Notes under the pieces: model-generated | What the model was told of the DNA's origin: nothing | Database searches by the model: none | Seen by the model: the letters and a program-made list of their open reading frames with translations, nothing else | Shown: positions 1 through 64,000 of the stretch, in pieces | Numbering within the stretch: the stretch's first letter is position 1 | Layout: each line of letters starts with the position of its first letter | Position numbers and translations under genes: made by a program | Origin: a virus | Lineage: Duplodnaviria; Caudoviricetes | IMG/VR virus record: IMGVR_UViG_3300043177_000122 | Location: 294,994-358,993 of that record | DNA: 64,000 bases | Strand: one strand, 5' to 3'

Positions 1-1305
1 GTAATACTAGATGAACCAATTGTGATGTCTAATGATGGAATTTTAGATACTAGAAATCAAGGAACTATTGAATTTTGGATGAGTCCACTTTTTGATACTG
101 CTAATGATCCTAACTTGAGATATTATTTCGATGGGTTTGGCGCAGTTACAGAAACAGTTACAAGTATCAATAATGTGTCTGTTAAAATTTCCTCGCCAGC
201 CTCTGAAATACTTAGTGTTACATTAGCTGCGGGAGATCCAAAGATCGATTATTTTGTTGGTGGTAAATTAGAAGTTGATACTCAACACGCTTTACAAGAA
301 GATGCTATAGTTATGGGCACTTCTGTGGTTGTAGTTTCTCAGCCAATACTACAAGTAATTTCTGTTAAGGCTATTGGTGATTTTACTGAAAAAGATTACT
401 ATGCTGGTGGAACAGTAGGAGCTGATCGTAAAACCATTTTCCTAGGCACAGGTCTACCACAACCAAACATGCAAGTTTTGGTTACTTATCAAACAACAAA
501 TAACAATAATGTTACAATTAACACCCAGGTTATTAGATTAAACAGAAGATTGCCTGCTCAAAATTCTAAAGTTGTTGTAACTTACCTTCCAACTGGACTT
601 CAGGGCGACCGTATCTCAATTTATAAGGATCTCTATGGTTACATTAATTTCCAGATCAGAGCATCCGGGTTTGACTATGTAGTTCGAGGCCCAACTCGTT
701 GGGCTAGAAATACTTGGCATCGTGTTAAGGCTAGCTACAAAATCAACGGCGGAGTTGGAAACGATGAAATGAGACTGTTCCTTGATGGGTATCAGTATAC
801 TGATGTTCTGTATGGTCAAGGTCTTCAATTTGGTAAGTTTCCTATGGTTTATGGTTCTGTATCTGTTGGTGATGGATATGGTTTGATTGGAAGTATTCCA
901 TTCAAAGACCCGATTAACATTTTGAATATTGGTGCTGATTACAAAAAGAACAACTCAATATTCACTTTACTAGATAACTTTAGAGTAAGCAACATATCCA
1001 GGCCAATTTATGCGCCATACGGTGAGCCTTTAGATGCTAACTTCAGCAGCAATTTAAGTACCGTCTTCCCTGTTACTAAAGACCTATATACTACTTTGTT
1101 GTTAGATTTTGATAGGTTGAATGCCTTAAATACGAATTTTGCTACATTGATCAATAGAGCAACTGGAGCATTTGATTTTACTGTAAATATCTTCGATTCT
1201 TTTGGTATAGTAAGTAGTAGTGCTAAAGTTAAAGAAGTACTTGAAAACCTTATCAATATCCTGAAGCCAGCCAACTCCAGGGTGTTTATCAAGTATATTA
1301 CCTGA
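1..1305 (+). CDS. Virion structural protein (5'-truncated by window edge): LamG/concanavalin-A-like domain plus baseplate-type C-terminus
   Basis: Frame is open from base 1 (VILDEPIVMS...). LamG-like motifs GTIEFWMSP, WHRVKASY, MRLFLDG. C-terminus LINILKPANSRVFIKY resembles phage baseplate wedge termini. Confidence 0.7.
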   Translation, partial: VILDEPIVMSNDGILDTRNQGTIEFWMSPLFDTANDPNLRYYFDGFGAVTETVTSINNVSVKISSPASEILSVTLAAGDPKIDYFVGGKLEVDTQHALQEDAIVMGTSVVVVSQPILQVISVKAIGDFTEKDYYAGGTVGADRKTIFLGTGLPQPNMQVLVTYQTTNNNNVTINTQVIRLNRRLPAQNSKVVVTYLPTGLQGDRISIYKDLYGYINFQIRASGFDYVVRGPTRWARNTWHRVKASYKINGGVGNDEMRLFLDGYQYTDVLYGQGLQFGKFPMVYGSVSVGDGYGLIGSIPFKDPINILNIGADYKKNNSIFTLLDNFRVSNISRPIYAPYGEPLDANFSSNLSTVFPVTKDLYTTLLLDFDRLNALNTNFATLINRATGAFDFTVNIFDSFGIVSSSAKVKEVLENLINILKPANSRVFIKYIT

Positions 1306-1313
1306 GAGATATA

Positions 1314-4300
1314 ATGACAAAGCGAGCCCCCGTATCTATACAAAGACCAATCTGGTATGATGCCCAGCAGGTAGATGAAACAGACCTATCTACTGAGCAA
1401 ATGGCTAATGATACCATTGATGCTGCCATCATTAATAACCACATTGGTGGCGGAGTTCTCCCAGAAAATTTAGTCGCTAAAGTTTTATTTGATTCTAGTA
1501 AGGCAATCGGATTTCTAGATGGTCTTGCTATCGAAACTCAAGATCAGCCATCTGATAATAATTTAGGAAATCAGCTTTCTATTTCACTAACGGATTCGAA
1601 AGCTTCAGGGCATCGTCGTGTTAAAGTTGGTATTATTGGATTAGATTTCCAGTCCAATTTACAATTTGAGACATTTTACTTTAAGAATAACGAAACTCAG
1701 ACAAGCAGAAAACACTTCACAAGAATTCTAGTTTTACTATTCAACGATTTTATTGGAGACCCAGAAATCTCTTTTAATCTAGGTGGAAAGATAGTTATCT
1801 CAGAAGCTCTACCAATGACAGTTTCTAGAGATGTTGTTATGATTGCCCAAGATCAGCAACCAAATTTATTTTTCAGAGATTTCTTTTTAGACTCTTCTGT
1901 TAACAATCTCTCTATCGAAGCTATGTTGCAAAATGCTTTGCCACTTTACAACATTGATAGTTTGAATATTTTATCTGCTCCAGTAGATTTGCTACCAATT
2001 TTAAGTGGTGACGTTACTACGCAGATTGGTCAAAAGTTTCAGGCAACAACTAATAGCGTCCAAAAAATTTCTCTATTACTTGCAGTAAGAAACCAAGTTG
2101 CAGGACAACAAGATAATTTAGTTTGGAACGGAGATATCGTTGTTAGTATCTATCCATTACAAACAAGTATTGATTGTCCAACCGACTTTTTACCAAATCT
2201 TCCGATAGATTTCTCTCCATCCAATATCCCAATTGCCCAGATTAGTTACAACTATAATAGTTTAAAAGATGCTGGAATACTTTTAGATTCTGTTCCACAA
2301 CCGGTTGACTTTGTGTTTAGTAATAGTCCAATTGCAGGTGGAAATGTTATGGTTCCAGGACAATATTATGCTTTAGCTATTAAACGTTCTGGTTCAGCTA
2401 ATCAATGCGATATCTTAATTGCAACTGGTCAAAATCTAATTGACAATTCTAGAATTACTACTTTTACTGGAGCTTTATGGGTAGATATTCCAGACCAGGA
2501 TTTATGGTTTGTGGTTTGGACAGACGCCGCCAAGATTTCTGACGGCCAAGCTTATGATCAGGGTCATGGTGTTACTATTCCAAAAACCACTACAGATCCA
2601 ACTTCGCTGGCAACCATTGATAATTTATTCGGTGCTAAACAATTTGTAGGTAATGATGTTTTCCGTGCCGTACTTCAAGCAGTAACAGAAGTTTCTAGTC
2701 CAGTACCGGATCAAAGAACGGGTAATCCAGTAGACTCTCGTCAACAATATGTTCCTCAAGTTACATTGATGAATTCAATTGATATTGTTAATTTAGAGAA
2801 AACCTCTGAACCTCTCATTCTAGGGGCAATATCTGACAAAAATATCAAATTTTTTGATACCAGTCAGCAAAATATTAATTCCACATTGTACAGCGCTACA
2901 ATGGTAAGAGATGAGCTTGTTATTAGAATTGTTGATGACCCAACAGATACTGTTAGATTTGATCTAGCAGTTAGTGGGTTAGCAACCAGTTTACTCAATG
3001 GTGATTTAGTCGGGGCAATAATTAGACCAGATGCCGCCGCTCCATTCACAGCATATCGTATTGCTGATGCAAGACTATGTTCTATGATTTTAGGAGATGT
3101 AGATGGTAATGGAATTATTGATGAGAATGATCTTTCACTTCTAAATAAATTTATTGGTTACAATATGAATGTTGGCTTGCCACTTCATACAAATATCGTA
3201 ACAGACGGATATTCTACTGTTGTTCAAAATGGATATCAAACACTAACACAACCATTTGCTAATTTATTTGGTATTAGTTTCCAACTACTAAATCCTAATG
3301 ATGGGTATGTGGTAGCTTCAGCTTCCGATGGAGTTTTAGTTGCTAATCCAAATGATCCTTCTTTGGCTCAATTTACTAGTGCTACCATTCAATTCAACAC
3401 AATCGTAGGTTTAAGCACTTACAAACTAGTTATCTTAGATAGCGGTTCAAATGAAGCAGATTGGGGATCTTGGAACATTGTCGCTCTAGATTCAGGTCTA
3501 GACGTTTTGACTATTCAAAAAATTTACTTGACTGGCGATGTATTTGCTCAAATGATGAGAGCAGATATTAATGGAGATTTTGCTATTACTACAGCAGATG
3601 GATACCTATTAAATAGCTACATTGATAGATTGCCAACTACCGCAATACCTCATGCTACTTATCCTGCACCAAGCACTAATCCATATACTAAAATTGGTAC
3701 TCGTTTCAATGTTATTAGATTAAGAGTTGAGGGCCTTGTAGATAGATCGGATGATTACACTGCGGATCCAGCTAACCGCGCTGATACAGTACATCCATTA
3801 CAAGACATATTCTTAGGAAATGGATATCTAACAAGTCATGATTTCTACAACTCTCCAATCCAATTATCATTTACTAAACAGTTAGTTTGGGATCCTTCTT
3901 TAGTTATAACTACTGCACATCCAAAACTAGTTCCAAGCGTATTCACTTCTGAATCAGGAGTTGTACATAATATTTGTGAAATTGAAGGTATACAGTGTAA
4001 TGTTTATCCAGTACCGCAAACATTCGATCCTGGTAAGGTAGATTTCTTTGTTCCTAATAATCTTATCATTGGAGATGGTGAATTACAGAGACCTGATGGT
4101 TACTTCTATAAAGTAGATTTTGAAGTTGGTACTGTCGTTCTAGAAATCCCAGATGGTTTATTTGGTTCTGAAAGAACTATTGATATTATGAACGATTTCA
4201 TTGCAGATTATACTGGTAACGGAGCTACTCGTCTTGGATTTCCATCCATGAGATTCGCTGACTGTTCATATGTTCAAAGGGACGCGCTTTCCAAAGATCA

Positions 4301-5339
4301 AATTAGATTCTCGGTTTCTGTACAGTCTTTCTCTCCAAATACAAATGGCTTGAGTCCAGATGGATATACTGGGGCCATTGTAGATGGTAAGATGGGTGTA
4401 AGCGTAGACTTTGAAACCGGTTTACTTACTTTGAACTTCACTAATTTGTACCAAGATGCTACATTGAGAACTTTGAGCACGAAGATTCAGGTTCACGTCT
4501 TTTTAAAGAAGGGTGGATTCAATAACGAGCCGCTCTTTGTTAATGCTACTAAGGTACAAAATATGCTGAGCTTAATTAGCGTATTTAGCGGCGCTAATGA
4601 TGGCGGCCCATCAGCTTTAGTTGATCTGGGTAATGATGTTACTGGTATTCTACCAATTCTAAATGGTGGTACTGGACTAAATGATGTAGGATCATTTGGT
4701 ACAGTTCTAACGAGTAATGGAAGCGGTTTAAGTTATCAATTTGTTAACACGCTACTTAATGTTATACCATTTTCTACTGGTATTCCAGACGCTGATAAAG
4801 TGCCCAAACTAGATGGTTATGGATTCTTAGACCCAAGCTTTATGTACAAACAACCAATGTACATTCCAATTGTGTCTGGATCTTATTCAAATGATGGATA
4901 TACTCCTGCTGCTATTGGTGCTTGCATCTTTAGATTTGATAGTTTCATTTTAGAAGGCCTTGACAGTATTAAATTAGAATGTATAGTAGAAAGCACAAAT
5001 ACAGCTAACACCGCAGCTATTAGACTCTACAATGTAAATACTAATAGCTATGTACTACTGAACGGTATTAGCCCTGTATTGACGACTAATAATACTCAAG
5101 CTACTTATCTAGTTTCTCAGGATCTAAAGTCGCTTCTATCAGCCGGAGCTACGAATTGGATTTATGAAGTTCATTTGAATTCTGATCCTGGTGGCAGCTT
5201 AGATACTTCTATTTGCAAAATGGCGAGATTGGTAATGACATACAATAACTTGACACTAAACGGTTCGGCCCAGATTGCTCCTCCATTAGCTCACAGTTAT
5301 AACTTTGTACCATTCCTACCAAGCCCAACTCCAGTATAA
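1314..5339 (+). CDS. Large virion structural protein (1341 aa) with two dockerin-like Ca-binding repeats and a fibre-type C-terminal region
   Basis: GDVDGNGIIDENDLSLL (3093-3158) and ADINGDFAITTADGYLL (3561-3623). LPILNGGTG fibre motif. C-terminal domain similar to the two repeats in 56168..57550. Confidence 0.65.
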   Translation: MTKRAPVSIQRPIWYDAQQVDETDLSTEQMANDTIDAAIINNHIGGGVLPENLVAKVLFDSSKAIGFLDGLAIETQDQPSDNNLGNQLSISLTDSKASGHRRVKVGIIGLDFQSNLQFETFYFKNNETQTSRKHFTRILVLLFNDFIGDPEISFNLGGKIVISEALPMTVSRDVVMIAQDQQPNLFFRDFFLDSSVNNLSIEAMLQNALPLYNIDSLNILSAPVDLLPILSGDVTTQIGQKFQATTNSVQKISLLLAVRNQVAGQQDNLVWNGDIVVSIYPLQTSIDCPTDFLPNLPIDFSPSNIPIAQISYNYNSLKDAGILLDSVPQPVDFVFSNSPIAGGNVMVPGQYYALAIKRSGSANQCDILIATGQNLIDNSRITTFTGALWVDIPDQDLWFVVWTDAAKISDGQAYDQGHGVTIPKTTTDPTSLATIDNLFGAKQFVGNDVFRAVLQAVTEVSSPVPDQRTGNPVDSRQQYVPQVTLMNSIDIVNLEKTSEPLILGAISDKNIKFFDTSQQNINSTLYSATMVRDELVIRIVDDPTDTVRFDLAVSGLATSLLNGDLVGAIIRPDAAAPFTAYRIADARLCSMILGDVDGNGIIDENDLSLLNKFIGYNMNVGLPLHTNIVTDGYSTVVQNGYQTLTQPFANLFGISFQLLNPNDGYVVASASDGVLVANPNDPSLAQFTSATIQFNTIVGLSTYKLVILDSGSNEADWGSWNIVALDSGLDVLTIQKIYLTGDVFAQMMRADINGDFAITTADGYLLNSYIDRLPTTAIPHATYPAPSTNPYTKIGTRFNVIRLRVEGLVDRSDDYTADPANRADTVHPLQDIFLGNGYLTSHDFYNSPIQLSFTKQLVWDPSLVITTAHPKLVPSVFTSESGVVHNICEIEGIQCNVYPVPQTFDPGKVDFFVPNNLIIGDGELQRPDGYFYKVDFEVGTVVLEIPDGLFGSERTIDIMNDFIADYTGNGATRLGFPSMRFADCSYVQRDALSKDQIRFSVSVQSFSPNTNGLSPDGYTGAIVDGKMGVSVDFETGLLTLNFTNLYQDATLRTLSTKIQVHVFLKKGGFNNEPLFVNATKVQNMLSLISVFSGANDGGPSALVDLGNDVTGILPILNGGTGLNDVGSFGTVLTSNGSGLSYQFVNTLLNVIPFSTGIPDADKVPKLDGYGFLDPSFMYKQPMYIPIVSGSYSNDGYTPAAIGACIFRFDSFILEGLDSIKLECIVESTNTANTAAIRLYNVNTNSYVLLNGISPVLTTNNTQATYLVSQDLKSLLSAGATNWIYEVHLNSDPGGSLDTSICKMARLVMTYNNLTLNGSAQIAPPLAHSYNFVPFLPSPTPV

Positions 5340-5351
5340 TATTTGAAACCC

Positions 5352-5379
5352 TTGACATCCTAATTTTTCGAACTATGAT
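5352..5379 (+). promoter_or_regulatory. sigma70-like promoter
   Basis: TTGACA (5352-5357), 16 nt spacer, TATGAT (5374-5379), in the intergenic gap before 5423. Confidence 0.7.
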
Positions 5380-5422
5380 GCTCCTCTAGTAAGGCGCGGT
5401 TTATCCGCAGAATTTTGGAAAA

Positions 5423-6118
5423 ATGTTAAGAGAAAAATTATGGAAAATTTTCCAACTACCCTCCCCTAAGGAATTAGGCTGGTCTGATAGCAATGCTTTA
5501 CCTGTAGCACTGTTTAAGCAGGCCAATAATGATACTCCCACTTGGGAAGATTGGGATAACAAGATGCGCAAGGAATATCCAATAAGATATTTCTTTGCCG
5601 AAACATTGCCCTTTTGGTTTAAAACTAAGATTCGTCGTCATGTGAAAGACATAATCTATTTTCTTAAGTGTCATCTGTTACCTAGTCATAGATATCATTT
5701 TTTGGATTTGAGGCAGCCAAAAAAGAAGGGTAAGTATAGCTATCGTTGGGGATGGTTAGATTCTGATAGTAAGATGATTTATGCTCTGTTCAATATTTTG
5801 AATACATTTGTTGAAGAAGAGTTACCAAACATGTATTGTCCCTCTGAAGAGGATGTTAATGCAAATCCGTACATGGCCTCACAGCGCAATCATTATCTAG
5901 AAATAAAAGCAATTCATTATTGGTGGAATATTGAAAGAGAACGTCATGTTCAATTACACGATGATTTACTAAATAGATGGTTAACAGCCAAACAGACACA
6001 CGATCCCGCCGAGCATCAACTCTTGGATGAGCTTCAGAAAATGGAAGCGGCAGCAGAAATTAAAGAAGATGAAATGATTAGCAGGCTTATCAAGATCCGC
6101 CGTTCACTCTGGACCTGA
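5423..6118 (+). CDS. Hypothetical protein (231 aa)
   Basis: Long ORF downstream of a promoter; no recognised motif. Confidence 0.75.
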   Translation: MLREKLWKIFQLPSPKELGWSDSNALPVALFKQANNDTPTWEDWDNKMRKEYPIRYFFAETLPFWFKTKIRRHVKDIIYFLKCHLLPSHRYHFLDLRQPKKKGKYSYRWGWLDSDSKMIYALFNILNTFVEEELPNMYCPSEEDVNANPYMASQRNHYLEIKAIHYWWNIERERHVQLHDDLLNRWLTAKQTHDPAEHQLLDELQKMEAAAEIKEDEMISRLIKIRRSLWT

Positions 6119-6131
6119 TATAGATGGGTTC

Positions 6132-7277
6132 ATGAAAGTTTGTTGGTTTGGATTCCTCGCTAAAAATCACAGTTGGTCAATCGTTGCTCAAAATCTATCT
6201 AGAGAATTCATTAAATTGGGACACCAGGTAGATTTATTTTCTACTAATGGTACACAGCATTTTCCAGAAGACCTTAAACCTAATTTGAAAGGTTTTGTTA
6301 CTGAGGAAGAAGGGGTGACACCAGATCAGTATGTTGAGAAGATTGCCTCTAAACTAGATGCTAATTATGATATGCAAATGTCGTACACAGCACTCCGTAA
6401 TTTCTGTAATTATTTTGTAAGGGGGAACAAGAATAGATTTGGTATTTGGAATTATGAAACCACTAAATTACCAACAGCATTTTCTAAACATGCCAAATGT
6501 GTTGACTTAGTTTTGCCATCTTCTCAATTTTCTAGAAAAGTATTTACTGATAATGGTATGTCACCTGAAGTACAAGTTGTTGTACCTCATGGCATTCACT
6601 TAGAGAGATTTGCTAATTTAGGTAAGTATCCATTAAAGACTAATAAGAAATATAAGATATTGGTCAATATAGCGCAGCCTCATTTGCGCAAGAATATACC
6701 TGGCCTACTTAAAGCTTTTGGTAAAGCTTTTACTAAAGCAGATGATGTGTGTTTAGTATTAAAGGTATCTCGTAAGAGTGCCAACAATAATCTAATGGCA
6801 TTTGACGTGTCTTTTAATGATATTTATTCTCGTTGGCAAAAAGAATATCCACAACATGCCGAAGTAGAAATCATTGATAAGTTTATCGTTGATATTGAGA
6901 CTTTATACAATGCATGTGATATTGTATTCACAATGACACATGCGGAGTGTTTTTGGATGCCTGGGCTAGAAGGGTTTGCTGCGAATAAAATTGTGGTAGC
7001 ACCAAGATATGGTGGACAATTAGATTATATGAATGATGATAATTCTATTCTAATAGATGGTAAAATTATTAGAGCAGATATGAGAATGCAGTATTGGGAG
7101 CCCTCTCCATATGCAGAGGTATTTGATCCCGATCAGGAGCAAGCTGCGGCTAAGTTAAAAGATTTAGTTGCTAACTATGATGATTATTTAAAGAAATTTT
7201 CTCCAGGCATGCAAGAAATGGCCCATAAGTTTACTTGGGAAAATGCAGCTAAACAGATTATAGGACTATGTAAATGA
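6132..7277 (+). CDS. Glycosyltransferase, GT4-like (GT-B fold)
   Basis: VVPHGI, RKNIPGLLKAF, ACDIVFTMTHAECFWMPGLEG (ExF.x.x.xE motif), VVAPRYGG. Confidence 0.88.
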   Translation: MKVCWFGFLAKNHSWSIVAQNLSREFIKLGHQVDLFSTNGTQHFPEDLKPNLKGFVTEEEGVTPDQYVEKIASKLDANYDMQMSYTALRNFCNYFVRGNKNRFGIWNYETTKLPTAFSKHAKCVDLVLPSSQFSRKVFTDNGMSPEVQVVVPHGIHLERFANLGKYPLKTNKKYKILVNIAQPHLRKNIPGLLKAFGKAFTKADDVCLVLKVSRKSANNNLMAFDVSFNDIYSRWQKEYPQHAEVEIIDKFIVDIETLYNACDIVFTMTHAECFWMPGLEGFAANKIVVAPRYGGQLDYMNDDNSILIDGKIIRADMRMQYWEPSPYAEVFDPDQEQAAAKLKDLVANYDDYLKKFSPGMQEMAHKFTWENAAKQIIGLCK

Positions 7278-7987
7278 CAACTGACCCAAACTATAAGGCA
7301 CTAAGCATTGTTATTCCAGTCTTCAATAAATGGAATTTTACCAAGTCTTGTTTAAAGGATTTAGTACAATTGCCAAGCGATCATGAAATCATCATTATTG
7401 ATAATGCCAGTACTGATGAGACTAATGTTGAAATCAACAAGTTCTGTGATGAATTATTCAAAACTAATCCTACTGGATGTGGCGTTGCATATATTCAGAA
7501 TAAAGAAAATACTTTTCACTCAAAAGCTTGTAATCAGGGTGCCCGAATTGCGATGGGTGAACGCATCTTATTTCTGAACAATGACATAAGGGTTCGTGCC
7601 AACCATTCTACATGGACTAAGCAAATCATTGAAACTTGTGATGCTACTCAAGGACTAGTTGGACCAACCATGGGGCTTCTGGATAAGAACCTTAATTTCG
7701 TTAAAGAGGCCAACGAACAATTAGATGGTAATAGTTATCTTGGTGGTTGGTGTATTGCTGCACGCAAAGAAGTTTGGGAAAAGGTTGGATATTGGAATGA
7801 AGAATTTCCTTTCTATTTCAATGATACTGATCTAAGTTTTCGTGCTCGTCAAAAACAGATTCCTATTACTGTTGTGAAGCTGTTAGATGTTACCCATTTT
7901 GGTAAAGTCTCAGCGCAACAAATTAATATTCCGAAATTGTATCAAGAAGGAAGGAAAGTCTTCCTTAAACATTGGTCTAAAAAGTGA
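7274..7987 (+). CDS. Glycosyltransferase family 2
   Basis: LSIVIPVFN, IIIIDNAS, FLNND, F.FYFNDTDL. Confidence 0.9.
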   Translation: MTTDPNYKALSIVIPVFNKWNFTKSCLKDLVQLPSDHEIIIIDNASTDETNVEINKFCDELFKTNPTGCGVAYIQNKENTFHSKACNQGARIAMGERILFLNNDIRVRANHSTWTKQIIETCDATQGLVGPTMGLLDKNLNFVKEANEQLDGNSYLGGWCIAARKEVWEKVGYWNEEFPFYFNDTDLSFRARQKQIPITVVKLLDVTHFGKVSAQQINIPKLYQEGRKVFLKHWSKK

Positions 7988-8382
7988 ATGATTACATTAT
8001 TGATGCTGCAATCTTGTACCGAGATGCTCTAAAGGAGAATCAAGTGGAATTATTAGTTCCATTAAATGATTTGAGAATTGTTTATGTGCCCAATATGCCA
8101 CATTCTCATAGAACTATATAGATTCGGATGGACCTTATTCTATTTTACAAAACAGAAAATTCTGATGATTGGGCTGATTTTCTTAGAGTTAGCAATTCTC
8201 CTATTGGAACTCAACGAGGCGTTTATTTTATCGGGATAAAAGATGATGATATCGATTATTATGTGACTAAAATGGCGTGCGATAATATGCAGCAAACTTA
8301 TTCTCGCTCTCTACGCCCAACTTATTTTGAAATAAATCCCGATTATTTATTAAAGATACCGAAACTATTAGCATTTGCCTAA
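7984..8382 (+). pseudogene. 132-codon frame with one internal TAG (8119-8121): interrupted gene, read-through gene, or two small ORFs (7984..8121 and 8128..8382)
   Basis: GTG at 7984 overlaps the upstream stop (GTGA). The frame continues past TAG in frame with the 84 aa track ORF. Confidence 0.35.
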
Positions 8383-9041
8383 TCATCAAACCTAAATTGA
8401 TGTGTTTCACAATATGATTTGAATAATTCATATTTCCTACTCAAATAGATAGTGGCATCTTGATAAATCCAATCAAGAATTTTTTTGACCTGACGACTGC
8501 CGCCACTATCTAGCCTATACGTATTGTTTGCGTATCTCTTTGGGCGGCTAACATAAGAATTTATTCCTAACTCCGATTTAAGTACATTTTGAATAGTTTC
8601 AATCATCTCTTTAGTTGATACCATCTGAACATTCATTTGATCATCTGATTTATTAATATGCAAACAGCCATCTCCATCAAAATATCCTCTAATAAAATGT
8701 CGTATCAGTTTTTTATCTAACCAATTAGGAAAAATTGTATTAAAACTTTTTGTCTGATGGCATCCTAGTGAGGCTAATGTTTTTGTAAGATGTTTACTAT
8801 TCAATTCCAATCTATACGCAATGTATTTTCCTCCATTTTTGTTTTGTACGAAAGGCTCACGTGGTTGGCCAAAGAAACGCGCACATTTATATAAATGTTC
8901 TTTGTCTCGTTCTTGTAACTCAACAACTAATCTTCCAAGTTTTTCGTTATTATATGCGTTGGCATAAAAGAAACCAAGCCAATATGCTTTTTCTTCAGTG
9001 TCGATGTTATCCATTAAATTTTTATTTATCGAGTACTTCAT
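8379..9041 (-). CDS. Free-standing LAGLIDADG homing endonuclease (first motif degenerate)
   Basis: KAYWLGFFYANAY and FIRGYFDGDGC. Start refined to MKYS at 9041; the track start at 9089 is a longer upstream TTG. Confidence 0.85.
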   Translation of the reverse strand: MKYSINKNLMDNIDTEEKAYWLGFFYANAYNNEKLGRLVVELQERDKEHLYKCARFFGQPREPFVQNKNGGKYIAYRLELNSKHLTKTLASLGCHQTKSFNTIFPNWLDKKLIRHFIRGYFDGDGCLHINKSDDQMNVQMVSTKEMIETIQNVLKSELGINSYVSRPKRYANNTYRLDSGGSRQVKKILDWIYQDATIYLSRKYELFKSYCETHQFRFDD

Positions 9042-9043
9042 CT

Positions 9044-9060
9044 TGATATATAATATATCA
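9044..9060. promoter_or_regulatory. Palindrome TGATATAT-A-ATATATCA between divergent genes
   Basis: Perfect 8+1+8 inverted repeat carrying the recurrent TGATATA motif on both strands. Confidence 0.5.
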
Positions 9061-9111
9061 TGAAATGCCCGAATTGACAGAAGTAGCATTCAGAAAGTGT
9101 TTAGGTGTAAA

Positions 9112-9948
9112 ATTCCGGAAGGTCCTGAAGTAAAATTAAGCGCCGATTTAATTAGACCATTAGTTATAGGTAAGAGGGTAATTAATGCATTTCCAGGTAA
9201 GAAAAGTAGATACGCAACTAGTCCCCCAGATGGGTTTTCTAGTTTTTTGGATACAATCACCAAAGAAGAAGTAAGAGTTATTGAAGTAGATGTCAAAGGT
9301 AAATTTATGTACTGGAAGTTTAGTAACGGATGGTACATGATGAATTCTTTTGGTATGAGTGGTCAATGGTCTCCTAAAGAAGGTAAACACCCTTGTTTTG
9401 TTTTTTATTTTAGTGAGAATTGGCCCGTCGTGGAAGAGACTATGTACTTCAATGACCCGCGGCACTTTGGAACCATAAAGTTCACAAATTCTGAAAAAGA
9501 GTTTAACAAAAAACTTGATGAATTAGGATGGGATCCCTTATCGATGCCGCTTGACAAAAGCGTACGATGGATTACATTTCAACTCTCTAAATCTAAGAAA
9601 CCTATTGCTGAAGTTTTGATGGATCAGGGACTTTTTTCTGGGGTCGGAAACTATATTAGGGCTGAAGCGTTATATGCATGTAAGCTTTCACCATGGCGGG
9701 CTTCTAATACGCTTTCCAAGGATGAAATTCAATTGTTATGTCAGGCCATTGTTGATGTTATGCAAGAATCATACCAGCACCAAGGCGCTACTATTCATAC
9801 CTACAAAACCGCTTATGGTGATGAAGGTCATTACTCAACTAAGTTCAAGGTATATGGTCAGAAGCAAGACCCACTTGGTCATAAAATTGTGAAGCAGCAG
9901 ACAGCAGATAAAAGAACTATTTACTGGTGTCCTGACGTTCAAGTATAA
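9112..9948 (+). CDS. nei: Fpg/Nei-family DNA glycosylase/AP lyase, probable AUU start, zincless finger
   Basis: PEGPEV, KGKFMY, SFGMSG, YFNDPRHFG, H2TH motif GVGNYIRAEALY, C-terminal RTIYWCP. AGGTG SD at 9103-9107, then ATT at 9112 directly before the Pro codon. Confidence 0.9.
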   Translation: MPEGPEVKLSADLIRPLVIGKRVINAFPGKKSRYATSPPDGFSSFLDTITKEEVRVIEVDVKGKFMYWKFSNGWYMMNSFGMSGQWSPKEGKHPCFVFYFSENWPVVEETMYFNDPRHFGTIKFTNSEKEFNKKLDELGWDPLSMPLDKSVRWITFQLSKSKKPIAEVLMDQGLFSGVGNYIRAEALYACKLSPWRASNTLSKDEIQLLCQAIVDVMQESYQHQGATIHTYKTAYGDEGHYSTKFKVYGQKQDPLGHKIVKQQTADKRTIYWCPDVQV

Positions 9949-9957
9949 GGTATTATT

Positions 9958-10950
9958 ATGTCTCCTACATTAGTAAAAATTTTAGTTGCTATTGGTGCCG
10001 TCCTCACGATTGGCGTTTTGATTTTTATCATCTACATGCAGTTACAAATTAAGGCCCAGCAAACTGCTATTCAAACTCAGCTCGTTGAGCAAAAACAATT
10101 AGTAGATGGAATCATGCGTAGTCAGAGCCAATATGCGACTAAACAAGATATTGATAAGTTTGCTAAAGATAACAATGTCAATCTAAAAGCAATTCAAGAT
10201 GATTTAGATAAGTTGAATGCTCAAGTTACTTCTATTAATGTAGTCATTGCTGCTAGCCGAGGGCAACATGGAACTAACATCCCGAGCACTCCGCCTGGTC
10301 CTAATAATCCAACTAATCCAAATCCGGTAGATCCTAGCAATCCCGATCCATTTGGATATATGAAGACACAGCAAAATCTTGCTCTAAATGAAGATTTTGG
10401 TACTGTCAAAGTTCCATTTGGTCAAGTTGGATTTTCTGCCTGGAAGGATAAGCCTTGGTCAGTTGATATCTCTCAAAGAGATTATAATCTGGTTACAGTT
10501 GTTGGAACTGATGAGAATCAAAGGCAGTATTTTTACAACAAGTTTAGTATAACGACTGGCGGCAAGACATACGATGTTCCAATCAAGATAGCTTCTACTA
10601 AACAAGAATATCCAAGTCCAAAGTTTAGTTGGTGGAACCCAAGGCTATTGATGGGGCTGGATGGTGGGGTCAATATTACACACGGAAAAGGCGAGTTTAC
10701 CCCAAGTGTTAATGTAGGAATTATGTCTTATGGGCAATATAAAACTACACCAGACCTATCGATTCTAGAAGTTGGTGTAGGTTATGGAACTATTAACAAG
10801 ACTCCTCAAGTATTAATCACGCCAGTAGCTTATAATATTGGCAAGAATCTCTTTTCACCATTAATGAATAACACATATATAGGCCCAAGTTTTCAAGTTA
10901 GTACAGATGGTTCTCTTGGGGCGGGTGCGGGCCTAAGGGTAGGTTTTTGA
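9958..10950 (+). CDS. Membrane-anchored protein: N-terminal TM helix, coiled coil, Pro/Asn linker, beta-strand C-terminus ending in Phe
   Basis: ILVAIGAVLTIGVLIFIIYM; Q-rich heptads; terminal LGAGAGLRVGF. Confidence 0.7.
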   Translation: MSPTLVKILVAIGAVLTIGVLIFIIYMQLQIKAQQTAIQTQLVEQKQLVDGIMRSQSQYATKQDIDKFAKDNNVNLKAIQDDLDKLNAQVTSINVVIAASRGQHGTNIPSTPPGPNNPTNPNPVDPSNPDPFGYMKTQQNLALNEDFGTVKVPFGQVGFSAWKDKPWSVDISQRDYNLVTVVGTDENQRQYFYNKFSITTGGKTYDVPIKIASTKQEYPSPKFSWWNPRLLMGLDGGVNITHGKGEFTPSVNVGIMSYGQYKTTPDLSILEVGVGYGTINKTPQVLITPVAYNIGKNLFSPLMNNTYIGPSFQVSTDGSLGAGAGLRVGF

Positions 10951-11789
10951 TGCTACATATTCTCACTTTGACATGGAACGCTGCTGATAAGATTACCAAG
11001 TTGTATGAATCACTCATGCCAGCTTTGGAAGGAATTGATTACCACTGGTGGATTAAGGACAACGCCTCTAAAGATGATACTGTTGCCCGAGCCAATACCT
11101 GGGGTGATAAAGTTCATTGTATTGCATATAAGGATAATCGTCAGAACTTTTCAGAAGGCTGCAATTTTCTTTTCAATGAAGCAAAACCAAATGATAGTGA
11201 CTATGTAATGTTACTTAACAACGATATTATCTTTAAAGATAAAGAGTCTATCAAAAAGATGATCTCTATTATCGAGAAAGATGATTCGGTAGGTATGGTT
11301 GGTGCCAGGTTACTTTATACTGATACCGATCAGTTGCAGCACGCTGGTGTTGTTTTTAATCCTACTTATAAAACCCCTATGCACTTCCGTGCTGGTCAGC
11401 AAACAGATGCTGATGCTGAACGCGATCGTGAATTCCAGGTAGTTACTGGTGCTGTTTGTATCACCAAGGGAGAATATTTCCGTAACGCAAACCCACAGAC
11501 TAAATCTGGTATTGCTGGAATGGACGAAAGCTATCATTGGGCATTTGATGATGTAGATTTATGTCTTTCTATTAAGTACAATCTAGGTAAGAAGATTGTT
11601 TATTGTGGTGGAACCAATATCTTCCATGAGGAAAGCGCCTCTCTCAAAAAGAATCAGGTTAATAAACTCTTCTTACCACACAACTTGCAATATCTTTTCA
11701 AGAAGTGGCAAGGCCGTTATGCCATTGATCAAGAAGCTTATACAAAAGATTCCAGACTTAATTTATATCGAGGGACAAATGTCGGTTGA
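10950..11789 (+). CDS. Glycosyltransferase family 2
   Basis: ILTLTWN, IKDNAS, MLLNNDI, VTGAVC, FDDVDLCL. ATG overlaps the upstream TGA. Confidence 0.9.
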   Translation: MLHILTLTWNAADKITKLYESLMPALEGIDYHWWIKDNASKDDTVARANTWGDKVHCIAYKDNRQNFSEGCNFLFNEAKPNDSDYVMLLNNDIIFKDKESIKKMISIIEKDDSVGMVGARLLYTDTDQLQHAGVVFNPTYKTPMHFRAGQQTDADAERDREFQVVTGAVCITKGEYFRNANPQTKSGIAGMDESYHWAFDDVDLCLSIKYNLGKKIVYCGGTNIFHEESASLKKNQVNKLFLPHNLQYLFKKWQGRYAIDQEAYTKDSRLNLYRGTNVG

Positions 11790-12054
11790 AGTAGGGTATT
11801 ATAAACACTTCAAAGGTAATATTTACCAAGTTCTTGGAGTTGGTAAACACTCTGAAACTGGTGAAGAGCTAGTTGTATATTTAGGGTTATATGATGTCCC
11901 TCATGTTTTTGGTGCTATGTGGATTAGACCCGTTTCAATGTTTCTAGAAACCATTGAGAGAGATGGAAAGGTAATGCGACGTTTTGCACCAATCTCTTAC
12001 AGAGAAGCAATGAGGGAGTTGTATCCTTCGCCACTTAATGCTGATAAGGTATAA
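11779..12054 (+). CDS. DUF1653-like protein
   Basis: YYKHFKGNIYQV...HSETGEELVVY...MWIRPVSMF. Start refined to ATG 11779 (SD GAGGG). Confidence 0.85.
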   Translation: MSVEVGYYKHFKGNIYQVLGVGKHSETGEELVVYLGLYDVPHVFGAMWIRPVSMFLETIERDGKVMRRFAPISYREAMRELYPSPLNADKV

Positions 12055-13026
12055 ATGAAAAAAGTTCTTGTTACAGGTACATGTGGTTTTATCTTTGGAA
12101 ACTTTATTCGCAAAGCCATCTATGATCAAAATCAAAAAAGGTCCCAGGATAAAGGGTACGTGTTTTCTAGTGTGGATCGTGTTACCTATGAAGGTAACTC
12201 CATGTACTGGAACAAAAACCATACTTTCTACCCGGCTGATATCCGCGATCAACACATTATGGATGCCATTTTCAAATTTGAAAAACCAGATATCGTAATT
12301 CATGGGGCGGCCGAAACCTTCGTAGATACGTCATTGAAAGATCCGAACTCTTTCGTCACATCCAATGTGTTGGGAACTCAAGTTATCATTAACAATTGTC
12401 TAAAGCACAAGGTAGAGAGGTTGATTTATATTTCCACAGATGAGGTGTATGGCCATCTTACCAGCGAGTCTGACCCGCCCTGGAAAGAGGATGCTCCACT
12501 TAATCCTAGAAATCCCTATTCAGCTTCTAAGGCTGCCGGAGAACTAATGGTTAAAGCTGCCCACCAGACTCATGGGTTAATTTATAACATTACCAGAAGT
12601 TCTAACTGCTATGGACCTCGCCAGTATGCTGAAAAGCTAGTCCCAAAGGCTATTAAGTGTATTATGGAGGGTCAGAAAATTCCTATCTATGGCCAAGGTT
12701 TACAGATTAGGGATTGGACCTATGTGGCAGATAATTGTACAGCCATTATGGCTATCCTTGATCGAGGCGCCCCAAATGAGATATACAATATTTCAGCCAA
12801 TCAAGAATTCACTAACATTGAAACTATTAATTTGGTTTGCAATGCAATGGGTAAAGGGCATGATTTAATTTCTTTTATTCCAGATCCAAGGACCGGGCAT
12901 GATTTTAGGTATGCGATTGATACCGCCAAGGTTCGTGAATTGGGCTGGAAGCCAACTTATAAATTCAAGGATGGCATCAGAGATACAGTACAATGGTATC
13001 TAGATAATCCATGGTTTTTGAAGTGA
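12055..13026 (+). CDS. rmlB: dTDP-glucose 4,6-dehydratase (extended SDR)
   Basis: HGAAETFVD, STDEVYG, PYSASK, SNCYGPRQ, EKLVP, IRDWTYV, GHDFRYAID. Rossmann motif is the variant GTCGFIFG. Confidence 0.9.
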   Translation: MKKVLVTGTCGFIFGNFIRKAIYDQNQKRSQDKGYVFSSVDRVTYEGNSMYWNKNHTFYPADIRDQHIMDAIFKFEKPDIVIHGAAETFVDTSLKDPNSFVTSNVLGTQVIINNCLKHKVERLIYISTDEVYGHLTSESDPPWKEDAPLNPRNPYSASKAAGELMVKAAHQTHGLIYNITRSSNCYGPRQYAEKLVPKAIKCIMEGQKIPIYGQGLQIRDWTYVADNCTAIMAILDRGAPNEIYNISANQEFTNIETINLVCNAMGKGHDLISFIPDPRTGHDFRYAIDTAKVRELGWKPTYKFKDGIRDTVQWYLDNPWFLK

Positions 13027-13065
13027 TATATGTAGGCGAGGAATATACAATTTAAAAGGAAAATA

Positions 13066-14427
13066 ATGTCAGCAACATCTAAAACAGAAACAAACGAAAA
13101 AGAAGAAATGGTAGACGATATTACAAAAGAAAAAGTTGAAGCGTCTGAAAATGCAGTTGATATGTCAAAACTTGCTGCACTTAAAGCGAAAAGCCAAGCT
13201 AAACAAGAGGAGACGAAAATGGCAGCAAAAATTGTATCAAAGAAAGATAGAAGCATTGTCCTAGGTGTATTAGGATCGGGACAAGCTGGTTCAAGGATTG
13301 CCGAAGCCTTTTATAAGCTAGGGTATGATGCTGTTGCGGTAAATACTGCAATTCAAGATTTGAAGTTTATTGATATCCCAGATTCCAACAAGCTATTACT
13401 TGAACATGGTTTGGGTGGGGCTGCTAAGGAAATTGAAATTGGTAAAGCTGCCGCCGAAACTCATCGTGGTGAAATTCTTCAACTCATTAATGAAAAACTC
13501 CAGCACTCTCAAATCAATGTTCTTTGTTTAAGTTTGGGCGGTGGCTCTGGTGCCGGTTCATGTGAGACTTTGGTAGATATTTTATCAAATACTGGTAAGC
13601 CATTAGTTGTTATTACTGTTCTGCCAATGGATACTGAAGATGCCCAAACTAAATCTAATGCATTAGAGACTCTATCAAAATTAGCCAAATTAACCCAAAC
13701 CAAAAGAGTCAATAATCTAATCGTAGTAGATAATGCTAAGATTGAAGCAATCTATCATAATGTAAGTCAGGTTGATTTCTATGGTACTGCTAACAAAGCC
13801 ATTGTAGATCCAATTGATGTTTTTAATACTCTTTCATCTATGCCATCTTCTGTTAAGGGCCTAGATCCAATGGAATGGGGAAAACTTTTCACTGATGGTG
13901 AAGGCTTAACTGTTTATGGTGAGTTGACAGTAGATAACTTTGCAGAAGATACTGCTATTGCAGAGGCTGTTGTCAATAACCTAAATGGCAATTTGCTTGC
14001 AGGCGGATTTGATCTAAAACAATCTAGATATGTTGGTGTAATTATTGCAGCCAATAAAGATATTTGGGCAAAGATTCCCAGCTCAAGTATTACCTATGCT
14101 ATGGCAATGGTTAATGATCAGTGTGGAACTCCAAAGGGAGTATTTAAAGGCATCTACACTATAGATACACCAGATCCGGTCGTTAAGGTCTATTCTATGT
14201 TTACTGGGCTTGGTTTGCCAGACAGTCGTGTAACTCAACTAAAGAAAGAGGCTCAGGAACATATGCAGAATGTTAAGGGCAAAGATGAACAGCGCAATCT
14301 TAATCTAAACCTAGACACCGGAACCAATGAAACTGTTTCCGCAGCCCAAAAAGTTAAGGAAAAGATGGCTCAGAAAGCTTCCGCATTTGGTAAGCTAGTT
14401 GGTGGCGTAGTAGATAGGCGCAAGTAA
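13066..14427 (+). CDS. FtsZ/tubulin-family GTPase
   Basis: GSGQAGSRIAE, AVNT, GLGGAAKEIEIG, SLGGGSGAG, ITVLP, VDNAK; charged N-terminal extension. Confidence 0.88.
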   Translation: MSATSKTETNEKEEMVDDITKEKVEASENAVDMSKLAALKAKSQAKQEETKMAAKIVSKKDRSIVLGVLGSGQAGSRIAEAFYKLGYDAVAVNTAIQDLKFIDIPDSNKLLLEHGLGGAAKEIEIGKAAAETHRGEILQLINEKLQHSQINVLCLSLGGGSGAGSCETLVDILSNTGKPLVVITVLPMDTEDAQTKSNALETLSKLAKLTQTKRVNNLIVVDNAKIEAIYHNVSQVDFYGTANKAIVDPIDVFNTLSSMPSSVKGLDPMEWGKLFTDGEGLTVYGELTVDNFAEDTAIAEAVVNNLNGNLLAGGFDLKQSRYVGVIIAANKDIWAKIPSSSITYAMAMVNDQCGTPKGVFKGIYTIDTPDPVVKVYSMFTGLGLPDSRVTQLKKEAQEHMQNVKGKDEQRNLNLNLDTGTNETVSAAQKVKEKMAQKASAFGKLVGGVVDRRK

Positions 14428-14687
14428 TGACTGAAATTGATGTATGGTATGGCGATAGTGATAGAAGGTCCCTTGAACCGATCAAGGACCTTCTACTCAA
14501 GTTTAATCAAAACGGCCCGTCTGAGATTCAAATTACTGATAAGGTTTGGCTAGATAACATGGGCCTTGATGAGGACTATAAATATATTGTGACATACGAG
14601 AAATTACCTGATGATTATTTTGTTAGTTATGATGCTTATGCTTGGTGTTATCCTGGTGAATGTAGTTTAAATACTAAATGGTGGTAA
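14427..14687 (+). CDS. Hypothetical protein (86 aa)
   Basis: ORF coupled to the upstream stop (TAATG). Confidence 0.65.
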   Translation: MTEIDVWYGDSDRRSLEPIKDLLLKFNQNGPSEIQITDKVWLDNMGLDEDYKYIVTYEKLPDDYFVSYDAYAWCYPGECSLNTKWW

Positions 14688-14990
14688 ATGGAAACAGATA
14701 TTCTAAAACACTTCATTGGTAAGGATGTAGAAGTCCTTGTCTCTGGTGTTTGGATTGAAGGTCGTATGCATCCAATCTCAAAAGGAATAGTTACATTGAT
14801 GCCTATTGATGTGACTGCTGCTTTTTATGGGCCAACCGCCATGAAGACAGAGGTAATCCAAGCTATTAGACAAATCAAAAAGAATGGACAAGTAGTATCA
14901 GATCCGGTACCAGAAGCAAATCAGCCACCTGTTGTTAGATCAAGTTTAGACCAGGTAACACCTGGTCAACGTTTTAAGAGGAATCAATGA
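14688..14990 (+). CDS. Hypothetical protein, possible Sm/LSm-like fold
   Basis: LKHFIGKDVEVLVSGVWIEGRM pattern (helix, G-K-x-V strand, G-x-strand). Confidence 0.5.
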   Translation: METDILKHFIGKDVEVLVSGVWIEGRMHPISKGIVTLMPIDVTAAFYGPTAMKTEVIQAIRQIKKNGQVVSDPVPEANQPPVVRSSLDQVTPGQRFKRNQ

Positions 14991-15352
14991 AAAAGACTAA
15001 GAGACTTACTCGTAGACAACTTAAGAACGCACAACAATTTTTGTCTGATTTAGATCAGCCAAAAAAGAGTCGTAGAAATACAAAATTAGTGCATGCTCTA
15101 AAGAAACACCTAACTAGTGTAGTAGAGAAGACTGCTCTTAAAGTTGCTAAAGTTGAACCAATTTTTAGCTTGGCAAACTATTTTGCTAAGAAAGCACAAA
15201 AGAGGCTAGAGAAACTTACTCAGCGCGAGGAAGATCGTCAAGCTAAGGCGGATAAGATTGCTGTCAGGGCCAAGTTGAAGGCAGCCAAGAAAGCGGCCCG
15301 TGAAGCAAGAGAAGCTAAAAGAGCTGCTAGATTAGCTAGAGAACAAGAATAA
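14987..15352 (+). CDS. Basic Lys/Arg/Ala-rich protein, possibly nucleic-acid binding
   Basis: Composition; KAAKKAAREAREAKRAARLARE. Confidence 0.6.
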   Translation: MKKTKRLTRRQLKNAQQFLSDLDQPKKSRRNTKLVHALKKHLTSVVEKTALKVAKVEPIFSLANYFAKKAQKRLEKLTQREEDRQAKADKIAVRAKLKAAKKAAREAREAKRAARLAREQE

Positions 15353-15361
15353 GGCGGTTAC

Positions 15362-16228
15362 ATGGCAGAGTTGATTAAAGGAATTGATGTATCTGTTTAC
15401 CAAGGCGATAATATCAATTGGAAAGCAGTCGCAGCGGCAGGTTACAAATTCGTTATTTGTCGTTGCGGTGTAGGTAATGGTTCTAAAGATAAGAATTATG
15501 CAAAGAATATAGCTGGTGCTAAAGCCGTAGGACTTAAAGTGGCAGCTTACCATTTTGTTTATCCGCTTCCTACTATTCCAAATCAACCATTACGCGATCC
15601 AAAAGCGCAAGCTAAGTTACATGCTGATTGGGCAGGCAAAGATATTTTAGCTGCATGTGACTTGGAGTGGCCTGAACCAGAAAATTGGAGCAAATGGGGT
15701 TGTACTGCTCAGCAAATAATTGATTGGACCGTAACTTATTTAGAAGAGTATGAAAGGCTAACTGGTATCCGACCAGTTGTTTATACTTATCCATACTTTG
15801 CTAAAGCTATTAATCTTCCAACATCATTTGCTCAGAAATGGCAGTTGTGGATTGCTAGCTATACGGCTAATCCAACTATTCCTAAACCTTGGACTGACTG
15901 GCTGCTTTGGCAAGACTCTGGCGGTAAAACTACAAATTTACCTGGTGGTGGGCCTGTGGATACCAATAAAGCCCGCGATCTGTCATGGTGGGAAAATTTT
16001 GAAAAGCGCAATGCTACACCAGAACCACCTCCACCAGAGCCGGTGCCAGAACCAACTCCTACACCAGAACCACCTCCACCAGAGCCGGTGCCAGAACCAA
16101 CTCCTACTCCAGTAGTTCCACCGCTCCCGCCGCCTCCAGTTCAGCCTACTGGTAATTCAAATTTCTTTGTTGCTTTTATTCAGGAAGTGATCGATTTGTT
16201 GAAAAAAGTATTTAAATTCAAGAAGTAA
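15362..16228 (+). CDS. GH25 muramidase (lysozyme) with Pro-rich linker and amphipathic C-terminal helix
   Basis: GIDVSVYQG, AAYHF, DLEW, VVYTY, LWIASY, WLLWQ, VDTN. Confidence 0.9.
   Translation: MAELIKGIDVSVYQGDNINWKAVAAAGYKFVICRCGVGNGSKDKNYAKNIAGAKAVGLKVAAYHFVYPLPTIPNQPLRDPKAQAKLHADWAGKDILAACDLEWPEPENWSKWGCTAQQIIDWTVTYLEEYERLTGIRPVVYTYPYFAKAINLPTSFAQKWQLWIASYTANPTIPKPWTDWLLWQDSGGKTTNLPGGGPVDTNKARDLSWWENFEKRNATPEPPPPEPVPEPTPTPEPPPPEPVPEPTPTPVVPPLPPPPVQPTGNSNFFVAFIQEVIDLLKKVFKFKK
16016..16105 (+). repeat. Perfect 2 x 45 bp tandem repeat (TPEPPPPEPVPEPTP)
   Basis: acaccagaaccacctccaccagagccggtgccagaaccaactcct twice. Confidence 0.95.
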
Positions 16229-16300
16229 TCGCGCTACAGTTACTGCAATTAGCATGTAAGATTTGTCGAGAAAAAGGTATCAGTTATATATGATACCTGC

Positions 16301-17827
16301 ATGGCGAAGATCGTAATCAAAGGCAACACGTCGCAAATTATCGAAGAAGCAGATGTTGAGCACATTCTTGCTTTGGATAAGCATTTGTCGTTTTACGTAC
16401 AAGGTGCCGAACATACTGCTGCATTCAAGGGATATCTCAATCGTGATGGGGATTGGGTTAAGTGGGATGGCTTTAAAAAGCTACTCACTCCAACTCTTCA
16501 ATTTCCAAGTGGGCTCGTAGAAAGAGTCAAAGACTTCTACCATACTGCTGGCAAAGATATTGAAGTAATAGACAAGAGAATTGCAAAGAGTCCTGGTAAG
16601 CCGCGCGACATTCTTACAAATTTAAAAAAGATTGGCAAAGAACCGTACCCGTATCAAACGGAAATTCTTGATGTCATTGACAAATATGATCGAGGAATTA
16701 TCAAAGTAGCTACAGGGGGTGGCAAGTCTCTCATCGCTGCTTTAATTGCTGCAAAATTAGGCAAGAAAACTATTATTTACGTAATTGGCAAAGATTTACT
16801 CTACCAATTCCACGAGTTTTTCTCGCAATGTTTCGACGAACCAATTGGTATCATTGGAGATGGACAATGTCAAATTCATGATATCAATATCGCTAGTATT
16901 TGGACGGTAGGCCAAGCTATTGGTATGAAGAAGAATGAGATTCTTCTTGATTCGGATGACGATGAGAAGCTCATCAATAAGACTAAGTATGCTGATATTC
17001 TAAAAATGATGAAAGAAGCGAAAGTCTCTATCATTGATGAATGTCACATGTCAGCTTGTGAAACTATTCAACAGATATTTAAACAATCAGCCACTGAGTA
17101 TCTTTACGGACTTAGTGGATCTCCTTGGAGAGATGATGGTGCCGATCTTCTAATTGAGTCTATTCTTGGTAAGTATATTGTTAATATTCCAGCTTCCAGA
17201 TTAATTAGAGAAGGATATCTAGCCCAACCATTTATCAAATTCCGAGTTACACCACCGTACCCTTATGAATTGGAAAAGAATTATCAATCAATCTATAAGA
17301 ACTATGTCGTAGAAAATGATGTTCGTAATGGCTTGGTATTAGATGCTGCAAAAACATTGGTCAAGAAGGGATATCAAACCTTAGTATTATTTAGTAGTAT
17401 CAAACATGGAAAGATTTTGTATGAACTATTTAAAGAACACATGAACTGTGCTATTCTAGACGGCTCCAACGATAAAGATGAAAGAGAAAAAGTCAAGAAG
17501 GACCTCATGGCTCATAAAATTGATTGTGTTCTAGCATCACGTATCTTTGATATAGGCGTCGATATCCCAAGTCTATCGGGTCTAGTCATTGCTTGCGGAG
17601 GCAAATCAACAGTTAAAGCTTTACAGAGGGTTGGCCGAGTTATTCGTAAATATCCGGGTAAAAAGTTTGCTGTGATAGTAGATTTTGCCGATCAGGTTAC
17701 GTTCTTAGATAATCACTCTCGTATACGACATAGTATTTATTCATCTGAAGATGGATTTAATGTGTCATGGCCTGTAGAAGTAAAGCAAACAAGGAAGAGG
17801 AAAAAGAAGAATGAACAAGAAGAATGA
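16301..17827 (+). CDS. Superfamily 2 DNA helicase (UvsW/XPB-like)
   Basis: ATGGGKS, IIDECH, GLSGSP, IFDIGVDIP, QRVGRVIR. Confidence 0.92.
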   Translation: MAKIVIKGNTSQIIEEADVEHILALDKHLSFYVQGAEHTAAFKGYLNRDGDWVKWDGFKKLLTPTLQFPSGLVERVKDFYHTAGKDIEVIDKRIAKSPGKPRDILTNLKKIGKEPYPYQTEILDVIDKYDRGIIKVATGGGKSLIAALIAAKLGKKTIIYVIGKDLLYQFHEFFSQCFDEPIGIIGDGQCQIHDINIASIWTVGQAIGMKKNEILLDSDDDEKLINKTKYADILKMMKEAKVSIIDECHMSACETIQQIFKQSATEYLYGLSGSPWRDDGADLLIESILGKYIVNIPASRLIREGYLAQPFIKFRVTPPYPYELEKNYQSIYKNYVVENDVRNGLVLDAAKTLVKKGYQTLVLFSSIKHGKILYELFKEHMNCAILDGSNDKDEREKVKKDLMAHKIDCVLASRIFDIGVDIPSLSGLVIACGGKSTVKALQRVGRVIRKYPGKKFAVIVDFADQVTFLDNHSRIRHSIYSSEDGFNVSWPVEVKQTRKRKKKNEQEE

Positions 17828-18413
17828 TGATGGAGGGGCATTATCGCCTATTCCAAATGACAAATACAAAAAGTTCTTCGAAAAGTTTGCTGAGATAGAT
17901 ACCCTGGATGTGTCGCAATGGAAGGTTGTCCACATCCTTGGTTATTTCTGCAAGAAGTATAAGCAGACTTACGGAATTGATTATTCTTGGAAGTTCAATA
18001 ACCAAAGTCCCACTAAATGCTTTGAAGTATGGCAAGCTAACACACTAGCAGCCAAACTATCTGCAAACCCCAAGATTCTGCGAGATTACATCGATTGGGT
18101 TTTCGTAAACCACGTGCCAAAGACCAAAGCACGTTTCAGATCCGTCTCATTCATTACTAAAGATGAAATAGTGCAAGACTATAAAATGAATGTACTTCTT
18201 GCGGGGCAGAAAAACCTACAAGTAGATCGTTCAACACTTTTGCCGTCAAACTACGTGGACATTATCAAAGAGCTGGCGAATCTTAATGTTTCTACATATG
18301 GTGATTTGGCGTTCATTTCACAAATGGATCCAATGCCGGACAATATTACCAAAGCGTTAGCAAAATTGTCAGAATTTGGTTTAGATCAAGATGTATTGAA
18401 GAGGATTGTATGA
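17811..18413 (+). CDS. Hypothetical protein in replication module
   Basis: Overlapping, operon-like ORF between helicase and loader. Confidence 0.7.
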   Translation: MNKKNDDGGALSPIPNDKYKKFFEKFAEIDTLDVSQWKVVHILGYFCKKYKQTYGIDYSWKFNNQSPTKCFEVWQANTLAAKLSANPKILRDYIDWVFVNHVPKTKARFRSVSFITKDEIVQDYKMNVLLAGQKNLQVDRSTLLPSNYVDIIKELANLNVSTYGDLAFISQMDPMPDNITKALAKLSEFGLDQDVLKRIV

Positions 18414-18946
18414 ACTTAGGGCCACTTTCTATTGTTTCTAGAGGCAGCCATGTCAAGTATTTTCTACGCAGCGGAATGGTGCTAGAGGGAATTGTAGAAG
18501 AAGATACCGCATCGCAGGTAGTATTAAGATCATTAGATGGCGAAAGCTTAATGATTATACACCGCCCCACGGAAGATATAATGCTAACCAAGGTAATACT
18601 CAGGACCACACCCGAGGAAGCTCAGGTTGAACTAGAAAAACCACCAATTCGACCACTTGAAAAACAGGAACAAATCAAGGAAAAATTGCACGAAGCGCTA
18701 CAAACTCCAGATGATCCTGAACTTCAAAAGAAGAGTATTGCAGAATTACGTCAGCTTGTTCACGAGCAAGAGCGTCAAATTATTGCGCAGAAAAGACGTG
18801 AGCATTTTGGCGTCCCCGGCTCAACTAAGATGACTCAGTATAGTTCACCCTATATGCTGAGAGTGCATCCTAGATCTAATACTGCACGATATCAACCCGG
18901 CAAATTGCCTAATTGGGTTTATGGCCGCTCACCGGAGAAAAAGTAA
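18410..18946 (+). CDS. Hypothetical protein, N-terminal Sm/Hfq-like pattern plus coiled coil
   Basis: VKYFLRSGMVLEGIVEEDTASQVVLRS. Confidence 0.55.
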   Translation: MNLGPLSIVSRGSHVKYFLRSGMVLEGIVEEDTASQVVLRSLDGESLMIIHRPTEDIMLTKVILRTTPEEAQVELEKPPIRPLEKQEQIKEKLHEALQTPDDPELQKKSIAELRQLVHEQERQIIAQKRREHFGVPGSTKMTQYSSPYMLRVHPRSNTARYQPGKLPNWVYGRSPEKK

Positions 18947-19647
18947 TGGAACCAATTGATTTTACTAGAAGCCGCGCCCTTAACAATGTACCTGGCAAAA
19001 AGCTTCAGGAAAGACTTGATAGTATCAATAATAGCTCCGATGAAGACCAGGTCAAACGTGTTAAGCTAATTGCTTACAACAGATATGCTGAAAGTAATAT
19101 TCCAATTGAGTACTGGGATCTCAAGATGGAGAAAGATTTTGTTGGCGATGAACGTTTAAAGAAAAAGTATGAAGAGTATGTAGCGGACTTGAAAGCATCT
19201 CATCAGTCTGGATCTTCTTTTTGTCTTGCCGGAGGCCATGGTGTTGGTAAAACAATGACTATGACTTGTATTCTCAAAAAGGCAAGTCAGAAGGGTTATT
19301 CTTGTTTATATACTACGCTTAGCGATATTGTCAGTGTATTAACTCAAGCACCGGCTGAAGAGAGATTCCTAGCGCGTCAAGAATTGATTAAGGTTGATTT
19401 TCTAGTCATAGATGAGTTTGATCCGAGATTTATGGCTTCAGAAAATGCTGCTGACTTGTATGCTAGAACGTTAGAAAGTATTTTCCGCACTCGCAGCGCT
19501 AATAAACAACCAACATTAATGTGTACAAATAGTCCAAATGTTATTGAGAGCTTCGGTGGTGCTTTGAAAGCTAGTATTGGTAGTTTAATGAAAGGCTACA
19601 CTAAGATATTTCCAGTATTGGGCGAAGATGTTAGGGGTAAGAAATGA
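18946..19647 (+). CDS. DnaC/IstB-like AAA+ helicase loader
   Basis: Walker A GGHGVGKT, Walker B FLVIDEF, TLMCTN. Start refined to ATG 18946 (TAATG coupling). Confidence 0.88.
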   Translation: MEPIDFTRSRALNNVPGKKLQERLDSINNSSDEDQVKRVKLIAYNRYAESNIPIEYWDLKMEKDFVGDERLKKKYEEYVADLKASHQSGSSFCLAGGHGVGKTMTMTCILKKASQKGYSCLYTTLSDIVSVLTQAPAEERFLARQELIKVDFLVIDEFDPRFMASENAADLYARTLESIFRTRSANKQPTLMCTNSPNVIESFGGALKASIGSLMKGYTKIFPVLGEDVRGKK

Positions 19648-21089
19648 GTTTTGATGATTTGGAAATGAGAGTGCTTAAGACCATTACTTCAAATAAGAAG
19701 TTTGGTCTTGACTTTGCAAATGAGAATGATCCAAAACTCTTTTCTGGTGAGTTATGGAATTTTGCTAACGTAGTAGTTGGCTATATCAAAACCCACAAAG
19801 ACTTGCCCACCATTCGTGTAATTAATGAAAAACTTGCCAAAGGCAACAACGACAATCTGCTTAAAAAAATTAACTCTGTGTGGAATGCATTGCAGAAGGT
19901 CCAAGCAGATGATAAAGAATATAAACACGATTTAGATAGGCTTAAGAAACGTTTTGCTGAAAAGCAAATACTCGATACTTCTGGTATGCTCAGCAAACTA
20001 GAACCTGGTAGTATAGACGTAAACAAAACTGTCGTTGAGCTACAGAAAACTATTCAATCTATCAAGGGACTTAACCAAACCCGCTCATATGAACGCAGAA
20101 CTTTAAAAGATGAAGTTCCTCATTTCCGTGATGAATACAATGCTAAGTTAGAAGATCCAAACTTTGATGCAGGTATTAAAACCGGTTATTCTTTTTTGGA
20201 TTATGTAACTGATGGTTTGCGTGGCGGAGAAATGTTGCTCATTGGTGGTGAATCTGGTGGCGGTAAATCTATGCTTCTAATGAACATGGCGCTCCAAATT
20301 TGGCTGCAAGAAAATCAAGCATTGCTAGAAGAATATTTGCAATCGCCGGCTAGTGAGTTTGATTTCACTAAACTTAAACCGGGCAGTAACGTAATGTATT
20401 TTTCATTAGAAATGCCATTCAAGCCATGTCGCAACCGTGTGCTTGGTAGATTATCTACTAATCCCACGAAACTAATTCGTACAGCCAAGTTGAATGGCGA
20501 GGAAGCGACCAAGCTAAAGAAAGTTCTCAAGTTTGTTCAACACTATCAATCTCAATTTGAAATCATTGATATCCCTCGTGGCGCTACAATGGAAAGTCTT
20601 GAGATGATATATGAGGAAGCCAAAGTTCTGTATGACCCAAAGATCATCGTCATCGACTATCTCGGGTTGATGGACTATGAAGGCGGCAAAGATATGGACG
20701 ATTGGTTGAAGCTTGGTAAAATTGCCGAGCGTATCCATGAGTTCGCCCGTGTACATAATGTAATTGTATTGAGTGCAGTTCAGCTTAATAGAAATAAGGG
20801 AACTAAGGAAGAAGATAAAATTGGTTTGCATCGTATTGGTCGTTCCGCTTTGATTATGCAGAATGCTAACATTGCGGTTCAAATTGAGACTCGTGCTAAC
20901 GAAAAGAACTTCCCAGATATGAAGTATCATATTATCAAAAATCGTGATGGCGAGTTAGGTGATGGGCGCCTCATTAAAAATCTGGCTTGTGGCACACTTT
21001 TAGACGAAAAAACCGAAGAAGATCCAACTACTTTTGAGATGCGTGATATAGATGATATTTCTGAAAAGATTGAATTGCTTGATATATAA
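19644..21089 (+). CDS. dnaB: DnaB-like replicative helicase
   Basis: GGESGGGKS, YFSLEM, IVIDYLGLM, SAVQLNR, IIKNRDG. Confidence 0.92.
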   Translation: MSFDDLEMRVLKTITSNKKFGLDFANENDPKLFSGELWNFANVVVGYIKTHKDLPTIRVINEKLAKGNNDNLLKKINSVWNALQKVQADDKEYKHDLDRLKKRFAEKQILDTSGMLSKLEPGSIDVNKTVVELQKTIQSIKGLNQTRSYERRTLKDEVPHFRDEYNAKLEDPNFDAGIKTGYSFLDYVTDGLRGGEMLLIGGESGGGKSMLLMNMALQIWLQENQALLEEYLQSPASEFDFTKLKPGSNVMYFSLEMPFKPCRNRVLGRLSTNPTKLIRTAKLNGEEATKLKKVLKFVQHYQSQFEIIDIPRGATMESLEMIYEEAKVLYDPKIIVIDYLGLMDYEGGKDMDDWLKLGKIAERIHEFARVHNVIVLSAVQLNRNKGTKEEDKIGLHRIGRSALIMQNANIAVQIETRANEKNFPDMKYHIIKNRDGELGDGRLIKNLACGTLLDEKTEEDPTTFEMRDIDDISEKIELLDI

Positions 21090-21095
21090 AATGGT

Positions 21096-21893
21096 ATGGA
21101 AACCAAAAAATGTACGGGTAAATGTGGGCAAATTAAATCTATAACCGAATTCTCTACTCGTAGTGATAATGGCAAAGCCTATAATAAATGTAGGCAGTGT
21201 GTTAAAGAATACTACGAGAACTATAGAAAAGAAAAAGCAGACAAGATAAAACAGCAAAAGCTTAATCACTACCTAAATAATAAAAACTCTATACTTGAAG
21301 AGAAAAAACAATATTACAAAAAGAATAAAGAGCGTATACTTCATAACTCGCAAAAATATTATGAAGACAATAAAGAAGAACTTAAAATTCAACATAGGGC
21401 GTACTATCTCAAAAACAGGAATAAGATTTTAAGAGATAAAAAGTTGTATAGTAAGAGAAATCAAAAGAAGATATCCAGGTATACCGTTCAATATTTTAAG
21501 TTGAGGCGTTCTAAAGACCCATCATTTGCATTAAGATGTGACTTATCAACTACAATAGGGAGGGCACTTAGATTAGACATTAGCTCCAAAAATGGTAAAT
21601 CTATAACCGAATACCTGCCTTACACTATTGATGAACTCAAAGTTCATCTTGAGGCTCAGTTCGAGCCATGGATGAATTGGGATAACAGAGGCAAATATAA
21701 TGAAATGTCTTGGAACGATAATGATCCAACCACTTGGACGTGGCAGATCGATCACATCATACCACACAGCAAATTCCACTATACCTCAATGACAGATCAG
21801 GCATTCCAAGACTGTTGGGCTCTAAGCAATTTGCGACCTCTCAGCGCAAAACAAAATCAAGCAGATGGCGCTAGTAAAACGAGACATAAATAG
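21096..21893 (+). CDS. HNH-type homing endonuclease (Cys-rich N-terminus, K/E/Y coiled coil)
   Basis: CTGKC, CRQC, HLEAQFEPWMNW, WQIDHIIP, CWALSNLRPL. Confidence 0.8.
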   Translation: METKKCTGKCGQIKSITEFSTRSDNGKAYNKCRQCVKEYYENYRKEKADKIKQQKLNHYLNNKNSILEEKKQYYKKNKERILHNSQKYYEDNKEELKIQHRAYYLKNRNKILRDKKLYSKRNQKKISRYTVQYFKLRRSKDPSFALRCDLSTTIGRALRLDISSKNGKSITEYLPYTIDELKVHLEAQFEPWMNWDNRGKYNEMSWNDNDPTTWTWQIDHIIPHSKFHYTSMTDQAFQDCWALSNLRPLSAKQNQADGASKTRHK

Positions 21894-21912
21894 ACATATA
21901 ATAGAGGTCAAA

Positions 21913-22083
21913 ATGCAGGATAAAGTAGTGGCAGAAGCCGTCAGAATAGAATACGAAGAAAAGACCGGAAAACTGTTTATTGTATTTGAGGTCAAGGACG
22001 AAAAGTATAAGCAAGATATCAAAGCCAATTGGACAAAAGATATAGAATTTAGGCTAGTAGACAAATCTTTGGTGACAGGATGA
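21913..22083 (+). CDS. Hypothetical protein (56 aa)
   Basis: SD GAGG before ATG 21913; coupled to the next gene. Confidence 0.6.
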   Translation: MQDKVVAEAVRIEYEEKTGKLFIVFEVKDEKYKQDIKANWTKDIEFRLVDKSLVTG

Positions 22084-22427
22084 GAAAGAAAGAAATTAGT
22101 AACCTGAGAGAAATAATTGATGCAGGTTACCCGCACATTTGTATCAACCTTGACGACTTCAACCAATTTATACAAATCCCATGGGAAGCCAAGCGCTTTT
22201 ACCCTATGAGAGGTCGTGGTAATTGGTATGAGAAAAAGGGGTTCTTTCATAATGGCAAAACTGCTGTCTGGGCAACACTCAGCATACAACAGAATCATAT
22301 CAAGATTGCCGATAAAGAAATTCCAACTCTCTCGACTGGGGCTTATTGGTCTAGAAATTTTTCATTTGAAGAAGAAGGTAGCCCACGGATCATTCAGAAG
22401 ATGATGAAATTGAAAGCGTTTTGGTAA
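22080..22427 (+). CDS. Hypothetical protein (115 aa)
   Basis: ATGA overlap with upstream gene. Confidence 0.65.
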   Translation: MRKKEISNLREIIDAGYPHICINLDDFNQFIQIPWEAKRFYPMRGRGNWYEKKGFFHNGKTAVWATLSIQQNHIKIADKEIPTLSTGAYWSRNFSFEEEGSPRIIQKMMKLKAFW

Positions 22428-22438
22428 GAGGAAATATC

Positions 22439-22747
22439 ATGCCAACTTATGAACATCGATGTGATACTTGTAAACACGAATGGGAAGATTCTTACTCTAT
22501 TAAGGCTGACCCGCCTAAACAATGCCCTGAGTGTAAAGCAGAAACTGTAACAAGACTTATCTCTGGTACTGCTAAAGGGGTAGTTGAGCTATACGGGCAG
22601 GAGCTAGTAGATAAGATTAAGGCTGACGCTCAGAAAACAAAAGCTGAGGCTGCTAAAGATGAAAAAGTATATGCAAATCTATTAGGGGAAGATAGATATC
22701 AAAGCATACAAACTCAAATGGATAAACGTAGACGCGAGCGCCGATGA
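22439..22747 (+). CDS. FmdB-family zinc-ribbon protein
   Basis: MPTYEHRCDTC...CPEC...RLIS. SD GAGGA; start refined to 22439. Confidence 0.85.
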   Translation: MPTYEHRCDTCKHEWEDSYSIKADPPKQCPECKAETVTRLISGTAKGVVELYGQELVDKIKADAQKTKAEAAKDEKVYANLLGEDRYQSIQTQMDKRRRERR

Positions 22748-22971
22748 ATGAGGACCGCCAACTTCAATTATCCAGTGATATGTTAGTCTGTAAATATACA
22801 GTCAAGAAATTATTGCGTAGAATTTTTGATTTAGAATTAGATACCGAAACTTCTTCAGAAGAGAAGATGGCAGAAATCAAAAAGATTAAGGATGAAATGA
22901 TGAAAGTTGGTGCGGAAATTGACAAGGTAAAAAAAGAGATTAGATTATTAGGAAACTACAACGTAAATTGA
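22744..22971 (+). CDS. Small coiled-coil hypothetical protein
   Basis: ATGA overlap; heptad pattern. Confidence 0.6.
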   Translation: MNEDRQLQLSSDMLVCKYTVKKLLRRIFDLELDTETSSEEKMAEIKKIKDEMMKVGAEIDKVKKEIRLLGNYNVN

Positions 22972-22977
22972 GGATAA

Positions 22978-23172
22978 ATGCCGACGTATCTTTACGAGTG
23001 CCCCGAACATGGGGAGTTTGAACATCAACATTCAATTAATGATGAGTTGGAATTTTGCCCTAGATGTCAGGAAGAAAAATCTGCCACTCTACATAAGGTA
23101 AAAAGACTTATTGCTGGTGGAAGTGGTTTTATACTGAATGGCGGCGGCTGGGCCAAAGAAGGATATTCATGA
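22978..23172 (+). CDS. FmdB-family zinc-ribbon protein
   Basis: MPTYLYECPEHG...CPRC...RLIAGGSGFILNGGGW. Confidence 0.85.
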   Translation: MPTYLYECPEHGEFEHQHSINDELEFCPRCQEEKSATLHKVKRLIAGGSGFILNGGGWAKEGYS

Positions 23173-23801
23173 GCGCAGGAGATAAGCTTATAGGAAATAG
23201 ATTTGGTAAATTAGTTGTATTGGGAGAATATGAACCCAGTCGCCAAGCTATTAATAATCTAAACCATTACTCTGCAAGAGTATATGCGTCCGTTCTTTGT
23301 CAATGTGATTGTGGAAATACTAAGAGAATTCCCGTTCATGATTTAAGAAAAGGCTCAACTAAATCATGTGGTTGTTTTAGGAGTGAAAATTCATCTAAAA
23401 TGTGGAAGGAGCTAGGTAAAATTGGAGGAAGAAAAAGGCGTAAGTATTCAACAAAAGAGTCGAGCGCCAGGGACTTATTCCAAAAATACCTGAAAAGACA
23501 TCCTGGTGATTTGACTTTCGAAGAGTTTTATAAATTAACACAACTTGAATGTCATCATTGCGGTGCAAATCCGCACCAAATATATCTGGTAAAGAACGCA
23601 ACGGATGATGATAAAACAAGCCAATTTATTTACAATGGATTGGATAGAGTTGATATTTCAAGAGGATATGATAAAGATAATGTAGTTCCATGTTGCGGTA
23701 CGTGTAATTTTATGAGGCATAAATTATCATTGTCCGATTTTTATATGCACATAACTAAAATCGTTAAGCATCGTGGTTGGGATTTACCAAAACACGGCTA
23801 A
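23169..23801 (+). CDS. HNH-type homing endonuclease (CxC...SCGC type)
   Basis: GNRFGKLVV, CQCDCG, KSCGC, CHHCG, NGLDRVD, NVVPCCGTCN. Confidence 0.8.
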   Translation: MSAGDKLIGNRFGKLVVLGEYEPSRQAINNLNHYSARVYASVLCQCDCGNTKRIPVHDLRKGSTKSCGCFRSENSSKMWKELGKIGGRKRRKYSTKESSARDLFQKYLKRHPGDLTFEEFYKLTQLECHHCGANPHQIYLVKNATDDDKTSQFIYNGLDRVDISRGYDKDNVVPCCGTCNFMRHKLSLSDFYMHITKIVKHRGWDLPKHG

Positions 23802-23802
23802 C

Positions 23803-23955
23803 ATGAAAAACAAGGGTGGCAGAGAAAACGATAAACATAAGTTAGAGCATGTAGTTGAATTGCTCAAGTTTGCCCTATCTCTTGACGATGAAGAGATAAT
23901 GAAGTCCACCGTTGAATCCGTTATTGAAATATTAGAAGAAGAAATTAGTAAGTGA
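23803..23955 (+). CDS. Small acidic hypothetical protein
   Basis: Short ORF directly after the HNH stop. Confidence 0.5.
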   Translation: MKNKGGRENDKHKLEHVVELLKFALSLDDEEIMKSTVESVIEILEEEISK

Positions 23956-24047
23956 ATCGACGAGTTGTAGCGGTCAACAATCTAATTTTGGAAGCCGTAT
24001 CAATAATGGAGTATAACATTACTTTCGACTAAAGTGAGAGAAGACTA

Positions 24048-24677
24048 ATGCTGACAGAACAAGAAGCACATGACCTAATGAATAAGCTAATTGATCTTAG
24101 AATCCAGGCTAAAGAGACTGGAGACTCTAAGATTATAGCCCAATTAAAGCGTCATGAACAAGAATGCATCGAGAAATTTAGATATCTTGTCACCATGAAA
24201 ACTGGCCGTTACAAGGCGTTCAGTAATTATGAAGACTTGAATCAAGAGGGCTTTGAAGCTCTGATCAAAGCAATGAAAACCTTCAAACCAAACAAGGGAT
24301 CTTTTTTTGCGTGGGCACATAACTATATTGGTACTCGTATTTCGAGAAGTGCCAATTTGCACACGACTATTCGTTTCCCTTTGAAGGTAGCTAAAGCCAA
24401 CACCCCGCACAAAGAATCTATTATGCCTGTGCAGGTTGAGGAACGTTATTGCCCTGATAAGGAGCTTGAAGAATCTCAAGTTACTCATGCCGTGCAAGAT
24501 GCTTTGTCTGTCCTCTCAAAAGAACAGAAGGAGATCATCAGTTTGGCATATGGCTTTGACGGTGACAAGCCCATGTCCATTAATAAGATATGTAAAAAAT
24601 TAAACATATCTCGATTAAGTTGTATTAAAACAATCAACAGCGCTCTTTCTTCTATGAAAGAGAATATCAAAATCTAA
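24048..24677 (+). CDS. RNA polymerase sigma70-family factor (regions 2 and 4)
   Basis: EDLNQEGFEALIKAMKTFKPNKGSFFAWA; LSKEQKEIISLAYG...SINKICKKLNISR. Confidence 0.9.
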   Translation: MLTEQEAHDLMNKLIDLRIQAKETGDSKIIAQLKRHEQECIEKFRYLVTMKTGRYKAFSNYEDLNQEGFEALIKAMKTFKPNKGSFFAWAHNYIGTRISRSANLHTTIRFPLKVAKANTPHKESIMPVQVEERYCPDKELEESQVTHAVQDALSVLSKEQKEIISLAYGFDGDKPMSINKICKKLNISRLSCIKTINSALSSMKENIKI

Positions 24678-24734
24678 TCAGTAGATTTTTGATTTACAAA
24701 CTAAATTTAACTAACTTAATTCTAAGGACGGATT

Positions 24735-25310
24735 ATGCAGGATACTTTTATCTTAAGCTCTAAAGAAAAGTTGGAAAGGGCTAAAGAAGAAAAACGAAAA
24801 TATGATCAGGTATATCGTGCTAAAAATAAATTGAAGCTATCAGAACAGTGGAAAAGTTATGATCAACGAAACAAAGTAGAAGTTAGGGCGCGTAAAAGAA
24901 AGTACGTTAAACAGCGTAGAGCTACTGATCCTATTTTTAGATTACGACATAATGTGTCAAAATCTATTAGGGCCATGATGAAATTAAATAAAAATGATAA
25001 TTCATGTAAGCAATATTTACCATTTTCTATGGATGAATTAAAAATTCATCTTGAAAATCAATTTGAGCCTTGGATGAATTGGAATAACCATGGAAAGTAT
25101 AATTCCAAAACTTGGAATGATAATGACCCATCTACTTGGACTTGGCAGCTTGATCATATTGTTCCTCAAAGCGATTTGCCTTATGTATCAATGAAAGATG
25201 AAAATTTTAAGAAATGCTGGTCTTTAGATAATCTACGACCATTAAACGCTAAACAAAATTTAATAGATGGCGTAACGAAAGCAAGGCACAATTTTGGCGG
25301 GGGAAAATGA
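24735..25310 (+). CDS. HNH-type homing endonuclease, paralog of 21096..21893
   Basis: HLENQFEPWMNW, WQLDHIVP, CWSLDNLRPL. Confidence 0.8.
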   Translation: MQDTFILSSKEKLERAKEEKRKYDQVYRAKNKLKLSEQWKSYDQRNKVEVRARKRKYVKQRRATDPIFRLRHNVSKSIRAMMKLNKNDNSCKQYLPFSMDELKIHLENQFEPWMNWNNHGKYNSKTWNDNDPSTWTWQLDHIVPQSDLPYVSMKDENFKKCWSLDNLRPLNAKQNLIDGVTKARHNFGGGK

Positions 25311-27814
25311 CTAATTCTTATACTTATTCTCAGGTTTTGGAAGCGTCAAAAGAATACTTTGAAGGTGACGAGTTTGCTGCTAAAGTATTTGTAGACAAGT
25401 ATGCTTTACAAAACTTGAAAGGTGAATTTTTGGAGCTTACTCCAACTAATATGCATCGTCGATTGGCCAAGGAATTCGCACGCATTGAGGCGAAGTATCC
25501 TAATCCTCTTGACGAGGAGACCATTTTTCAACTTATTGATCATTTCAGATTTATAGTGCCCCAAGGTAGCCCTATGTCTGCAATTGGCAATCAATTTCAA
25601 TTGCAAAGCCTTTCTAATTGCTTCGTCATTCAAGGCGTGCATTCAGATAAGCTAGATTCATATGGTGGTATTATGTTGGCCGATCAAGAACTAGCTCAAA
25701 TAATGAAACGTCGTGGAGGATGTGGATTAGATATTTCTGGTATACGACCTAAAGATGCGATTACTAATAATGCCGCCAGAACTACTGACGGCATTGCTGT
25801 CTTTATGGAAAGATTTAGTAACACATGTCGTGAAGTGGCGCAGAATGGCCGACGTGGCGCAGAGATGCAAACTATTTCTGTAAATCATCCTGAGATTGAA
25901 ACATTCATCAATATTAAACGTGATCTCAAAAAGGTTACTGGGGCTAACATTTCTATTAAACTTAATGATGAGTTTATGACTGCCGTCAAAAACAATGAAG
26001 ATTATATTCTTCGTTGGCCAGTTGATAAATCTGTTGAAGAGGCTAGAGTTACTAAGCGAGTGCGTGCAAAATCTATTTGGGATCAAATTATTGAATCTGC
26101 TTGGGCATCTGCCGAGCCCGGATTGTTATTTTGGGATACAGTAAAAAAGCACACTCCATCTGATATCTATTCTATTTTTGGATTTGATTCTATTTCTACT
26201 AATCCGTGTGGAGAGATTATTCTTTGTGCCTATGATGCTTGTCGTCTATTAGTACAAAATCTTACCGGTTATGTCAAAAATCCATTTACTTCTAAAGCCT
26301 CTTTTGATTTCAAAAAGTTCCATGAGCATGCTATTATTGCTCAACGATTGATGGATGATATTATTGATCTTGAGCTAGAGTGCATTGATAGAATTCTTGC
26401 CAAGATTGAATCTGATCCAGAGCCTTTAGAAGCTAAACAAGTTGAAATTAATCTATGGCACAAGATCCGTGATATGAATACTAAAGGTCGCAGAACTGGT
26501 TTGGGTATTACTGCTTTAGGCGATGCTCTTGCTATGCTTGGTATCAAGTATGGCTCTAAAGAGTCTATTTCTATGACTAAGAAGATCTATCGCGCTTTAG
26601 CAGTTGGCTCACATACTTCTTCAGTTATTATGGCAAAAGAGCGAGGCGCGTTCCCAATTTTCGATTATCAATTAGAGAAGAATCACGAATATCTTAATAG
26701 TATTTTTGGTGATTGCTCAGAAGAAATTAGACGGATGTGGAAGAAGACTGGTCGTCGAAACATTGCAAATACTACTACAGCTCCTGCGGGATCGGTTTCT
26801 GCACTAACGCAAACTACCTCAGGTATTGAGCCGGTATTTTTGCTCTCGTATGTTCGCCGTAAAAAACATAATCCATCTGATAAGAATGCTCGTATTGACT
26901 TTACGGACGCAATGGGTGATAATTGGCAGGAGTTTACTGTTTATCATCATGGTGTCAAAAAGTGGATGGACATTACTGGCGAAACTGATTTGCAGAAATC
27001 TCCTTATTGGGGAGCTACATCGGCCGAAATTGATTGGGTAGCATCTGTAGATATTCAAGCAGTAGCACAACAATCTATTGATCACAGTATCAGCAAGACT
27101 TGTAATCTGCCTGAAGATGCCACCAAAGAACTTGTATCTGAAGTATACATGAGAGCTTGGGAATCTGGGTGTAAGGGATTTACTGTCTATCGCGACAAAT
27201 GTCGTGATGGAGTATTGATTAGTAAATCTACTACGCCTAAGACTCAAGATGGCCGCCCTATTGGAATTGAAACACATATGGCACCAAAACGTCCCTTAGA
27301 ACTAATCTGTGATATCAGGAAGGCTAAGGTACAGGGTGAACAATGGACTATCTTTGTAGGCCTATTAAATGGTAAACCCTATGAAGTATTTGGCGGACTA
27401 TCTAAGTATGTAGATATTCCTAATAAGTATAAGGTGGGTAAAATCGTCAAGAATGGTAAAGTGGAAGATATTACTACTTACAATTTAATTGTAGGTGAAG
27501 GTGAAGACCAAATGCTAATCAAAGATATTGCGAATGTATTTGAAAATGCTAACTTTGGCGCTTTCACTCGTACCATATCATTAGCTTTACGTCATGGTAC
27601 TCCTGTTCAATACGTTGTAGAACAATTACAAAAAGATAAACATTCGGATGTGACATCTTTCTCTAAAGTAGCAGCAAGAGTTCTAAAGAATTATATTGCT
27701 GATGGTACTAAATCTACTGCGGAAAAGAAATGTCCTAAATGTCAGATGGAAAATAACTTTGCCTACCAGGAAAAATGCCTCACTTGTATGGAGTGCGGAT
27801 GGAGCAAATGCTAA
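25307..27814 (+). CDS. nrdJ: Class II (adenosylcobalamin-dependent) ribonucleotide reductase
   Basis: PQGSP, LSNCFV, RRGAEM, STNPCGEI, TAPAGSVS, SGIEP, SISKTCN, GCKGFTVYRD, C-terminal CxxC...CxxC. No small-subunit gene adjacent. Confidence 0.92.
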   Translation: MTNSYTYSQVLEASKEYFEGDEFAAKVFVDKYALQNLKGEFLELTPTNMHRRLAKEFARIEAKYPNPLDEETIFQLIDHFRFIVPQGSPMSAIGNQFQLQSLSNCFVIQGVHSDKLDSYGGIMLADQELAQIMKRRGGCGLDISGIRPKDAITNNAARTTDGIAVFMERFSNTCREVAQNGRRGAEMQTISVNHPEIETFINIKRDLKKVTGANISIKLNDEFMTAVKNNEDYILRWPVDKSVEEARVTKRVRAKSIWDQIIESAWASAEPGLLFWDTVKKHTPSDIYSIFGFDSISTNPCGEIILCAYDACRLLVQNLTGYVKNPFTSKASFDFKKFHEHAIIAQRLMDDIIDLELECIDRILAKIESDPEPLEAKQVEINLWHKIRDMNTKGRRTGLGITALGDALAMLGIKYGSKESISMTKKIYRALAVGSHTSSVIMAKERGAFPIFDYQLEKNHEYLNSIFGDCSEEIRRMWKKTGRRNIANTTTAPAGSVSALTQTTSGIEPVFLLSYVRRKKHNPSDKNARIDFTDAMGDNWQEFTVYHHGVKKWMDITGETDLQKSPYWGATSAEIDWVASVDIQAVAQQSIDHSISKTCNLPEDATKELVSEVYMRAWESGCKGFTVYRDKCRDGVLISKSTTPKTQDGRPIGIETHMAPKRPLELICDIRKAKVQGEQWTIFVGLLNGKPYEVFGGLSKYVDIPNKYKVGKIVKNGKVEDITTYNLIVGEGEDQMLIKDIANVFENANFGAFTRTISLALRHGTPVQYVVEQLQKDKHSDVTSFSKVAARVLKNYIADGTKSTAEKKCPKCQMENNFAYQEKCLTCMECGWSKC

Positions 27815-27841
27815 TATCAATTAACTAGCATTGTCATTAGA

Positions 27842-28240
27842 ATGCAAGGCACAATTCTTCTCAATTATAACGAGAATACCAAACAAGTCGAAGAAGAAGA
27901 AAAGGCTAGATTTCTCAAGCTAATTCTAGAACAATGCTTCGAAAATACTGATGTTGCAACCCAAATTCAAACAATTTGGAATTCAGACGGACCATTACCA
28001 GCGTCCCAAAGAGTAAAATTGAGAGGTATCCTCGCTACTTACGGCATTCAGGTTATAGATGACTTTGATGGCCATATGCAAGTTTATTTAGAAAATGAAT
28101 TAATAGCTGAATGGTTCAAATGCACCTATAAGTTAAAGAGAGACTTGCGTGCTATAGACCCGCGTAAGCGGTTCTACCTTGAAATGGAAGTTAATTGTTG
28201 GTCAGTTTTTGACAACAAAGAGGAATCAGAGACAGAATGA
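27842..28240 (+). CDS. Hypothetical protein (132 aa)
   Basis: ORF in operon; no recognised motif. Confidence 0.7.
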   Translation: MQGTILLNYNENTKQVEEEEKARFLKLILEQCFENTDVATQIQTIWNSDGPLPASQRVKLRGILATYGIQVIDDFDGHMQVYLENELIAEWFKCTYKLKRDLRAIDPRKRFYLEMEVNCWSVFDNKEESETE

Positions 28241-29550
28241 GAAAAACCTACGTACTTGATACTAGTACCTTAATTTATGATCCTGTTGCATATAGATCTT
28301 TTACCCGTAGCGATGTAATCATTCCGATCGCTGTACTCAATGAGCTTGATAAGCTAAAGAAAGGCGCTAACGAAGCTAGCAAAAATGCGCGAGTAGCTAT
28401 TAGACTATTGGATGAAATTGCCGATAAAGGCGACATCAGCATGGGTATTCTATTAGATGATGATATTATGCTCACTATTGATGCTACTTATCGAGATATA
28501 TCTAATCCTGTCTATTTGGGGTTTGGCGATCCAACTTATGGGGACACTCATATCTTAGCTTGCCTTTACTCTACATGGTTAAGTCATCCATCTCATGACG
28601 TGATTTTGGTAAGTAATGATATCAACTTGCGAGTTAAATCCAAATCTCGCGGTATCGATGCAGAGTCTCATGAGGGAACAAAATACTCTCTAAGTGATCT
28701 GTATGCTGGATTTCAAACTATTGTAAATGAAGATGCCGGCCTAGCTTTACAACAAGATGGTAAAATTGATCCGCGAGCATTTAATATACAACTCAACCCA
28801 AATGAGTGCGTATTATTTCTAGCAGATAATGGCGATGGCATTGCTATGGGCCGTAAAGTTGCAAGAGACTGTGTCAAACTGGTTCGTAAAATTTTCCCAT
28901 GGAATATTTCTAGTCGCAATAAAGAACAGCAGTTTGCCATGGATTTAATCATGGATAGAAATATTGATCTAGTTACTTTAATTGGTAGGGCTGGTACTGG
29001 TAAAAGTTTAGTTGTTTTAGCTACTGCTCTAGAATTAGTTTTAGGTAGAAAAGAATATGACAAATTCATTATTTATCGCCCAATTCAACCAGTAGGTAAT
29101 GATATTGGTTATTTACCCGGTACTATGGAAGAGAAATTGGCTCCATGGTTTGGCGCTATAATGGATAATTTTGAATTTTTATTTACACCAAAGAATGGTG
29201 GTGGGGACTGGAAACGTGAATTAGAAATGTACCAGAAAAAGGGTAAAATTGAAATGGAAGCTATTACCTATATTCGTGGTAGAAGCATTCCAAATGCTAT
29301 TATTCTAGTTGATGAATGTCAAAATTTGAGTAAAGATGATGTAAAAACAATACTTACTCGCGCTGGTGAAAACACTAAAATTATTTTGACTGGTGATATA
29401 GAGCAGATTGACAATTCGCTACTAGATGCTACCAGTAACGGATTGACTCATGTTATCGAAAAGTTCAAAGACTCTGAGTTGGCTGGACATATTACCTTCA
29501 CTCAGGGGGAGCGTAGCAAGTTGGCCTCTAAAGCCGCTGAAATTTTGTAA
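28237..29550 (+). CDS. phoH: PIN-domain PhoH-family ATPase
   Basis: YVLDTS, D.HIL, SNDINLR (PIN); GRAGTGKS, IGYLPG, YIRGRS, VDECQN, LTGDIEQID. Confidence 0.93.
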   Translation: MRKTYVLDTSTLIYDPVAYRSFTRSDVIIPIAVLNELDKLKKGANEASKNARVAIRLLDEIADKGDISMGILLDDDIMLTIDATYRDISNPVYLGFGDPTYGDTHILACLYSTWLSHPSHDVILVSNDINLRVKSKSRGIDAESHEGTKYSLSDLYAGFQTIVNEDAGLALQQDGKIDPRAFNIQLNPNECVLFLADNGDGIAMGRKVARDCVKLVRKIFPWNISSRNKEQQFAMDLIMDRNIDLVTLIGRAGTGKSLVVLATALELVLGRKEYDKFIIYRPIQPVGNDIGYLPGTMEEKLAPWFGAIMDNFEFLFTPKNGGGDWKRELEMYQKKGKIEMEAITYIRGRSIPNAIILVDECQNLSKDDVKTILTRAGENTKIILTGDIEQIDNSLLDATSNGLTHVIEKFKDSELAGHITFTQGERSKLASKAAEIL

Positions 29551-29559
29551 GGAGTTTTC

Positions 29560-29934
29560 ATGTCTAAGAAGAAGAATCAACCAGGTGCTGAAGTGGTATT
29601 AACTCCAGATGAGACCTCGGCTGAACCTACTGTGAATGCTAATGGTGTTCCACTCGGCTCTGTAGTACCTACACCACTTCCTGGCACACCTACTAGGTTA
29701 ACTGATATTGATCGTATGGCTCTTGAATTAGCACGTCAACAGAGACTAACTGCTTTAGCTGATGCTAAAACTGCTATTGCTCAAAACGAAAAAGCAGAAT
29801 TAGCTTATAAGTATGTTGTACTTCAGCTTTACATGAAGTATGGGCTAACTGATGCAGACGCAATTAGTGAGACCGGTGACATTGTAAAGAACGGGGCTTT
29901 AATGGCCGCCAACCAACCAGTAAAGAATCAGTAA
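29560..29934 (+). CDS. Hypothetical protein (124 aa)
   Basis: SD AAGGAG; no motif. Confidence 0.7.
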   Translation: MSKKKNQPGAEVVLTPDETSAEPTVNANGVPLGSVVPTPLPGTPTRLTDIDRMALELARQQRLTALADAKTAIAQNEKAELAYKYVVLQLYMKYGLTDADAISETGDIVKNGALMAANQPVKNQ

Positions 29935-30221
29935 TGGAACTCGAAGAACTTATTGCCCTGATCAAGATTAGAGAGTACGTTATCAATTCTATTGCCCTTC
30001 CTACCATTGATAGGAAAACGGTAAATGAATTGAATGGTATTCTTTTATTATTAGACAAAAAGATTATCGGACTCTTGACAGGCGAAGACTTCAAGGATTA
30101 CATTGGCTATAAAGATGTGCAGCGAGCTAAAGAAGCTGCGGCACGTATTACTAACATCTATTCGGGCATTGATAATAAAAACACTGCCCTTCATAAACTG
30201 ATTAAAAAAAACCAAGAGTAA
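29934..30221 (+). CDS. Hypothetical protein (95 aa)
   Basis: TAATG coupling. Confidence 0.65.
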   Translation: MELEELIALIKIREYVINSIALPTIDRKTVNELNGILLLLDKKIIGLLTGEDFKDYIGYKDVQRAKEAAARITNIYSGIDNKNTALHKLIKKNQE

Positions 30222-30233
30222 TAGGTACACAAT

Positions 30234-31037
30234 ATGAGAATGAACGCTCCTAAAGAGCTGTTCAGTGATAACAGTCTGGTTCGTCTTAAAGACAAGAACT
30301 GGTTGGAGAAACAAAGGGTCGCCGGTAGAATTGCTGCCGAGACCCTTTTGCTTTTGGATGGTTTTGTGAAGAACAAAAATTTCCATTCCATGACTGTTCT
30401 CAATGAAGTAGCTGAGAATTATATTGTCAAGAATGGTGGCATCCCCACTTTTAAAGGATACAAAGGCTTTCCCGCAGGTGTTTGTATATCTGTCAATAAA
30501 GAATTAGTCCATGGTATTCCTAAGAATATTGTACTAGATGACGGCGATATTGTTAGTTTCGATTTGGGTGTAACCTATCAAGGAGCTATTGCTGATACTG
30601 CAATCACTTGTATTTTTGGTGAGCCTAAACTTGAAAGACATGCTGCTCTTGTTAGAGCAACTGAAGCATGTTTAATGAAAGGTATTGAGGCCATTCAAGT
30701 AGGTAAACGATTAGGGGTTATTGGTCAAGCTATTTCTCAACATGCCAAAGTTTCTGGATTTGGCTTGATTAATAATTATGGTGGTCATGGATTAGATTGG
30801 AATACTCCACACGCTCCGCCCTTCGTAGAAAACAAATCAGATTCTGGGCGCGGAATCCGAATTCAACCAGGATTAGCCATTGCTATAGAGCCGATGCTTG
30901 TGCTCGGCTCAACTACCACCACTACATTGAATGATGGTTGGACTGTAGTGACTCCCGATCTAGGAGCACATTTTGAGCATTCAGTATTTGTACATGAGGA
31001 TCATGTGGAGATCATTACTGATAGGAGTAAGCTGTAA
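30234..31037 (+). CDS. map: Methionine aminopeptidase type I
   Basis: CISVN, HGIP, DLG, DTAIT, YGGHG, AIEPML, AHFEHSV. Confidence 0.93.
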   Translation: MRMNAPKELFSDNSLVRLKDKNWLEKQRVAGRIAAETLLLLDGFVKNKNFHSMTVLNEVAENYIVKNGGIPTFKGYKGFPAGVCISVNKELVHGIPKNIVLDDGDIVSFDLGVTYQGAIADTAITCIFGEPKLERHAALVRATEACLMKGIEAIQVGKRLGVIGQAISQHAKVSGFGLINNYGGHGLDWNTPHAPPFVENKSDSGRGIRIQPGLAIAIEPMLVLGSTTTTTLNDGWTVVTPDLGAHFEHSVFVHEDHVEIITDRSKL

Positions 31038-31069
31038 ATGTATACTATGGTGTGCCTAAAGGATATGCA

Positions 31070-31240
31070 ATGAAAATTACCTTTGATGATAAAAGTTTTA
31101 TCGAATGCAAAAAATCTGACAATCCTGGTAAAGTAATTATTTCCATCTCGGCCAAAGATCATACCGATCCTCTCAAAAAAATTACAAATGCTGTCGAAAT
31201 AACTATTGAAGAATTCAAGAAACTGATTTCTGAAATATGA
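31070..31240 (+). CDS. Small hypothetical protein
   Basis: ATG 31070 preceded by AAGGA. Confidence 0.55.
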   Translation: MKITFDDKSFIECKKSDNPGKVIISISAKDHTDPLKKITNAVEITIEEFKKLISEI

Positions 31241-31247
31241 GGTGTTT

Positions 31248-31799
31248 ATGAGAGTCTATTTTGTAGGAAGCCATTCAACTGGGAAAACAACTTGTGCCCG
31301 ATACGTATCTGAGAAATACAATTTACCAATGATTACTGAAGTGGCCAGAGCCGTCTTATCTGAGAAAGAGCTTCATCTAGATAGTTTGCGCTATAATATG
31401 GATCTGGTAGATGAGTACCAGGAAGCTATCTTTTTCCGACAATTATCTGAGGAGCAAAAACATCATGATTTCGTCTCGGATAGAAGTTTTGATTGTTTAG
31501 CTTATACCGCCCAACATACCCGTATTCTACCTAAATTGTTACTTAGCGAACAAACTGGCCCCTATATTCAAAGGTTAAAGACACCAGATTCATTTATATT
31601 CTTTGTTCGACCTTGCCGTGCTACCCTAAAGGCTGACGGGGTACGAGAAAGTTTAACATGGGATGAGGTGGTCGCAATCGATGCTATGGTTAAAATGTAT
31701 TTAGAGATGTGGCAAATTAGGTATTTTCAAATTAATATGGATAATATGCAGGAAAGAGTCCGTCTAATTGACGCGGTATTGAGCACTCATAAAGGTTAA
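31248..31799 (+). CDS. P-loop kinase (AAA_28/NadR-like or dNMP kinase-like)
   Basis: FVGSHSTGKTT, EVAR, FVSDRS..D.LAY. Confidence 0.8.
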   Translation: MRVYFVGSHSTGKTTCARYVSEKYNLPMITEVARAVLSEKELHLDSLRYNMDLVDEYQEAIFFRQLSEEQKHHDFVSDRSFDCLAYTAQHTRILPKLLLSEQTGPYIQRLKTPDSFIFFVRPCRATLKADGVRESLTWDEVVAIDAMVKMYLEMWQIRYFQINMDNMQERVRLIDAVLSTHKG

Positions 31800-31802
31800 G
31801 AT

Positions 31803-31820
31803 ATACTAAAATTTTGGTAT
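31803..31820 (+). promoter_or_regulatory. 18 bp near-palindrome upstream of a fibre gene
   Basis: ATACTAAAATTTTGGTAT; 15/18 identical to 57593-57610. Confidence 0.45.
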
Positions 31821-31849
31821 TCTCTTGAGTAATTGTTTCAAGGGTATAC

Positions 31850-33526
31850 ATGAGTGGAATACTAACGCCAGGATATTTGAGATGGGATGGAACTAAGTAC
31901 GTCCTAGACCAGGATGTGGAAATTGTGGGCCCAGCAGGCTCCCAAGGACCATCAGGCCCTACAGGTCCAGCCGGACCTCCGGGCCCTAATGGTACGGCTA
32001 GTGGCGATTTATTAGGCACTTATCCAGGCCCTATTTCTGTTGTTGGTTTGACTGGTATTTCTGGAGTTGTAAGTTTTGGATCTGGTATTACCAGCCCAAC
32101 TATTACTCAGGTAACAACAGGTGGCACTACAGGAGAAAACTTAACTTATAGAGCCCAGAATGCGACTACATTCGGTGGTAACGTTGTATTACAAAGTGGC
32201 ACTGGTACTACTGCTGGTTTAGTTCAATTTTTAGTTGGTGCATCCTTAGCGGGCTATTTTGATGCCAATAGAATACTTAGACTTGGCCCAAGTGCAACCT
32301 CCACTTTTACTGGACCTAATGGTGTAGGTCCAGTTGCTGGTACTGATTATTTTTTTGGTGGTAATGCTGCTGGTAGCATATGGCAAGAGTTTTTCTCTGG
32401 AGCTAATGCTCATAGGGCGGCGGTTGGTGTTTATAACACTGGTGTTGGCGCTGCTAGCACTAATGGTATTAGTATTCAAGCACCAGGCACTACTTTTTCT
32501 GTAGCAAACTATGCCGGTCAAGCAGTAATTGAACAGTCTGGACCAACTACAGCCGCACTTGTTTTTGGTAAAGTCCAAGGTGATGGTACTAACCGTGCAG
32601 TTAGTGGTCGTATTTTTCAATCCGGTGTATGGACTATTGGTGATTTGGGAACTAGCTCTTCTTCTTTCTCCCAAGCTGGTTTAACTGGGCCATTTCTAAG
32701 TTTTGCACATGTTTCTGGAGCCTTAACAACTACCGGAGGACAAGCTACAATTTTTAAGACATTTGCTGGCGGTCCAGACGAAGGAACTTTATGGTTACAG
32801 GGTAATACCGGTATAAACTTACTTGCAGCCACTACAAATGTAGCCAGCGTAAGTACTACTAAATTTATTACTAACATAGGTAGAAGGGTAAAAGTACTTA
32901 CTACTACTGCAACTACAGTTAACGTAACTGCTAGTGATGAAATTATTAGTATTGGAACATTAGCTGCTCCATGTACTGTTAACTTGCCAGCCACTCCAAC
33001 AGTTGGTGATACTTATACCATCAAAGATGCAAATGGTAGTGCTGGAACTTTCAATATTACAGTTTCAGGAAACGGCGTTAATATTGATGGTGGCTTTGCT
33101 AGCATTACAATAATGACTAATTTTACACAAGCAACATTTGTGTATAATGGTACAACATGGATTTCTTCACTAACTAACAATGTGTCTCCAAATGCAGGTT
33201 ATACTTCAGTAGTAAATGTGCCGGGCGGAGGAAGCACCACTGTAACTGGATTTGATCAATTGGTACTGTGTGATACTTTGGGAGGTACAACTACTGTTAC
33301 CGCCCCCGCCACACCACAAGTTAATATGAGATTTACTGTTAAGGATGCAAATAATAATGCTGCAACTAATAATATAACAGTACAGGGTAATGGTAGAACC
33401 TTAGAAAGCCCAACTTCTCCGGGCACTTATGCCTCGCCGACTATTTTAAATACCAATAATAGATCGGCAACATGGGCTTACGATCCTACCAGAAATAGAT
33501 ATACTTTAATATCAACAGTTCCATAA
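31850..33526 (+). CDS. Tail-fibre-like protein with short collagen repeat and two C-terminal beta domains
   Basis: GPAGSQGPSGPTGPAGPPGPNG, GDLLG, repeated V.LP..P..G....KD..G.A....ITV.GNG domain (also in 60604..61032). Confidence 0.75.
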   Translation: MSGILTPGYLRWDGTKYVLDQDVEIVGPAGSQGPSGPTGPAGPPGPNGTASGDLLGTYPGPISVVGLTGISGVVSFGSGITSPTITQVTTGGTTGENLTYRAQNATTFGGNVVLQSGTGTTAGLVQFLVGASLAGYFDANRILRLGPSATSTFTGPNGVGPVAGTDYFFGGNAAGSIWQEFFSGANAHRAAVGVYNTGVGAASTNGISIQAPGTTFSVANYAGQAVIEQSGPTTAALVFGKVQGDGTNRAVSGRIFQSGVWTIGDLGTSSSSFSQAGLTGPFLSFAHVSGALTTTGGQATIFKTFAGGPDEGTLWLQGNTGINLLAATTNVASVSTTKFITNIGRRVKVLTTTATTVNVTASDEIISIGTLAAPCTVNLPATPTVGDTYTIKDANGSAGTFNITVSGNGVNIDGGFASITIMTNFTQATFVYNGTTWISSLTNNVSPNAGYTSVVNVPGGGSTTVTGFDQLVLCDTLGGTTTVTAPATPQVNMRFTVKDANNNAATNNITVQGNGRTLESPTSPGTYASPTILNTNNRSATWAYDPTRNRYTLISTVP

Positions 33527-33536
33527 CAGGAGTACC

Positions 33537-33944
33537 ATGAGTTCCGTAGATAAAATTTTCAAACTAGCAGATCGTTTTGCTCGTAAAATTTCTTTGGCTG
33601 AAAAACTAGCCATGCCCGCTCAGCCCGGAGATATTGCAGACGCTTTAGTTGCAGCAGGTTTGTTGGGAAAACCTGATGATTTATTTCCAATAGCTGATCA
33701 ATTAGATCTAGATGCTAGTGTTAATGTTGCAACTAGCATTAATATAGACCAAAATATGAATGTTACATTCAGTGTGGTTACTAGCCCAGCTCTACCCGCT
33801 AAAGCTACCCAATTTGCTGCTATCTTGAAACAAAAATATGGTGAACCTTTCAAAAAAGCTTGCCAAACATGGTGGGAAAAAAACAAAATAATTCCTGCTA
33901 AAGCAACCACCACTTGGCATAGTTTTGGTCCCAAAAAAGGATAA
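33537..33944 (+). CDS. Hypothetical protein (135 aa)
   Basis: SD AGGAG. Confidence 0.7.
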   Translation: MSSVDKIFKLADRFARKISLAEKLAMPAQPGDIADALVAAGLLGKPDDLFPIADQLDLDASVNVATSINIDQNMNVTFSVVTSPALPAKATQFAAILKQKYGEPFKKACQTWWEKNKIIPAKATTTWHSFGPKKG

Positions 33945-33966
33945 GCTTTTGATATAACTACTAGGC

Positions 33967-35175
33967 ATGAAAGATTTTGATGTCGGTATTATTGGTGCTG
34001 GTGTAGCTGGAGCTTTTGCAACGTTAAAACTTGCGAAGGACCATAAGAACGTTAAAGCTATTCTATTTGATTTGGGTCGCCCTCCTATGAAGCGTAGGAG
34101 GCAACTGGAAGGTTGGCTCGGCTGTTTTCCAAATAGTGATGGTAAATTATATCAAACTGATGTAGGGAAGGTCGCGCAGTTAACTGGCCTTCGTAGGGCC
34201 AAATCTGCTCATACTTGGTTTAGACATATTTTAGAAGAAATTGATGATTTTAAGGTGACTAAAGATCGTCCATTATCTGTGGCTATGGATAAGAAAATAA
34301 AGAAATTGGGGTATGAAGTTACTCTCAATGATTATGTTCAAGTATATCCAAAAGAGATTCATGCCCTGTCTAAATATATGGCAGAAGTAATTGAAAAGGA
34401 CAAAAACATTACTTTCAATTTTGATAGTGAAGTTATTAGGATTGTCAAACAAAAGAATGTTTTTGTTATTTCTACTGAAGATCAAGAATATCGTTGTAAG
34501 AAAATTATTGTGGCAGTAGGTCGTAGCGGTTGGCGCTGGGCTAGAGAACTTTACAAGAGCTTTGGTATTATAGATAGTAATGACATTGCTCGTTTTGGTA
34601 TTCGTGTGGAAGCTAGCTCTAGTGTTATGAAAGACTTTAATAAATCTAACTGTACACTGACCAAGCCAGAATTAGAAGTGGGACCATTGTCATGGTTTGG
34701 AACTGTTATTCCAGAAGATCATTTAGATTTGGCAATTTCAGCATTTCGCTCTAATGAAAATAGATGGAAAACAGATAAGGTTTCTTTTAATCTTATTGGC
34801 AATAGACCATTCCCTGGTTCTGGGTTTGAAGAAACTGACAGAATGGGTAAGTTAGCATTTGTATTAGCAAATGATAGAATTGTTAAGGAAAGAATCTCGG
34901 CTATTTTAAATGAGAAAAGTAGAATATCTGTCATTCAAGAATATAATTGGCTTAAGCTAGCTATTGAAGAACTGTCAATTATTATACCAGAAATTACTAC
35001 TAAAGCGTACTTTCATGTTCCCACTATCATCCCTTCTGCTCCATCAATAAACATTGGAGATAATTTGGAAACTGAAGTGGATAGAATGTTTGTAGCTGGC
35101 GAAAGTGCGGGTATTCATGGTATATTAGCTGCTGGGATTATGGGCATTATTGCGGCGGACGCAGTATGTAAATGA
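33967..35175 (+). CDS. FAD-dependent oxidoreductase
   Basis: VGIIGAGVAG, VAVGRSG, FVAGESAG. Confidence 0.82.
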   Translation: MKDFDVGIIGAGVAGAFATLKLAKDHKNVKAILFDLGRPPMKRRRQLEGWLGCFPNSDGKLYQTDVGKVAQLTGLRRAKSAHTWFRHILEEIDDFKVTKDRPLSVAMDKKIKKLGYEVTLNDYVQVYPKEIHALSKYMAEVIEKDKNITFNFDSEVIRIVKQKNVFVISTEDQEYRCKKIIVAVGRSGWRWARELYKSFGIIDSNDIARFGIRVEASSSVMKDFNKSNCTLTKPELEVGPLSWFGTVIPEDHLDLAISAFRSNENRWKTDKVSFNLIGNRPFPGSGFEETDRMGKLAFVLANDRIVKERISAILNEKSRISVIQEYNWLKLAIEELSIIIPEITTKAYFHVPTIIPSAPSINIGDNLETEVDRMFVAGESAGIHGILAAGIMGIIAADAVCK

Positions 35176-35210
35176 CCCTTAATTCTTGAAACTATAAATA
35201 AGAAAATCAA

Positions 35211-35588
35211 ATGGCTACTCCTACCAATAAGAATAAACCTAATACAGAACAGACCCCAAATTTACCCCCTGGTGGCTCGGAAGAGGCAAAGGACGGTAAT
35301 CTCAAATACAATTTAAGTAAATTTGAATATGATTTGTATCATGAGGAAGATGATGTTGCTGAAAAAGTAATTAGGGTCAAAAGAGTTTCCATGCCTAACA
35401 AAGGTGAAAAATGGAAAATTTTTGAAGACAATAAAGTTATGTTCGTTGTAGAGGGGACTAAACTAACCAATAAGGAAAAAGAGTTTCTTCGTACAATTGA
35501 CGGAGTGAATTTTCTAATTACTCAATATAAGCAAGGTATTAAGTCTTTCAATTCTCTAAAAAATGAGATCAAGAAAAAATTGAAATAA
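35211..35588 (+). CDS. Hypothetical protein (125 aa)
   Basis: ORF only. Confidence 0.65.
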   Translation: MATPTNKNKPNTEQTPNLPPGGSEEAKDGNLKYNLSKFEYDLYHEEDDVAEKVIRVKRVSMPNKGEKWKIFEDNKVMFVVEGTKLTNKEKEFLRTIDGVNFLITQYKQGIKSFNSLKNEIKKKLK

Positions 35589-35594
35589 TAAGGG

Positions 35595-35622
35595 TTGACA
35601 GTCCTCCACTGATTCTTACATT
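35595..35622 (+). promoter_or_regulatory. sigma70-like promoter
   Basis: TTGACA (35595-35600), 16 nt spacer, TACATT (35617-35622); SD GAGGAG follows. Confidence 0.6.
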
Positions 35623-35654
35623 GACTTGAGCGATCAGCGCTAGAGGAGTATTGT

Positions 35655-36272
35655 ATGAATTATGTATTTTATGTTGCCGATATTGAGACTACTGGATTAG
35701 ACTCTCACGAACATGATATAATCGAATTATCGTTGCGCCGCATTGGTGACGATAGCGATAATGGCCAAAAGACTTGGTGTTTCAAACCATTAACACCAGA
35801 AACCATTGATTCAACTTCGTTGAAAATAAATGGTCATAAGTTAGAGGATCTTTTACACAAGACCAAAGAGGGGCGCGAACGCTATCTAGATCCTGCTAGT
35901 ACTCTGGTTAACATTGAAAATTGGCTGGCTGAAGATGGAGTCCCAGCAGAAAAGCGTTTTTTGATTGGGCAAAATATTGCCTTCGATAAAGAGCGCCTGC
36001 AAGTATTTTGGTCTAAGTGCAATTCGGATGACTCATTTCCATTTGGTCGTCGATTAATCGACACAATGATTATAGAATTGTTTATGGACTACTGTAAAGG
36101 ACAATTTGCTGAAGGATATAGTCTCAATAGTTTGGTCAAAAAGTATGGAGTCAAAAATGAGAAGGCCCATACCGCGGCTGCTGACGTCAAAGCCACTGCG
36201 GAAGTTTTTGACAAGCAAGTTGAATTGATGCAAAAGCTAATCAAGTTAGGCAAAGAACACGGCATCCTGTGA
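35655..36272 (+). CDS. DEDDh 3'-5' exonuclease (DnaQ-like)
   Basis: ADIETTG, IGQNIAFD, AHTAAADV. Confidence 0.9.
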   Translation: MNYVFYVADIETTGLDSHEHDIIELSLRRIGDDSDNGQKTWCFKPLTPETIDSTSLKINGHKLEDLLHKTKEGRERYLDPASTLVNIENWLAEDGVPAEKRFLIGQNIAFDKERLQVFWSKCNSDDSFPFGRRLIDTMIIELFMDYCKGQFAEGYSLNSLVKKYGVKNEKAHTAAADVKATAEVFDKQVELMQKLIKLGKEHGIL

Positions 36273-37243
36273 AAATTCTGTATGCAGCAGCCCATAACCA
36301 AAATGCTAAATTGCAACTCTTGCGCTTTTTAAGCGCAATGGAAGGGTCTAAACATCAAATTAAGATTGCTGCATTCAAAAAATCATCTCCCAAAGACATT
36401 AATATTGACTGGACTCTTGATGCTCTTCTAAATATCTATAGGCCAGACTTGATATCATTACATAGTGATAATCTTAGTATTTATTTAGAGCAGGTAAAGA
36501 GCTTTGCGCCGGATCTAATAATTAGTGACCTAGAATACTTTACAAGTTGTGTAGCTAATGAGTTAAATATTCCATTGTGGCAGTGTAGTTCATCATTGAT
36601 TAATTTTGCTCTGATTAGGAATGAAAAATACAATCTTGGTTTGTTTAAATATCATGCACACGCTTTGAATAGAGATACGCTACATTCGCAAAGAATGGTA
36701 AATATTCTAGATAACTCCAATCGTAATTTTGTATACTCTCATTATGGGGATATGGCTGAGCCGCCCTCATTATTGGATGGTTTTCATTGGATTCGACCTT
36801 ATCACCGAATTGCCAAAGGGTACGTACCTTGTCAACATTTTATGACGGCTGCCCTTTCAGTTTCTGATAAAAAACTGATAGCCTTCATGAAAAAATATCC
36901 TGACAGTGTTGTTTTTATTAATGAGCCGCGCGAACGCTATCAGAACCCGCAAGTTAAGGATATAAGGATCGTGGACGAATACTACTGTAATCTAAAAAAT
37001 TCCGTTTTCTACGCTTGTCAAGGGCAAACAAGTTTTCTTGCAGACGCGTTTTACAATGGTAAATATGCTTTAATCTTCCCCGACTATGAAGACGCTGAGT
37101 CTCTTACTAACAGTCAGCTTGCTCAGAAGATAGGTATCGGCAGTATTATGACTTATTCAGATAGCTTGCCAGAACAGTCTTTGATTGAACCAGTTTATTC
37201 TGATTCAGTCAAATATCTACATGAACATATAGGTGAATTATGA
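36269..37243 (+). CDS. Divergent GT-B glycosyltransferase-like protein (MJ1255-like)
   Basis: MKILY, PDLIISDLE, ACQGQTSFLADAFYNGK. Confidence 0.55.
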   Translation: MKILYAAAHNQNAKLQLLRFLSAMEGSKHQIKIAAFKKSSPKDINIDWTLDALLNIYRPDLISLHSDNLSIYLEQVKSFAPDLIISDLEYFTSCVANELNIPLWQCSSSLINFALIRNEKYNLGLFKYHAHALNRDTLHSQRMVNILDNSNRNFVYSHYGDMAEPPSLLDGFHWIRPYHRIAKGYVPCQHFMTAALSVSDKKLIAFMKKYPDSVVFINEPRERYQNPQVKDIRIVDEYYCNLKNSVFYACQGQTSFLADAFYNGKYALIFPDYEDAESLTNSQLAQKIGIGSIMTYSDSLPEQSLIEPVYSDSVKYLHEHIGEL

Positions 37244-37902
37244 AGTATGCTGCTTTTGACATTGGTAATGTTCTTGTCAATGTTAATTTCCCCGGCTTCA
37301 TCAACAAGTTATCTAAAACTCTTAATCTTTCGGTTGAAGAGGCTACATACTTTATGAACCGAAGTCAAAAATTACATGACCTGGGATTAACGGTAATGAA
37401 AGATGAATTAATTGACCATCTTCATATCAAATCTTCAGTACTAAGAGATGAGTTAATTGAAGAGTGGAATAATTGTATAATACCGGCCGACTGGTTACTT
37501 GAAAGAATAGATCAGATATGTGAAGAGCATAATATCAAGATAGCCTTACTTTCAAATGTTGGTCTAGAACATGCTGTTAGAATGCGCAATATTCTAGGCC
37601 ATAATAAGTTCTTTAGAGAAGGTATACACCATTTTAGTTGTGAGGTTGGTGCCCGTAAACCTAATTTAGTCTATTATTATAGTTTTCTTCAATTACATCC
37701 CGAATTTCATGGCTGTCCTTATTTTGATGATTTACAAGAGAACCTTGAAATAGGTGCCAAGTTTGGCTTCAAACCTTTTAGATTTTCATTAGAAGATATT
37801 ACTGGTCCCAATTATAAAGAAGAGCTATTTAAGGCTGAAATGGAAAGTTTTGAAGCACATCTTATCCAAGACCCCACAAAGGATGATATATTCATCTTGT
37901 AG
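37240..37902 (+). CDS. HAD-superfamily hydrolase
   Basis: FDIGNVLV, LLSN, RKP, YFDD. Confidence 0.85.
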   Translation: MKYAAFDIGNVLVNVNFPGFINKLSKTLNLSVEEATYFMNRSQKLHDLGLTVMKDELIDHLHIKSSVLRDELIEEWNNCIIPADWLLERIDQICEEHNIKIALLSNVGLEHAVRMRNILGHNKFFREGIHHFSCEVGARKPNLVYYYSFLQLHPEFHGCPYFDDLQENLEIGAKFGFKPFRFSLEDITGPNYKEELFKAEMESFEAHLIQDPTKDDIFIL

Positions 37903-37924
37903 GGTCGATCTAAAAGGATACAAT

Positions 37925-38416
37925 ATGAATAAAGATAGCAATCAAACTGCCAAGTTATTTCAACCACAAGGTAGAGTTAAAGTAATTCAGGGAAGTATTG
38001 TTTCCCCGCAAAATGCTGGCCTCAGATTTGTGTTAAATGTAGCTAACATGGGTGGTAAAGCAGAGGGACCAATGTATTCTCTATTTGAGAAGAAATGGCC
38101 TACCGTAAAGAGAGAGGTTCGTGGTTGGTATACTACTCGTGATGGTAAGTATAAGCTAGGTGCCATTCATACTCTTGCAGTCCAAAGTGATACCTGGGTA
38201 GTTAGTTTACTATGCCAAGACGATCAGCTTTCTACTAATGATGATGCACTTCGTACTTGTTTAAAAGAAGTATGTAAATCAGCTAAGTATGAGAAGGCTA
38301 CCGTTCATGTCTCAACTCAATTAACTGATGCGCTACCTGCTTTGCAGGATATGCTTACCGAAGAGCTGGTAAACCAGGGTGTGTCTGTAAACTTCTACGA
38401 AGAACCAACTACTTAA
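37925..38416 (+). CDS. Macro-domain-like protein (degenerate)
   Basis: RVKVIQGSIV, VLNVAN.GG..EG, ALRTCLKEV; lacks the usual G-rich phosphate loop. Start refined to ATG 37925. Confidence 0.55.
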   Translation: MNKDSNQTAKLFQPQGRVKVIQGSIVSPQNAGLRFVLNVANMGGKAEGPMYSLFEKKWPTVKREVRGWYTTRDGKYKLGAIHTLAVQSDTWVVSLLCQDDQLSTNDDALRTCLKEVCKSAKYEKATVHVSTQLTDALPALQDMLTEELVNQGVSVNFYEEPTT

Positions 38417-38884
38417 GTGATCTTCATCAATTTAGCTCTACCTCATGATCGTGATTTGCTTGATGATGAGGAAGATGACGCCATAATTTCACATTATGGA
38501 ATGACGAAACTCAAACCGGGAGACCGAGTTGATTGTCGTGTGAAGGCGTCCACCATAGTCAGCCCTTACAAAAGCTATGATGAGATTAAGACCTTCGAGG
38601 TTGTTGCAGTTGATAATCATGGGGTCTATTTGTATGTTCCCCACTATTATGGATTGAAGGGGACTTTTATTGCTGATAAACAGCAATGTAAAACTCTCGG
38701 TATCGATAGAAAATTTCTCAACGAAGAGGTCATTTATATACAGGGTAACATGGTCGCAGCCATTCATGAATCTATAGATGGATTAACCTGTAAGATATGT
38801 AAAGATTTTTATCGGTATGCTGCGCCTAACCAGCCAGATGATACCCTTATATGTTACTCTTGTCGTCGGAACCCCTACAGGTGA
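38417..38884 (+). CDS. Hypothetical protein with C-terminal CxxC...CxxC
   Basis: CKIC and CYSC; start uncertain. Confidence 0.6.
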   Translation: MIFINLALPHDRDLLDDEEDDAIISHYGMTKLKPGDRVDCRVKASTIVSPYKSYDEIKTFEVVAVDNHGVYLYVPHYYGLKGTFIADKQQCKTLGIDRKFLNEEVIYIQGNMVAAIHESIDGLTCKICKDFYRYAAPNQPDDTLICYSCRRNPYR

Positions 38885-38933
38885 TACTTTTGGATATGTT
38901 TGATTGTTTCTATGCATAACGATAAATAATTGT

Positions 38934-39521
38934 ATGCAAGAAGAACTGGTTAATCAAAAATTTGGAAGACTTACTATCGTTAGCTTGGCCAATTTCAATA
39001 AGTTTCATCAGCGAAGAGTGTTATGTGTTTGCGAATGTGGCAGCAAAAAAGTTGTACTACTTAACAAACTTAAAACGGGACAGACAAATAGTTGCGGATG
39101 TTTGCGTTCAGAAAATGCCAGCAAACAACTTACTGGAGCATCTAATAAAAACCCCAAGATAAAAGGTAAATCAGAACCTAGAATAGCTACTGCAAAAATT
39201 GTATATCGTAGATACTCTGATGGTAACTTATCTTTTGATGATTTTTTATCTCTTAGTCAAAAAGAATGCTTCTATTGTGGCGCCCCGCCCTCAAATAAAA
39301 CTAACTACTATATTACCAAAGAAAGTAAATACTCGAAGGAACGTCAAGCACTTGGTTACTTCATCTATAATGGGCTAGATAGAATAAATAGTGAACTACC
39401 TCATGACATAGATAATGTGGTTCCCTCTTGTATTTACTGTAATAAGGCTAAACTCGACAGAACTCAAGAAGATTTTTTCGCATGGGTAGCTAAAGTTCAT
39501 GATCTACATCCATATCGATAA
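38934..39521 (+). CDS. HNH-type homing endonuclease, paralog of 23169..23801
   Basis: QKFGRLTI, CVCECG, NSCGC, CFYCG, NGLDRIN, NVVPSCIYCN. Start refined to ATG 38934. Confidence 0.8.
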   Translation: MQEELVNQKFGRLTIVSLANFNKFHQRRVLCVCECGSKKVVLLNKLKTGQTNSCGCLRSENASKQLTGASNKNPKIKGKSEPRIATAKIVYRRYSDGNLSFDDFLSLSQKECFYCGAPPSNKTNYYITKESKYSKERQALGYFIYNGLDRINSELPHDIDNVVPSCIYCNKAKLDRTQEDFFAWVAKVHDLHPYR

Positions 39522-39535
39522 CGAAGTATTAAGGT

Positions 39536-40327
39536 ATGGCAGATTCATCTGAAGGCTTTTTTCAGGGCTTGCTAAACCAATTAAAATCCCTGATTAGCCG
39601 TATAAATACTCCGAGCCCTCCAGTGGCTGGTACTACAACGACACCGGCAAGTCAATTTATAGGGTCGCCTAGTGGCTGGACAGCCCCAATTCATGGGTCG
39701 TGGCATAACCTGGGTGGATTTGATCCGGCCATGAAGAGATTTGATGATGATCCCAAGGCCGCCAAAGGTCGAGGTCATTTGGGTGTTGATATGGGAGCGC
39801 CTGCTGGAACCCCAGTGTACGCTATTGCTGCTGGCACAGTTGATACAGTAGATACCGATGGAAGAGGCGGTAACATTGTAGGTGTCATGCACCCTGATGG
39901 CCATTGGTCTTATTATGCTCATCTTTCTACTGCTAATGTACAGAAGGGAGATAAAGTAGATTCAAATTCTATTATTGGAACTGTAGGCAATACTGGTAAC
40001 CCAGGTGATCCTAAAAATCCTCTTGTTACTACGGAAGCCGGCAGAACTTGGCCTCATTTACATTTTGGTATTAAAGACCATGGATCTTATGTTGATCCTG
40101 CTAAATTTTTTAGCATACCAAAATACGATCCAGTCTATGCTAAAAATCCTGGTAGGTTTCATAAATTTTGGCTTTCTGAAGACGCAAAACGAGCTGCGCA
40201 AACATTCAATATGAAGCAACATAAAGCTAAACAAAGAGTTGCATTTTCAAAAGATGTAGACACCATTTTGAAAGTATCTTTTGAATATTACAAATTTGCA
40301 AAGAAAATTAACGATCAACCCAAGTAA
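39536..40327 (+). CDS. M23-family metallopeptidase
   Basis: HLGVDMG, YYAHL, G.VGNTG, PHLHF. Confidence 0.9.
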   Translation: MADSSEGFFQGLLNQLKSLISRINTPSPPVAGTTTTPASQFIGSPSGWTAPIHGSWHNLGGFDPAMKRFDDDPKAAKGRGHLGVDMGAPAGTPVYAIAAGTVDTVDTDGRGGNIVGVMHPDGHWSYYAHLSTANVQKGDKVDSNSIIGTVGNTGNPGDPKNPLVTTEAGRTWPHLHFGIKDHGSYVDPAKFFSIPKYDPVYAKNPGRFHKFWLSEDAKRAAQTFNMKQHKAKQRVAFSKDVDTILKVSFEYYKFAKKINDQPK

Positions 40328-40631
40328 GTACCACTTCAATATTAGAAAGTAAATTTCCACTTGGTGGACTCAAATTAATTGAGTTGGTAGAATACCATAC
40401 TTCATACTGGCCAGTTGTAGTATTATATCCTTGTAATTTGTAGTAGGTATTAAATCCAGTAGTCACCAAGGCAGTGGAATTAAGTCCTTCAATTTGTGTA
40501 CTAGAGTTGTAAGTAATAGTGAAAAATATCTCATTAAAATCCTGAGTTCCATGGCTACCAGAATATTGACCACGATAATTAAGGAATTCATTGAAATTAA
40601 ATAGGTTATTTTGATCGCTAACTAATGCCAT
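40308..40631 (-). CDS. Small virion-associated protein with YYK module
   Basis: MALVSDQ start 1 nt after the upstream stop; YYKLQGYN...PPSGN...W. Confidence 0.7.
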   Translation of the reverse strand: MALVSDQNNLFNFNEFLNYRGQYSGSHGTQDFNEIFFTITYNSSTQIEGLNSTALVTTGFNTYYKLQGYNTTTGQYEVWYSTNSINLSPPSGNLLSNIEVVLTWVDR

Positions 40632-40632
40632 G

Positions 40633-43182
40633 TTATGGTACCAATCCACCAGCTCCATTCCAAGCTAGATAAATTCCGTTTTGTAAATGTATCCAACGAG
40701 CAGTTCCATTTACTGTACCACCACTTGTATATGCTCCATTGCCCGTCGTACCATTTAATGTAAAGTGAGTGCTATCTACTACTGTGATCACAAAAGTTCC
40801 ATTAGCTGCTGTGTTTCCATTAACGCCAGAAATTACAACCGTCTGACCTGTTGTTAAACTATTAGCAGCAGACGTAGTAATCTGTATTGGTGATGTATTG
40901 CTTGCTTCAGTTACAGTAAGTGAAGCGGTATTCTCTGTGCTTTGTATAAATGCGCCAAAATTAGTTCTACCCTGTCTGATAAACGGAGCAGTGCCAAGTA
41001 ATCTTTGATTGAGACCATATACGGTATTGCCGGTAGCGGGAAATGGCAAATTAAGACCAGGATCCGTTGCTACGCCTCCCCATAATTCCCAAGGTAACAC
41101 CTCAGTAGTGGTAGTAAATGGGCAGTCTCCTGCGTTGGCTGCGTATACAGGAGAAGTTCCTGAAATACCATCAGCGTTAGCCCACCCAGCTAGACCGCAC
41201 ATTTCTGGTACGAAATCTCTGTATGTAAATCCTACATTGAAGTTTATTCCCCATCTTGCTTGAATAGTTCCATAATCTCCCTGGTTATTGCCACCATATA
41301 TAAACGGCCTATTTGAGTTTGCTGGAAGTGGAGTTGGTTCATTATCTGGTAGTCCAAATGTTACAAATCCATTGCTGCCGCCGCCTTGTGGTCTTGCATA
41401 TAGGAAAATGGCGCGGCCAGTATCATCGCCAACTATAGTAATACGTGGTGCAAATGAAGGATTAACAGATCCAATAATTGTATTTGAATATGGATTTCCT
41501 AGAGGAATATTGCTGTCTAAATATTGTGCTATGTGGGTGGTGACTCCGCCAACAGGAAAGTCACCAAAGATACTTCCGCCATAACCTATACTCATCGAGG
41601 CATAATTAGGAGAGCCGGAGATATTCCAAGGCTCACCAGCAATTCTAACCTGCCATCCACTTGAATGCGGGCTCTGAAGTATTATTCTACTGTTAGGTGA
41701 CACATCATCACCTCCAGTATAACCAACACGACTTACAGTCCCTCCACTTGTATAGTTCCCGTTACCAGAAGATCCATTAAGAGTAAATATGCCAGCTCCA
41801 ACCCTAGTAATAGTCCAGGTACCGTTGGCCGCAGTATTACCATTAACTCCAGATATTGTTACTCGTTGTCCAGTATCGTAGTACGAAACAGCACTAAGAT
41901 TTATTGTAATTTGAATGGGTGTTGTGTTTGTTGCGGTATTTATTGAGGTGCTAGTTACTTGATTATTATTTGGTAATAACAAATGTTCTGATATACGAGT
42001 TTCTGTTTCATACAGCCACCAATCCATAGTCTCAGGTGGTGGGGTGTCAGTTGATCTATAATCTATAGTATAAGAATTGGTAGCAGTATTTGTGGCCGTT
42101 ATCTTGAACAATCCACTATTTTTTGTGGGATATTTGCTACTTTTAAGAACTAATATTCTGCCAGTATCACCGGCTGATGGGGCTGCTCCATTTACTACTG
42201 TTCTAACAGTAGTTGGAACTTGTACTGCGTAAACAGAGGGCGCTCCGCCAAAATTAATACTAGCTCCAGTGCCGCCTGCTACGGTTCCAGAAGCAATTAA
42301 TAATCCTTGAGGTAATATTGATGCGGTATTTGCCACAAATGTTGCTGCTACAGTCCAAAGTACTCTTAGTTGGTTTGAACTAACAACTTCTACTTTATAC
42401 GGACCAAAATTTCCAAGGCTAGAGTTATTAAAACCATAAAAACTATTTGATAGATTATTGTTTATAGTAAGATACTCGCCAGTATTCATTCCATGTGGAA
42501 ACTGTGTTGTGATAACCAGAGGATTACCAGAAGCGGTAGAAATTCTATTTGGACCACAAGCTACTCCGCCAATTCCTGCTGATGAAACACTATTACCAGT
42601 AGACATAGTTCCCGTACCGCCAGAACATCCAGTAAAGGTAGTGGCGGTGGTGCCCGTATATGTAACTGTTTGCACTCCAGCAGATGTAACAACGTAAATA
42701 GTTCCAGATGTAGGAAATCCAGTAGTGGAAGCTACGTTAATTGTTGCTGTTGGAAGAGCGACACCATTAGAAGCGGCAGCAATGGTGGTGGTGAACCCCG
42801 AGGACATAGTGCCGGTTCCACCTGTACAATTAGTAAAGGTAGTAGCAGTAGTTCCTGAGTATTTAACTAATTGAACGCCATCGCTAGTTGTGACATATAT
42901 AAGTCCAGAGGCTGGAAATCCAGTGGTAGAAACAACATTGATTGTTGCTTGAGGTAGAGATTGCCCATTAGAAGCGGCAGCGATTGCTGTGTTTTGAGAA
43001 AATGTAAAAGATAAGTTATTTGTATTGTTTAAATCAAATCCTGTATGCCCTACAATAGAGTACCCTAGCACTTTATTTAAAAATACTGCGGTGCTGAATA
43101 GATATGAAACATGTTGAAAGGAAGATGCCGTTGTGTATCCGCTAGTAACGGGAGTAAAATCTCGTAGTATATGAACTGCCAT
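40633..43182 (-). CDS. Modular virion protein, scaffold family A (849 aa): 2 TIAA-type and 3 NPI-type inserted modules
   Basis: MAVHILRDF; shared core motifs RIILQSPH..GWQVR, GRTNFG, HLQNG..W. Confidence 0.75.
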   Translation of the reverse strand: MAVHILRDFTPVTSGYTTASSFQHVSYLFSTAVFLNKVLGYSIVGHTGFDLNNTNNLSFTFSQNTAIAAASNGQSLPQATINVVSTTGFPASGLIYVTTSDGVQLVKYSGTTATTFTNCTGGTGTMSSGFTTTIAAASNGVALPTATINVASTTGFPTSGTIYVVTSAGVQTVTYTGTTATTFTGCSGGTGTMSTGNSVSSAGIGGVACGPNRISTASGNPLVITTQFPHGMNTGEYLTINNNLSNSFYGFNNSSLGNFGPYKVEVVSSNQLRVLWTVAATFVANTASILPQGLLIASGTVAGGTGASINFGGAPSVYAVQVPTTVRTVVNGAAPSAGDTGRILVLKSSKYPTKNSGLFKITATNTATNSYTIDYRSTDTPPPETMDWWLYETETRISEHLLLPNNNQVTSTSINTATNTTPIQITINLSAVSYYDTGQRVTISGVNGNTAANGTWTITRVGAGIFTLNGSSGNGNYTSGGTVSRVGYTGGDDVSPNSRIILQSPHSSGWQVRIAGEPWNISGSPNYASMSIGYGGSIFGDFPVGGVTTHIAQYLDSNIPLGNPYSNTIIGSVNPSFAPRITIVGDDTGRAIFLYARPQGGGSNGFVTFGLPDNEPTPLPANSNRPFIYGGNNQGDYGTIQARWGINFNVGFTYRDFVPEMCGLAGWANADGISGTSPVYAANAGDCPFTTTTEVLPWELWGGVATDPGLNLPFPATGNTVYGLNQRLLGTAPFIRQGRTNFGAFIQSTENTASLTVTEASNTSPIQITTSAANSLTTGQTVVISGVNGNTAANGTFVITVVDSTHFTLNGTTGNGAYTSGGTVNGTARWIHLQNGIYLAWNGAGGLVP

Positions 43183-43184
43183 TT

Positions 43185-45131
43185 TTAAGCTCCACTCGCA
43201 AGAAAGTTATACGGTAGTATAGCGCCATCCCATGGAAGACATATACCATTAACTAAATGAATAAACTCTCCACGATCGCCAATCAGAAAGAATGGTGGTA
43301 ATCCTCCAAATGTTACTCTATGTGGTCTCATTCTTGCTCTGGCAAAAGAAAATTGACCGGCAGCAGATGAAACTGCCATTAGAGTTTCTCCAGTTATTAC
43401 TTTTGCGATTTTATTTTGATATCCTAATTGTGTATTTAAATTAAAACCCACAGTATATGTTGGACCAATGGTAGCGTTAGCAGTATCACCAACAAGGTTT
43501 CTACTAATTAATTGATGAGATCTGGTTGTTCCATCAAACCCAACCATACCAAATGAAGTACAAAAAGAATCTGTGCCAGTACTATTATTCAAAGTATTCC
43601 CACCAGCTAATATAGCAATTAAATTTGGGTCTTGTGTTTGTGTGTATAGTCTAGCTGGCGTAGTTATCATAAAATAAAGACCAGTTGTATTGCCGCCATT
43701 TGTGGGAGATTTAACATGTCCGAAAAAGAAATCCGTGTCAGCAATGAAAGACACAAATCCCGAAACGGCTGATGTGGTTCCAGTAAAATTAGTTGCTGAA
43801 ATTCTTTCAGACATAGTGGTATTACTACCGCTCCCGGAAAATGATGTGCCATTCCAGCTACCATTTGGAGATCCTATGTATCCCATTTGACCAAATGCGT
43901 TGGCAGATCCTCTTAATAGCATCTGAAATTGACTTACAGCAGCGCCCGGATTTATGTTAGGGGCGCCTGTAAAATTACCAATAAAATAGTTACCGTTACC
44001 TATACTTAATTGAGACGCGGCAATCACATCAAGAACTCGATAGCTGAGCGATGCTCTTGCGGTCAAATTATTCTTCAATGAAGAAATGTCAGTCGTACCA
44101 CCACTAAATGGTACAATTTTTATCTGGGTATTTGATGGTACTGCAACTATTCTGTAGATTGAATCATCTGTGCTTGGAGGATTAACTGATACAGATCCAT
44201 TAGGTTGCATTAATCCAGTGCCTCCCGAACATCCAACAAATGTTTGTCCAGTTACAGCATTACCAGTTGTCATAGTCCCAGTACCACCTGAACATCCTGT
44301 AAAGGTTGTTGCTGTTACTCCTGTGTAAGTAACGACTTGTGGCACATTGTTAGAAGTTACTACATTGATTACCCCAGAGGTTGGAAATCCAGTTGTGCTA
44401 GCGACATTGATTGTGGCTTGCGGTAAGACTTGACCGTTTGAACCCGCAGCGATTGTAGTACTAAGTATACCAGTGTAATTTACTGTTTGTAAGCCGGTGC
44501 TACTTTGAACGAAAACAGAGCCGCTGGCTGGAAATCCAATAGTAGATTGAACATTTAAAGTAGATTGTGGTAAAGTGAAACCGGCAGATCCTGGCGCAAT
44601 ACCGCTTCTGGCCCCCGCCAACCAAACAACTATATGCTTACCAATCATAGATTGAGAAAATGGTTGAGAAGATGCCGCTGTAAATGTATCTCCTAATGCA
44701 GATGTTACTCCATCATTACCTACAGCAAGCACGGATGAACCTTCAAAAAATCCACTAGGAGAAGAAGTTGGTGAAATTGGAATACCACCGGGAATAGTAA
44801 CTTGGCCACCAGTAGTGTAATTTGCATTACCCACCGCTCCATTTAAAGCAAATTGCGTAGAATTAACTACAGTAACATTAAATCCACCATTTGCTGAAGT
44901 ATTACCTTGAACCCCATAAACTCCAACTAGTTGGTTATTTGATAGTCCGTGCGGAGTAGATGTAGTTATAACAATTGGATTTGTATTGGAAGCGGCAGTA
45001 ACAGTTAAAATACTAGGGGCACCGTTTACGCAATACGCCCAAAAATTGTAGGCAAGGTTTAAAAAGATAGGGATATCCCTACCATTTGTACCTGTTGTAT
45101 ATTGTAGCCCTCTCAGAAATTTAATGGCCAT
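43185..45131 (-). CDS. Modular virion protein, scaffold family B (648 aa)
   Basis: MAIKFLRGL, FWAYCVNG, one NPI module, one nested TIAA pair. Confidence 0.75.
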   Translation of the reverse strand: MAIKFLRGLQYTTGTNGRDIPIFLNLAYNFWAYCVNGAPSILTVTAASNTNPIVITTSTPHGLSNNQLVGVYGVQGNTSANGGFNVTVVNSTQFALNGAVGNANYTTGGQVTIPGGIPISPTSSPSGFFEGSSVLAVGNDGVTSALGDTFTAASSQPFSQSMIGKHIVVWLAGARSGIAPGSAGFTLPQSTLNVQSTIGFPASGSVFVQSSTGLQTVNYTGILSTTIAAGSNGQVLPQATINVASTTGFPTSGVINVVTSNNVPQVVTYTGVTATTFTGCSGGTGTMTTGNAVTGQTFVGCSGGTGLMQPNGSVSVNPPSTDDSIYRIVAVPSNTQIKIVPFSGGTTDISSLKNNLTARASLSYRVLDVIAASQLSIGNGNYFIGNFTGAPNINPGAAVSQFQMLLRGSANAFGQMGYIGSPNGSWNGTSFSGSGSNTTMSERISATNFTGTTSAVSGFVSFIADTDFFFGHVKSPTNGGNTTGLYFMITTPARLYTQTQDPNLIAILAGGNTLNNSTGTDSFCTSFGMVGFDGTTRSHQLISRNLVGDTANATIGPTYTVGFNLNTQLGYQNKIAKVITGETLMAVSSAAGQFSFARARMRPHRVTFGGLPPFFLIGDRGEFIHLVNGICLPWDGAILPYNFLASGA

Positions 45132-45138
45132 AGTTACC

Positions 45139-47412
45139 TTAAACTAATATTGGTGGTCCGCCCCAAAACATAAACATTCCTCGTCTAATATGCATAAATG
45201 CGCGAGAAGTATCATGAGTTAATGTATATTCTCCGAAATTAGCTCTTCCTTCTCTTATATGCGGGATAGTTCCTATAAATCTCGGTTCTTGTACTGGAAA
45301 AGATGTACCGCTCCAGCCAGTAAAAGTTCCAGCAATCACATCTACTGGGAATAATTCTGTACCGCCTAACCAAGGATTATCTCCAGCGCTGCCGTCAAAA
45401 ATAGGGCTACCGGTTTGTCCAACTCCACTAACGTATGTTATTAGTGATACTGCTGCTGATACCGGAATTGGAGTAGTAGTAGATTTAGTTTCTTGCATAT
45501 TTACTCCTTGAGCTAAATTACTAGCTCCTATGTTACCGGGATACCAGCTAGTGTCATTTAAAAAGTCTCCATTTGAACTGCCCGAGCCGCTGCCAATTGT
45601 AAATAGCCTAGCTTCATTATTACTTGGTAATGGTAAAGGTTCTACTTCTGGTATTCCAAACGTAACCAGAAAAGATTTAGGAGTAGTACCATTACTTGGT
45701 CTACGCCCAATCATGGTCACACCAAGACCATAACCATCGTCTCCAATTATAGTATGTCTATAAGTAGTATTAAGTGTTTGAGGATCTCCGCATCCTATGG
45801 CTCCACCTGAATAAGTTCCACTATTGCTGTTGTAGTATAATGGAGTATGAAGATGCCTTCCGGCAACCAAAAAATCTCCTGCTGAATTACCATCAAATCC
45901 TGGTGACATTGTTATTGGTGGACAATTTGCCTGATCGGTATTTGTTTCATTACAAATTCTAATTTGCCATCCAGTGGTGTGTGGGCTTTGTAAAATTATT
46001 CTCGGTGTCGTGGAATCTCCATTCCCTCTATATTGACCTGCTGGATTCGTATTGTTAGCTCCATTTGTTGGAGCGTTAGCGTCGCTAGCATACAAGTACC
46101 AATTCATACTATCTGTTGGTTCAATAGGCGGTAAACTTGGTGAGAAAAATACTGCTCCACCGGTTGACATAGTGCCAGTTCCACCAGTACATCCTGTAAA
46201 GGTTGTCTCTGTTCTTCCAGTATAAGCTACTTGTTGAACACCAGCGCTAGTTGTTACGAACACATTTCCAGATGGAGAAAACCCGGCAAATACGCTGCCA
46301 CCAGTTGACATTAATCCGGTACCACCAGTACACCCAGTAAATGTAGTAGCGGTTGTGCCAGTATATGCAACAGTCTGAGTACCAGCATTAGTCGTTACGA
46401 AAATAATTCCAGTAGTTGGGAATCCTGTAGTTGAGTCTACGTTAATAGTACCTGTTGGTAACCTAACGTTATTAGATCCTGAGGCAATTGTAGTTGTGGC
46501 TGTTGTAGTAGACGCTACATTGATGGTAGTTTGTGGTAGAGTTTGTCCGTTGGATCCTGCTGCAATAGTTGTAGCAATACCAGCTACAATCGGAGATCCT
46601 CCTAATACGCTACCAGTACCACCCGTACAACCAGTGAACGTAGTTCCAGTTGTACCAGTATAGTTAACTGTTTGCCTTCCTGCTGGAGTACAGATAAAAA
46701 TAGTTCCGCTTGTAGCAAATCCAGATGTTGTACTAACATTAAGGGTACCTGTAGGCAATGCAATACTAGCAGTTACTGAATTATTAGTTGACATGGTTCC
46801 AGTGCCACCGGTGCACCCTGTAAAGGTGGAGCTAGTAGTTCCGGTGTAGTTAACCGTTTGTATTCCGGCATTTGTTGCAACTAAAATTGTGCCGGATGTT
46901 GGAAAACCTGAAGTAGAAGCAACGTTGATAGTACCAGTTGGTAGAGAAACGTTGTTAGAGGCAGCCGCAATAACGGTCGTACCACTCAGAAAAATGCTAG
47001 TTCTATATGCAATACGATATGAATTTGTTCCTGTATCATACCCATCAATTAAAAAACAGCCAGAATTATACGTAGGATTAGAGGTACTTCTTAAAACTAA
47101 TAATCTACCAACATCTACTTGACTAACTACTCTAGTGCCAGCGGGAATAGATACAAAAAATTCTAAACCTGAAGCCAGATTAATACCAGCTTTTGTTCCA
47201 CCAGCAAAAGAAGGTACCGCGGCCGTAGGAGTAGAATCTGCAGTGGCAACTAAAAGTGTGCCCACTGAATTTATATTGAAATTAGTATCTCCAACATATG
47301 TATATAGTAATACTCTTCGAAGAAATATCGCCATCAGATAAGATGGAATATAATTTCTAGCTGGAAACGATACATTTTGTATTAAATAGTCTCGTAATAA
47401 ATGTCTAGCCAT
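45139..47412 (-). CDS. Modular virion protein, scaffold family A (757 aa): 4 TIAA modules
   Basis: MARHLLRDY, VGRLLVLRS, RIILQSPH, GRANFG. Confidence 0.75.
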   Translation of the reverse strand: MARHLLRDYLIQNVSFPARNYIPSYLMAIFLRRVLLYTYVGDTNFNINSVGTLLVATADSTPTAAVPSFAGGTKAGINLASGLEFFVSIPAGTRVVSQVDVGRLLVLRSTSNPTYNSGCFLIDGYDTGTNSYRIAYRTSIFLSGTTVIAAASNNVSLPTGTINVASTSGFPTSGTILVATNAGIQTVNYTGTTSSTFTGCTGGTGTMSTNNSVTASIALPTGTLNVSTTSGFATSGTIFICTPAGRQTVNYTGTTGTTFTGCTGGTGSVLGGSPIVAGIATTIAAGSNGQTLPQTTINVASTTTATTTIASGSNNVRLPTGTINVDSTTGFPTTGIIFVTTNAGTQTVAYTGTTATTFTGCTGGTGLMSTGGSVFAGFSPSGNVFVTTSAGVQQVAYTGRTETTFTGCTGGTGTMSTGGAVFFSPSLPPIEPTDSMNWYLYASDANAPTNGANNTNPAGQYRGNGDSTTPRIILQSPHTTGWQIRICNETNTDQANCPPITMSPGFDGNSAGDFLVAGRHLHTPLYYNSNSGTYSGGAIGCGDPQTLNTTYRHTIIGDDGYGLGVTMIGRRPSNGTTPKSFLVTFGIPEVEPLPLPSNNEARLFTIGSGSGSSNGDFLNDTSWYPGNIGASNLAQGVNMQETKSTTTPIPVSAAVSLITYVSGVGQTGSPIFDGSAGDNPWLGGTELFPVDVIAGTFTGWSGTSFPVQEPRFIGTIPHIREGRANFGEYTLTHDTSRAFMHIRRGMFMFWGGPPILV
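46531..46572. repeat. 42 bp dispersed repeat, copy 1
   Basis: ttgtggtagagtttgtccgttggatcctgctgcaatagttgt; 41/42 identical to 51919-51960. Confidence 0.9.
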
Positions 47413-47419
47413 TTTTACC

Positions 47420-47947
47420 TTACTGTATCCATCTTCCTACTATTTTGATGTCTACTAATGGATTTCCAGAAGGAGGGGTGTAGAATATACCTAAATCTAC
47501 ATTTGGGGGATTTCCATTTGGGTCAAATAATACTGGCGACGGATTTTGGTTTGAATCAAACAATTCTGGACGAGGTACTATTTGTTCAGAAATGATCCAT
47601 GTTTCATATAAACTTGTATTTGGGTTATATCCGGACACCTTATAATATATCTTTTGATCTTTTGGATGCAACAGAATTGGATTATTATCCATTTGTTTTG
47701 ACTGAGTGCTATCAACCAAAACAGTGTTGTAGTTATTGTTAACGCCAAAATAATCTTGGTCTTTAGTAATATTACTAATACCTGTACTTACATCTATAGC
47801 GAGATAATTGTTTGCGATTCCAGCATAGAAAATTTCCACCTCTCCTTGACCATTTCCCAGATCTGTACCCATAAAATTGCTGGAACTACCAGAATAATTT
47901 TCGTTGGTTCCAAAATTAATTGCAGTAATATCTGCCGCATAACTCAT
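47420..47947 (-). CDS. Small virion-associated protein with YYK module (175 aa)
   Basis: MSYAADIT start overlapping the upstream TGA; YYKVSGYN...PPSGNPLVDIKIVGRW. Confidence 0.7.
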   Translation of the reverse strand: MSYAADITAINFGTNENYSGSSSNFMGTDLGNGQGEVEIFYAGIANNYLAIDVSTGISNITKDQDYFGVNNNYNTVLVDSTQSKQMDNNPILLHPKDQKIYYKVSGYNPNTSLYETWIISEQIVPRPELFDSNQNPSPVLFDPNGNPPNVDLGIFYTPPSGNPLVDIKIVGRWIQ

Positions 47948-49701
47948 GGTATTACCTGTGGTCCATTCCAAGTCACATACACGCCTCGCTTCATGTGCAT
48001 CCATGAATGTGAACTATCAGTAGTTACTGTAAAGTTACCAAAATTAGACCTTCCTGCTCTGAGATGTGGTATTGTTCCTAATATTCTGGGTTCAATTGGA
48101 AATACGTTCTCAATTCCTGCATTTCCATTCCAGGTAGCAAATGTTCCTGCCAATAAATCTACCGAGAATAATTCAGTAGATCCACTCCATGGACTATCTG
48201 CCGCAGAACCATCAAAAATAGGACTTCCAAATTGAGCTACTCCAGAAACATAAGTCCACAATGATGGAACGCAGCTACAAGGAACACCTCCCTGAGTTTG
48301 TGTTACTCCCTGACACCAGTTACCACGGTTTAAATCTCCAGAACTTCCCTGATACAAAATATTAGGAGACCAGCTTATATCGTTAAGAGAGTTGCCATAT
48401 CCGCCGATACCACCAGTACTAATTCCGCTTCCGATCATAAATAATCTAGCTACATTATTCACTGGCAGTGGTGTTGGTTCATTTTCAGCTAAACCACAAG
48501 CAAAGAAATAATCTTGTGGTACGCTAATAAAACTTACTGCTGGGTTAAACTGTCTGCGGCCAAAAATAACTACACCTTGTCCTGTGTCATCTCCGACAAG
48601 CGTTAATCTCCACGAGAATGGCCAGTAACTACTTGGTGTACCATTAACAGAAGAATCATCTCCAAATCCTGGTGCAGTTCCTGCAAATTTGGTTGTGTTA
48701 TTTGTATTATAGTAAAGTGGTCCATGTAAGTGTGGGCCAGCTACAGCAAAATCTCCAGCAGAATTACCGCCAAAACCAGGCACACAAGTAATAGTGGGCA
48801 CATTGCCATAATTACCGTTGCTATTAAAATTTTGACTATAATCAGCAAATGTTTCATGACATAGCCTAACTTGCCAGCCCAATGCATGAGGGCTTTGCAT
48901 TATAATACGTGGGGTAGTAGAGTTTCCATATCCTCCGTACGTACCGCTATTTACAGCTACCCATGTACTGTTTGGAGATCCAGATGCTGGAGCAGCAGTG
49001 TCCTTTTCATAAATGTACCAATTCATGCTACCAAATGGTTCGACCGGTGGAAATCCGGTAGCACCCATTGTTCTATAGTCGATAATGTAGCAATTAGTTG
49101 TAACAGTACCTCCGCTTGTGTAGGTACCATTTCCAGTTGTTCCATTTAAAGTAAATTGAGTACTATTTAATACAGTAATTGTAAAAGTCCCGTTAGCTGC
49201 GGTATTACCACCAACTCCAGAAATGACAACAGTTTGCCCTGTAGTTAAAGTATGAGGGGTAGTAGTAGTAATTTGAATTGGTGAAACGGCATTTCCTGAA
49301 GTAGTAGACACTGTATAGTTGAGCGCTTCAAATCCAGTGATAAGATAAATTCCTGAATTATATGTAGAATTAGCTGTGCTTCTTAGAACTAACAATCTAC
49401 CAACATCAGTTAAACTTACTGTTCTAACCGATGGCGGTATCCAAACATAAAACTCTCTACCGGAACCCTGATTAATCCCAGCTTTGGTGTTGGCTGGAAA
49501 AGTTGGCGTACCAGTTGGAGTAGTGTCGGCCGTAGCAATTAATAGTGTTCCGACAGCATTGATTGGGTAATTAGTGTCACCAACATAACTATACAATAGT
49601 ATTCTTCTCAGAAAAATACCCATCAGATAGCCACATATCCATTGCTTTGCATTAGTTGTTATGTTCTGAGTGAAATAATCTCGAACTGTGTGTATAGCCA
49701 T
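47944..49701 (-). CDS. Modular virion protein, scaffold family A (585 aa): 1 NPI module
   Basis: MAIHTVRDY, VGRLLVLRS, RIIMQSPH, GRSNFG. Confidence 0.75.
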   Translation of the reverse strand: MAIHTVRDYFTQNITTNAKQWICGYLMGIFLRRILLYSYVGDTNYPINAVGTLLIATADTTPTGTPTFPANTKAGINQGSGREFYVWIPPSVRTVSLTDVGRLLVLRSTANSTYNSGIYLITGFEALNYTVSTTSGNAVSPIQITTTTPHTLTTGQTVVISGVGGNTAANGTFTITVLNSTQFTLNGTTGNGTYTSGGTVTTNCYIIDYRTMGATGFPPVEPFGSMNWYIYEKDTAAPASGSPNSTWVAVNSGTYGGYGNSTTPRIIMQSPHALGWQVRLCHETFADYSQNFNSNGNYGNVPTITCVPGFGGNSAGDFAVAGPHLHGPLYYNTNNTTKFAGTAPGFGDDSSVNGTPSSYWPFSWRLTLVGDDTGQGVVIFGRRQFNPAVSFISVPQDYFFACGLAENEPTPLPVNNVARLFMIGSGISTGGIGGYGNSLNDISWSPNILYQGSSGDLNRGNWCQGVTQTQGGVPCSCVPSLWTYVSGVAQFGSPIFDGSAADSPWSGSTELFSVDLLAGTFATWNGNAGIENVFPIEPRILGTIPHLRAGRSNFGNFTVTTDSSHSWMHMKRGVYVTWNGPQVIP

Positions 49702-49710
49702 TCTGATTCC

Positions 49711-52700
49711 TTATATGATGAAGAACAAGTTTGATGGTAAGATTGTGTTATCCCAAATTATGGCAATACCATTTTGTATATTAAGGAACTGTCCGCTTGG
49801 TGTACCAAATCTGTGATAGAGTGGTAGTTGCGTGCTTGTAAATTTTAGAGTTCTTAATCTTACTCTGCCCAATGAAAATTGTCCTGTTACACCCGGCAAG
49901 CATAGTACACCATCTGAAGCTATTATAGTTCCTCGTGTTGTGTTGAATGCTAATTTAATGTCTGTAAGGTTAGCTCCAAAAGACGGCGAGCCATCTCCTG
50001 CTAAAGATTTAGATAACATTCGATGAACTCTAATAGTTCCAGTAGTATCTTTCATCCAAAAACCATTACCAATAGTTCCGTTACCACCGGCAGATGTACC
50101 ATCACATCTAAAAACAGTTCCATTGAATACTCCACCTCTTGTATTTACTATTACAGGATTTATATCCGCAGATTGTGGATAAAGTCTGATTGGAATTTCA
50201 CAGTGGAAATATGATGATCCATCTCCACTGTTTATATCTTTGTAATGCATCCAGAAGAATGCCGGATCAGCAGCCATTGTCATAGCCATAGTGTTAGCTG
50301 GGCCAGTGTTGAAGATATTTCCACTCAGTGTATTATTGAATTGTGCAGTTGCATCTATCTGCGGATCTCCAGTGACAGGAAATGTAAGGCCATTCCAATT
50401 TCCTCCTGGAGAAATAATAGTGCCAATGGTACCGGCAGTATCATTTCCAAACATTTGTACCTGGCTATTGGCTTGGCCAGGATTAATACCAACTGCTGAT
50501 GGATTGAATTGCATAACCATATAGTTTCCGTTGCCGCTACTAAATGTTTGAGCAAGTCCAGCATCCACAATTCTATAGTTGATATTTGTTCTATTAGTAA
50601 ATGATGGGTGTAGATTTGTTGGATCGGGAGTGCCCCCAGTATTCAAATTGACTCTAATAGAGTTAGGACTATTAACAGCAGTGATTATGTAGATAGCATC
50701 TTCAGTAGTTCCAGAATTTGGCTTCCACATTATTAACAGTTTTCCAACCATATTGCTGGTTGTAACTGTTTGTGTTCCACCACTGGTCCAAGATCCGTTT
50801 GGGGCAGAATTATTTAGGTATATACTATTACGATTGGCAATAGATCCTCCGCTTGTATATGTTCCTGATGCAAAAGATCCGTTTAATGTAGCAATTCTAT
50901 TGCTAATTGCTGTGGTTAAAAATGTGCTATTAGCATTTGGCAAACCACCTATTCCAGATGTTATAACAGTCTGTCCAGTTAGTAATGTATGGAAATCGGA
51001 AGTGATAACAGTAATTGGCGACAGTATAGTATTTCCAGTAGTCATTGTACCGGTACCGCCCGAACAACCAGTGAAAGTATTATGAGTGGTTCCAGTATAG
51101 CTTACTGTTTGAACTCCGGCGCTACTTGTGATATTAAAAGATCCGCTTGAGGCATAGTTAATAGTCACTGGATTGCCGGTTGACATGGTGCCAATACCGC
51201 CCGAACAACCAGTGAAAGTTGTGCCGGTCGTTCCAGTGTAAGTAACTGGTTGATATCCAAGAGTGGTTAAAACATAAATGTATCCACTAGTTGGGAATCC
51301 TGTGGTAGACGCAACGTTAATAGTAGATTGTGGTAAGGCTTGTCCGTTAGAAGCAACAGCAATCGAAGTATAGTTGCTTGCTGGAGAAAATGCCGTAAAT
51401 ACAGCACCGTCCGAGGAGGTATTTCCTGTACCACCAGAAGCCCCAGTTAATGTAGTGGCTGTTACTCCAGTATATGTTACTAGTTGAGATCCGTTAGTAG
51501 TAGTAATATAAAGTGAGCCAGTAGTTGGGAAATTGGTAAAGAAACCAGTATTATTTACAGTATTACCAGTAAACATAGTTCCAACACCACCTAGTGCTCC
51601 AGTAAATGTAGTTGCTGTTGTGCCAGTATATGTAACAGCTTGATTAAATGGTCCACCACCGATTGGGTTATTAATCAGTAAAGTACCAGTACCACCTGTT
51701 ACACCAGTAAATGATGTAGCGGTAATTCCAGTATAAGTAACTGAGGTAGCTGCATAAACAGTGCCACCAGTTGACATGGTACCACCTCCGCCAGAACATC
51801 CAGTAAAGGTAGTAGCAGTGGTACCAGTATATGTAACTATCTGAGAACCAGTGCTGGTTGTTACAAAAATTGTACCAGAGGCTGCAAATCCAGTCGTAGA
51901 CGCTACGTTGATAGTTCCTTGTGGTAGAGCTTGTCCGTTGGATCCTGCTGCAATAGTTGTTTGAATAGCGTTATCTGCTACACTTAGTGTGCCGCTGGTT
52001 GGAAATCCACTAGTAGTAGATACGTTAATAGTTGATTGTGGGAGTGATTGCCCGCTAGATCCAAGTGCAATACTTGTTACAACTATTGTTGCAACATTCA
52101 AAGTACCAGAGGTTGGGAATCCGGTAGTAGAGGCTACGTTAATTGTGCCTGTCGGCAGATTAACATTGTTAGAGGCAGCAGCTACAGTTGTAGAGGCAGT
52201 TGCGGTAGCAGCTACGTTAATAGTTGCTTGTGGGAGCGTTTGAACACCAGTTGTAGTTGTAAATGGTGCAACAGTACTTGAGTTAACAGTTGCTTGTGGC
52301 AATGTGGCACCGTTTGATGGAAACGCCGTAGTAGTATTAAAATATGTTGCATTAGAAATAGAGTTAGTTGGTGTATTAATAGTCCACGTACCATTAGCTG
52401 TGGTATTTCCAGTTACTCCGCTTACAACAACTGATGCCAAGTTAACATAAGAATTTGCCGCGGTCATATTTACTGAAATTGGAGCATACACAGCGCCATC
52501 AATAGACATAGTTCCTGTACCACCTGAACATCCTGTAAAGGTTGTTCCCGTAATTCCTGTATATGTAACTGTTTGTATACCAGCACTAGTGGTGACATGA
52601 ATTGTTCCAGAACTTGGGAATCCGATAGAAATAGATCCGCCAGTTTGCATAGATCCTCGACCTAAAGTACATCCGGTAAACGTAGTTGCAGTTATACCGG

Positions 52701-53484
52701 TGTACAAAACTAACTGGGTGCCCTCTGTTGTCTGCACATTTAGAAATCCACCTGATGGAAATCCTGTTGTGGAGGCTACGTTAATAGTGCCAGTTGGCAG
52801 AGAAACATTGTTAGAGGCAGCAGCGATAGTTGTGCTAGCGGTAGTTGTGGAGGCAACATTGATTGTTGCTTGAGGTAAACTTTGTCCGTTAGATCCTGCT
52901 GCGATTGTAGTTCTGTAATTAGAAACATTATTAATAGTAAAGCTAGTGTTTAAATTAGTAAAAGGATTAATATTTGTGGCATTAAAAATAGCATTGCCAT
53001 TAACGTTGGTACTTATTTGAGCTGGAGTATATCCATCATTGCCAATTGCTAAAACAGGAGTTCCTTCAGTAAAGTTAACTGGCCAAGCGAATGGTGTAGT
53101 GTTAACAGTTCCACCACCAGTATATGAACCATTTCCAGTTGATCCATTTAAACTAAATGTAGTTGTGCTTGTGACAGTAATTTGGAAGGTACCATTGGCC
53201 GCTAAATTACCGAGCACGCCAGAAATTGTAACTTGTTGTCCAGTAAATAAAGCATTAGTTGTGGTAGTGGTTATTACAATTGGAGAAACGCCAGCTCCCG
53301 TAGTGTTTGATACGGAATAGGTTGTGCTCATAGTGGTTGCAAATCCGCCTGGAGATTGAAGGCTAGAAGTACCATTAACGCAATATCCCCAGAACTCGTA
53401 GAGTATTTTAAGGAACTCGGAAGCTCTTCCAGTTTGGTTATAGTTGTAAAGTAGTCCTCGACAGAACCTTAGTGAAGTTGGCAT
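49711..53484 (-). CDS. Modular virion protein, scaffold family B (1257 aa), recursively nested modules
   Basis: FCRGLLY, FWGYCVNG; 8 TIAA-type and 3 NPI-type modules, most of them nested. Confidence 0.78.
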   Translation of the reverse strand: MPTSLRFCRGLLYNYNQTGRASEFLKILYEFWGYCVNGTSSLQSPGGFATTMSTTYSVSNTTGAGVSPIVITTTTTNALFTGQQVTISGVLGNLAANGTFQITVTSTTTFSLNGSTGNGSYTGGGTVNTTPFAWPVNFTEGTPVLAIGNDGYTPAQISTNVNGNAIFNATNINPFTNLNTSFTINNVSNYRTTIAAGSNGQSLPQATINVASTTTASTTIAAASNNVSLPTGTINVASTTGFPSGGFLNVQTTEGTQLVLYTGITATTFTGCTLGRGSMQTGGSISIGFPSSGTIHVTTSAGIQTVTYTGITGTTFTGCSGGTGTMSIDGAVYAPISVNMTAANSYVNLASVVVSGVTGNTTANGTWTINTPTNSISNATYFNTTTAFPSNGATLPQATVNSSTVAPFTTTTGVQTLPQATINVAATATASTTVAAASNNVNLPTGTINVASTTGFPTSGTLNVATIVVTSIALGSSGQSLPQSTINVSTTSGFPTSGTLSVADNAIQTTIAAGSNGQALPQGTINVASTTGFAASGTIFVTTSTGSQIVTYTGTTATTFTGCSGGGGTMSTGGTVYAATSVTYTGITATSFTGVTGGTGTLLINNPIGGGPFNQAVTYTGTTATTFTGALGGVGTMFTGNTVNNTGFFTNFPTTGSLYITTTNGSQLVTYTGVTATTLTGASGGTGNTSSDGAVFTAFSPASNYTSIAVASNGQALPQSTINVASTTGFPTSGYIYVLTTLGYQPVTYTGTTGTTFTGCSGGIGTMSTGNPVTINYASSGSFNITSSAGVQTVSYTGTTHNTFTGCSGGTGTMTTGNTILSPITVITSDFHTLLTGQTVITSGIGGLPNANSTFLTTAISNRIATLNGSFASGTYTSGGSIANRNSIYLNNSAPNGSWTSGGTQTVTTSNMVGKLLIMWKPNSGTTEDAIYIITAVNSPNSIRVNLNTGGTPDPTNLHPSFTNRTNINYRIVDAGLAQTFSSGNGNYMVMQFNPSAVGINPGQANSQVQMFGNDTAGTIGTIISPGGNWNGLTFPVTGDPQIDATAQFNNTLSGNIFNTGPANTMAMTMAADPAFFWMHYKDINSGDGSSYFHCEIPIRLYPQSADINPVIVNTRGGVFNGTVFRCDGTSAGGNGTIGNGFWMKDTTGTIRVHRMLSKSLAGDGSPSFGANLTDIKLAFNTTRGTIIASDGVLCLPGVTGQFSLGRVRLRTLKFTSTQLPLYHRFGTPSGQFLNIQNGIAIIWDNTILPSNLFFII
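51919..51960. repeat. 42 bp dispersed repeat, copy 2
   Basis: ttgtggtagagcttgtccgttggatcctgctgcaatagttgt. Confidence 0.9.
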
Positions 53485-53523
53485 TTATTCTCCGTTTAAC
53501 CAAAATGTCGTATTATTAGGTGT

Positions 53524-54483
53524 TTATGCAAACCAAGTATCTATCACTTCAGGAGTAGAATATGGGCCTGAGCACGGGAAAGCTGGTGCATTTGCTAAAG
53601 AAATTTGCGTATCAACCCAAACAACCGGAGTAGGAGTGACGCAGGATGTATCATAAGCTCTCAATTTGTAATATTGAACGGCGCTAGTAACTGTGATTGG
53701 TAGTGCTCCAACTTTATAAATCAACTTAAAATAGTCTAATGTTCTTTCTACGTTGGCCACTCTAATATCTTGAATAAGAATATTTGGCTCTTCTTTGTTA
53801 GATGAGCCAGTTGCAGTAATAGCTCCAGTTCTCCAGAAACCAAATCCGTTAATACCATCTGTATAAGATATTGAGGCTGCCGGAAATGTATTAAGCTGAA
53901 CACCAGCCGAATATCTAATACATTGAATGCCATTTAAATAAGCTCTTACAGATGTTCCATCGTAAGACATTCCTATATGAGACCATTGTTGTAATGGAAT
54001 TGGAAAATCTGTAACGTTAAATGAAGCATTTGTAGAAGAATTTAAAGCGAGTTCTGCTCCCCAATCTTGACCACCATTAGATGTAAACGTGGATAAATTA
54101 ATAGCCTGAAATGGTGCTGCCCAACTTGATGTAATTGTACTATCTCTGTATTCTTTAGCAACTATTGTTGTATTATTAGAAGTGGTGTAAGATTTTAAAT
54201 ATATCCAACAAGAAAGAGAAATTGGAGGGCTTGGATTTATCGTTCTAGCTCCAGCGGCATAATTTCTAGTTGCAGAAGCTCCTGTTGGGTAATTTCCTGT
54301 GCTAGGAAATTGTGCACAAGGATCATCGAATACGCCCGTACCAGTTCTTACTATCGTATTGGTAATGTTTAAATCTGTAGTAGTATCATTAGGAGATAGA
54401 GAGCCCGAATTTCTATAAGGCCCCGAAGTTTCATTCAACCTCCATACTAAAATATCATTTACATCAGGTGGTATTCTGGCCAT
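53524..54483 (-). CDS. LamG/concanavalin-A-like lectin-domain protein with C-terminal YYK module
   Basis: VWRLNE, SLSCWI, WSHIGMSYDG...YLNG, IQDIRV. Confidence 0.8.
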   Translation of the reverse strand: MARIPPDVNDILVWRLNETSGPYRNSGSLSPNDTTTDLNITNTIVRTGTGVFDDPCAQFPSTGNYPTGASATRNYAAGARTINPSPPISLSCWIYLKSYTTSNNTTIVAKEYRDSTITSSWAAPFQAINLSTFTSNGGQDWGAELALNSSTNASFNVTDFPIPLQQWSHIGMSYDGTSVRAYLNGIQCIRYSAGVQLNTFPAASISYTDGINGFGFWRTGAITATGSSNKEEPNILIQDIRVANVERTLDYFKLIYKVGALPITVTSAVQYYKLRAYDTSCVTPTPVVWVDTQISLANAPAFPCSGPYSTPEVIDTWFA

Positions 54484-54486
54484 ATG

Positions 54487-55428
54487 TTAAAATCCTAGTT
54501 TTGTCCAAGAGCCTACAATTTCTATTGGCCCAAGATTGCCGCCACATGGAGCAGGAGGTGCTCCGTTATAGTTTATTCCTGTAGAAATCCAATAAACAGG
54601 ATTTGAAGTAGCACAATTAGTGTCATATGCTCTTAACTTATAATACCTAGTTAAAGGGCTTGTCCCTGTACCAGGAGATAATACTCCATTTCTATATATA
54701 TTCTGGAAATATGATTGTGGTCTAACTATATTCGCAATTCTAAAATCACAAATTGAAACAACTGGCTCTTCTGGATTTCCAGACCCCGATGGAATAGCTC
54801 CAAAAAACCATGGTCCTGGCGTGGATCCATAATTAATAGGCCCAGTTGAGGTAGCGGTAGCTACAACGTTTCCGTTTATATAAGCTATTTGCGTAGTACC
54901 ATCCCAAGTCACCGCAGTGTGAGTCCAAGCATGAAGAGGAACTGTACTCTCTGCTGATACTAATGGAGTTCCACCTGATGTTGGTAAAACAAATAAATCC
55001 CACTGCTGAGATTGGCCAGCATATGTTCTATTTTGTAGTTCGACAGAAGCAAATGTACTGGACCAGTTCCCAGTATTAGTTTGTTTGACCCATAAATGTT
55101 GTGTGAATCCTGTTGTATTATATGCTCGCAAATATACCCAACAAGAAAATGAAACTGGTGCTTGCGGCATAACACTATTAGCTCCAGAAATAAAATTTCG
55201 AGGACTGCTACTGTTGGCACCAGTAAACATGATACAACTATTAGCACCAGAAGCTGCAAATAAGCTTGGTTGCTGTAATAATATTGTTCCAGATAGAGTA
55301 GATAAATCGGAAATGGCATGTGACGGGGCGGAAGGAGACGTAGATGAATTTACGAACGGAGCGCCAGCTTCGTCTAATCTCCACACAACAATATCATTAT
55401 CATCTGGTGCTATTCTTGTTCCTGACAT
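54487..55428 (-). CDS. LamG-domain protein with C-terminal YYK module
   Basis: VWRLDE, SFSCWV, WTHTAVTWDG...YING, ICDFRI. Confidence 0.8.
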   Translation of the reverse strand: MSGTRIAPDDNDIVVWRLDEAGAPFVNSSTSPSAPSHAISDLSTLSGTILLQQPSLFAASGANSCIMFTGANSSSPRNFISGANSVMPQAPVSFSCWVYLRAYNTTGFTQHLWVKQTNTGNWSSTFASVELQNRTYAGQSQQWDLFVLPTSGGTPLVSAESTVPLHAWTHTAVTWDGTTQIAYINGNVVATATSTGPINYGSTPGPWFFGAIPSGSGNPEEPVVSICDFRIANIVRPQSYFQNIYRNGVLSPGTGTSPLTRYYKLRAYDTNCATSNPVYWISTGINYNGAPPAPCGGNLGPIEIVGSWTKLGF

Positions 55429-55437
55429 TAGTTTTCC

Positions 55438-56160
55438 TTATGGTACCGTTCCGCCAAAATATACATCAGCAAAATAAGATTGTGGTCTAACAATATTGGC
55501 CAGCCTAACATCCTGTACCATTATATTTCCTCCGTCTAATGACGTCGTGTCTGGAATAGTTCCTATGAACCATTTACCTGGATTTGAACTATTATCAACC
55601 GCTCCTCCCCCAGGGACTAATGTTCCCACTAAAGTACCATTTAGATAAGCTCTAAGTGTAGTACCATCCCAAGTTTCCCCAATATGAACCCATCTACCTT
55701 GTGGTATAAGATTTGGAGAATTAATAGCCAATTCTCTTAAAGTGCCGCTGGTAGTAACGTAAGCAATCCATCTTCCATCAGAAGTATTTCTAATGTATAA
55801 ACCACATGTCAAAAATGGAAAAGCCCAGGAATTAGCAATGTACTGCTTAGTAAAAACGGAACCAAAATTACTAGCGTATCTTCTAACATAAACCCAAGCA
55901 GAGATTGAAAAATTGGTTGGAACGGTAACTCCATATGCTCCACCAGTGCCATCGTGATTAGGAGAGATGCTTTGCCCAGGTATATAAACCCCTTTGAAAT
56001 CTTCATCTATCTTAATAATTCCAGGTACTTCGGTAAGCATGTTTCCATAATCTACAAGATCGCCAATCGATCCTAATGTTCCTAAATTTGGACGATTAGG
56101 ACCTTTCTCGTTAAGTGGATATACTAGGATATCATTTGCATCAGGCGCTACTCTAGCCAT
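55438..56160 (-). CDS. LamG-domain protein (no YYK module)
   Basis: VYPLNE, SISAWV, WVHIGETWDG...YLNG, VQDVRL. Confidence 0.8.
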   Translation of the reverse strand: MARVAPDANDILVYPLNEKGPNRPNLGTLGSIGDLVDYGNMLTEVPGIIKIDEDFKGVYIPGQSISPNHDGTGGAYGVTVPTNFSISAWVYVRRYASNFGSVFTKQYIANSWAFPFLTCGLYIRNTSDGRWIAYVTTSGTLRELAINSPNLIPQGRWVHIGETWDGTTLRAYLNGTLVGTLVPGGGAVDNSSNPGKWFIGTIPDTTSLDGGNIMVQDVRLANIVRPQSYFADVYFGGTVP

Positions 56161-56167
56161 CTATTCC

Positions 56168-57550
56168 TCACGAGTACACTATAGTTATTCGAGCATTGTT
56201 ACATATTACTCTATCTGTCACAGATCCGCTTGTTTTCCAAATTTGAACTTCATATCTGGTAGGAGCATCGCTTCTAATATTTCCTGGACTAGTACCCACA
56301 ACTAAAGGTATGGAAGTGTATTCTGTGGTAACAGTGTTATTAAATTGGAATAGTGTATTTGTAACAGCTACATTGTGTGTAGTATCAAATAACCTACAAT
56401 ATCCATCTACACCAACCGAAGAAACTTCTAGACTGGCTTTAAATGTCATACTTCTAGCTCTTCCACTATTATCTGTTAGTAGTGCCGGATACAGTGTAAT
56501 ATCCACTTCTCTACCACCTGTTCCTGCTGGTGTAGAAAATCCATTCATTTCTGTGCCAGACACAAAATTAATATCAGAAGGCATAGCTAAAGCTAGAAGC
56601 GTAGTAATTAAAACAGGCGGACTATAAACAATATTAATTCTAGCATTTCTACAGATAACTTGATCATTAGCCCCGCCACCAGTAATAAAAATTTGAACTT
56701 CATACTGAGCAGTCATATCTGTTCTCATCAATCCAGGAGTTACTCCTGAATTAATATTGGCAGACAGCTCTACTGAAGTTAAACTGCTGGTAGATAATGT
56801 ACTACTTGTAATAACAACATTGTTTGTAACATCTTTGATTCTTACGAAACCCGTGGCTGCCGCATTAGTTACTTCCAGATCAGCTTTAAAGGTCATAGTT
56901 CTAGTACGACCATCTAGAGTGGTAGATGGAAATGGTGACATATCTACAGCACGAGCGCCTACTCTGAATGGAGAAGAAGAGTTAGTATATCCGTCTCCTC
57001 CTACAAAAACAATATCAACCGGCAAAAGAATAACGGTTGGTAGAATATTTAAAGTTACACTTTGAGTAACTGGTTTCCAAATATAACCGTCCCAAGTAAG
57101 TACTTGATTGGATGTTGGGGCTTGAGTAGAAACTGGACGACCCTGTAATCCGGTAACATATGGAAGTGTGTGTGTATTTCCTAAATCTTGTGCTAATTGA
57201 ACTGAATTAGTAGGTTGCCAAACAATACCATTCCATCCTATAACTTGATTAGGTAATGGTGCGGCACTGGAAAGTGGACGATCCTGTAAACCGATAACTA
57301 ATGGATGAGATGGTGTGCCACCTAAATCTCCAGCTATTGTTACAACTTGCTGAGTAATTAAATTCTCAATACGGTCCATTCTAGATCTGACAGTAGCAAA
57401 TGTGCCGCTCGGTTTAGCTCCTAATTCATTTTCAATTGCAATAATGGCATCTCTTAGTCGATTGACCGTATCTCCACCAATTGGGGATTGGTTATCCTCT
57501 ACAAGAGGCAAAGTAACATTATTGTCTATCTGTGCTGGATAAGTAGTCAT
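56168..57550 (-). CDS. Fibre-like structural protein with duplicated approx. 135 aa C-terminal domain
   Basis: N-terminus like 57656 gene; GDLGG..P.V.GLQ.RP repeats; two YEVQI...D.VIC.NARI.IVYS domains. Confidence 0.7.
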   Translation of the reverse strand: MTTYPAQIDNNVTLPLVEDNQSPIGGDTVNRLRDAIIAIENELGAKPSGTFATVRSRMDRIENLITQQVVTIAGDLGGTPSHPLVIGLQDRPLSSAAPLPNQVIGWNGIVWQPTNSVQLAQDLGNTHTLPYVTGLQGRPVSTQAPTSNQVLTWDGYIWKPVTQSVTLNILPTVILLPVDIVFVGGDGYTNSSSPFRVGARAVDMSPFPSTTLDGRTRTMTFKADLEVTNAAATGFVRIKDVTNNVVITSSTLSTSSLTSVELSANINSGVTPGLMRTDMTAQYEVQIFITGGGANDQVICRNARINIVYSPPVLITTLLALAMPSDINFVSGTEMNGFSTPAGTGGREVDITLYPALLTDNSGRARSMTFKASLEVSSVGVDGYCRLFDTTHNVAVTNTLFQFNNTVTTEYTSIPLVVGTSPGNIRSDAPTRYEVQIWKTSGSVTDRVICNNARITIVYS

Positions 57551-57592
57551 GAAAGCCTTTGGATCTCTTAACGTTATTTTTTACTCAGATGT

Positions 57593-57610
57593 ATGCTAAA
57601 AATTTAGTAT
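57593..57610. promoter_or_regulatory. 18 bp near-palindrome in the divergent gap between structural operons
   Basis: ATGCTAAAAATTTAGTAT; 15/18 identical to 31803-31820. Confidence 0.45.
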
Positions 57611-57655
57611 ACTTGTGTGGTAAGGCCCTACCGCCCTAGGCTGAAACGTTAAAAC

Positions 57656-60604
57656 ATGAGTAATTATCCTTTTAGTTTCGACAATAACATAACCCTCCCT
57701 GGTGTTTCTGGAAGTTCACAGGAAGATGTAGCTATTACTGCGCTTAGAAGTGCGGTTTTTGCCATTGAAACAGAGTTGGGCGTAACGCCTAGTGGAATTT
57801 ATCCAGATGTCAGAACTAGATTAGATATTTTAGAATCTAGGCTCCAATTTGGGGTTTCTCCGCAAATTCCAAATGATGGTTATGTAAAAAGTCCTTTATA
57901 TATCTGGAATGTGCCTCAAAATGTAGTTTTAAGCATTAGTGACGGCTACGGCGCTCCCACCGAAAATAGATTAGACGGCTCTCTTTATATGAGAGGTGGG
58001 GATGGTTACGCTAATAATCAACTTTATGTTAGGTTAAATGGCCAATGGAAGCCCGTTCAAACTGAACAATTTGTTGCATCAAATGATCTAATTGGATATC
58101 CTCCTGGTTCAGACGGGCATTTAGCTCAAACAGTTGTGGGTTTGTATAACCATCCATTTGCCACAACTATGAACTCTGTTGGTGCCATTCAAGATGGTTA
58201 CCATGTTACCTGGAATAACTTTACCAGTCACTGGGAAGAACAAACTGGATTTATACCAGGTCGTGATTTGATGGCATTTTCTGGCCCTTATGGCCGCACC
58301 GGTCAGCAAGTTATTGGTCTGCAAGGATTCCCATTATCAGGGTTCCCTCCAACTGACGGATATACATTAGTCTGGCAGGCATCGGATAACCGCTGGGAAC
58401 CACAAGCCCGTGCAGTTGTATTCGATGGTTATGTTGCTCGTGTTAATTTGAGGTCCAACCGCGCTCAACAATCACCAATTTTAAACACTAAGACTGGAAT
58501 TGTAAACTTTGGAACTGATACAAGTGGAGCGAGCCTCGGAGCCACCAACGACTATGCTATAATTTTAGGTGGTGACAGAAACCTTTCATCCGGAATTCAT
58601 GCAATCACAGTAGGCGGTTTTGCTAATAATTCTTCGGATGGCTATGCCTTAATAATTAACGGAAATTCTAACATAGCGTCTGCCCAAAACTCGACAGTAC
58701 TTAATGGAATTACCAACACAGCTAGCGGAATACGATCATTTGTACTTAATGGTACATCAAATACTGCTTCCGGTGTCAACTCGTTCGTTGGTAATGGAAC
58801 TAGTAACACAGCCGCAGCTAATCTTTCTGCAATTCTAAACGGATCTTCTAATAGTATTTCTATAGGATCCACACACACAGGTATTGGGTTTGGAACAAAT
58901 AACCAAATAACAGGCGGGGCAGCTTCTCAATTCTCTGTTATTATTGGCGGCACCACAAATGTAATTTCTAGTGCAGAAAATGTTCTGATCGGCGTTCCAG
59001 ATAGTTCTGATTCGGCCGCGCCACATTCTATTCTGTTATCTGGTGTAAATAACTCTATACTTACACTGTCTGATTATTCTGCGGTCTTAACCGGCGTAAA
59101 TAATACAGTAAACATTTCTTCAGAATATGGATTCATTGGAACCGGTCAAAACAACAGCGTAACCGGCCACTTCTCTACTATTTTGAATGCTGATACTTCT
59201 ACGGTTAATGGTCAGCACGCTACGGTTCTAAAAGGACTTAGCAACAGCGCAACTGGTCCATACTCCACTATTGTTAATGGTAATAATAACCTTATCAATA
59301 GTGCTGGTTGGAGTATTATCCTCGATGGATACAATAATAGTGTAACTGGTACCGGCTCATTTATTGCTGATGGTTACAATAATAGTGTTTCTGGGTTCTT
59401 TTCATCCATTCTAAATGGTAACTTCAATACTATTGCAGGTAGAAATAGCACTGTATTAAATGGTGCCAATAATACCATAGACTCTACTAGTGCCGAGAGC
59501 ACAGTTATAGTTGGAGCTAATAACTCATTCGTTAACTCGGCCAATACTACTGCAACTGGAAGTGGAAATACTTTCACAAACGCCGCCCAGACTTTTGTAA
59601 TTGGAACTACTAATAGTATTCAATCGGCCTCTTCGTTTATTAACGGTTCAACTAACACACTTGCAGCCGGATCTATATTTAACAGAATGTTTGGCTCCTT
59701 TAACACTATTGGCGCTAATGCATCTACTAATTTTATTATTGGTAATGCAAATATTATTGGCCCATCTAATACTACATCCAATACTATAGTACTAGGAACT
59801 AATAACTTAGTTGATAACTCTAATACAGTACTTATCAGAGGATCTAGCAATATAGCCAACTCTAATTTTGGTAGTGTAAGTGGTCAATTTGGTAAATCTA
59901 GGATGTTTGGCCAAGAAGTTAGAGCCAACTCTAGATTTACTTCTACTACCATTGCGGCTGGTTCTAACGGAGCTAGCTTGCCACAAGCTACAATTAACGT
60001 AGCATCTACCGCAGGATTTCCAGCTAGCGGATCAATTGCAGTTATTACCTCATTAGGTATGCAATCCGTGAACTATTCTGGTACAACTGGAACTAGTTTC
60101 ACAGGATGCTCTGGTGGTACTGGTACTATGTCAACTGGTAATGCAGTTGGTAAAATTGGTGAGGCTCAGTGGTCACACTTAGTATTAACTGGCATGGCTG
60201 CTGGTGGTGCGGCTGTTCCACTACAATTACAGGATGCTATTGCAGCTAATCCAACTTTTGTTGATGGTTATTCTTATGATTTAAGCATCAAAGTGCTTAT
60301 AGTAAATACATCTCCAATTACACCAAATCCTGTTGTTCCTGCAAGATATTATATTGATGTACTTGCACATCAGGAAAGTGGTGTCTTAGTTCTTGATAAT
60401 ATTAACTATACTTTATCTACACCTAACACGGTAGATAGTATATCTAGAACGCCTTGGACAGTTACAGTTTCTACCAATGGCGCTAACCAAATGTTAGTTA
60501 CGGTTGATACCGAATCAATTACTTCCTACGTGCAACCAAGCAATACTCCATCTGACAGAAGGGCAATTGCTACGATTGAAATGCGAGAAATTTCGAGAAT
60601 ATAA
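57656..60604 (+). CDS. Tail fibre/adhesin-like protein (982 aa) with YadA-head-like approx. 15 aa repeats and one TIAA module
   Basis: Periodic S.V..G..N.A..G pattern from about 58550 to 59900; GDL.G / GLQG.P repeats; 10 DGY motifs. Confidence 0.75.
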   Translation: MSNYPFSFDNNITLPGVSGSSQEDVAITALRSAVFAIETELGVTPSGIYPDVRTRLDILESRLQFGVSPQIPNDGYVKSPLYIWNVPQNVVLSISDGYGAPTENRLDGSLYMRGGDGYANNQLYVRLNGQWKPVQTEQFVASNDLIGYPPGSDGHLAQTVVGLYNHPFATTMNSVGAIQDGYHVTWNNFTSHWEEQTGFIPGRDLMAFSGPYGRTGQQVIGLQGFPLSGFPPTDGYTLVWQASDNRWEPQARAVVFDGYVARVNLRSNRAQQSPILNTKTGIVNFGTDTSGASLGATNDYAIILGGDRNLSSGIHAITVGGFANNSSDGYALIINGNSNIASAQNSTVLNGITNTASGIRSFVLNGTSNTASGVNSFVGNGTSNTAAANLSAILNGSSNSISIGSTHTGIGFGTNNQITGGAASQFSVIIGGTTNVISSAENVLIGVPDSSDSAAPHSILLSGVNNSILTLSDYSAVLTGVNNTVNISSEYGFIGTGQNNSVTGHFSTILNADTSTVNGQHATVLKGLSNSATGPYSTIVNGNNNLINSAGWSIILDGYNNSVTGTGSFIADGYNNSVSGFFSSILNGNFNTIAGRNSTVLNGANNTIDSTSAESTVIVGANNSFVNSANTTATGSGNTFTNAAQTFVIGTTNSIQSASSFINGSTNTLAAGSIFNRMFGSFNTIGANASTNFIIGNANIIGPSNTTSNTIVLGTNNLVDNSNTVLIRGSSNIANSNFGSVSGQFGKSRMFGQEVRANSRFTSTTIAAGSNGASLPQATINVASTAGFPASGSIAVITSLGMQSVNYSGTTGTSFTGCSGGTGTMSTGNAVGKIGEAQWSHLVLTGMAAGGAAVPLQLQDAIAANPTFVDGYSYDLSIKVLIVNTSPITPNPVVPARYYIDVLAHQESGVLVLDNINYTLSTPNTVDSISRTPWTVTVSTNGANQMLVTVDTESITSYVQPSNTPSDRRAIATIEMREISRI

Positions 60605-61032
60605 TGGCAACAACAGTTAGAACTACAAGAACATTAGCTCTGCCCGATATGTCGGACAGATATCCAAGTAATAATCCTCCTGACGGCTACATTCTTACTT
60701 TCAGTGGTGCGGACGGTTATTACCTCGCAAAACCTTTATCTAGAATTTTAGCAATTAGTTCACCAAACTCTCCATATACTCCAACAACTGAAGATGTTGT
60801 TCTAGTTCCTAATCATGTTGGAGTTTTTACAATCAATTTGCCACTGGGTCAAACTCCAGGAAAAACTTTTTACATTAAGGACTTTGCGGGAGTGGCTGCC
60901 GCTAATAATATTGTAGTTTCTGGCAACGGAAATAATATTGATGGCGCCCCAAGCCAAACTCTAAATGTAAATTATAGTGGAATACAAGTTATTTGGAGCG
61001 GTGCCAGTTGGGCAATTCTCGCTAACATCTAA
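60604..61032 (+). CDS. Small structural protein sharing the C-terminal domain of 31850..33526
   Basis: TINLP...PGKTFYIKDFAG.AAANNIVVSGNG..IDG. Confidence 0.7.
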   Translation: MATTVRTTRTLALPDMSDRYPSNNPPDGYILTFSGADGYYLAKPLSRILAISSPNSPYTPTTEDVVLVPNHVGVFTINLPLGQTPGKTFYIKDFAGVAAANNIVVSGNGNNIDGAPSQTLNVNYSGIQVIWSGASWAILANI

Positions 61033-61101
61033 TAACCATCAAAATTCTACGCATTTAGAATAGGGATAATCTAATAAAGAGACATCTCTCTAGGAGATTC
61101 T

Positions 61102-64000
61102 ATGGCAATACAGTACTATATGCGAGCCTACAATACGACTTTGTCCCAATATGTGGAATGGGTCGTAAATGACGCGCCAGACAGTATAGGAACATTTTCT
61201 GGTTACCCAACAAACCAGTTAGTTAACATTATTGTCAACAGAATAGTACAGTCAAAAGTTGAGAATTTTCTAAAACCAAATCAATCACTTGGTGGCACTG
61301 ATGGCCTTTTCTTTCACGTCAATAGCTATGACTGGAGAAATGCAGTTACCCCGATTCCTCCACCAACTGGATTGACTGGATTTCAAATTGAACGAGGCGT
61401 AAACTTTATTGCCAGCATTACCGCGGCCTCTAACGCTTCGCCAATCAATATTACTACAGCCACTAACCATGGTTTGGTAACTGGTCAAATTGTAACTATT
61501 AATGGTGTTACTGGAAATGTAGCCGCTAATGGTAGCTGGCCAATTACTGTTCTTGGGCCAACTAATTTTACACTGAATGGTTCTGTAGGTAGTGGAGCCT
61601 CTTCTCCGGGCGGAAATGTTTTTACCCCAAGAGATATGTCATCTCTTATTTGGGACGAAACCAACGCTTTATGGCGCTTCGTTTTTAACACCAATGGTGA
61701 TGGTACTTCTCTTGGAGCATCGCAATCCTTAGTTGTAAATAACTTATTTGTTGATGGATTTTTAGCTCTAGGAATAGATCCTGCCGACACTGGTATTATC
61801 AGAATTCCTAATAATCAATATATTTTCTCAGAATCTAATCCAACCGGTATCGATATTCAATTAATCGGTGCTGACTTATTTAATAGGGTAAAACTTGGTA
61901 GTACAGTTACTGATATTGTTTATACTCCTGGTGTAATGGTAGTAGATGGATATGTTCAACATGATGGCACCAGCGATAACGTTGCAGCTTCAACTGGATT
62001 TATCCGTGAACTAAACAATACAAACATTGTTGCTTTCAAGAATGTTAACCAAGCATTTACTGATATCGTTGCACTAGGGTCTAATACATTCAATAATGTT
62101 ATTATTGGTGATACGGTTAACACTGGAACCATTCACAATACAGCTAGTGGTACATTTAGCATTACTGCCGCTACTGCCGCAAACCCTGTTCAAATTACAG
62201 TATCTACTCCAACTACATTTGTAACTGGACAAAGCGTTACGATTAATGGTATCACTGGTACTATTGGTACTGACCCAACTAACGGATTGAATGGAAAAAC
62301 ATTCTCGATTGTAGTACTAAATACTACTCAGTTTACCCTAACTGGCTCTAACGGTACTGGTTTAGCCTATACCAGTGGTGGCACAGTTACAACTAATAAC
62401 GTTCACTCATTTCAAGTTGGCGGAAACACTCAAGTAGAAATTGGTGCACCATTCGTTAGATTTCCGTCATCTATAATTGCTCCGTTTATTTTACAATCTA
62501 CAGCAGCAGTATCTACCAGTGGTCAAAATATGACCATTCAGTCACAGAATGCTGGATTGGGTGGCAGCAATGGTGGTAATTTAACACTTACTACTGGTAC
62601 TGGAACTACTAACGGTCTTATCAATTTGCAAACTGGTGGAGTAACTAGAGTTACCTTGAGTGATACTACTGAAACTCATATTCATCAGACAATTACTTTT
62701 GCTAACACTATTGCAAATCCAATTATTACTCAGGATACGACTTCTTCTGCCGCAGGTACTACACTAACTGTACAAGCGCAAGCAACTTCATTAGCAGCTT
62801 CTGCTGGAGGAAATTTAGCACTAAGTTCTGGTATTGGTACATCACAATCTGGAAACGTCTTCATTCAGACTGGCGGAACAACACAGATCGTTGTATCGCC
62901 ATTGACTATCGCACCAAGTGATTCTACCTTTGGTCCACCGACCACAGGCACTGTTATTATTAAAGGTAACTTAGAAGTTCAAGGGTCGATGACTACCGTA
63001 GAAAGTACGGTTGTTGATATTATTGGTAGAGTAATTCATGCTAATTGGGCTGATCCAATAAGTTCACCAAACATATCGCCTTCTACACAGATAACTGGCT
63101 ATAGTATCCATCGTGGTAATTTTGGAAGCGGTATTCCTCGTGATGGTAGCGCCTGGATTTGGACTGAGAATCCAGATGGTTATTCGCATGCTGGCGCAGA
63201 TGGATATTGGAGAGCAGTGACCATTCCTGGTGATGGTATTGGCACTGACAATTTTACAATTGCCAACTCTTTAAATATTGTTGGAGTTATGGGTAATGAT
63301 TTTGCTGCTAGTTCTGATCCAAATCCTCTATCAGGATATTTGGCTGGTACCGGCAGTTTAAGAACCGCTAATAACGTACCTGTAGCTGTTTCAAGAAACC
63401 TAACTGCAAGTACAACTGTTGCTGCCGCGTCTAATTTAACTACATTACCTCAAGCAACAATTAACGTAGTATCTACGACCGGATTCACCAGTTCTGGTAC
63501 GCTATTAATTCTATCTTCTACTGGTGTTCAAACGGTAACATACACTGGCACAACTGGAACAAGTTTTACCGGTGCAACTGGTGGTACAGGTCAAATTATT
63601 ACTGGAAGTATTGTTGGACAAACTAATAGATCAACTACATTTAATGGAACTAACGGCACTACACTACCAACAGCTACAATTACTGTAGCTTCCACTACCG
63701 GTTTCCCAGCTTCTGGAACTCTGCGTGTAGTAAGTCGTACTAGCAATAACTCTATTTCTCCACCAAGTGTACAAGTAATTACTTACACTGGTACAACCGC
63801 TACTACATTTACTGGATGTTCTGGTGGTACGGGGTTCTTGTTTATTGGCGATTCTGTCACCAGCGTTCCACCAGTTGGAACTCAAGATTTAGTTTTGTTA
63901 GGAACTGATTTTGGTAATCGCATCCTACACGGGTCTCCAAATAGTAATACTGGCCATATCTTCGATACACCAACTGGATTTTTCTATGACTTCCAGATTA
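61102..64000 (+). CDS. Large modular fibre protein (3'-truncated; absent from the ORF track because there is no stop in the window)
   Basis: SD AGGAG, ATG 61102, frame open to window end by my translation (MAIQYYMRAYN...). Contains a YYK-like N-terminus, 2 NPI and 2 TIAA modules. Confidence 0.8.
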   Translation, partial: MAIQYYMRAYNTTLSQYVEWVVNDAPDSIGTFSGYPTNQLVNIIVNRIVQSKVENFLKPNQSLGGTDGLFFHVNSYDWRNAVTPIPPPTGLTGFQIERGVNFIASITAASNASPINITTATNHGLVTGQIVTINGVTGNVAANGSWPITVLGPTNFTLNGSVGSGASSPGGNVFTPRDMSSLIWDETNALWRFVFNTNGDGTSLGASQSLVVNNLFVDGFLALGIDPADTGIIRIPNNQYIFSESNPTGIDIQLIGADLFNRVKLGSTVTDIVYTPGVMVVDGYVQHDGTSDNVAASTGFIRELNNTNIVAFKNVNQAFTDIVALGSNTFNNVIIGDTVNTGTIHNTASGTFSITAATAANPVQITVSTPTTFVTGQSVTINGITGTIGTDPTNGLNGKTFSIVVLNTTQFTLTGSNGTGLAYTSGGTVTTNNVHSFQVGGNTQVEIGAPFVRFPSSIIAPFILQSTAAVSTSGQNMTIQSQNAGLGGSNGGNLTLTTGTGTTNGLINLQTGGVTRVTLSDTTETHIHQTITFANTIANPIITQDTTSSAAGTTLTVQAQATSLAASAGGNLALSSGIGTSQSGNVFIQTGGTTQIVVSPLTIAPSDSTFGPPTTGTVIIKGNLEVQGSMTTVESTVVDIIGRVIHANWADPISSPNISPSTQITGYSIHRGNFGSGIPRDGSAWIWTENPDGYSHAGADGYWRAVTIPGDGIGTDNFTIANSLNIVGVMGNDFAASSDPNPLSGYLAGTGSLRTANNVPVAVSRNLTASTTVAAASNLTTLPQATINVVSTTGFTSSGTLLILSSTGVQTVTYTGTTGTSFTGATGGTGQIITGSIVGQTNRSTTFNGTNGTTLPTATITVASTTGFPASGTLRVVSRTSNNSISPPSVQVITYTGTTATTFTGCSGGTGFLFIGDSVTSVPPVGTQDLVLLGTDFGNRILHGSPNSNTGHIFDTPTGFFYDFQI

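Follow-up and report, generated by a model that had tools for sequence, protein, structure and literature searches.

The question raised by this locus is how the same two small protein modules, here designated TIAA and NPI, came to occupy different loops of paralogous phage proteins, and whether they represent adaptive surface decoration or selfish coding elements. The window, that is, the whole analyzed stretch of 64,000 nucleotides of the virus record IMGVR_UViG_3300043177_000122, contains five minus-strand open reading frames (A849, B648, A757, A585, and B1257) where the first-pass annotation had placed them, and every junction quoted for them was found in the ORF translations. Its observation that the same two modules sit in different loops of A-type and B-type scaffolds, with filled and empty sites among paralogs, is confirmed and holds among orthologs as well; its interpretation is partly supported. 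Scans with HMMs built from the window copies returned the same counts as those originally given, namely 19 TIAA copies (A849 2, B648 2, A757 4, B1257 8, C982 1, and D966 2) and 10 NPI copies (A849 2 and one degenerate, A585 1, B648 1, B1257 3, one of them split, and D966 2), and showed the modules to be limited to a handful of virion genes rather than scattered over the 359-kb genome. The genes and modules are the following (aa, residue numbers in the protein):

38904-39521: HNH endonuclease gene adjoining the cluster
40633-43182, minus strand: A849, A-type scaffold
40699-40911, minus strand: second NPI of A849, aa 758-828
41725-41940, minus strand: NPI of A849, aa 415-486
42283-42540, minus strand: degenerate NPI-like segment of A849, approximately aa 215-300 (E<0.01 reached in the L010 and L011 orthologs)
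42586-42990, minus strand: TIAA tandem pair of A849, aa 65-199
43185-45131, minus strand: B648, B-type scaffold (AF2 model pLDDT 81.7, pTM 0.84)
44190-44603, minus strand: outer TIAA of B648, aa 177-224 and 294-314, around a complete inner TIAA, aa 225-293
44790-44999, minus strand: NPI of B648, aa 45-114
45139-47412, minus strand: A757, A-type scaffold (AF2 model pLDDT 83.8, pTM 0.83)
46150-46572, minus strand: outer (third) TIAA of A757, aa 281-306 and 375-421, around an inner TIAA, aa 307-374
46588-46980, minus strand: two tandem TIAA of A757, aa 145-275
47944-49701, minus strand: A585, A-type scaffold carrying one NPI (FCCH)
49087-49302, minus strand: NPI of A585, aa 134-205, in the loop between ITGFEALNY and TNCYIIDYR
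49711-53484, minus strand: B1257, B-type scaffold; NPI, aa 61-132; nested TIAA pair, aa 192-331
50761-52485, minus strand: six-deep block of B1257, about 575 aa, aa 334-908
57656-60604, plus strand: C982, a different scaffold
59945-60148, plus strand: TIAA of C982, aa 764-831, between ANSRFT and GKIGEAQ
61102-63999, plus strand: D966, open at its 3' end
61420-61626 and 62164-62397, plus strand: two NPI of D966, aa 107-175 and 355-432
63412-63615 and 63637-63858, plus strand: two TIAA of D966, aa 771-838 and 846-919

NPI is an E1_FCCH barrel by Pfam and by fold alike, as the first-pass annotation had suspected. With the Pfam HMM PF16190 the copies of A849, A585, D966, and B1257 scored 51.2, 38.7, 38.0, and 29.5 bits, the last being at the gathering score of 29.5 bits, while the B648 copy lies under this cut-off (23.3 bits) and yet is 56% identical to the A585 copy. 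NPI superposes on the six-strand closed β-barrel of E1 FCCH with rmsd 1.9 Å over 79 columns at 23% identity (7pvn_A) and rmsd 2.0 over 80 columns (4p22_B), and the fold search gave Z 11.2 with 77 aligned residues for 4p22_B and Z 10.2 for 2v31. The other E1 domains (ThiF adenylation and catalytic cysteine) were absent from all seven module proteins in the Pfam scan; because the barrel is the only part shared with E1, an identity of these proteins as ubiquitin-activating enzymes was ruled out.

TIAA, a six-strand barrel of 68 aa, had no sequence match in Pfam, NCBIfam, PHROG, or PDB; against the PDB sequences its profile met only the Pizza-propeller and PLK4, both insignificantly, and profile comparison of TIAA with NPI found no relation. 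In the model it is a compact barrel whose nearest folds are phage-tail decoration barrels (9n71_B, Z 7.9; 8jov_1, Z 7.7; 8vjh, Z 7.0-7.2), values of 7-8 falling in the range that the fold-search tool rates as a common arrangement. At E<=1e-3 the family comprises 2,328 metagenomic protein cluster representatives, nearly all from Uroviricota (tailed phages). The inserts are barrels of 68-72 aa that are kept in reading frame across all orthologs, and an intein or homing-endonuclease nature was rejected, as no Hint splicing or endonuclease Pfam domain occurs inside them. Both TIAA and NPI are real, autonomously folding domains held by purifying selection.

When the modules are excised, the scaffolds align as their claimed paralogy predicts: A585 with A757 from end to end (49.5% identity, E 1e-155), A585 with A849 over the full length (33%, E 3e-45), and B1257 with B648 over 486 columns (31.9%, E 2e-61). 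The AF2 models of A and B both match 8rk3_c, which is JBD30 gp47, over the whole chain (Z 16.1 and 16.3; rmsd 4.1 and 3.9; 255 and 253 of 317 residues aligned; model ranges 4-635 and 4-751), and the next unrelated folds reach Z 8 or below. According to these models both scaffolds are predicted to have the fold of gp47, a tail-fiber-arm protein. JBD30 gp47 forms the tail fiber and is paired with the fold-similar gp48 (PMC11445458). In profile comparison A and B have in common only a 20-residue C-terminal motif, with a probability of 15%. The gene order is B-A-g-A-B-A in the window and B-A-B-A-g-B-A in L012-L015 and in an 80-kb contig, A and B being adjacent in pairs, and it can be considered that A and B may pair into arms; the adjacent pair B516 and A483 of L014, co-modelled without alignments, gave chain pLDDT of 39-51, which speaks neither for nor against pairing. 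No family was found for the scaffolds in PHROGs or NCBIfam, and the genome's only match to the Pfam sheath family stayed below threshold (19.7 bits). Among 50,697 cultured phage records there was no match to the cluster by megablast, nor by tblastn to A585, a TIAA pair, or the tubulin, where the TIAA query may have been masked as low-complexity.

Orthologs in related phages differ in their filled and empty sites, which bears out the insertion polymorphism anticipated from the paralogs. The B648 orthologs form a series with no module, NPI, NPI+TIAA, and NPI+TIAA[TIAA] (one TIAA within another); on a tree calculated from the columns outside the modules, 7 state changes are needed to explain it. 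Insertions into the A scaffold fall at no fewer than 7 sites. One of its loops is occupied differently from protein to protein: A585 orthologs have NPI there, the L010 ortholog of A849 has a single TIAA, and another subfamily has a TIAA nest. In C982 the reported junction RANSRF[TIAA]GKIGEAQ was recovered, and the module is a precise 68-aa indel, the L012 and L014 orthologs being without exactly these residues. In D966 the NPI and TIAA copies proved real, but the three internal repeats ascribed to it did not appear in self-BLAST at E 1e-3. All insertions are in frame and lie between secondary-structure elements of the models. In Logan contigs the window stretch is identical in two freshwater runs, which may be its source, and is represented by short near-identical pieces in a third study; no deletion alleles were seen in these contigs, which cannot reveal rare variants, and three apparent joints turned out to be an artefact of another TIAA gene of the same contig matching at low likeness.

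A point absent from the first-pass annotation is that many modules sit in loops of other modules. Partial HMM matches are complementary in their coordinates and flank complete copies, and excision of the inner copy brings back a full-length outer copy at 70-94 bits (78 bits in B648 and 85 bits in A757). In B1257 four clean rounds of peeling followed by two weaker shells give six levels in all, the two outermost being weak in the HMM (TIAA N-part 10 bits, E 2.5e-5; NPI C-part 3.8 bits, E 0.004):

aa 334-374 and 884-908, minus strand: shell 1 (outermost), split NPI
aa 384-412 and 774-819, minus strand: shell 2, TIAA
aa 413-431 and 644-695, minus strand: shell 3, TIAA
aa 432-469 and 609-643, minus strand: shell 4, TIAA
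aa 470-508 and 577-608, minus strand: shell 5, TIAA
aa 509-576, minus strand: core, TIAA
aa 706-773 and aa 820-883, minus strand: siblings within the block, TIAA and NPI, respectively

The TIAA split points lie at HMM positions of about 23-29, 33-36, and 46-49, which in the model are the β2-β3 loop, the β3-β4 turn, and the β4-β5 loop, and nesting was also present in 29 of 144 other TIAA proteins.

The module copies are old. Within the window their median pS is 0.68, synonymous sites are saturated, and identical residues use identical codons at a frequency of 0.42 against 0.39 expected from codon usage; across seven genomes the copies are 0.57-0.75 identical in nucleotides with pS 0.51-0.87, and 0.75 is also the highest copy-copy identity in any of six related loci. 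Near-identical module DNA, as would be left by recent spread, was not found in the seven genomes sampled, and no donor-recipient pair or recent insertion event was caught. The module architecture is identical to that of L009 at dS of about 1.4, and constraint on the modules is no weaker than that on the scaffolds (dN/dS against L009 of 0.069 for TIAA, 0.050 for NPI, and 0.110 for the scaffold). The nearest relatives of the modules are those that occupy the orthologous slots in L009 (0.79-0.96 identity). Beyond that distance orthologous and paralogous identities converge, so that gene conversion among modules, though it may have taken place, is not required. Terminal inverted repeats were not found at the modules, the only two inverted pairs being weak and unrelated to module ends, and the search for target duplications, proposed earlier as a check, revealed no duplicated flank at the junctions examined; the nearest filled and empty ortholog pairs are 45-68% identical in protein, too diverged for microhomology to be read in the DNA.

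The reading we prefer, with a probability of roughly three in four, is that decoration domains have accumulated slowly in permissive loops of baseplate-arm proteins, where they would be kept by selection without mobility machinery. During the evolution of an uncultured freshwater jumbo-phage clade, NPI of E1_FCCH type and the unnamed 68-aa TIAA would have been inserted as in-frame copies into tolerant surface loops of A and B, putative baseplate-arm or fiber-forming families unrelated in sequence and related in the predicted gp47 fold. The same barrels would also have been copied into two neighboring virion proteins and into the modules themselves, the latter giving branched, nested bouquets of up to six levels. 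By analogy with known tail decorations the modules most likely face outward, and they probably serve as adhesion or decoration domains with which the phage would reach further and bind the host surface with greater avidity. Gains would be rare and presumably arise by illegitimate in-frame recombination with subsequent selection for insertions tolerated by the loop, and losses or contractions of exactly one module may proceed through recombination between module copies, so that dedicated mobility machinery would not be needed.

That only two modules have succeeded so often, at more than 10 sites, might point to a mechanistic bias acting in addition to selection. Their spread by dedicated copy-and-paste on virion-gene coding DNA, for example by recombination targeted to module-boundary codons or by endonuclease-assisted gene conversion into loops, with an activity older than the sampled genomes, seems quite improbable to us; if true, it would be a new class of domain-level mobile element for branched receptor-binding bouquets and host-range change. 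Rickettsia palindromic elements (RPEs) are reportedly in-frame selfish repeats, as described by Ogata et al. in 2000. RPEs show that in-frame selfish insertions exist and resemble the modules as cassettes of about 45-70 aa in many proteins at fold-compatible positions (PMC10969869), and a comparable origin here, with DNA-level transposition or homing and persistence in harmless loops, would fit the in-frame recurrence of the same cassettes of about 70 aa, both inside one another and in more than 10 different loops on at least four unrelated types of scaffold, the precise boundaries of filled and empty orthologous sites, and the HNH endonuclease gene beside the cluster. However, RPEs are palindromic DNA repeats visible at the nucleotide level in unrelated housekeeping genes (PMC10969869), while the modules have no DNA-level signature, whether inverted repeats, palindromes, or target-site duplications; their DNA is only 57-75% identical with saturated synonymous sites, and they are conserved barrels under strong purifying selection (dN/dS 0.05-0.07, under the scaffold value), fixed in architecture and confined to virion proteins, which makes a selfish origin highly unlikely. 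Of the two readings initially proposed for the in-frame cassettes, adaptive surface decoration agrees with folded barrels under purifying selection on baseplate-arm proteins, whereas selfish or currently mobile DNA is unsupported.

Somewhat less implausible, though still unlikely, is differential loss from a heavily decorated ancestor, the empty sites being precise deletions by recombination between repeats, for which the modules are a ready substrate. Single-TIAA forms (P0135/P0147/P0149 and P0140/P0142) inside the nested-form clade of the scaffold tree are indeed best read as losses of exactly one module; nevertheless, modules are missing from the outgroup and from the deepest-branching B lineages, the A ancestor would have had to be filled at 7 or more sites and to carry more than one module type in a single loop, some 50 A proteins of roughly 480 aa, spread over the whole family, contain no module, and B1257 orthologs measure 515-541 aa in the sister clade versus 1,255-1,260 aa here. 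The nesting itself could be only apparent if TIAA were a two-part repeat whose N- and C-halves stack in an up-and-down fiber, since the order abcd-abcd-ef-ef formally equals two half-unit tandem duplications and the register in which MAFFT aligns single-module forms to nested ones can vary. This is hardly credible, as the AF2 inner copy is a compact barrel (e.g., 304-376, Z 7.9) and a second barrel extends over the discontinuous ranges 277-423/425 in A757 and 173-317 in B648, its 65-92 aligned residues being the two outer halves; moreover, the split points vary among three loops with a complete unit inside every time, and NPI, of a different fold, also hosts TIAA and occupies the same loops.

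Several known systems resemble the modules and scaffolds in part. SBHM insertions in bacterial RNA polymerase are small loop-inserted barrels that are specific to lineages and in some cases present in several copies (2-5 SBHMs in the trigger loop). To our knowledge, a six-level depth, more than 10 sites, and two unrelated barrel families exchanged in the same loops are beyond the known cases of SBHM and of the P22 coat I-domain. The latter (2m5s), likewise a small lineage-specific β-barrel in a loop of a conserved scaffold, is among the TIAA fold neighbors (Z 6.0). FCCH is an outward-facing decoration domain on siphophage tail tubes, and that of NBD2 gp39 and MED16 gp13 (PF08813 with FCCH) has the Pfam family and six-strand barrel of NPI and is also an accessory domain of a phage tail structural protein, found only in some members of the host family (PMC13576161); it is, however, a single N-terminal fusion, whereas NPI occupies several internal loops, may occur more than once in a protein, and can be interrupted by other modules. 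As for the scaffolds, JBD30 gp47 and gp48 (PDB 8rk3) are, like A and B, a fold-similar and sequence-dissimilar pair encoded side by side, three heterodimers of which assemble into every lateral arm, the structure that binds the type IV pilus (PMC11445458). JBD30, a siphophage, has a single pair, undecorated and 318 and 307 aa long, in contrast to the three A and two B paralogs here (three pairs in relatives), which belong to phages of about 360-500 kb, are enlarged up to four-fold by barrels, and have no detectable sequence similarity to gp47 and gp48.

In summary, TIAA is a large uncharacterized phage domain family (more than 2,300 clusters) that both inserts into loops and takes insertions in three loops of its own, and the filled and empty orthologous sites document how putative baseplate-arm proteins have enlarged, step by step and recursively, through domain insertion, starting at about 430-480 aa and reaching 1,257 aa. 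Protein evolution and design studies obtain natural examples of nesting six levels deep and two minimal barrels that tolerate insertion, and in annotation the phage matches to "E1 FCCH" should be considered decoration domains and not ubiquitin enzymes. Phage biology gains a pointer to the apparatus with which an uncultured clade of freshwater jumbo phages contacts its host; if the structural models hold, the locus would also extend the gp47/gp48 arm architecture of JBD30 to very large phages.

The five reverse-strand open reading frames of the cluster at 40633-53484, namely the A-scaffold paralogs A585, A757 and A849 and the B-scaffold paralogs B648 and B1257, were recovered at the coordinates of the first-pass annotation, and their translations hold each junction quoted there. 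A six-frame scan of the complete genome with hidden Markov models (HMMs) made from clean window copies reproduced its count of 19 copies of the TIAA module and 10 copies of the NPI module; of the 10 NPI copies, one is degenerate and one is split. NPI is restricted genome-wide to genes of the window, and TIAA to A849, B648, A757, B1257, the neighbouring virion proteins C982 and D966, and one further ORF. As had been proposed, the scaffolds align end to end once the modules are excised, with identities of 49.5% for A585/A757 (E 1e-155), 33% for A585/A849, 31.5% for A757/A849, and 31.9% over 486 columns for B1257/B648 (E 2e-61). Other features referred to in the text are as follows:

G000:C1:262823-263929, + strand, 369-aa ORF with one complete TIAA (80 bits), the only genomic copy outside the window
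53524-56160, - strand, three tandem paralogs of 319, 313 and 240 aa with a ConA-like/Laminin_G_3 domain and a match to a PHROG annotated "virion structural protein"
38904-39521, + strand, HNH endonuclease-like gene abutting the cluster
39536-40327, + strand, M23 peptidase gene abutting the cluster
47420-48004, - strand, small gene (g194) of 194 aa from the first ATG, overlapping the A585 3' end by 61 nt if so started
13066-14427, + strand, tubulin/TubZ-like gene (PF00091, PF22453)

At least 176 homologs of the A scaffold were found, about 50 of them module-free and 455–516 aa long, and mapping of all A-scaffold insertions onto a module-free reference distinguished at least seven insertion sites. 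The A585 orthologs, whose identities range from 91% to 50%, retain NPI at an unchanged loop position, the A757 orthologs keep a "two tandem plus nested" architecture, and other forms are also present among the homologs. The loop at reference positions 128–132 is occupied by NPI in A585 orthologs and by a TIAA nest in another subfamily; in the A849 lineage it holds a single TIAA in the ortholog of related locus L010 and no module in the window copy or the orthologs of loci L009 and L011. The B648 orthologs form a ladder from no module (425–436 aa) through NPI only (~500–514 aa) and NPI with one TIAA (565–592 aa) to NPI with nested TIAA (643–673 aa). The B648 tree, built from module-free columns only and with an empty outgroup, requires seven state changes against a minimum possible of three, and the placement of single-module forms within the nested group indicates precise losses in addition to gains. 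The B1257 orthologs measure 515–541 aa with one NPI in a sister clade and 1,255–1,260 aa in the window clade, and the TIAA of C982 is a clean 68-aa indel relative to two orthologs. Because the A, B648, B1257 and C982 orthologs differ in this way, module positions are not identical in all relatives, in agreement with the earlier description of filled and empty sites. The architecture hardly varies within the window subclade (L009, L010 and L011, 57–78% identical to A585).

The modules are also inserted into one another. Partial HMM hits with complementary coordinates flank complete copies, and when every complete module was excised and the sequence rejoined and rescanned, the rejoined halves in B648, A757 and B1257 scored as full-length modules (70–94 bits). 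In B1257 four clean peeling rounds were obtained, and together with two outer shells of weaker support (TIAA 384-412/774-819 and NPI 334-374/884-908) they therefore give a depth of six within a B-scaffold loop. The split points fall at HMM positions ~23–29, 33–36 and 46–49, which in the AlphaFold2 (AF2) model of an intact copy correspond to the β2-β3 loop, the β3-β4 turn and the β4-β5 loop, respectively. The structural aligner matched the inner copy as one barrel (e.g., 304-376) and the outer copy as another over the discontinuous range 277-423/425 with only 65–74 residues aligned, which is the pattern predicted by a domain-in-domain arrangement. Nesting is a property of the TIAA family: among the 144 best non-window TIAA proteins, 29 have one or more modules that are split and can be restored. 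The TIAA copy of D966 (aa 846-919; 63637-63858) carries an extra ~6–8 aa, apparently at the β3-β4 turn, one of the three loops that take whole-module insertions in other TIAA copies.

The suggested resemblance to the E1 FCCH domain was borne out: NPI is a barrel of the E1_FCCH family, with scores of up to 51.2 bits against PF16190 (cut-off 29.5). The copy in the B648 AF2 model can be overlaid on the FCCH of human UBA6/UBA1 with an rmsd of 1.9–2.0 Å over ~80 columns (Z 10–11), and no other E1 domain accompanies it. On siphophage tail-tube proteins FCCH has been described as a decoration domain that faces outward (PMC13576161). For the 68-residue TIAA, searches of Pfam, NCBIfam, PHROGs and PDB sequences gave no match, and profile comparison showed no relation to NPI. 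It is a compact six-strand barrel in both AF2 models (B648 and A757), and its nearest solved folds, all small accessory barrels of phage tails, are the Mystique tail tube (9n71_B, Z 7.9), GP4 (8jov_1, Z 7.7) and the Chi tail tip (Z 7.0–7.2), values which by the aligner's calibration indicate fold class only. Among 1.84 billion cluster representatives searched with a TIAA profile, 2,328 proteins reached E≤1e-3 and 957 reached E≤1e-10; they are 250 to 3,300 aa long, and the atlas neighbours are nearly all Uroviricota. In the metagenomic protein P0190 (1558 aa), TIAA modules occur beside a pectate-lyase-like domain of tailspike type (PF12708); use of the module thus extends to depolymerase-type receptor-binding proteins.

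For the scaffolds themselves (AF2 models of B648, pLDDT 81.7, pTM 0.84, and of A757, pLDDT 83.8, pTM 0.83), a single solved chain, 8rk3_c, stood far above others with Z 16.1 and 16.3 and alignment of 255 and 253 of its 317 residues, respectively, spread across the whole model. By genome record and PDB sequence look-up this chain is gp47 of phage JBD30, which forms heterodimers with the fold-similar gp48, three per lateral "arm" embracing the type IV pilus (PMC11445458). Sequence comparison detects no relation between the A and B families; their genes are nevertheless adjacent as B-A pairs, with three pairs in more distant relatives. By analogy, we infer that A and B may build gp47/gp48-like arms. 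The gene order is B-A-g194-A-B-A in the window and B-A-B-A-g-B-A in L012-L015 and an 80-kb contig of a relative; one B paralog is thus missing or located elsewhere in the window clade, which bears on arm building. The g194 homolog (164–194 aa, no family match) is conserved in all relatives at a variable position. In the window and L009-L011 it lies between A585 and A757, whereas L012-L015 and the 80-kb contig have it behind the second B-A pair.

The cluster is flanked by the M23 peptidase gene and the three ConA-like virion-protein paralogs, the latter directly upstream with synteny kept in a distant relative; the 80-kb contig likewise has the M23 peptidase next to the cluster, with a GIY-YIG gene close by. 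The window is the final 64 kb of a 358,993-bp IMG/VR record (CheckV completeness estimate 83%; GC ~38–40%) and also encodes the TubZ-like tubulin, a UvsW-like helicase, DnaB, ribonucleotide reductase and PhoH. The sole trace of the Pfam sheath family in the genome was a hit below threshold (19.7 bits). Among 50,697 cultured phage records no match was obtained for the cluster or A585, nor by tblastn for the tubulin, and the clade seems to be without a cultured representative. The stretch 40633-53484 was found in freshwater metagenomes of three studies, of which two are identical to it and may be its source, and the third yielded short pieces with 0–4 differences per ~180 nt.

The first-pass annotation had regarded the modules as mobile coding cassettes, serving either as surface decoration or as selfish elements. 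Decoration is favoured by the conserved barrels, while recent mobility is contradicted by saturated synonymous sites and low dN/dS. The window copies share 57–71% DNA identity with pS of 0.51–0.87 (TIAA median 0.68), and identical residues share their codon in a fraction of 0.42, where codon usage by itself would give 0.39. Across six related loci, nucleotide identity between copies stays at or below 0.75, lineage-specific modules included, and the modules are bordered by neither terminal inverted repeats nor target duplications. In comparison with L009, whose architecture is identical at dS ~1.4, dN/dS is 0.069 for TIAA, 0.050 for NPI and 0.110 for the scaffold, and the closest match of each module is the same slot in L009 (0.79–0.96 identity). 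These data on divergence, constraint and slot fit vertically inherited functional domains and not recently mobile or junk DNA; a selfish element active in the distant past is an unlikely possibility and finds no positive support.

RNA polymerase SBHM insertions are a known case of inserted domains, and compared with these, with FCCH or Ig-like decorations and with the P22 I-domain, the nesting depth, the number of sites and the way in which two unrelated barrels stand in for each other at the same loop positions are unusual here. The modules are best explained by a slow accretion, in which permissive loops took up two kinds of insertion-tolerant decoration barrel, the recipients being putative baseplate-arm proteins, neighbouring virion proteins and the barrels themselves. 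Rare in-frame illegitimate recombination would suffice for the gains, and recombination between copies for the losses of one module. The outcome would be branched bouquets, which probably raise reach and avidity for the host surface.

What the first reader, a model, noticed from the sequence alone, without database searches (positions are those of the whole stretch)
50770..52941. Russian-doll protein: balanced recursive nesting about 7 modules deep
About 720 aa of the 1257 aa protein parse like matched brackets. An NPI module opens (FTINNVSNY), holds a nested TIAA pair, continues (PISVNM...GTWTINTP), and holds a second NPI module (NSISNATY ... PITVITSDFH...YTSGG). That in turn holds four TIAA openers in a row, one complete innermost copy (51751-51972), and four closers, before the outer NPI closes (NRNSIYLN...WTSGG). 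The order is last-in-first-out: the two last openers run through TL.V and the first two closers restart at VTYTG, while the two first openers stop earlier (after TVNSST and INVAAT) and the last two closers restart at FPTTG and YASSG. Tandem duplication does not produce this pattern. The fold should be a long or branched arm in which the chain runs out and back through each domain. I know of no described virion protein with recursion of this depth. The opener/closer pairing is my manual parse.
Basis: partly seen in the sequence, partly recalled or inferred. Interest (0 to 1): 0.92.

Follow-up and report, generated by a model that had tools for sequence, protein, structure and literature searches.

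The report
Self-nested beta-barrels in huge-phage fibre protein
A 1257-residue structural-type protein of a huge freshwater phage carries eleven small beta-barrel domains inserted into loops of one another up to seven deep, a rare design so far described mainly for the Si3 arm of cyanobacterial RNA polymerase, and close relatives differ by whole nesting levels.

Summary
An HMM built only from uninterrupted copies of the ~72-aa "TIAA" module parses residues 191-822 as (F)((((F)))F). Opener and closer breakpoints are complementary in last-in-first-out order. The two outer layers are E1_FCCH-like ("NPI") barrels, which makes seven levels and eleven domains.

- **Rejoin test:** rejoined halves score as full modules; first-in-first-out pairings fail.
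- **Orthologues:** 24 orthologues from other assemblies have balanced nests of different depth. They form a natural series in which the innermost module is whole in one phage and split around one more module in the next.
- **Structure prediction:** AlphaFold2 folds the single module as a six-stranded barrel (pLDDT 94) and the 724-aa nest at pLDDT 87, pTM 0.74. In that model a Uba6 FCCH domain superposes (76 residues, 1.4 Å) on a barrel whose first strand lies about 440 residues before the rest.
- **Spread:** nesting of this module is common. It occurs in 42 of 149 unrelated representative proteins, at three loops.

The design itself is not new: cyanobacterial RNA polymerase Si3 is a solved recursive nest, called six levels in a domain-insertion survey. 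I found no published virion example. Other agents of this scan have noted similar nests in cyanophage proteins on other DNA. The fold and virion role are predictions.

The parts
49711..53484 (-). Whole gene, 1257 aa (P0001). The database copy starts at M52, but residues 1-51 are conserved in orthologues.
53107..53322 (-). N0: uninterrupted NPI / E1_FCCH-like barrel (res 55-126), outside the nest
   Evidence: Pfam PF16190, 29.5 bits, E 7.9e-7
52915..52941 (-). N2 first strand (res 182-190, FTINNVSNY): opens the outermost NPI barrel, level 1
   Evidence: Assigned by analogy with N0 and N1. Paralogue B648 lacks the whole block 182-903.
52837..52914 (-). S1 opener (res 191-216), TIAA HMM 4-28
52624..52836 (-). 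Ca: complete TIAA module (res 217-287) inside S1
   Evidence: 123 bits
52483..52623 (-). S1 closer (res 288-334), HMM 27-73
52366..52482 (-). N2 middle (res 335-373, PISVNM...GTWTINTP), NPI HMM 8-55
52339..52365 (-). N1 first strand (res 374-382, NSISNATY): opens the second NPI barrel, level 2
   Evidence: Uba6/Uba1 FCCH aligns 76 residues, rmsd 1.4 Å, over model 189..704.
52273..52338 (-). S2 opener (res 383-404), level 3, breaks after strand 2
52201..52272 (-). S3 opener (res 405-428), level 4, breaks after strand 2
52087..52200 (-). S4 opener (res 429-466), level 5, breaks in the strand 3-4 hairpin
51973..52086 (-). S5 opener (res 467-504), level 6, breaks in the strand 3-4 hairpin
51751..51972 (-). 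Cb: innermost complete TIAA module (res 505-578), level 7
   Evidence: 122 bits; AF2 pLDDT 94.2
51646..51750 (-). S5 closer (res 579-613), HMM 45-72
51535..51645 (-). S4 closer (res 614-650), HMM 43-73
51382..51534 (-). S3 closer (res 651-701), HMM 27-72
51157..51381 (-). Cc: second complete TIAA module (res 702-776), a side branch inside S2
   Evidence: 132 bits
51019..51156 (-). S2 closer (res 777-822), HMM 26-72
50842..51018 (-). N1 body (res 823-881, PITVITSDFH...YTSGG)
50773..50841 (-). N2 closer (res 882-904, NRNSIYLN...WTSGG), NPI HMM 56-72
49714..50772 (-). C-terminal scaffold domain (res 905-1257), shared with paralogue B648 and all orthologues. Fold not identified.

Best explanation
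The protein is a structural, fibre-type protein of a huge freshwater phage. Its middle 722 residues (182-903) form one tree of eleven small beta-barrels built by recursive domain insertion.

**Two barrel families take part.** One is an E1_FCCH-like barrel (NPI). The other is a roughly 72-residue six-stranded barrel (TIAA) that has no Pfam family but is common in phage tail and fibre proteins.

**The tree.** An outer NPI barrel hosts a TIAA pair in its first loop and a second NPI barrel in a later loop. That second NPI barrel hosts a TIAA barrel. This TIAA barrel holds a four-deep TIAA chain and one further complete TIAA copy.

**How the guests sit.** Each guest lies in a loop of its host, either between strands 2 and 3 or in the 3-4 hairpin. 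The chain therefore runs out through five half-barrels, folds the tip domain, and runs back completing each barrel in reverse order. In the model, host strand 3 continues without a break into guest strand 1, and guest strand 6 into host strand 4. This suggests a stiff, stacked arm with one side branch.

**Evolution.** The arm changes by gain and loss of whole modules at permissive loops, mostly at the tip. Related phages therefore carry arms of three to five TIAA levels.

**Shown versus inferred.**
- Shown from sequence: the bracket grammar, the complementary breakpoints, and the whole-level differences between orthologues.
- Predicted only: the barrel folds and the discontinuous packing.
- Inferred from neighbours and weak hits: the role as a projecting reach, adhesion or decoration arm on the virion. 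I put this at about 40%.
For: **Grammar and breakpoints**
- The HMM parse shows complementary last-in-first-out breakpoints.
- In the rejoin test, last-in-first-out pairs give full-length matches of 63-92 bits. Cross-class pairs reach only 31-68 bits and partial coverage.

**Natural series among orthologues**
- P0015 has S4 whole.
- P0003 and P0006 have S4 split around a whole S5.
- This protein has S5 split around Cb.
- Diagnostic residues and trailing linkers are conserved across the junctions.
- In other orthologues the side copy Cc is itself replaced by an opener, full copy and closer.

**Structure prediction**
- The single module folds at pLDDT 94.2, pTM 0.82, with six strands. Its best fold matches are decoration or inserted barrels of phage tail tube, tail tip and P22 coat proteins, at Z 6.6-8.0.
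- The 724-aa nest folds at pLDDT 87.1, pTM 0.74. Openers and closers reach about 90, and continuous 13-14-residue strands cross the host-guest junctions.
- The FCCH domain of Uba6 and Uba1 aligns 76 residues at rmsd 1.4 Å, Z 11.7, 29% identity. The alignment spans model residues 189..704, so it covers a split barrel.
- Openers 428-504 and closers 580-651 were given as separate chains. The ipSAE was 0.42 in all three runs against a best control of 0.00, and the tool's verdict was "weak support". The mark was reached by 51 of 78 solved complexes and 2 of 108 mismatched pairs. At 0.60 or under, only 5 of those 78 solved complexes passed, as did all 4 mismatches that passed. The runs agreed in at least 97% of their contacts. 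Partner pLDDT was 78 with its mate and 36 with an unrelated chain.

**Spread of the module**
- 2669 representative proteins carry the module. Of 149 non-orthologous ones, 42 contain nests at three recurring loops.
- P0032 has an independent nest with mirrored breakpoints of about 50, 27, 51 and 49, closed by 52, one undetected closer, 28 and 48.

**Context and assembly**
- The window is phage DNA. Neighbouring genes are paralogues that use the same two modules, plus ConA-like lectin proteins.
- Module copies are at most 90% identical over at most 78 bp at the DNA level.
- Logan contigs of two freshwater runs hold the gene in one piece.
Against: - No experimental structure exists, and no contact map or PAE was available. 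Two of the five AF2 models had mean pLDDT below 70.
- The two-chain test gave only "weak support".
- Similarity among paralogous modules does not independently confirm which opener belongs to which closer. The Mantel test ranked the last-in-first-out pairing 29th of 120.
- Within each breakpoint class the rejoin test cannot tell pairings apart.
- Presence in the virion and any function are untested. The protein itself has no PHROG hit, and its C-terminal domain is unidentified.
- The two sequencing runs may be the source sample, so they are not independent support.
Confidence: 0.82

Rival explanations
1. The topology is nested in sequence, but the barrels are completed between chains. In an oligomeric fibre, the openers of one subunit would pair with the closers of another (3D domain swapping), giving an interlocked shaft rather than a monomeric side arm.
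For: Recursively inserted HABAS domains in Si3 exchange secondary-structure elements in some cases (PMC11515920). Phage fibres are commonly trimeric (general knowledge). The two-chain prediction shows that the halves can associate in trans.
Against: The monomer AF2 model is already confident and compact, at pTM 0.74. The split FCCH-like barrel closes within one chain at 1.4 Å rmsd to a solved FCCH domain. There is no coiled-coil or other trimerisation signal in the nest.
Confidence: 0.08
2. The pattern arose from independent tandem duplications of half-modules. Runs of openers and runs of closers would then be separate repeat arrays, for example stacked hairpins, and not interrupted domains.
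For: Formally, duplicating N-M and then C gives N-M-N-M-C-C, the same string as a hairpin-site insertion (my reasoning). The paralogue-similarity test did not single out the last-in-first-out pairing.
Against: - Two breakpoint classes are mirrored exactly.
- Orthologues differ by whole balanced levels, never by unpaired halves.
- The innermost copy Cb is most like S1 and Cc (N part 91% and 82% identity) and less like its host S5 (68% in the N part, 50% in the C part).
- P0003 has an intact version of S5.
- AF2 builds complete six-strand patterns from the opener and closer pairs.
Confidence: 0.06
3. The nest is an assembly artefact, caused by mis-joining repeated DNA in a metagenome.
For: The gene is repeat-rich and comes from a metagenome. 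The two runs that hold it may be the source sample.
Against: - Five orthologues at 65-86% identity from other assemblies have the same bracket string, and 19 more have balanced variants.
- DNA copies share at most 90% identity over at most 78 bp, with no long exact repeats.
- Logan contigs of two runs carry the whole gene with 0 differences and 0 gaps.
- The reading frame is open for 1257 codons.
Confidence: 0.02
4. The TIAA units are NHL-type beta-propeller blades, so the runs of openers would be successive blades.
For: A profile of the module hits the designed Pizza (NHL-derived) propellers at a whole-sequence E of 3.9e-6, over module positions 4-43.
Against: Each repeat scores only about 10 bits, with an i-Evalue of 5-70. 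The significance comes from summing six identical designed blades. AF2 gives a closed six-stranded barrel at pLDDT 94, and the fold matches are barrels, not propellers.
Confidence: 0.02

Closest known systems
Si3 insertion of cyanobacterial RNA polymerase beta' (RpoC2): recursively inserted SBHM / HABAS domains (PMC10895346, PMC11515920, PMC13114784)
   Same: - Copies of one small beta domain are inserted into one another.
- Four of the eight Si3 domains are built from distant parts of the chain.
- A domain-insertion survey describes six-level nesting.
- The product is an elongated arm, about 150 x 50 Å.
- Relatives have fewer, un-nested copies.
   Different: - The fold differs: sandwich-barrel hybrid motif there, against an EF-Tu-domain-2/FCCH-type six-stranded barrel here.
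- The host differs: a trigger loop of an essential enzyme there, against a phage structural-type protein here.
- Here two barrel families take part, and the depth is seven.
- Here the depth changes between orthologues of 60-86% identity, and nesting recurs in many unrelated proteins of the module family.
- Si3 is solved experimentally. This protein is only predicted.
E1 FCCH domain (Pfam PF16190; Uba1, Uba6)
   Same: The NPI modules match the Pfam model: 29.5 bits for N0 and up to 51 bits in paralogues. The split N1 barrel superposes on the Uba6 FCCH domain at Z 11.7, rmsd 1.4 Å, 29% identity. FCCH is itself an inserted domain in E1, which I state from general knowledge and did not test here.
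   Different: There is no E1 context and no catalytic cysteine half-domain role. Here the barrel serves as a host that is opened in two different loops.
Inserted or decoration beta-barrels of phage virion proteins: P22 coat I-domain (2m5s), phage Mystique tail tube (9n71), Chi and JBD30 tail tip/baseplate, lambda gpJ
   Same: They have the same small-barrel fold class as the TIAA module, at Z 6.4-8.0 with 72-75 aligned residues. They are used as add-on domains of virion proteins.
   Different: Those are single insertions or tandem decorations. None is described as nested in copies of itself. Sequence identity is only 7-15%, and Z below 8 may reflect only a common arrangement.
Split domains of RTX fibrillar adhesins that project ligand-binding domains (AhLap; PMC12077191)
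   Same: A host domain in a fibre is interrupted so that a guest domain is held out from the axis, with both chain ends returning to the base.
   Different: Those insertions are one level deep, heterotypic, and carry known ligand-binding guests. Here the guests are copies of the host, and no ligand is known.

Membership tests
Recursive (multi-level) domain-insertion architecture, as defined in PMC13114784 (A1-B1-C-B2-A2) | A host domain's sequence is interrupted by a complete guest domain, and the host halves together make one domain. | tested here: met
   Complementary HMM coordinates. Rejoined pairs score full length. Orthologues carry the uninterrupted hosts. The split FCCH-like barrel is seen in the model.
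Recursive (multi-level) domain-insertion architecture, as defined in PMC13114784 (A1-B1-C-B2-A2) | Guests are themselves hosts, over three or more levels. | tested here: met
   Five TIAA levels come from the automatic parse. Two NPI levels add to these, giving seven.
Recursive (multi-level) domain-insertion architecture, as defined in PMC13114784 (A1-B1-C-B2-A2) | Discontinuous domains are observed in a three-dimensional structure. | tested here: inconclusive
   Only AF2 prediction is available (pLDDT 87.1, pTM 0.74), with one structural alignment across the gap and weak support from ESMFold2. There are no coordinates, no PAE and no experiment.
Si3 / SBHM (HABAS, CATH 2.40.50.100) family | The domains have the sandwich-barrel hybrid motif fold and are homologous to the RNAP beta' insertions. 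| tested here: not met
   Fold searches return EF-Tu-domain-2, F1-ATPase N-barrel, FCCH and phage decoration barrels. No RNAP SBHM appears among the 50 rows listed in either search. The protein works like Si3 but is not a member.
E1_FCCH (PF16190) | Pfam HMM match at or above the gathering score. | tested here: met
   N0 scores 29.5 bits against a cut-off of 29.5, which is borderline. Paralogues A849, A585 and p966 score 51.2, 38.7 and 38.0 bits.
E1_FCCH (PF16190) | Structural superposition on solved FCCH domains. | tested here: met
   7pvn_A gives Z 11.7, rmsd 1.4 Å, 76 aligned residues and 29% identity. 32 E1 entries score at Z 9 or more, and 33 at Z 8 or more.
Phage tail fibre / virion structural protein | Homology to a protein shown to be in virions, or to a known fibre or baseplate family. 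| tested here: inconclusive
   - This protein has no PHROG hit.
- The neighbours hit phrog_8510, "virion structural protein", and Laminin_G_3.
- AFDB clusters with the module are named tail fiber or tip attachment protein J.
- The atlas lead "Fiber protein" scores 0.88, below the reliability mark.
Phage tail fibre / virion structural protein | Detected in purified virions. | not testable with these tools
   This needs virion proteomics or cryo-EM. The phage is uncultured and comes from a freshwater metagenome.

The most novel reading that the evidence does not exclude
The TIAA barrel may be a self-inserting plug-in domain with three permissive loops. Huge phages would use it to build telescopic, branchable arms on virion proteins. 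Arm length would be tuned by adding or removing whole modules at the tip between closely related phages, possibly adapting reach or avidity to different host surfaces. If so, this is the deepest natural nest in a virion protein and a rapidly evolving counterpart of the static Si3 arm.
Probability: 0.3. Interest if true: 0.8.

Novelty: new variant of a known kind. Interest (0 to 1): 0.62.

Why it matters
- **Rarity.** Deep recursive domain insertion is rare. The one well-studied case, Si3 of cyanobacterial RNA polymerase, is ancient and fixed.
- **A system caught in motion.** Here orthologues of 60-86% identity differ by single nesting levels. The same module nests at three defined loops in many unrelated proteins. 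A paralogue in the same genome shows the empty site.
- **Questions it opens.** How do such architectures arise and fold? The chain must complete five barrels in reverse order. Which loops of a small barrel tolerate guests?
- **Use for phage biology.** It points to an undescribed way of building projecting arms on huge-phage structural proteins.
- **Use for protein engineering.** It offers a natural scaffold with mapped permissive insertion sites.

Tried and rejected
- **Opener-closer congruence.** A Mantel-type test asked whether the similarity pattern of opener halves matches that of closer halves under last-in-first-out pairing. It gave r 0.37, rank 29 of 120 permutations, and 12% of random permutations did as well. 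This is inconclusive, neither for nor against (one search timed out).
- **NHL/Pizza propeller reading.** Rejected; see the rival explanations.
- **PHROGs on this protein and its module-bearing paralogues.** No hits.
- **Megablast of the gene against 50,697 phage records.** No match.
- **BFVD fold search with the whole nest.** Only low-TM matches (0.06-0.15) to large cyanophage and uncultured-phage structural proteins, with no global equivalent.
- **C-terminal domain in the ESM Atlas.** Only sub-threshold leads, a fibre fragment at 0.88 and beta-helix families at about 0.8.
- **Complex prediction.** The tool's verdict for the opener and closer chains was "weak support" (score 0.42, best control 0.00). 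The details and calibration are given under evidence; I do not count it as proof.
- **Apparent "joints" in read laying.** These are short matches to paralogous module copies elsewhere on the same contig, not alternative assemblies.
- **Literature searches for a phage or virion nest.** Six queries found none in the searchable library. Subscription journals are not covered.


Full report
**Setting**

The finding lies in one open reading frame, window 49711..53484 on the minus strand, encoding 1257 aa. The window is phage DNA. It carries an endolysin, a PhuZ-like tubulin, helicases, ribonucleotide reductase and PhoH. The protein cluster holding this sequence occurs on a contig of 358,993 bp, and orthologues occur on contigs up to 498 kb. 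This is therefore a huge phage. Two freshwater metagenome runs hold the gene.

The neighbouring genes are structural-type.
- Four paralogues lie next to it on the same strand, and two large genes on the other strand use the same two modules.
- Three ConA-like lectin proteins follow; two of them and a third paralogue hit phrog_8510, "virion structural protein".

**Checking the observation**

I built an HMM from the three uninterrupted copies of the ~72-aa TIAA module only and searched the protein with it. It returned the following, written as HMM from-to.
- First nest: opener 4-28, a full copy, closer 27-73.
- Second nest, openers: 4-32, 13-27, 3-39 and 4-37.
- Second nest, closers: 45-72, 43-73 and 27-72, then a further full copy at 702-775, then closer 26-72.

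The breakpoints complement one another only if the last opener is closed first. A stack parser with a profile of 37 copies gives (F)((((F)))F) with nothing left over. Cutting the module into N, M and C parts gives a well-formed string with 8 N and 8 C parts.

The NPI module is Pfam E1_FCCH. Its outer copy is split at HMM positions 55|56, at residues 329-376 and 888-904. Otherwise the parse is correct.

**Rejoin test**

I used an HMM built from eight uninterrupted copies in other genes of the window.

| Sequence scored | Bits | HMM coverage |
|---|---|---|
| Five last-in-first-out rejoined pairs | 92.0, 71.5, 63.4, 92.5, 71.0 | nearly the whole model |
| Intact copies | 96-107 | full |
| Openers broken after strand 2 + closers that restart after the hairpin | 31-35 | positions ~40-69 only |
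| The reverse combination | 47-68 | partial |

All four first-in-first-out pairings therefore fail. Within a breakpoint class the test cannot tell pairings apart. A Mantel-type test on paralogue similarity was also inconclusive.

**Nature's own excision experiment**

A search with the non-repetitive C-terminal domain found 24 orthologues at 59-86% identity, plus the window's own record. All have balanced nests, but of different depth.
- P0015 has S3 holding an intact S4.
- P0003 and P0006 have S4 split in its 3-4 hairpin around an intact S5.
- This protein has S5 split at the same hairpin around Cb.

The intact S5 of P0003 shares the diagnostic residues of both halves of this protein's S5, including the trailing GGPF linker. 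The intact S4 of P0015 keeps the NxxGFF linker that follows the S4 closer. In another group of orthologues the side copy Cc is itself opened after strand 2 around a further copy.

On a tree of the C-terminal domain, depth changes several times. The depth-4 proteins P0003 and P0006 sit inside a clade whose other members and sister groups are depth 5. This suggests loss or recombination as well as gain.

The paralogue B648 has the same N- and C-terminal scaffold but lacks the whole block 182-903. Where this protein has FTINNVSNY...WTSGG, B648 has two residues between the PF(T/S) and M(V/I)GK motifs. This supports treating the block as one unit whose two ends belong to the outer NPI barrel.

**Structure**

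AlphaFold2 on the single module, with 37 aligned copies, gives pLDDT 94.2, pTM 0.82 and six strands. The best fold matches are small barrels.
- Phage Mystique tail tube: Z 8.0.
- GP4 portal-tail complex: Z 7.7.
- Chi tail tip: Z 7.4.
- JBD30 baseplate: Z 7.2.
- P22 coat I-domain: Z 6.6.
- Lambda gpJ, the F1/V-ATPase N-terminal barrels, EF-Tu domain 2, and the E1 FCCH fragment at Z 5.3.

AFDB clusters with the fold are named tail fiber or tip attachment protein J. Z values below 8 may show only a common arrangement, so I call this a fold class, not a family.

AlphaFold2 on residues 182-905, with 25 aligned orthologues, gives pLDDT 87.1 and pTM 0.74. Openers and closers reach about 90. Two of the five models were poor. 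Continuous 13-14-residue strands run from host strand 3 into guest strand 1, and from guest strand 6 into host strand 4.

The FCCH domain of Uba6 aligns 76 residues at rmsd 1.4 Å, Z 11.7 and 29% identity, over a model range of 189..704. In the model, therefore, the inner NPI barrel is made of a strand before the 440-residue TIAA nest and a body after it.

I also gave openers 428-504 and closers 580-651 to the complex predictor as separate chains.
- The score was 0.42 in all three runs against a best control of 0.00. The tool's verdict was "weak support".
- The mark was reached by 51 of 78 solved complexes and 2 of 108 mismatched pairs. At 0.60 or under, only 5 of those 78 solved complexes passed, as did all 4 mismatches that passed.
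- The runs agreed in at least 97% of their contacts.
- Each chain's pLDDT was 78-80 with its mate and 36-42 with an unrelated protein.

No contact map was available, so intra-chain packing of the TIAA levels remains a prediction.

**Generality**

A profile search of 1.84 billion representative proteins found 2669 proteins with the module at E up to 0.001, and 1085 at E up to 1e-10. Among the best 149 that are not orthologues, 42 contain at least one nest and 16 parse without remainder. Insertions cluster at profile positions 24-30, 33-40 and 48-51.

P0032 has an independent deep nest with mirrored breakpoints: about 50, 27, 51 and 49, then a full copy, then 52, one undetected closer, 28 and 48. 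It also has a second nest. In this window, B648 uses the third site and A757 the first.

**Artefact check**

- Module copies are at most 90% identical over at most 78 bp.
- Independent assemblies carry the same architecture.
- Logan contigs of two runs hold the gene in one piece with no differences, though these runs may be the source sample.

**Mechanism of origin (inference)**

The innermost copy Cb resembles S1 and Cc more than its host S5. This favours copy-and-insert of a whole module, or gene conversion among copies, over paired half-module duplication. The two nested pairs S1⊃Ca and S3⊃S4 share junction sequence. A757 carries a 71%-identical copy of the S1⊃Ca unit. Nested units therefore also move as blocks. 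The DNA events themselves were not resolved.

**Comparison with what is known**

Recursive homotypic nesting is established for Si3 of cyanobacterial RNA polymerase.
- The crystal structure has eight SBHM domains, four of them built from distant chain segments, forming a 150 Å arm (PMC10895346).
- HABAS domains are described as recursively inserted and partly domain-swapped (PMC11515920).
- A survey of 2.7 million domains calls it six-level nesting and finds most insertions single-level (PMC13114784).

The present case works the same way, with three main differences: the fold, the context, and the variation between close relatives. I found no publication describing such nests in virion proteins.

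Notes from other agents of this scan report similar nests in cyanophage baseplate and fibre proteins on other DNA. I did not test those.

**Verdict**

The architecture is a new variant of a known but rare kind. The fold and the virion role are predicted, not shown.

Noticed in passing
window 43185-45131 (-), B648; 45139-47412 (-), A757: Two paralogues carry their own TIAA nests at other loops. B648 has opener 4-55, a full copy and closer 51-74, which is the third site, inside YTG...FTGC. A757 has opener 3-29, a full copy and closer 27-72, and that unit is 71% identical to residues 187-333 of this protein.
   Followed up: partly
window 43185-45131 versus 49711-53484: This is a filled versus empty site. 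B648 shares the N- and C-terminal scaffold of this protein. It has only two residues where the 722-residue tree sits. Conversely, it has a TIAA nest in the loop after the M(V/I)GK...W motif, where this protein has KPNSGT.
   Followed up: partly
window 53524-56160 (-): Three tandem paralogous genes of 319, 313 and 240 aa lie just upstream. Pfam, run on the first two only, finds a Laminin_G_3 / ConA-like lectin domain in both. The second and third hit phrog_8510, "virion structural protein". They are possible sugar-binding partners of the fibre genes.
   Followed up: partly
window 53332-53484 (-), residues 1-51: The public protein record starts at M52 (1206 aa). Residues 1-51 of the longer frame are nevertheless conserved in orthologues and in B648, so the upstream ATG is probably the true start.
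   Followed up: partly
residues 595, 630, 682 of P0001 (window about 51439-51702): The nearly invariant Cys of the FTGC motif is replaced by V, A and A in the three split modules S5, S4 and S3 of this protein. The close orthologue P0003 keeps Cys in all three. The role of the Cys is unknown.
   Followed up: no
P0032 (1304 aa, representative protein): This protein carries two separate deep TIAA nests, about five and four levels, with mirrored breakpoints. It lies outside the 25 proteins found with the C-terminal domain. I did not test for homology outside the modules.
   Followed up: partly
window 57656-60604 (+), p982: This 982-aa protein has one TIAA module and a sub-threshold match to the grass antifreeze beta-roll (PF21300, 27.3 bits against a cut-off of 30). 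Its first 60 residues resemble those of the 460-aa protein encoded at 56168-57550.
   Followed up: no
TIAA module positions 4-43: There is local sequence likeness to the NHL-derived designed Pizza propeller blades (AAGSN..LP...G.....G.V.VT). It is probably convergent and is not supported by the fold.
   Followed up: yes

Follow-up and report, generated by a model that had tools for sequence, protein, structure and literature searches.

Short acceptor motifs direct several described glycosylation systems, among them the N-X-S/T sequon, which is also used by the cytoplasmic NGT/HMW1C enzymes, and the D-(S/T)-(A/I/L/V/M/T) motif of O-glycosylation in Bacteroidetes. Serine-rich-repeat and autotransporter adhesins are glycosylated in the cytoplasm, where initiation by the GT4-type glycosyltransferase (GT) GtfA/B is followed by later elongating GTs and where TibC/AAH heptosylate beta-helix repeats. 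Small motifs are also known to serve structure: the His-x-His motifs of the T4 long tail fibre tip gp37 bind iron and face the three-fold axis, and in the tyrosine corner of Greek-key beta proteins the hydroxyl of a Tyr close to a strand end bonds to the backbone 3-5 residues earlier, classically with Gly at position Y-2. O-glycosylation of Tyr has been described for bacterial S-layer proteins, which carry beta-Glc or beta-Gal on Tyr in a linkage that is chemically more stable; the transfer is thought to occur during secretion by an oligosaccharyltransferase and concerns few sites per protein (PMC2943079). In mycobacteriophages, according to the citing source, phage-encoded GTs glycosylate the virion at the C-terminal ends of its capsid and tail-tube subunits (Freeman et al. 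2023, as cited in PMC12619734). A DGY consensus was not reported in the review on S-layer glycosylation, and a search of the literature for DGY or Asp-Gly-Tyr in phages or tail fibres yielded no relevant description.

The window analysed here is a stretch of 64,000 nucleotides from the 359-kb genome record of an uncultured freshwater huge phage. The tripeptide DGY occurs 30 times in this window, spread over eight ORFs with 6,339 aa (Table 1), and the counts that a previous sequence-only reading had given for each ORF proved exact. Per-protein shuffling of the eight proteins left a mean of 0.8 DGY and a maximum of 7 in 2,000 shuffles, and a first-order Markov estimate (DG x GY / G) predicted 3.5 occurrences, which the observed number exceeds 8.5-fold. 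For all 56 ORFs of the window, 30 DGY were counted versus 2.7 ± 1.6 expected (z = 17), which ranks DGY first among the tripeptides; it was again the first-ranked tripeptide in the whole genome (71 versus 15.3 expected, z = 15). In 140 diverse relatives, which are representatives clustered at 50% identity, DGY was found 635 times versus 18.6 expected (34-fold), and Y followed 59% of all DG pairs. In the same representatives the near variants NGY (0.87-fold), EGY (0.38-fold), DGF (1.06-fold), DGW (0.22-fold), SGY (0.85-fold) and DAY (0.42-fold) as well as the five permutations of DGY (0.6-fold to 1.7-fold) were not enriched. The enrichment that had been noticed in the window is therefore real, and it is a trait of the clade. 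Overall, DGY exceeds chance about 30- to 40-fold in the tail-fibre and baseplate proteins of this phage and its clade. That the enrichment is an artefact, whether from composition, common ancestry or wrongly called frames, is highly improbable: some DGY sites do lie inside repeats and many fibre proteins share modules, but the deviation from shuffles and from the Markov expectation is large, the permutations are not enriched, the sites occupy non-homologous positions, and dozens of homologues exist for these long ORFs. Due to the fact that DGY is encoded by nine different 9-mers, i.e., nine codon combinations, a motif at the DNA level was ruled out and selection can be placed at the protein level, as the earlier reading had concluded.

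Table 1. Features of the window that bear on DGY (window coordinates; residue numbers refer to the respective protein).
Feature	Position	Strand	Remarks
C-terminal end of 2383-aa baseplate or fibre protein (ORF1)	1..1305	+	2 DGY in window, 5 overall
1341-aa baseplate or fibre protein	1314..5339	+	7 DGY (631, 663, 762, 928, 1016, 1167, 1194)
Soluble GT4/GT1-type glycosyltransferase	6132..7277	+	predicted
Soluble GT2 glycosyltransferase, GT2a	7274..7987	+	predicted
Soluble GT2 glycosyltransferase, GT2b	10947..11789	+	predicted
NDP-sugar 4,6-dehydratase/epimerase	12055..13026	+	predicted
757-aa fibre protein	45139..47412	-	2 DGY (123, 559)
1257-aa fibre protein	49711..53484	-	1 DGY (150)
460-aa fibre-like protein	56168..57550	-	3 DGY (154, 186, 382)
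982-aa tail fibre	57656..60604	+	10 DGY, 12 DG, 11 GY; AF2 model pLDDT 81
DGY codon starts in 982-aa fibre	57875, 57941, 58001, 58193, 58355, 58424, 58637, 59324, 59369, 60263		residues 74, 96, 116, 180, 234, 257, 328, 557, 572, 870
43-aa fibre repeat x2, residues ~150-252	58103..58411	+	DGY just ahead of 'xLxW' strand (Y182, Y236)
Left-handed beta-roll, 15-residue, residues ~280-770	58493..59965	+	coil register, Foldseek
C-terminal beta domain of 982-aa fibre	60167..60604	+	DGY 870-872 opens long strand 872-886
142-aa protein	60604..61032	+	2 DGY (27, 37), 10 residues apart
Fibre gene, truncated by contig end	61102..63999	+	3 DGY (282, 692, 700)

The last fibre gene stayed incomplete when the contig ends were joined in a circle, since the record is a linear fragment. 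The sequence-only reading had seen no DGY in the enzymes from 6 to 40 kb; the 41 ORFs from 5.4 to 40.4 kb indeed contain 49 DG and no DGY. The structural block of the genome has DGY at 59 of its 200 DG. That reading had moreover restricted DGY to structural proteins; this holds within the window, but the genome has 12 DGY outside the structural block, seven of them inside two Kelch-repeat proteins. The fibre-like ORFs at 40633-43182, 43185-45131 and 47944-49701 have none, and neither do the proteins that gene order puts between sheath and baseplate hub (tube candidates, tape measure and neighbours; about 20 DG). Avoidance of DGY by non-virion proteins was not seen in four genomes (22 observed versus 27 expected), which speaks against the recognition tag favoured below. 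DGY is densest in the distal fibres, and the core of the 982-aa fibre resembles adhesin heads; as Tyr and Asp are typical residues of sugar-binding sites and interfaces, the motif might provide exposed, weak, multivalent contacts for host or environmental glycans, a virion protein or an assembly factor. We regard this explanation as unlikely, since DGY is also found in sheath, baseplate wedge and Kelch proteins and since general stickiness needs no exact D-G-Y, whereas N, E, F and W are not tolerated.

The 982-aa fibre has 88 strong homologues with a mean of 10.5 DGY apiece. Individual sites are conserved in 29-87 of the 89 sequences of this family, and five further DGY columns, missing from the query, are present in 26-45 of 89. 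The counterparts of the 142-aa protein in relatives, defined by matching position or by the same C-terminal domain, contain up to 14 DGY in 300 aa, and the orthologue of the 982-aa fibre in genome G003 retained only 3. The five additional columns, together with the use of different turns of one repeat by different proteins, indicate that DGY turns over and arose more than once. A tblastn search of the 982-aa protein against 50,697 phage records gave no match, and a PHROGs search with the fibre, head and tail proteins gave almost none except for sheath, baseplate wedge and a small C-terminal domain.

The 982-aa protein begins with a fibre-type 'YP..DN..AIE.ELG' segment and ends with a beta domain that is conserved among phage homologues. 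Its core matched the trimeric autotransporter adhesin heads 3pr7, 7o23 and 9gh5 in Foldseek (probability 1.0; TM-score on target 0.54-0.56 to 3pr7 and 7o23), and a match of PF21300 on the beta-roll stayed below threshold. Mapping on a predicted structure had been suggested by the earlier reading and, as far as turns are concerned, the AF2 model places DGY at the turn-to-strand junction: Y182, Y236 and Y872 begin strands (E182-187 and E236-241 in the case of the first two), and Y559 and Y574 are single bridge residues right after the turn. In the model, the DGY Tyr is accordingly the first strand residue following an Asp-Gly turn. In the beta-roll, DGY takes the place of the usual NG-x corner at the adjacent coils 557 and 572, which stack directly at a distance of 15 residues, and at the early coil 328; the equivalent corner position of other coils is variable and mostly polar. 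Among beta-roll homologues outside the clade, 7 of 74 DG are DGY. A purpose-built HMM recovered 498 copies of the 43-aa repeat ('GDL.G.YP.P.V..LQG..V....P.DG.VL.W......W.P') from the relatives and the genome. Its positions 28-30 read D-G-Y in the clade versus D-G-(Q/D/E/N) in homologues poor in DGY, bacterial surface proteins among them, and its second turn reads D-G-Y in the clade versus x-(N/S)-(Q/E) elsewhere. The sharing of this repeat hints at a host among the Bacteroidota, though as no more than a lead. Different proteins carry DGY at different turns of the same repeat; the repeat of the 460-aa protein has it at the second turn ('LTW-DGY-IW') and not at the first. PF19264 (DUF5907) matches the relatives P0094 and P0136 as well as a 584-aa protein of the genome, and remains sub-threshold on the 982-aa protein, in which two 43-aa units are visible by sequence. 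The earlier statement that the flanks of DGY are unrelated is therefore correct only in part, since 180/234 lie in copies of the 43-aa repeat and 557/572 in adjacent coils, and since the two sites of the 142-aa protein are close together; one repeated domain nevertheless does not explain DGY, as had been stated, and the turn positions are non-homologous.

Copies of this repeat or fold in bacteria and outside the clade have Q, D, E or N where the DGY Tyr would stand, so that the fold, judged from these alignments, does not need DGY. The polar residue at this position and the substitution patterns also suggest that the DGY Tyr may be surface-exposed in the assembled virion. These data bear on a purely structural explanation, in which the Asp-Gly turn together with a hydrogen bond of the Tyr hydroxyl, inside a hairpin or with an adjacent chain or coil, stiffens long-lived extracellular fibres without any reader or modification. 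The constant location at the turn-to-strand junction, the strong conservation of the sites, the occurrence of DG itself in homologues without Tyr, the direct stacking of two DGY coils and the DGY runs in relatives, which recur every 6-9 residues and resemble hairpin stacks, are all in line with such a clamp. However, the homologues manage with a charged or polar residue instead of Tyr, most DGY sites are without a partner DGY nearby in sequence, and the beta-roll uses Asn-Gly throughout, yet NGY is not enriched. A clamp is thus possible, though doubtful.

The replacement of the Tyr was analysed in 13 orthologue sets from four genomes that are about 50% identical. Phe accounted for 8% of the replacements of DGY-Tyr versus 43% of those of other Tyr (Fisher p = 8e-18), the commonest substitutes being N, S and T. 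The Phe-poor pattern was repeated in the 982-aa family, where Lys stands instead of Tyr at the C-terminal site 870-872 in 18 of 89 sequences. Since DGY-Tyr is almost never replaced by Phe, its hydroxyl seems to matter. A hydrogen bond in a clamp would likewise exclude Phe, but the change of lost Tyr to N, S, T, D or K is as expected at an exposed position. The need for a hydroxyl and the exact motif would suit any Tyr-directed enzyme, so that phosphorylation, sulfation, nucleotidylation or oxidative cross-linking of Tyr come into consideration, and of all Asp sites Asp-Gly forms succinimides most readily. Such other chemistry at DGY is nonetheless decidedly unlikely: Pfam searches of the neighbours and of clade-specific genes detected no kinase, sulfotransferase or oxidase, and an isoaspartate, which the sequence-only reading had listed as a turn candidate, leaves the strict Tyr unexplained. 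The protease site on the same list was rejected, because proteins with 10-30 DGY would be cut up.

The exact tripeptide, the exclusion of Phe, the polar position in homologues and the non-homologous turns are best accommodated by recognition or modification of the Tyr, which was also among the candidates named beforehand. DGY looks like a surface tag, exact in its three residues, that is peculiar to this phage clade, and we tentatively favour, at somewhat below even confidence, that it serves as a recognition tag for a Tyr-directed modification; both a reader of DGY and a chemistry at its Tyr are what we infer from this pattern. Asp-Gly would form a tight turn, from which the Tyr would point outward as the first residue of the next beta strand. 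Selection would install the tag at numerous turns that are unrelated to each other, in tail-fibre, baseplate, sheath and Kelch-type proteins, and would keep it there, most likely in order to allow a phage-encoded factor to recognise DGY and to act on the Tyr hydroxyl.

Candidate machinery is found directly downstream of the gene for the 1341-aa protein, the final gene ahead of a sugar cluster that comprises the predicted soluble GT4, two GT2 and the 4,6-dehydratase. In related loci with enough flank, GT4 adjoins baseplate genes in 29 of 29 cases and the dehydratase is present in 28 of 29; both are invariant in the sample. When 25 syntenic loci were compared in the light of their tree, GT2a and GT2b proved to have been lost together in two independent lineages. 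The first GT2-less lineage has a low DGY load, with 7-8 sites in two orthologues (range in loci with GT2: 6-15), and the second has the highest load of all, 18. Among whole genomes, GT2 is missing from a single lineage (G004/G005), whose load is the lowest, and in G004, with zero GT2, DGY is nonetheless enriched 2.3-fold; the G003 orthologue with few DGY has both GT2 genes in its genome. Due to the opposite loads after the two losses, co-occurrence of GT2 with DGY load was dropped as support. The proposed link to the phage GTs is consequently weaker than the sequence-only reading implied: the adjacency of GT4 and dehydratase to baseplate genes stands, but the GT2 pair is absent where DGY persists, a retention that a clamp would also allow. 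A PDB sequence search with the three GTs gave generic GT matches only, with no resemblance to a known Tyr-directed transferase among the enzymes compared, and Pfam searches of unlabelled neighbours and of genes missing in G004 revealed no Tyr-directed enzyme. A 330-aa protein of the cluster has an N-terminal membrane helix, is not a GT and matched only hypothetical viral proteins in the ESM Atlas. GT4 and the dehydratase could instead serve the modification of DNA or polysaccharide; a thymidylate-synthase or hydroxymethylase homologue was not found in the 83% of the genome examined.

If the Tyr is modified, our best guess for the chemistry is cytoplasmic O-glycosylation. The soluble, always adjacent GT4 would start the glycan, with the nearby 4,6-dehydratase supplying a deoxy-sugar; extension would fall to the two dispensable GT2 enzymes, and a sugar coat over the tail exterior would result. 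The full proposal reads DGY as the sequon by which huge phages of freshwater and soil would direct a hitherto unknown Tyr O-glycosylation of proteins in the cytoplasm, with GT4 start, optional GT2 extension and a phage-made deoxy-sugar coating the outward parts of tail, baseplate and fibres. It is rather doubtful as a whole; close-set DGY pairs with a spacing of 3-6 residues speak against it, since bulky glycans would crowd there.

A tag kept at hundreds of apparently exposed turns in a clade of 350-500-kb phages means either that something reads DGY or that DGY solves an undescribed structural problem. A Tyr glycosylation sequon would represent a new protein-modification system and a new route of phage tail coating. 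It would bear on host recognition, on the evasion of defences and on how stable virions are in water, and would offer a compact tag for glyco-engineering; a structural role would add a new minimal motif that stabilises beta-rich fibres. The question is directly testable, because the sequences of candidate enzymes and of small proteins with DGY are available.

Compared to the described systems, the 982-aa core shares the short-period left-handed beta-roll with YadA-like heads (UspA1 3pr7, BpaC 7o23, CbpF 9gh5), but it belongs to a phage fibre that has a fibre-type N-terminus, lacks a membrane anchor and lies inside a phage fibre cluster. According to the model it is adhesin-head-like in fold and not a member of the trimeric autotransporter adhesins, and what it shares with them is the scaffold and not the DGY tag. 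With the His-x-His motifs of T4 gp37, DGY has in common that a tiny motif with unrelated flanks recurs along a trimeric fibre, where that of gp37 serves fibre structure; unlike them, the DGY Tyr falls on alignment positions that are polar and apparently exposed, and it is also found in non-fibre proteins. As to the tyrosine corner, the DGY Tyr stands at the strand start, and Gly is at Y-1 instead of Y-2.

As regards glycosylation, the mycobacteriophage case, to the extent that the citing source describes it, shares phage GT genes beside structural genes and, with the proposal made here, a sugar coat on the virion; DGY differs from it in lying within the chain, as a tripeptide of tail, baseplate and fibre proteins, and the hosts and phage lineages are unrelated. 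S-layer proteins demonstrate that Tyr can accept glycans on prokaryotic surface arrays, whereas the phage candidate enzymes are soluble. The cytoplasmic glycosylation of adhesins acts on Ser/Thr, and its homology to the phage GTs, as far as the PDB sequence search showed, does not go beyond the GT superfamily; by analogy, however, a GT4-type initiator with dispensable elongating GTs on repetitive beta-rich adhesins would explain why DGY persists after the loss of GT2. In comparison to the known sequons, the acceptor would here be Tyr, D-G-Y has not been described as a sequon, the targets are virion proteins assembled in the cytoplasm and the glycan is a proposal from sequence. Like these sequons, DGY is a motif of three residues, one of which would provide the acceptor side chain; it is scattered over apparently exposed sites of otherwise unrelated surface proteins and is gained and lost in evolution.

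The eight ORFs of the window that bear the tripeptide Asp-Gly-Tyr (DGY) contain 30 DGY, 58 DG and 41 GY in 6,339 aa, against 0.8 DGY expected from per-protein shuffles and 3.5 from a first-order Markov model. Every count of the sequence-only reading was reproduced exactly, and the enrichment reported there persisted against shuffled sequences across the proteome: among all tripeptides DGY ranked first for over-representation, both in the window (30 versus 2.7 expected, z=17) and in the whole genome (71 versus 15.3 expected, z=15). The codon variation was likewise recovered, the motif being encoded by nine distinct 9-mers, as was its lack in the enzymes of 6-40 kb, where the 41 ORFs at 5.4-40.4 kb hold 49 DG and no DGY. 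The proposed confinement to structural proteins held within the window but not genome-wide: Tyr, only 3.5% of residues, follows 59 of 200 DG in the genome's structural block and also 12 of 307 DG outside it, seven of these 12 in two Kelch-repeat proteins. Both Kelch-repeat proteins (G000:69016-70266 at locus L006 and G000:52126-53055 at L005; G000 is the present genome) are distant from the structural block; in the former, Tyr comes next at all five blade-motif DG, and orthologues in three other genomes have kept DGY at 4/4 or 4/5. Avoidance of DGY in non-virion proteins was not found in four genomes (22 observed versus 27 expected). The sheath-to-baseplate-hub proteins, placed by gene order, carry no DGY among about 20 DG; their roles are presumptive, PHROGs having identified no more than the sheath and one wedge subunit.

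The window is the final 64 kb of a 358,993-bp virus record that is linear according to IMG/VR and 83% complete according to CheckV; GC content is 38%, and the same DNA is present in freshwater metagenome runs. The contig ends within the last fibre gene, and since end-to-end joining does not complete this gene, the genome is a linear fragment; further fibre genes may be absent from the record.

Positions of features in the window; the genes from the GT4/GT1-type transferase to the second GT2, the dehydratase and the tubulin follow directly after the 1341-aa protein in the order listed
Feature	Position	Strand	Remark
End of baseplate and fibre block	1-5339
1341-aa protein	1314-5339	plus	baseplate or fibre
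Sugar-enzyme cluster and replication or metabolism genes	5.4-40 kb
GT4/GT1-type transferase	6132-7277	plus	sugar cluster
GT2	7274-7987	plus	sugar cluster
LAGLIDADG endonuclease	8379-9089	minus	inside sugar cluster
Fpg/Nei DNA glycosylase	9097-9948		inside sugar cluster
330-aa membrane-anchored protein	9958-10950
Second GT2	10947-11789	plus	sugar cluster
NDP-sugar 4,6-dehydratase	12055-13026	plus	sugar cluster
TubZ/PhuZ-like tubulin	13066-14427
GH25 lysozyme	15362-16228
M23 peptidase	39536-40327
Second fibre block	40.6-64 kb	both
ORFs with ~45-aa TFTGC module	40633-43182, 43185-45131, 45139-47412, 49711-53484	minus
ORFs with ~45-aa TFTGC module	57656-60604, 61102-63999		982-aa fibre; last fibre gene
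460-aa protein	56168-57550	minus	fibre-like
Left-handed beta-roll of 982-aa fibre	58493-59965

Strong homologues of the 982-aa fibre, 88 in number and encoded by metagenomic contigs that reach 498 kb, have on average 10.5 DGY, 12.9 DG and 11.6 GY. At each of the ten sites of the fibre DGY is present in 29-87 of the 89 aligned sequences, and five extra DGY columns, missing from the query, occur in 26-45 homologues, so that sites have been both gained and lost. Neighbouring fibre genes of relatives are richer still (14 DGY in 300 aa; 7 DGY in 198 aa, spaced 8-9 residues apart). When the N-terminal 340 aa served as query, an exhaustive HMMER search yielded another 140 representatives at a clustering level of 50% identity (97,599 aa). 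The enrichment recurs in these relatives: they contain 635 DGY, 34x expectation, with Y after 59% of DG and D before 75% of GY. Near variants of the motif stand at 0.87x (NGY), 0.38x (EGY), 1.06x (DGF), 0.22x (DGW), 0.85x (SGY) and 0.42x (DAY), and the five permutations of DGY at 0.6x-1.7x. Because neighbours such as ribonucleotide reductase, PhoH-PIN, M24 peptidase, AAA_28, RNase T and DHFR/ThyA are common to most of the heavy DGY users examined, the latter appear to belong to one broad huge-phage clade. A literature search turned up no description of a DGY motif in phage proteins.

In the confident regions of the AF2 model of the 982-aa fibre, Asp-Gly forms a turn, after which Tyr opens the following strand; this holds for strands 182-187, 236-241 and 872-886, and Y559 and Y574 are bridge residues right after the turn. 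The residue after the corner Gly of the beta-roll, coil by coil, is D,F,N,I,T,T,S,T,V,V,Q,N,Y,Y,N,A,S,S, a variable and mostly polar position, and the DGY Tyr is probably exposed in the virion. For the 43-aa fibre repeat an HMM was built and 498 copies from 118 proteins were aligned. Repeat positions 28-30 read D 0.61, G 0.78, Y 0.60 in DGY-rich proteins and D 0.59, G 0.77, then Q/D/E/N (0.96 combined) in DGY-poor ones, while the second turn (positions 38-40) is DGY in about one quarter of copies in DGY-rich proteins and x-(N/S)-(Q/E) in the others. Other turns have been converted likewise ('GDLSGTYP' to 'GDLDGYYP'; 'NG(A/S)' to 'DGY'), and DGY stands at the first turn of the repeat in the 982-aa fibre and at the second in the 460-aa protein. 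The DGY-free homologues examined lie in bacterial polysaccharide or type-IX-secretion neighbourhoods, and in beta-roll homologues from outside the clade Tyr follows 7 of 74 DG. Judged from the aligned sequences, the fold does not require the DGY Tyr. Bacterial copies of the repeat with Q, D, E or N at the phage Tyr position were seen in proteins P0120, P0155 and P0130 (loci L109 and L110), and there are hints that the repeat was exchanged as a module with a Bacteroidota-type host.

Within the 982-aa family the DGY Tyr is Phe in about 15 of 870 alignment cells, whereas other Tyr columns swap freely with Phe. A Tyr/Phe exchange test was also run on 13 sets of structural orthologues, drawn from four genomes with about 50% mutual identity. 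Of the changed residues, Phe made up 8% where the Tyr belonged to DGY and 43% where it did not (Fisher p=8e-18); the commonest substitutes at DGY-Tyr were N, S and T. On these substitution patterns the hydroxyl of the DGY Tyr seems to matter. The motif is exact and ordered, it excludes Phe, homologues without the Tyr have polar residues in its place, and it has been created repeatedly at different turns; these features speak for a tag that is recognised as such and not for a general turn preference. The best reading, held tentatively, is that DGY is a putative site of Tyr-directed modification. Its main rival, a less probable but still serious one, is a structural clamp in which the Tyr hydroxyl would form a hydrogen bond, and which accounts for the Phe exclusion equally well. 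That DGY acts as a binding micro-site appears improbable, and chemistry other than glycosylation at its Tyr or Asp more improbable again.

At the putative modification site glycosylation would be the most plausible chemistry, doubtful as it is when taken as a specific claim, because soluble sugar enzymes nearly always adjoin the baseplate genes; no membrane segments were found in the three GTs or the dehydratase. Virion glycosylation is known in mycobacteriophages from work cited in PMC12619734, and bacterial S-layers are known to carry O-glycosylated Tyr (PMC2943079). The 330-aa protein of the cluster has an N-terminal membrane helix, is kept in 4/4 compared genomes and gave no family match.

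Among 11 related records nine have 2-6 GT2 matches, and G004 and G005, which represent one lineage, have none. With G002, G003 and G004 analysed as full records, in-frame DGY numbered 44 in G004 against 74, 87 and 74 in the other genomes compared (16-19 expected in each). Of the genes of the present genome, only eleven are matched by homologues in both G002 and G003 and by none in G004; they include both GT2 genes of the cluster, and in G004 these two are cleanly excised from an otherwise syntenic cluster. The 1341-aa protein served as anchor for a set of 31 syntenic loci, from which independent contrasts were drawn. GT4 is present in 29/29 loci with sufficient reach and the dehydratase in 28/29. 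Two lineages lack the GT2 pair, and a well-supported tree places them apart. Over those portions of the two adjacent baseplate proteins that are shared, DGY number 7-8 in the G004-like clade, 6-15 in GT2-bearing loci and 18, the highest of all loci, in the second lineage without the pair (L135), whose sugar cluster has a homing endonuclease as its sole extra gene. Across these two losses GT2 presence did not track DGY in the way that G004 had suggested. Since the GT2-less lineages lie at opposite DGY loads, and since G003 has kept both GT2 genes yet only 3 DGY in its 982-aa fibre orthologue, the GT2 pair is dispensable for the maintenance of DGY. GT4 and the dehydratase are candidate machinery only because they are nearly always present and always adjacent. 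GT4 would then initiate a glycan on the DGY Tyr, with the GT2 enzymes as optional extenders, a scheme that the persistence of DGY after GT2 loss would fit.

The sugar cluster (6132-13026) is equally placed in 29 related loci; where homing endonucleases stand varies among related loci. In related phages the stretch from the baseplate protein to GT4 can hold inserted genes: one for an FGE-sulfatase-like protein at L124:13793-14572, and one for a 1208-aa protein built from ten Ig-like (Big_3_5) domains at L125:13238-16864.

The ~45-aa module '...Q.V.YTG.T.TTFTGC(S/T)GGTG.M...' occurs in 15 copies across six fibre ORFs, and its repetition accounts for an excess of TGC, CSG and GCS tripeptides; a unit near the N-terminus of ORF 61102-63999, matched by Pfam E1_FCCH, may be related to it. 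From N- to C-terminus the 982-aa fibre consists of a fibre-type segment, two copies of the 43-aa repeat, a long 15-residue beta-roll, one 'FTGCSGG' module and a beta domain. Its AF2 model has a pLDDT of 81 overall; the roll exceeds 90, most of the C-terminal domain lies at 85-95, and the first 270 residues score lower. In fold the model resembles trimeric autotransporter adhesin heads (UspA1 3pr7, BpaC 7o23, CbpF 9gh5), and the likeness lies in the core of the fibre, the left-handed roll. In contrast to these adhesins, the 982-aa fibre begins like a phage fibre and lacks an anchor domain, and it is therefore not a member of the adhesin family.
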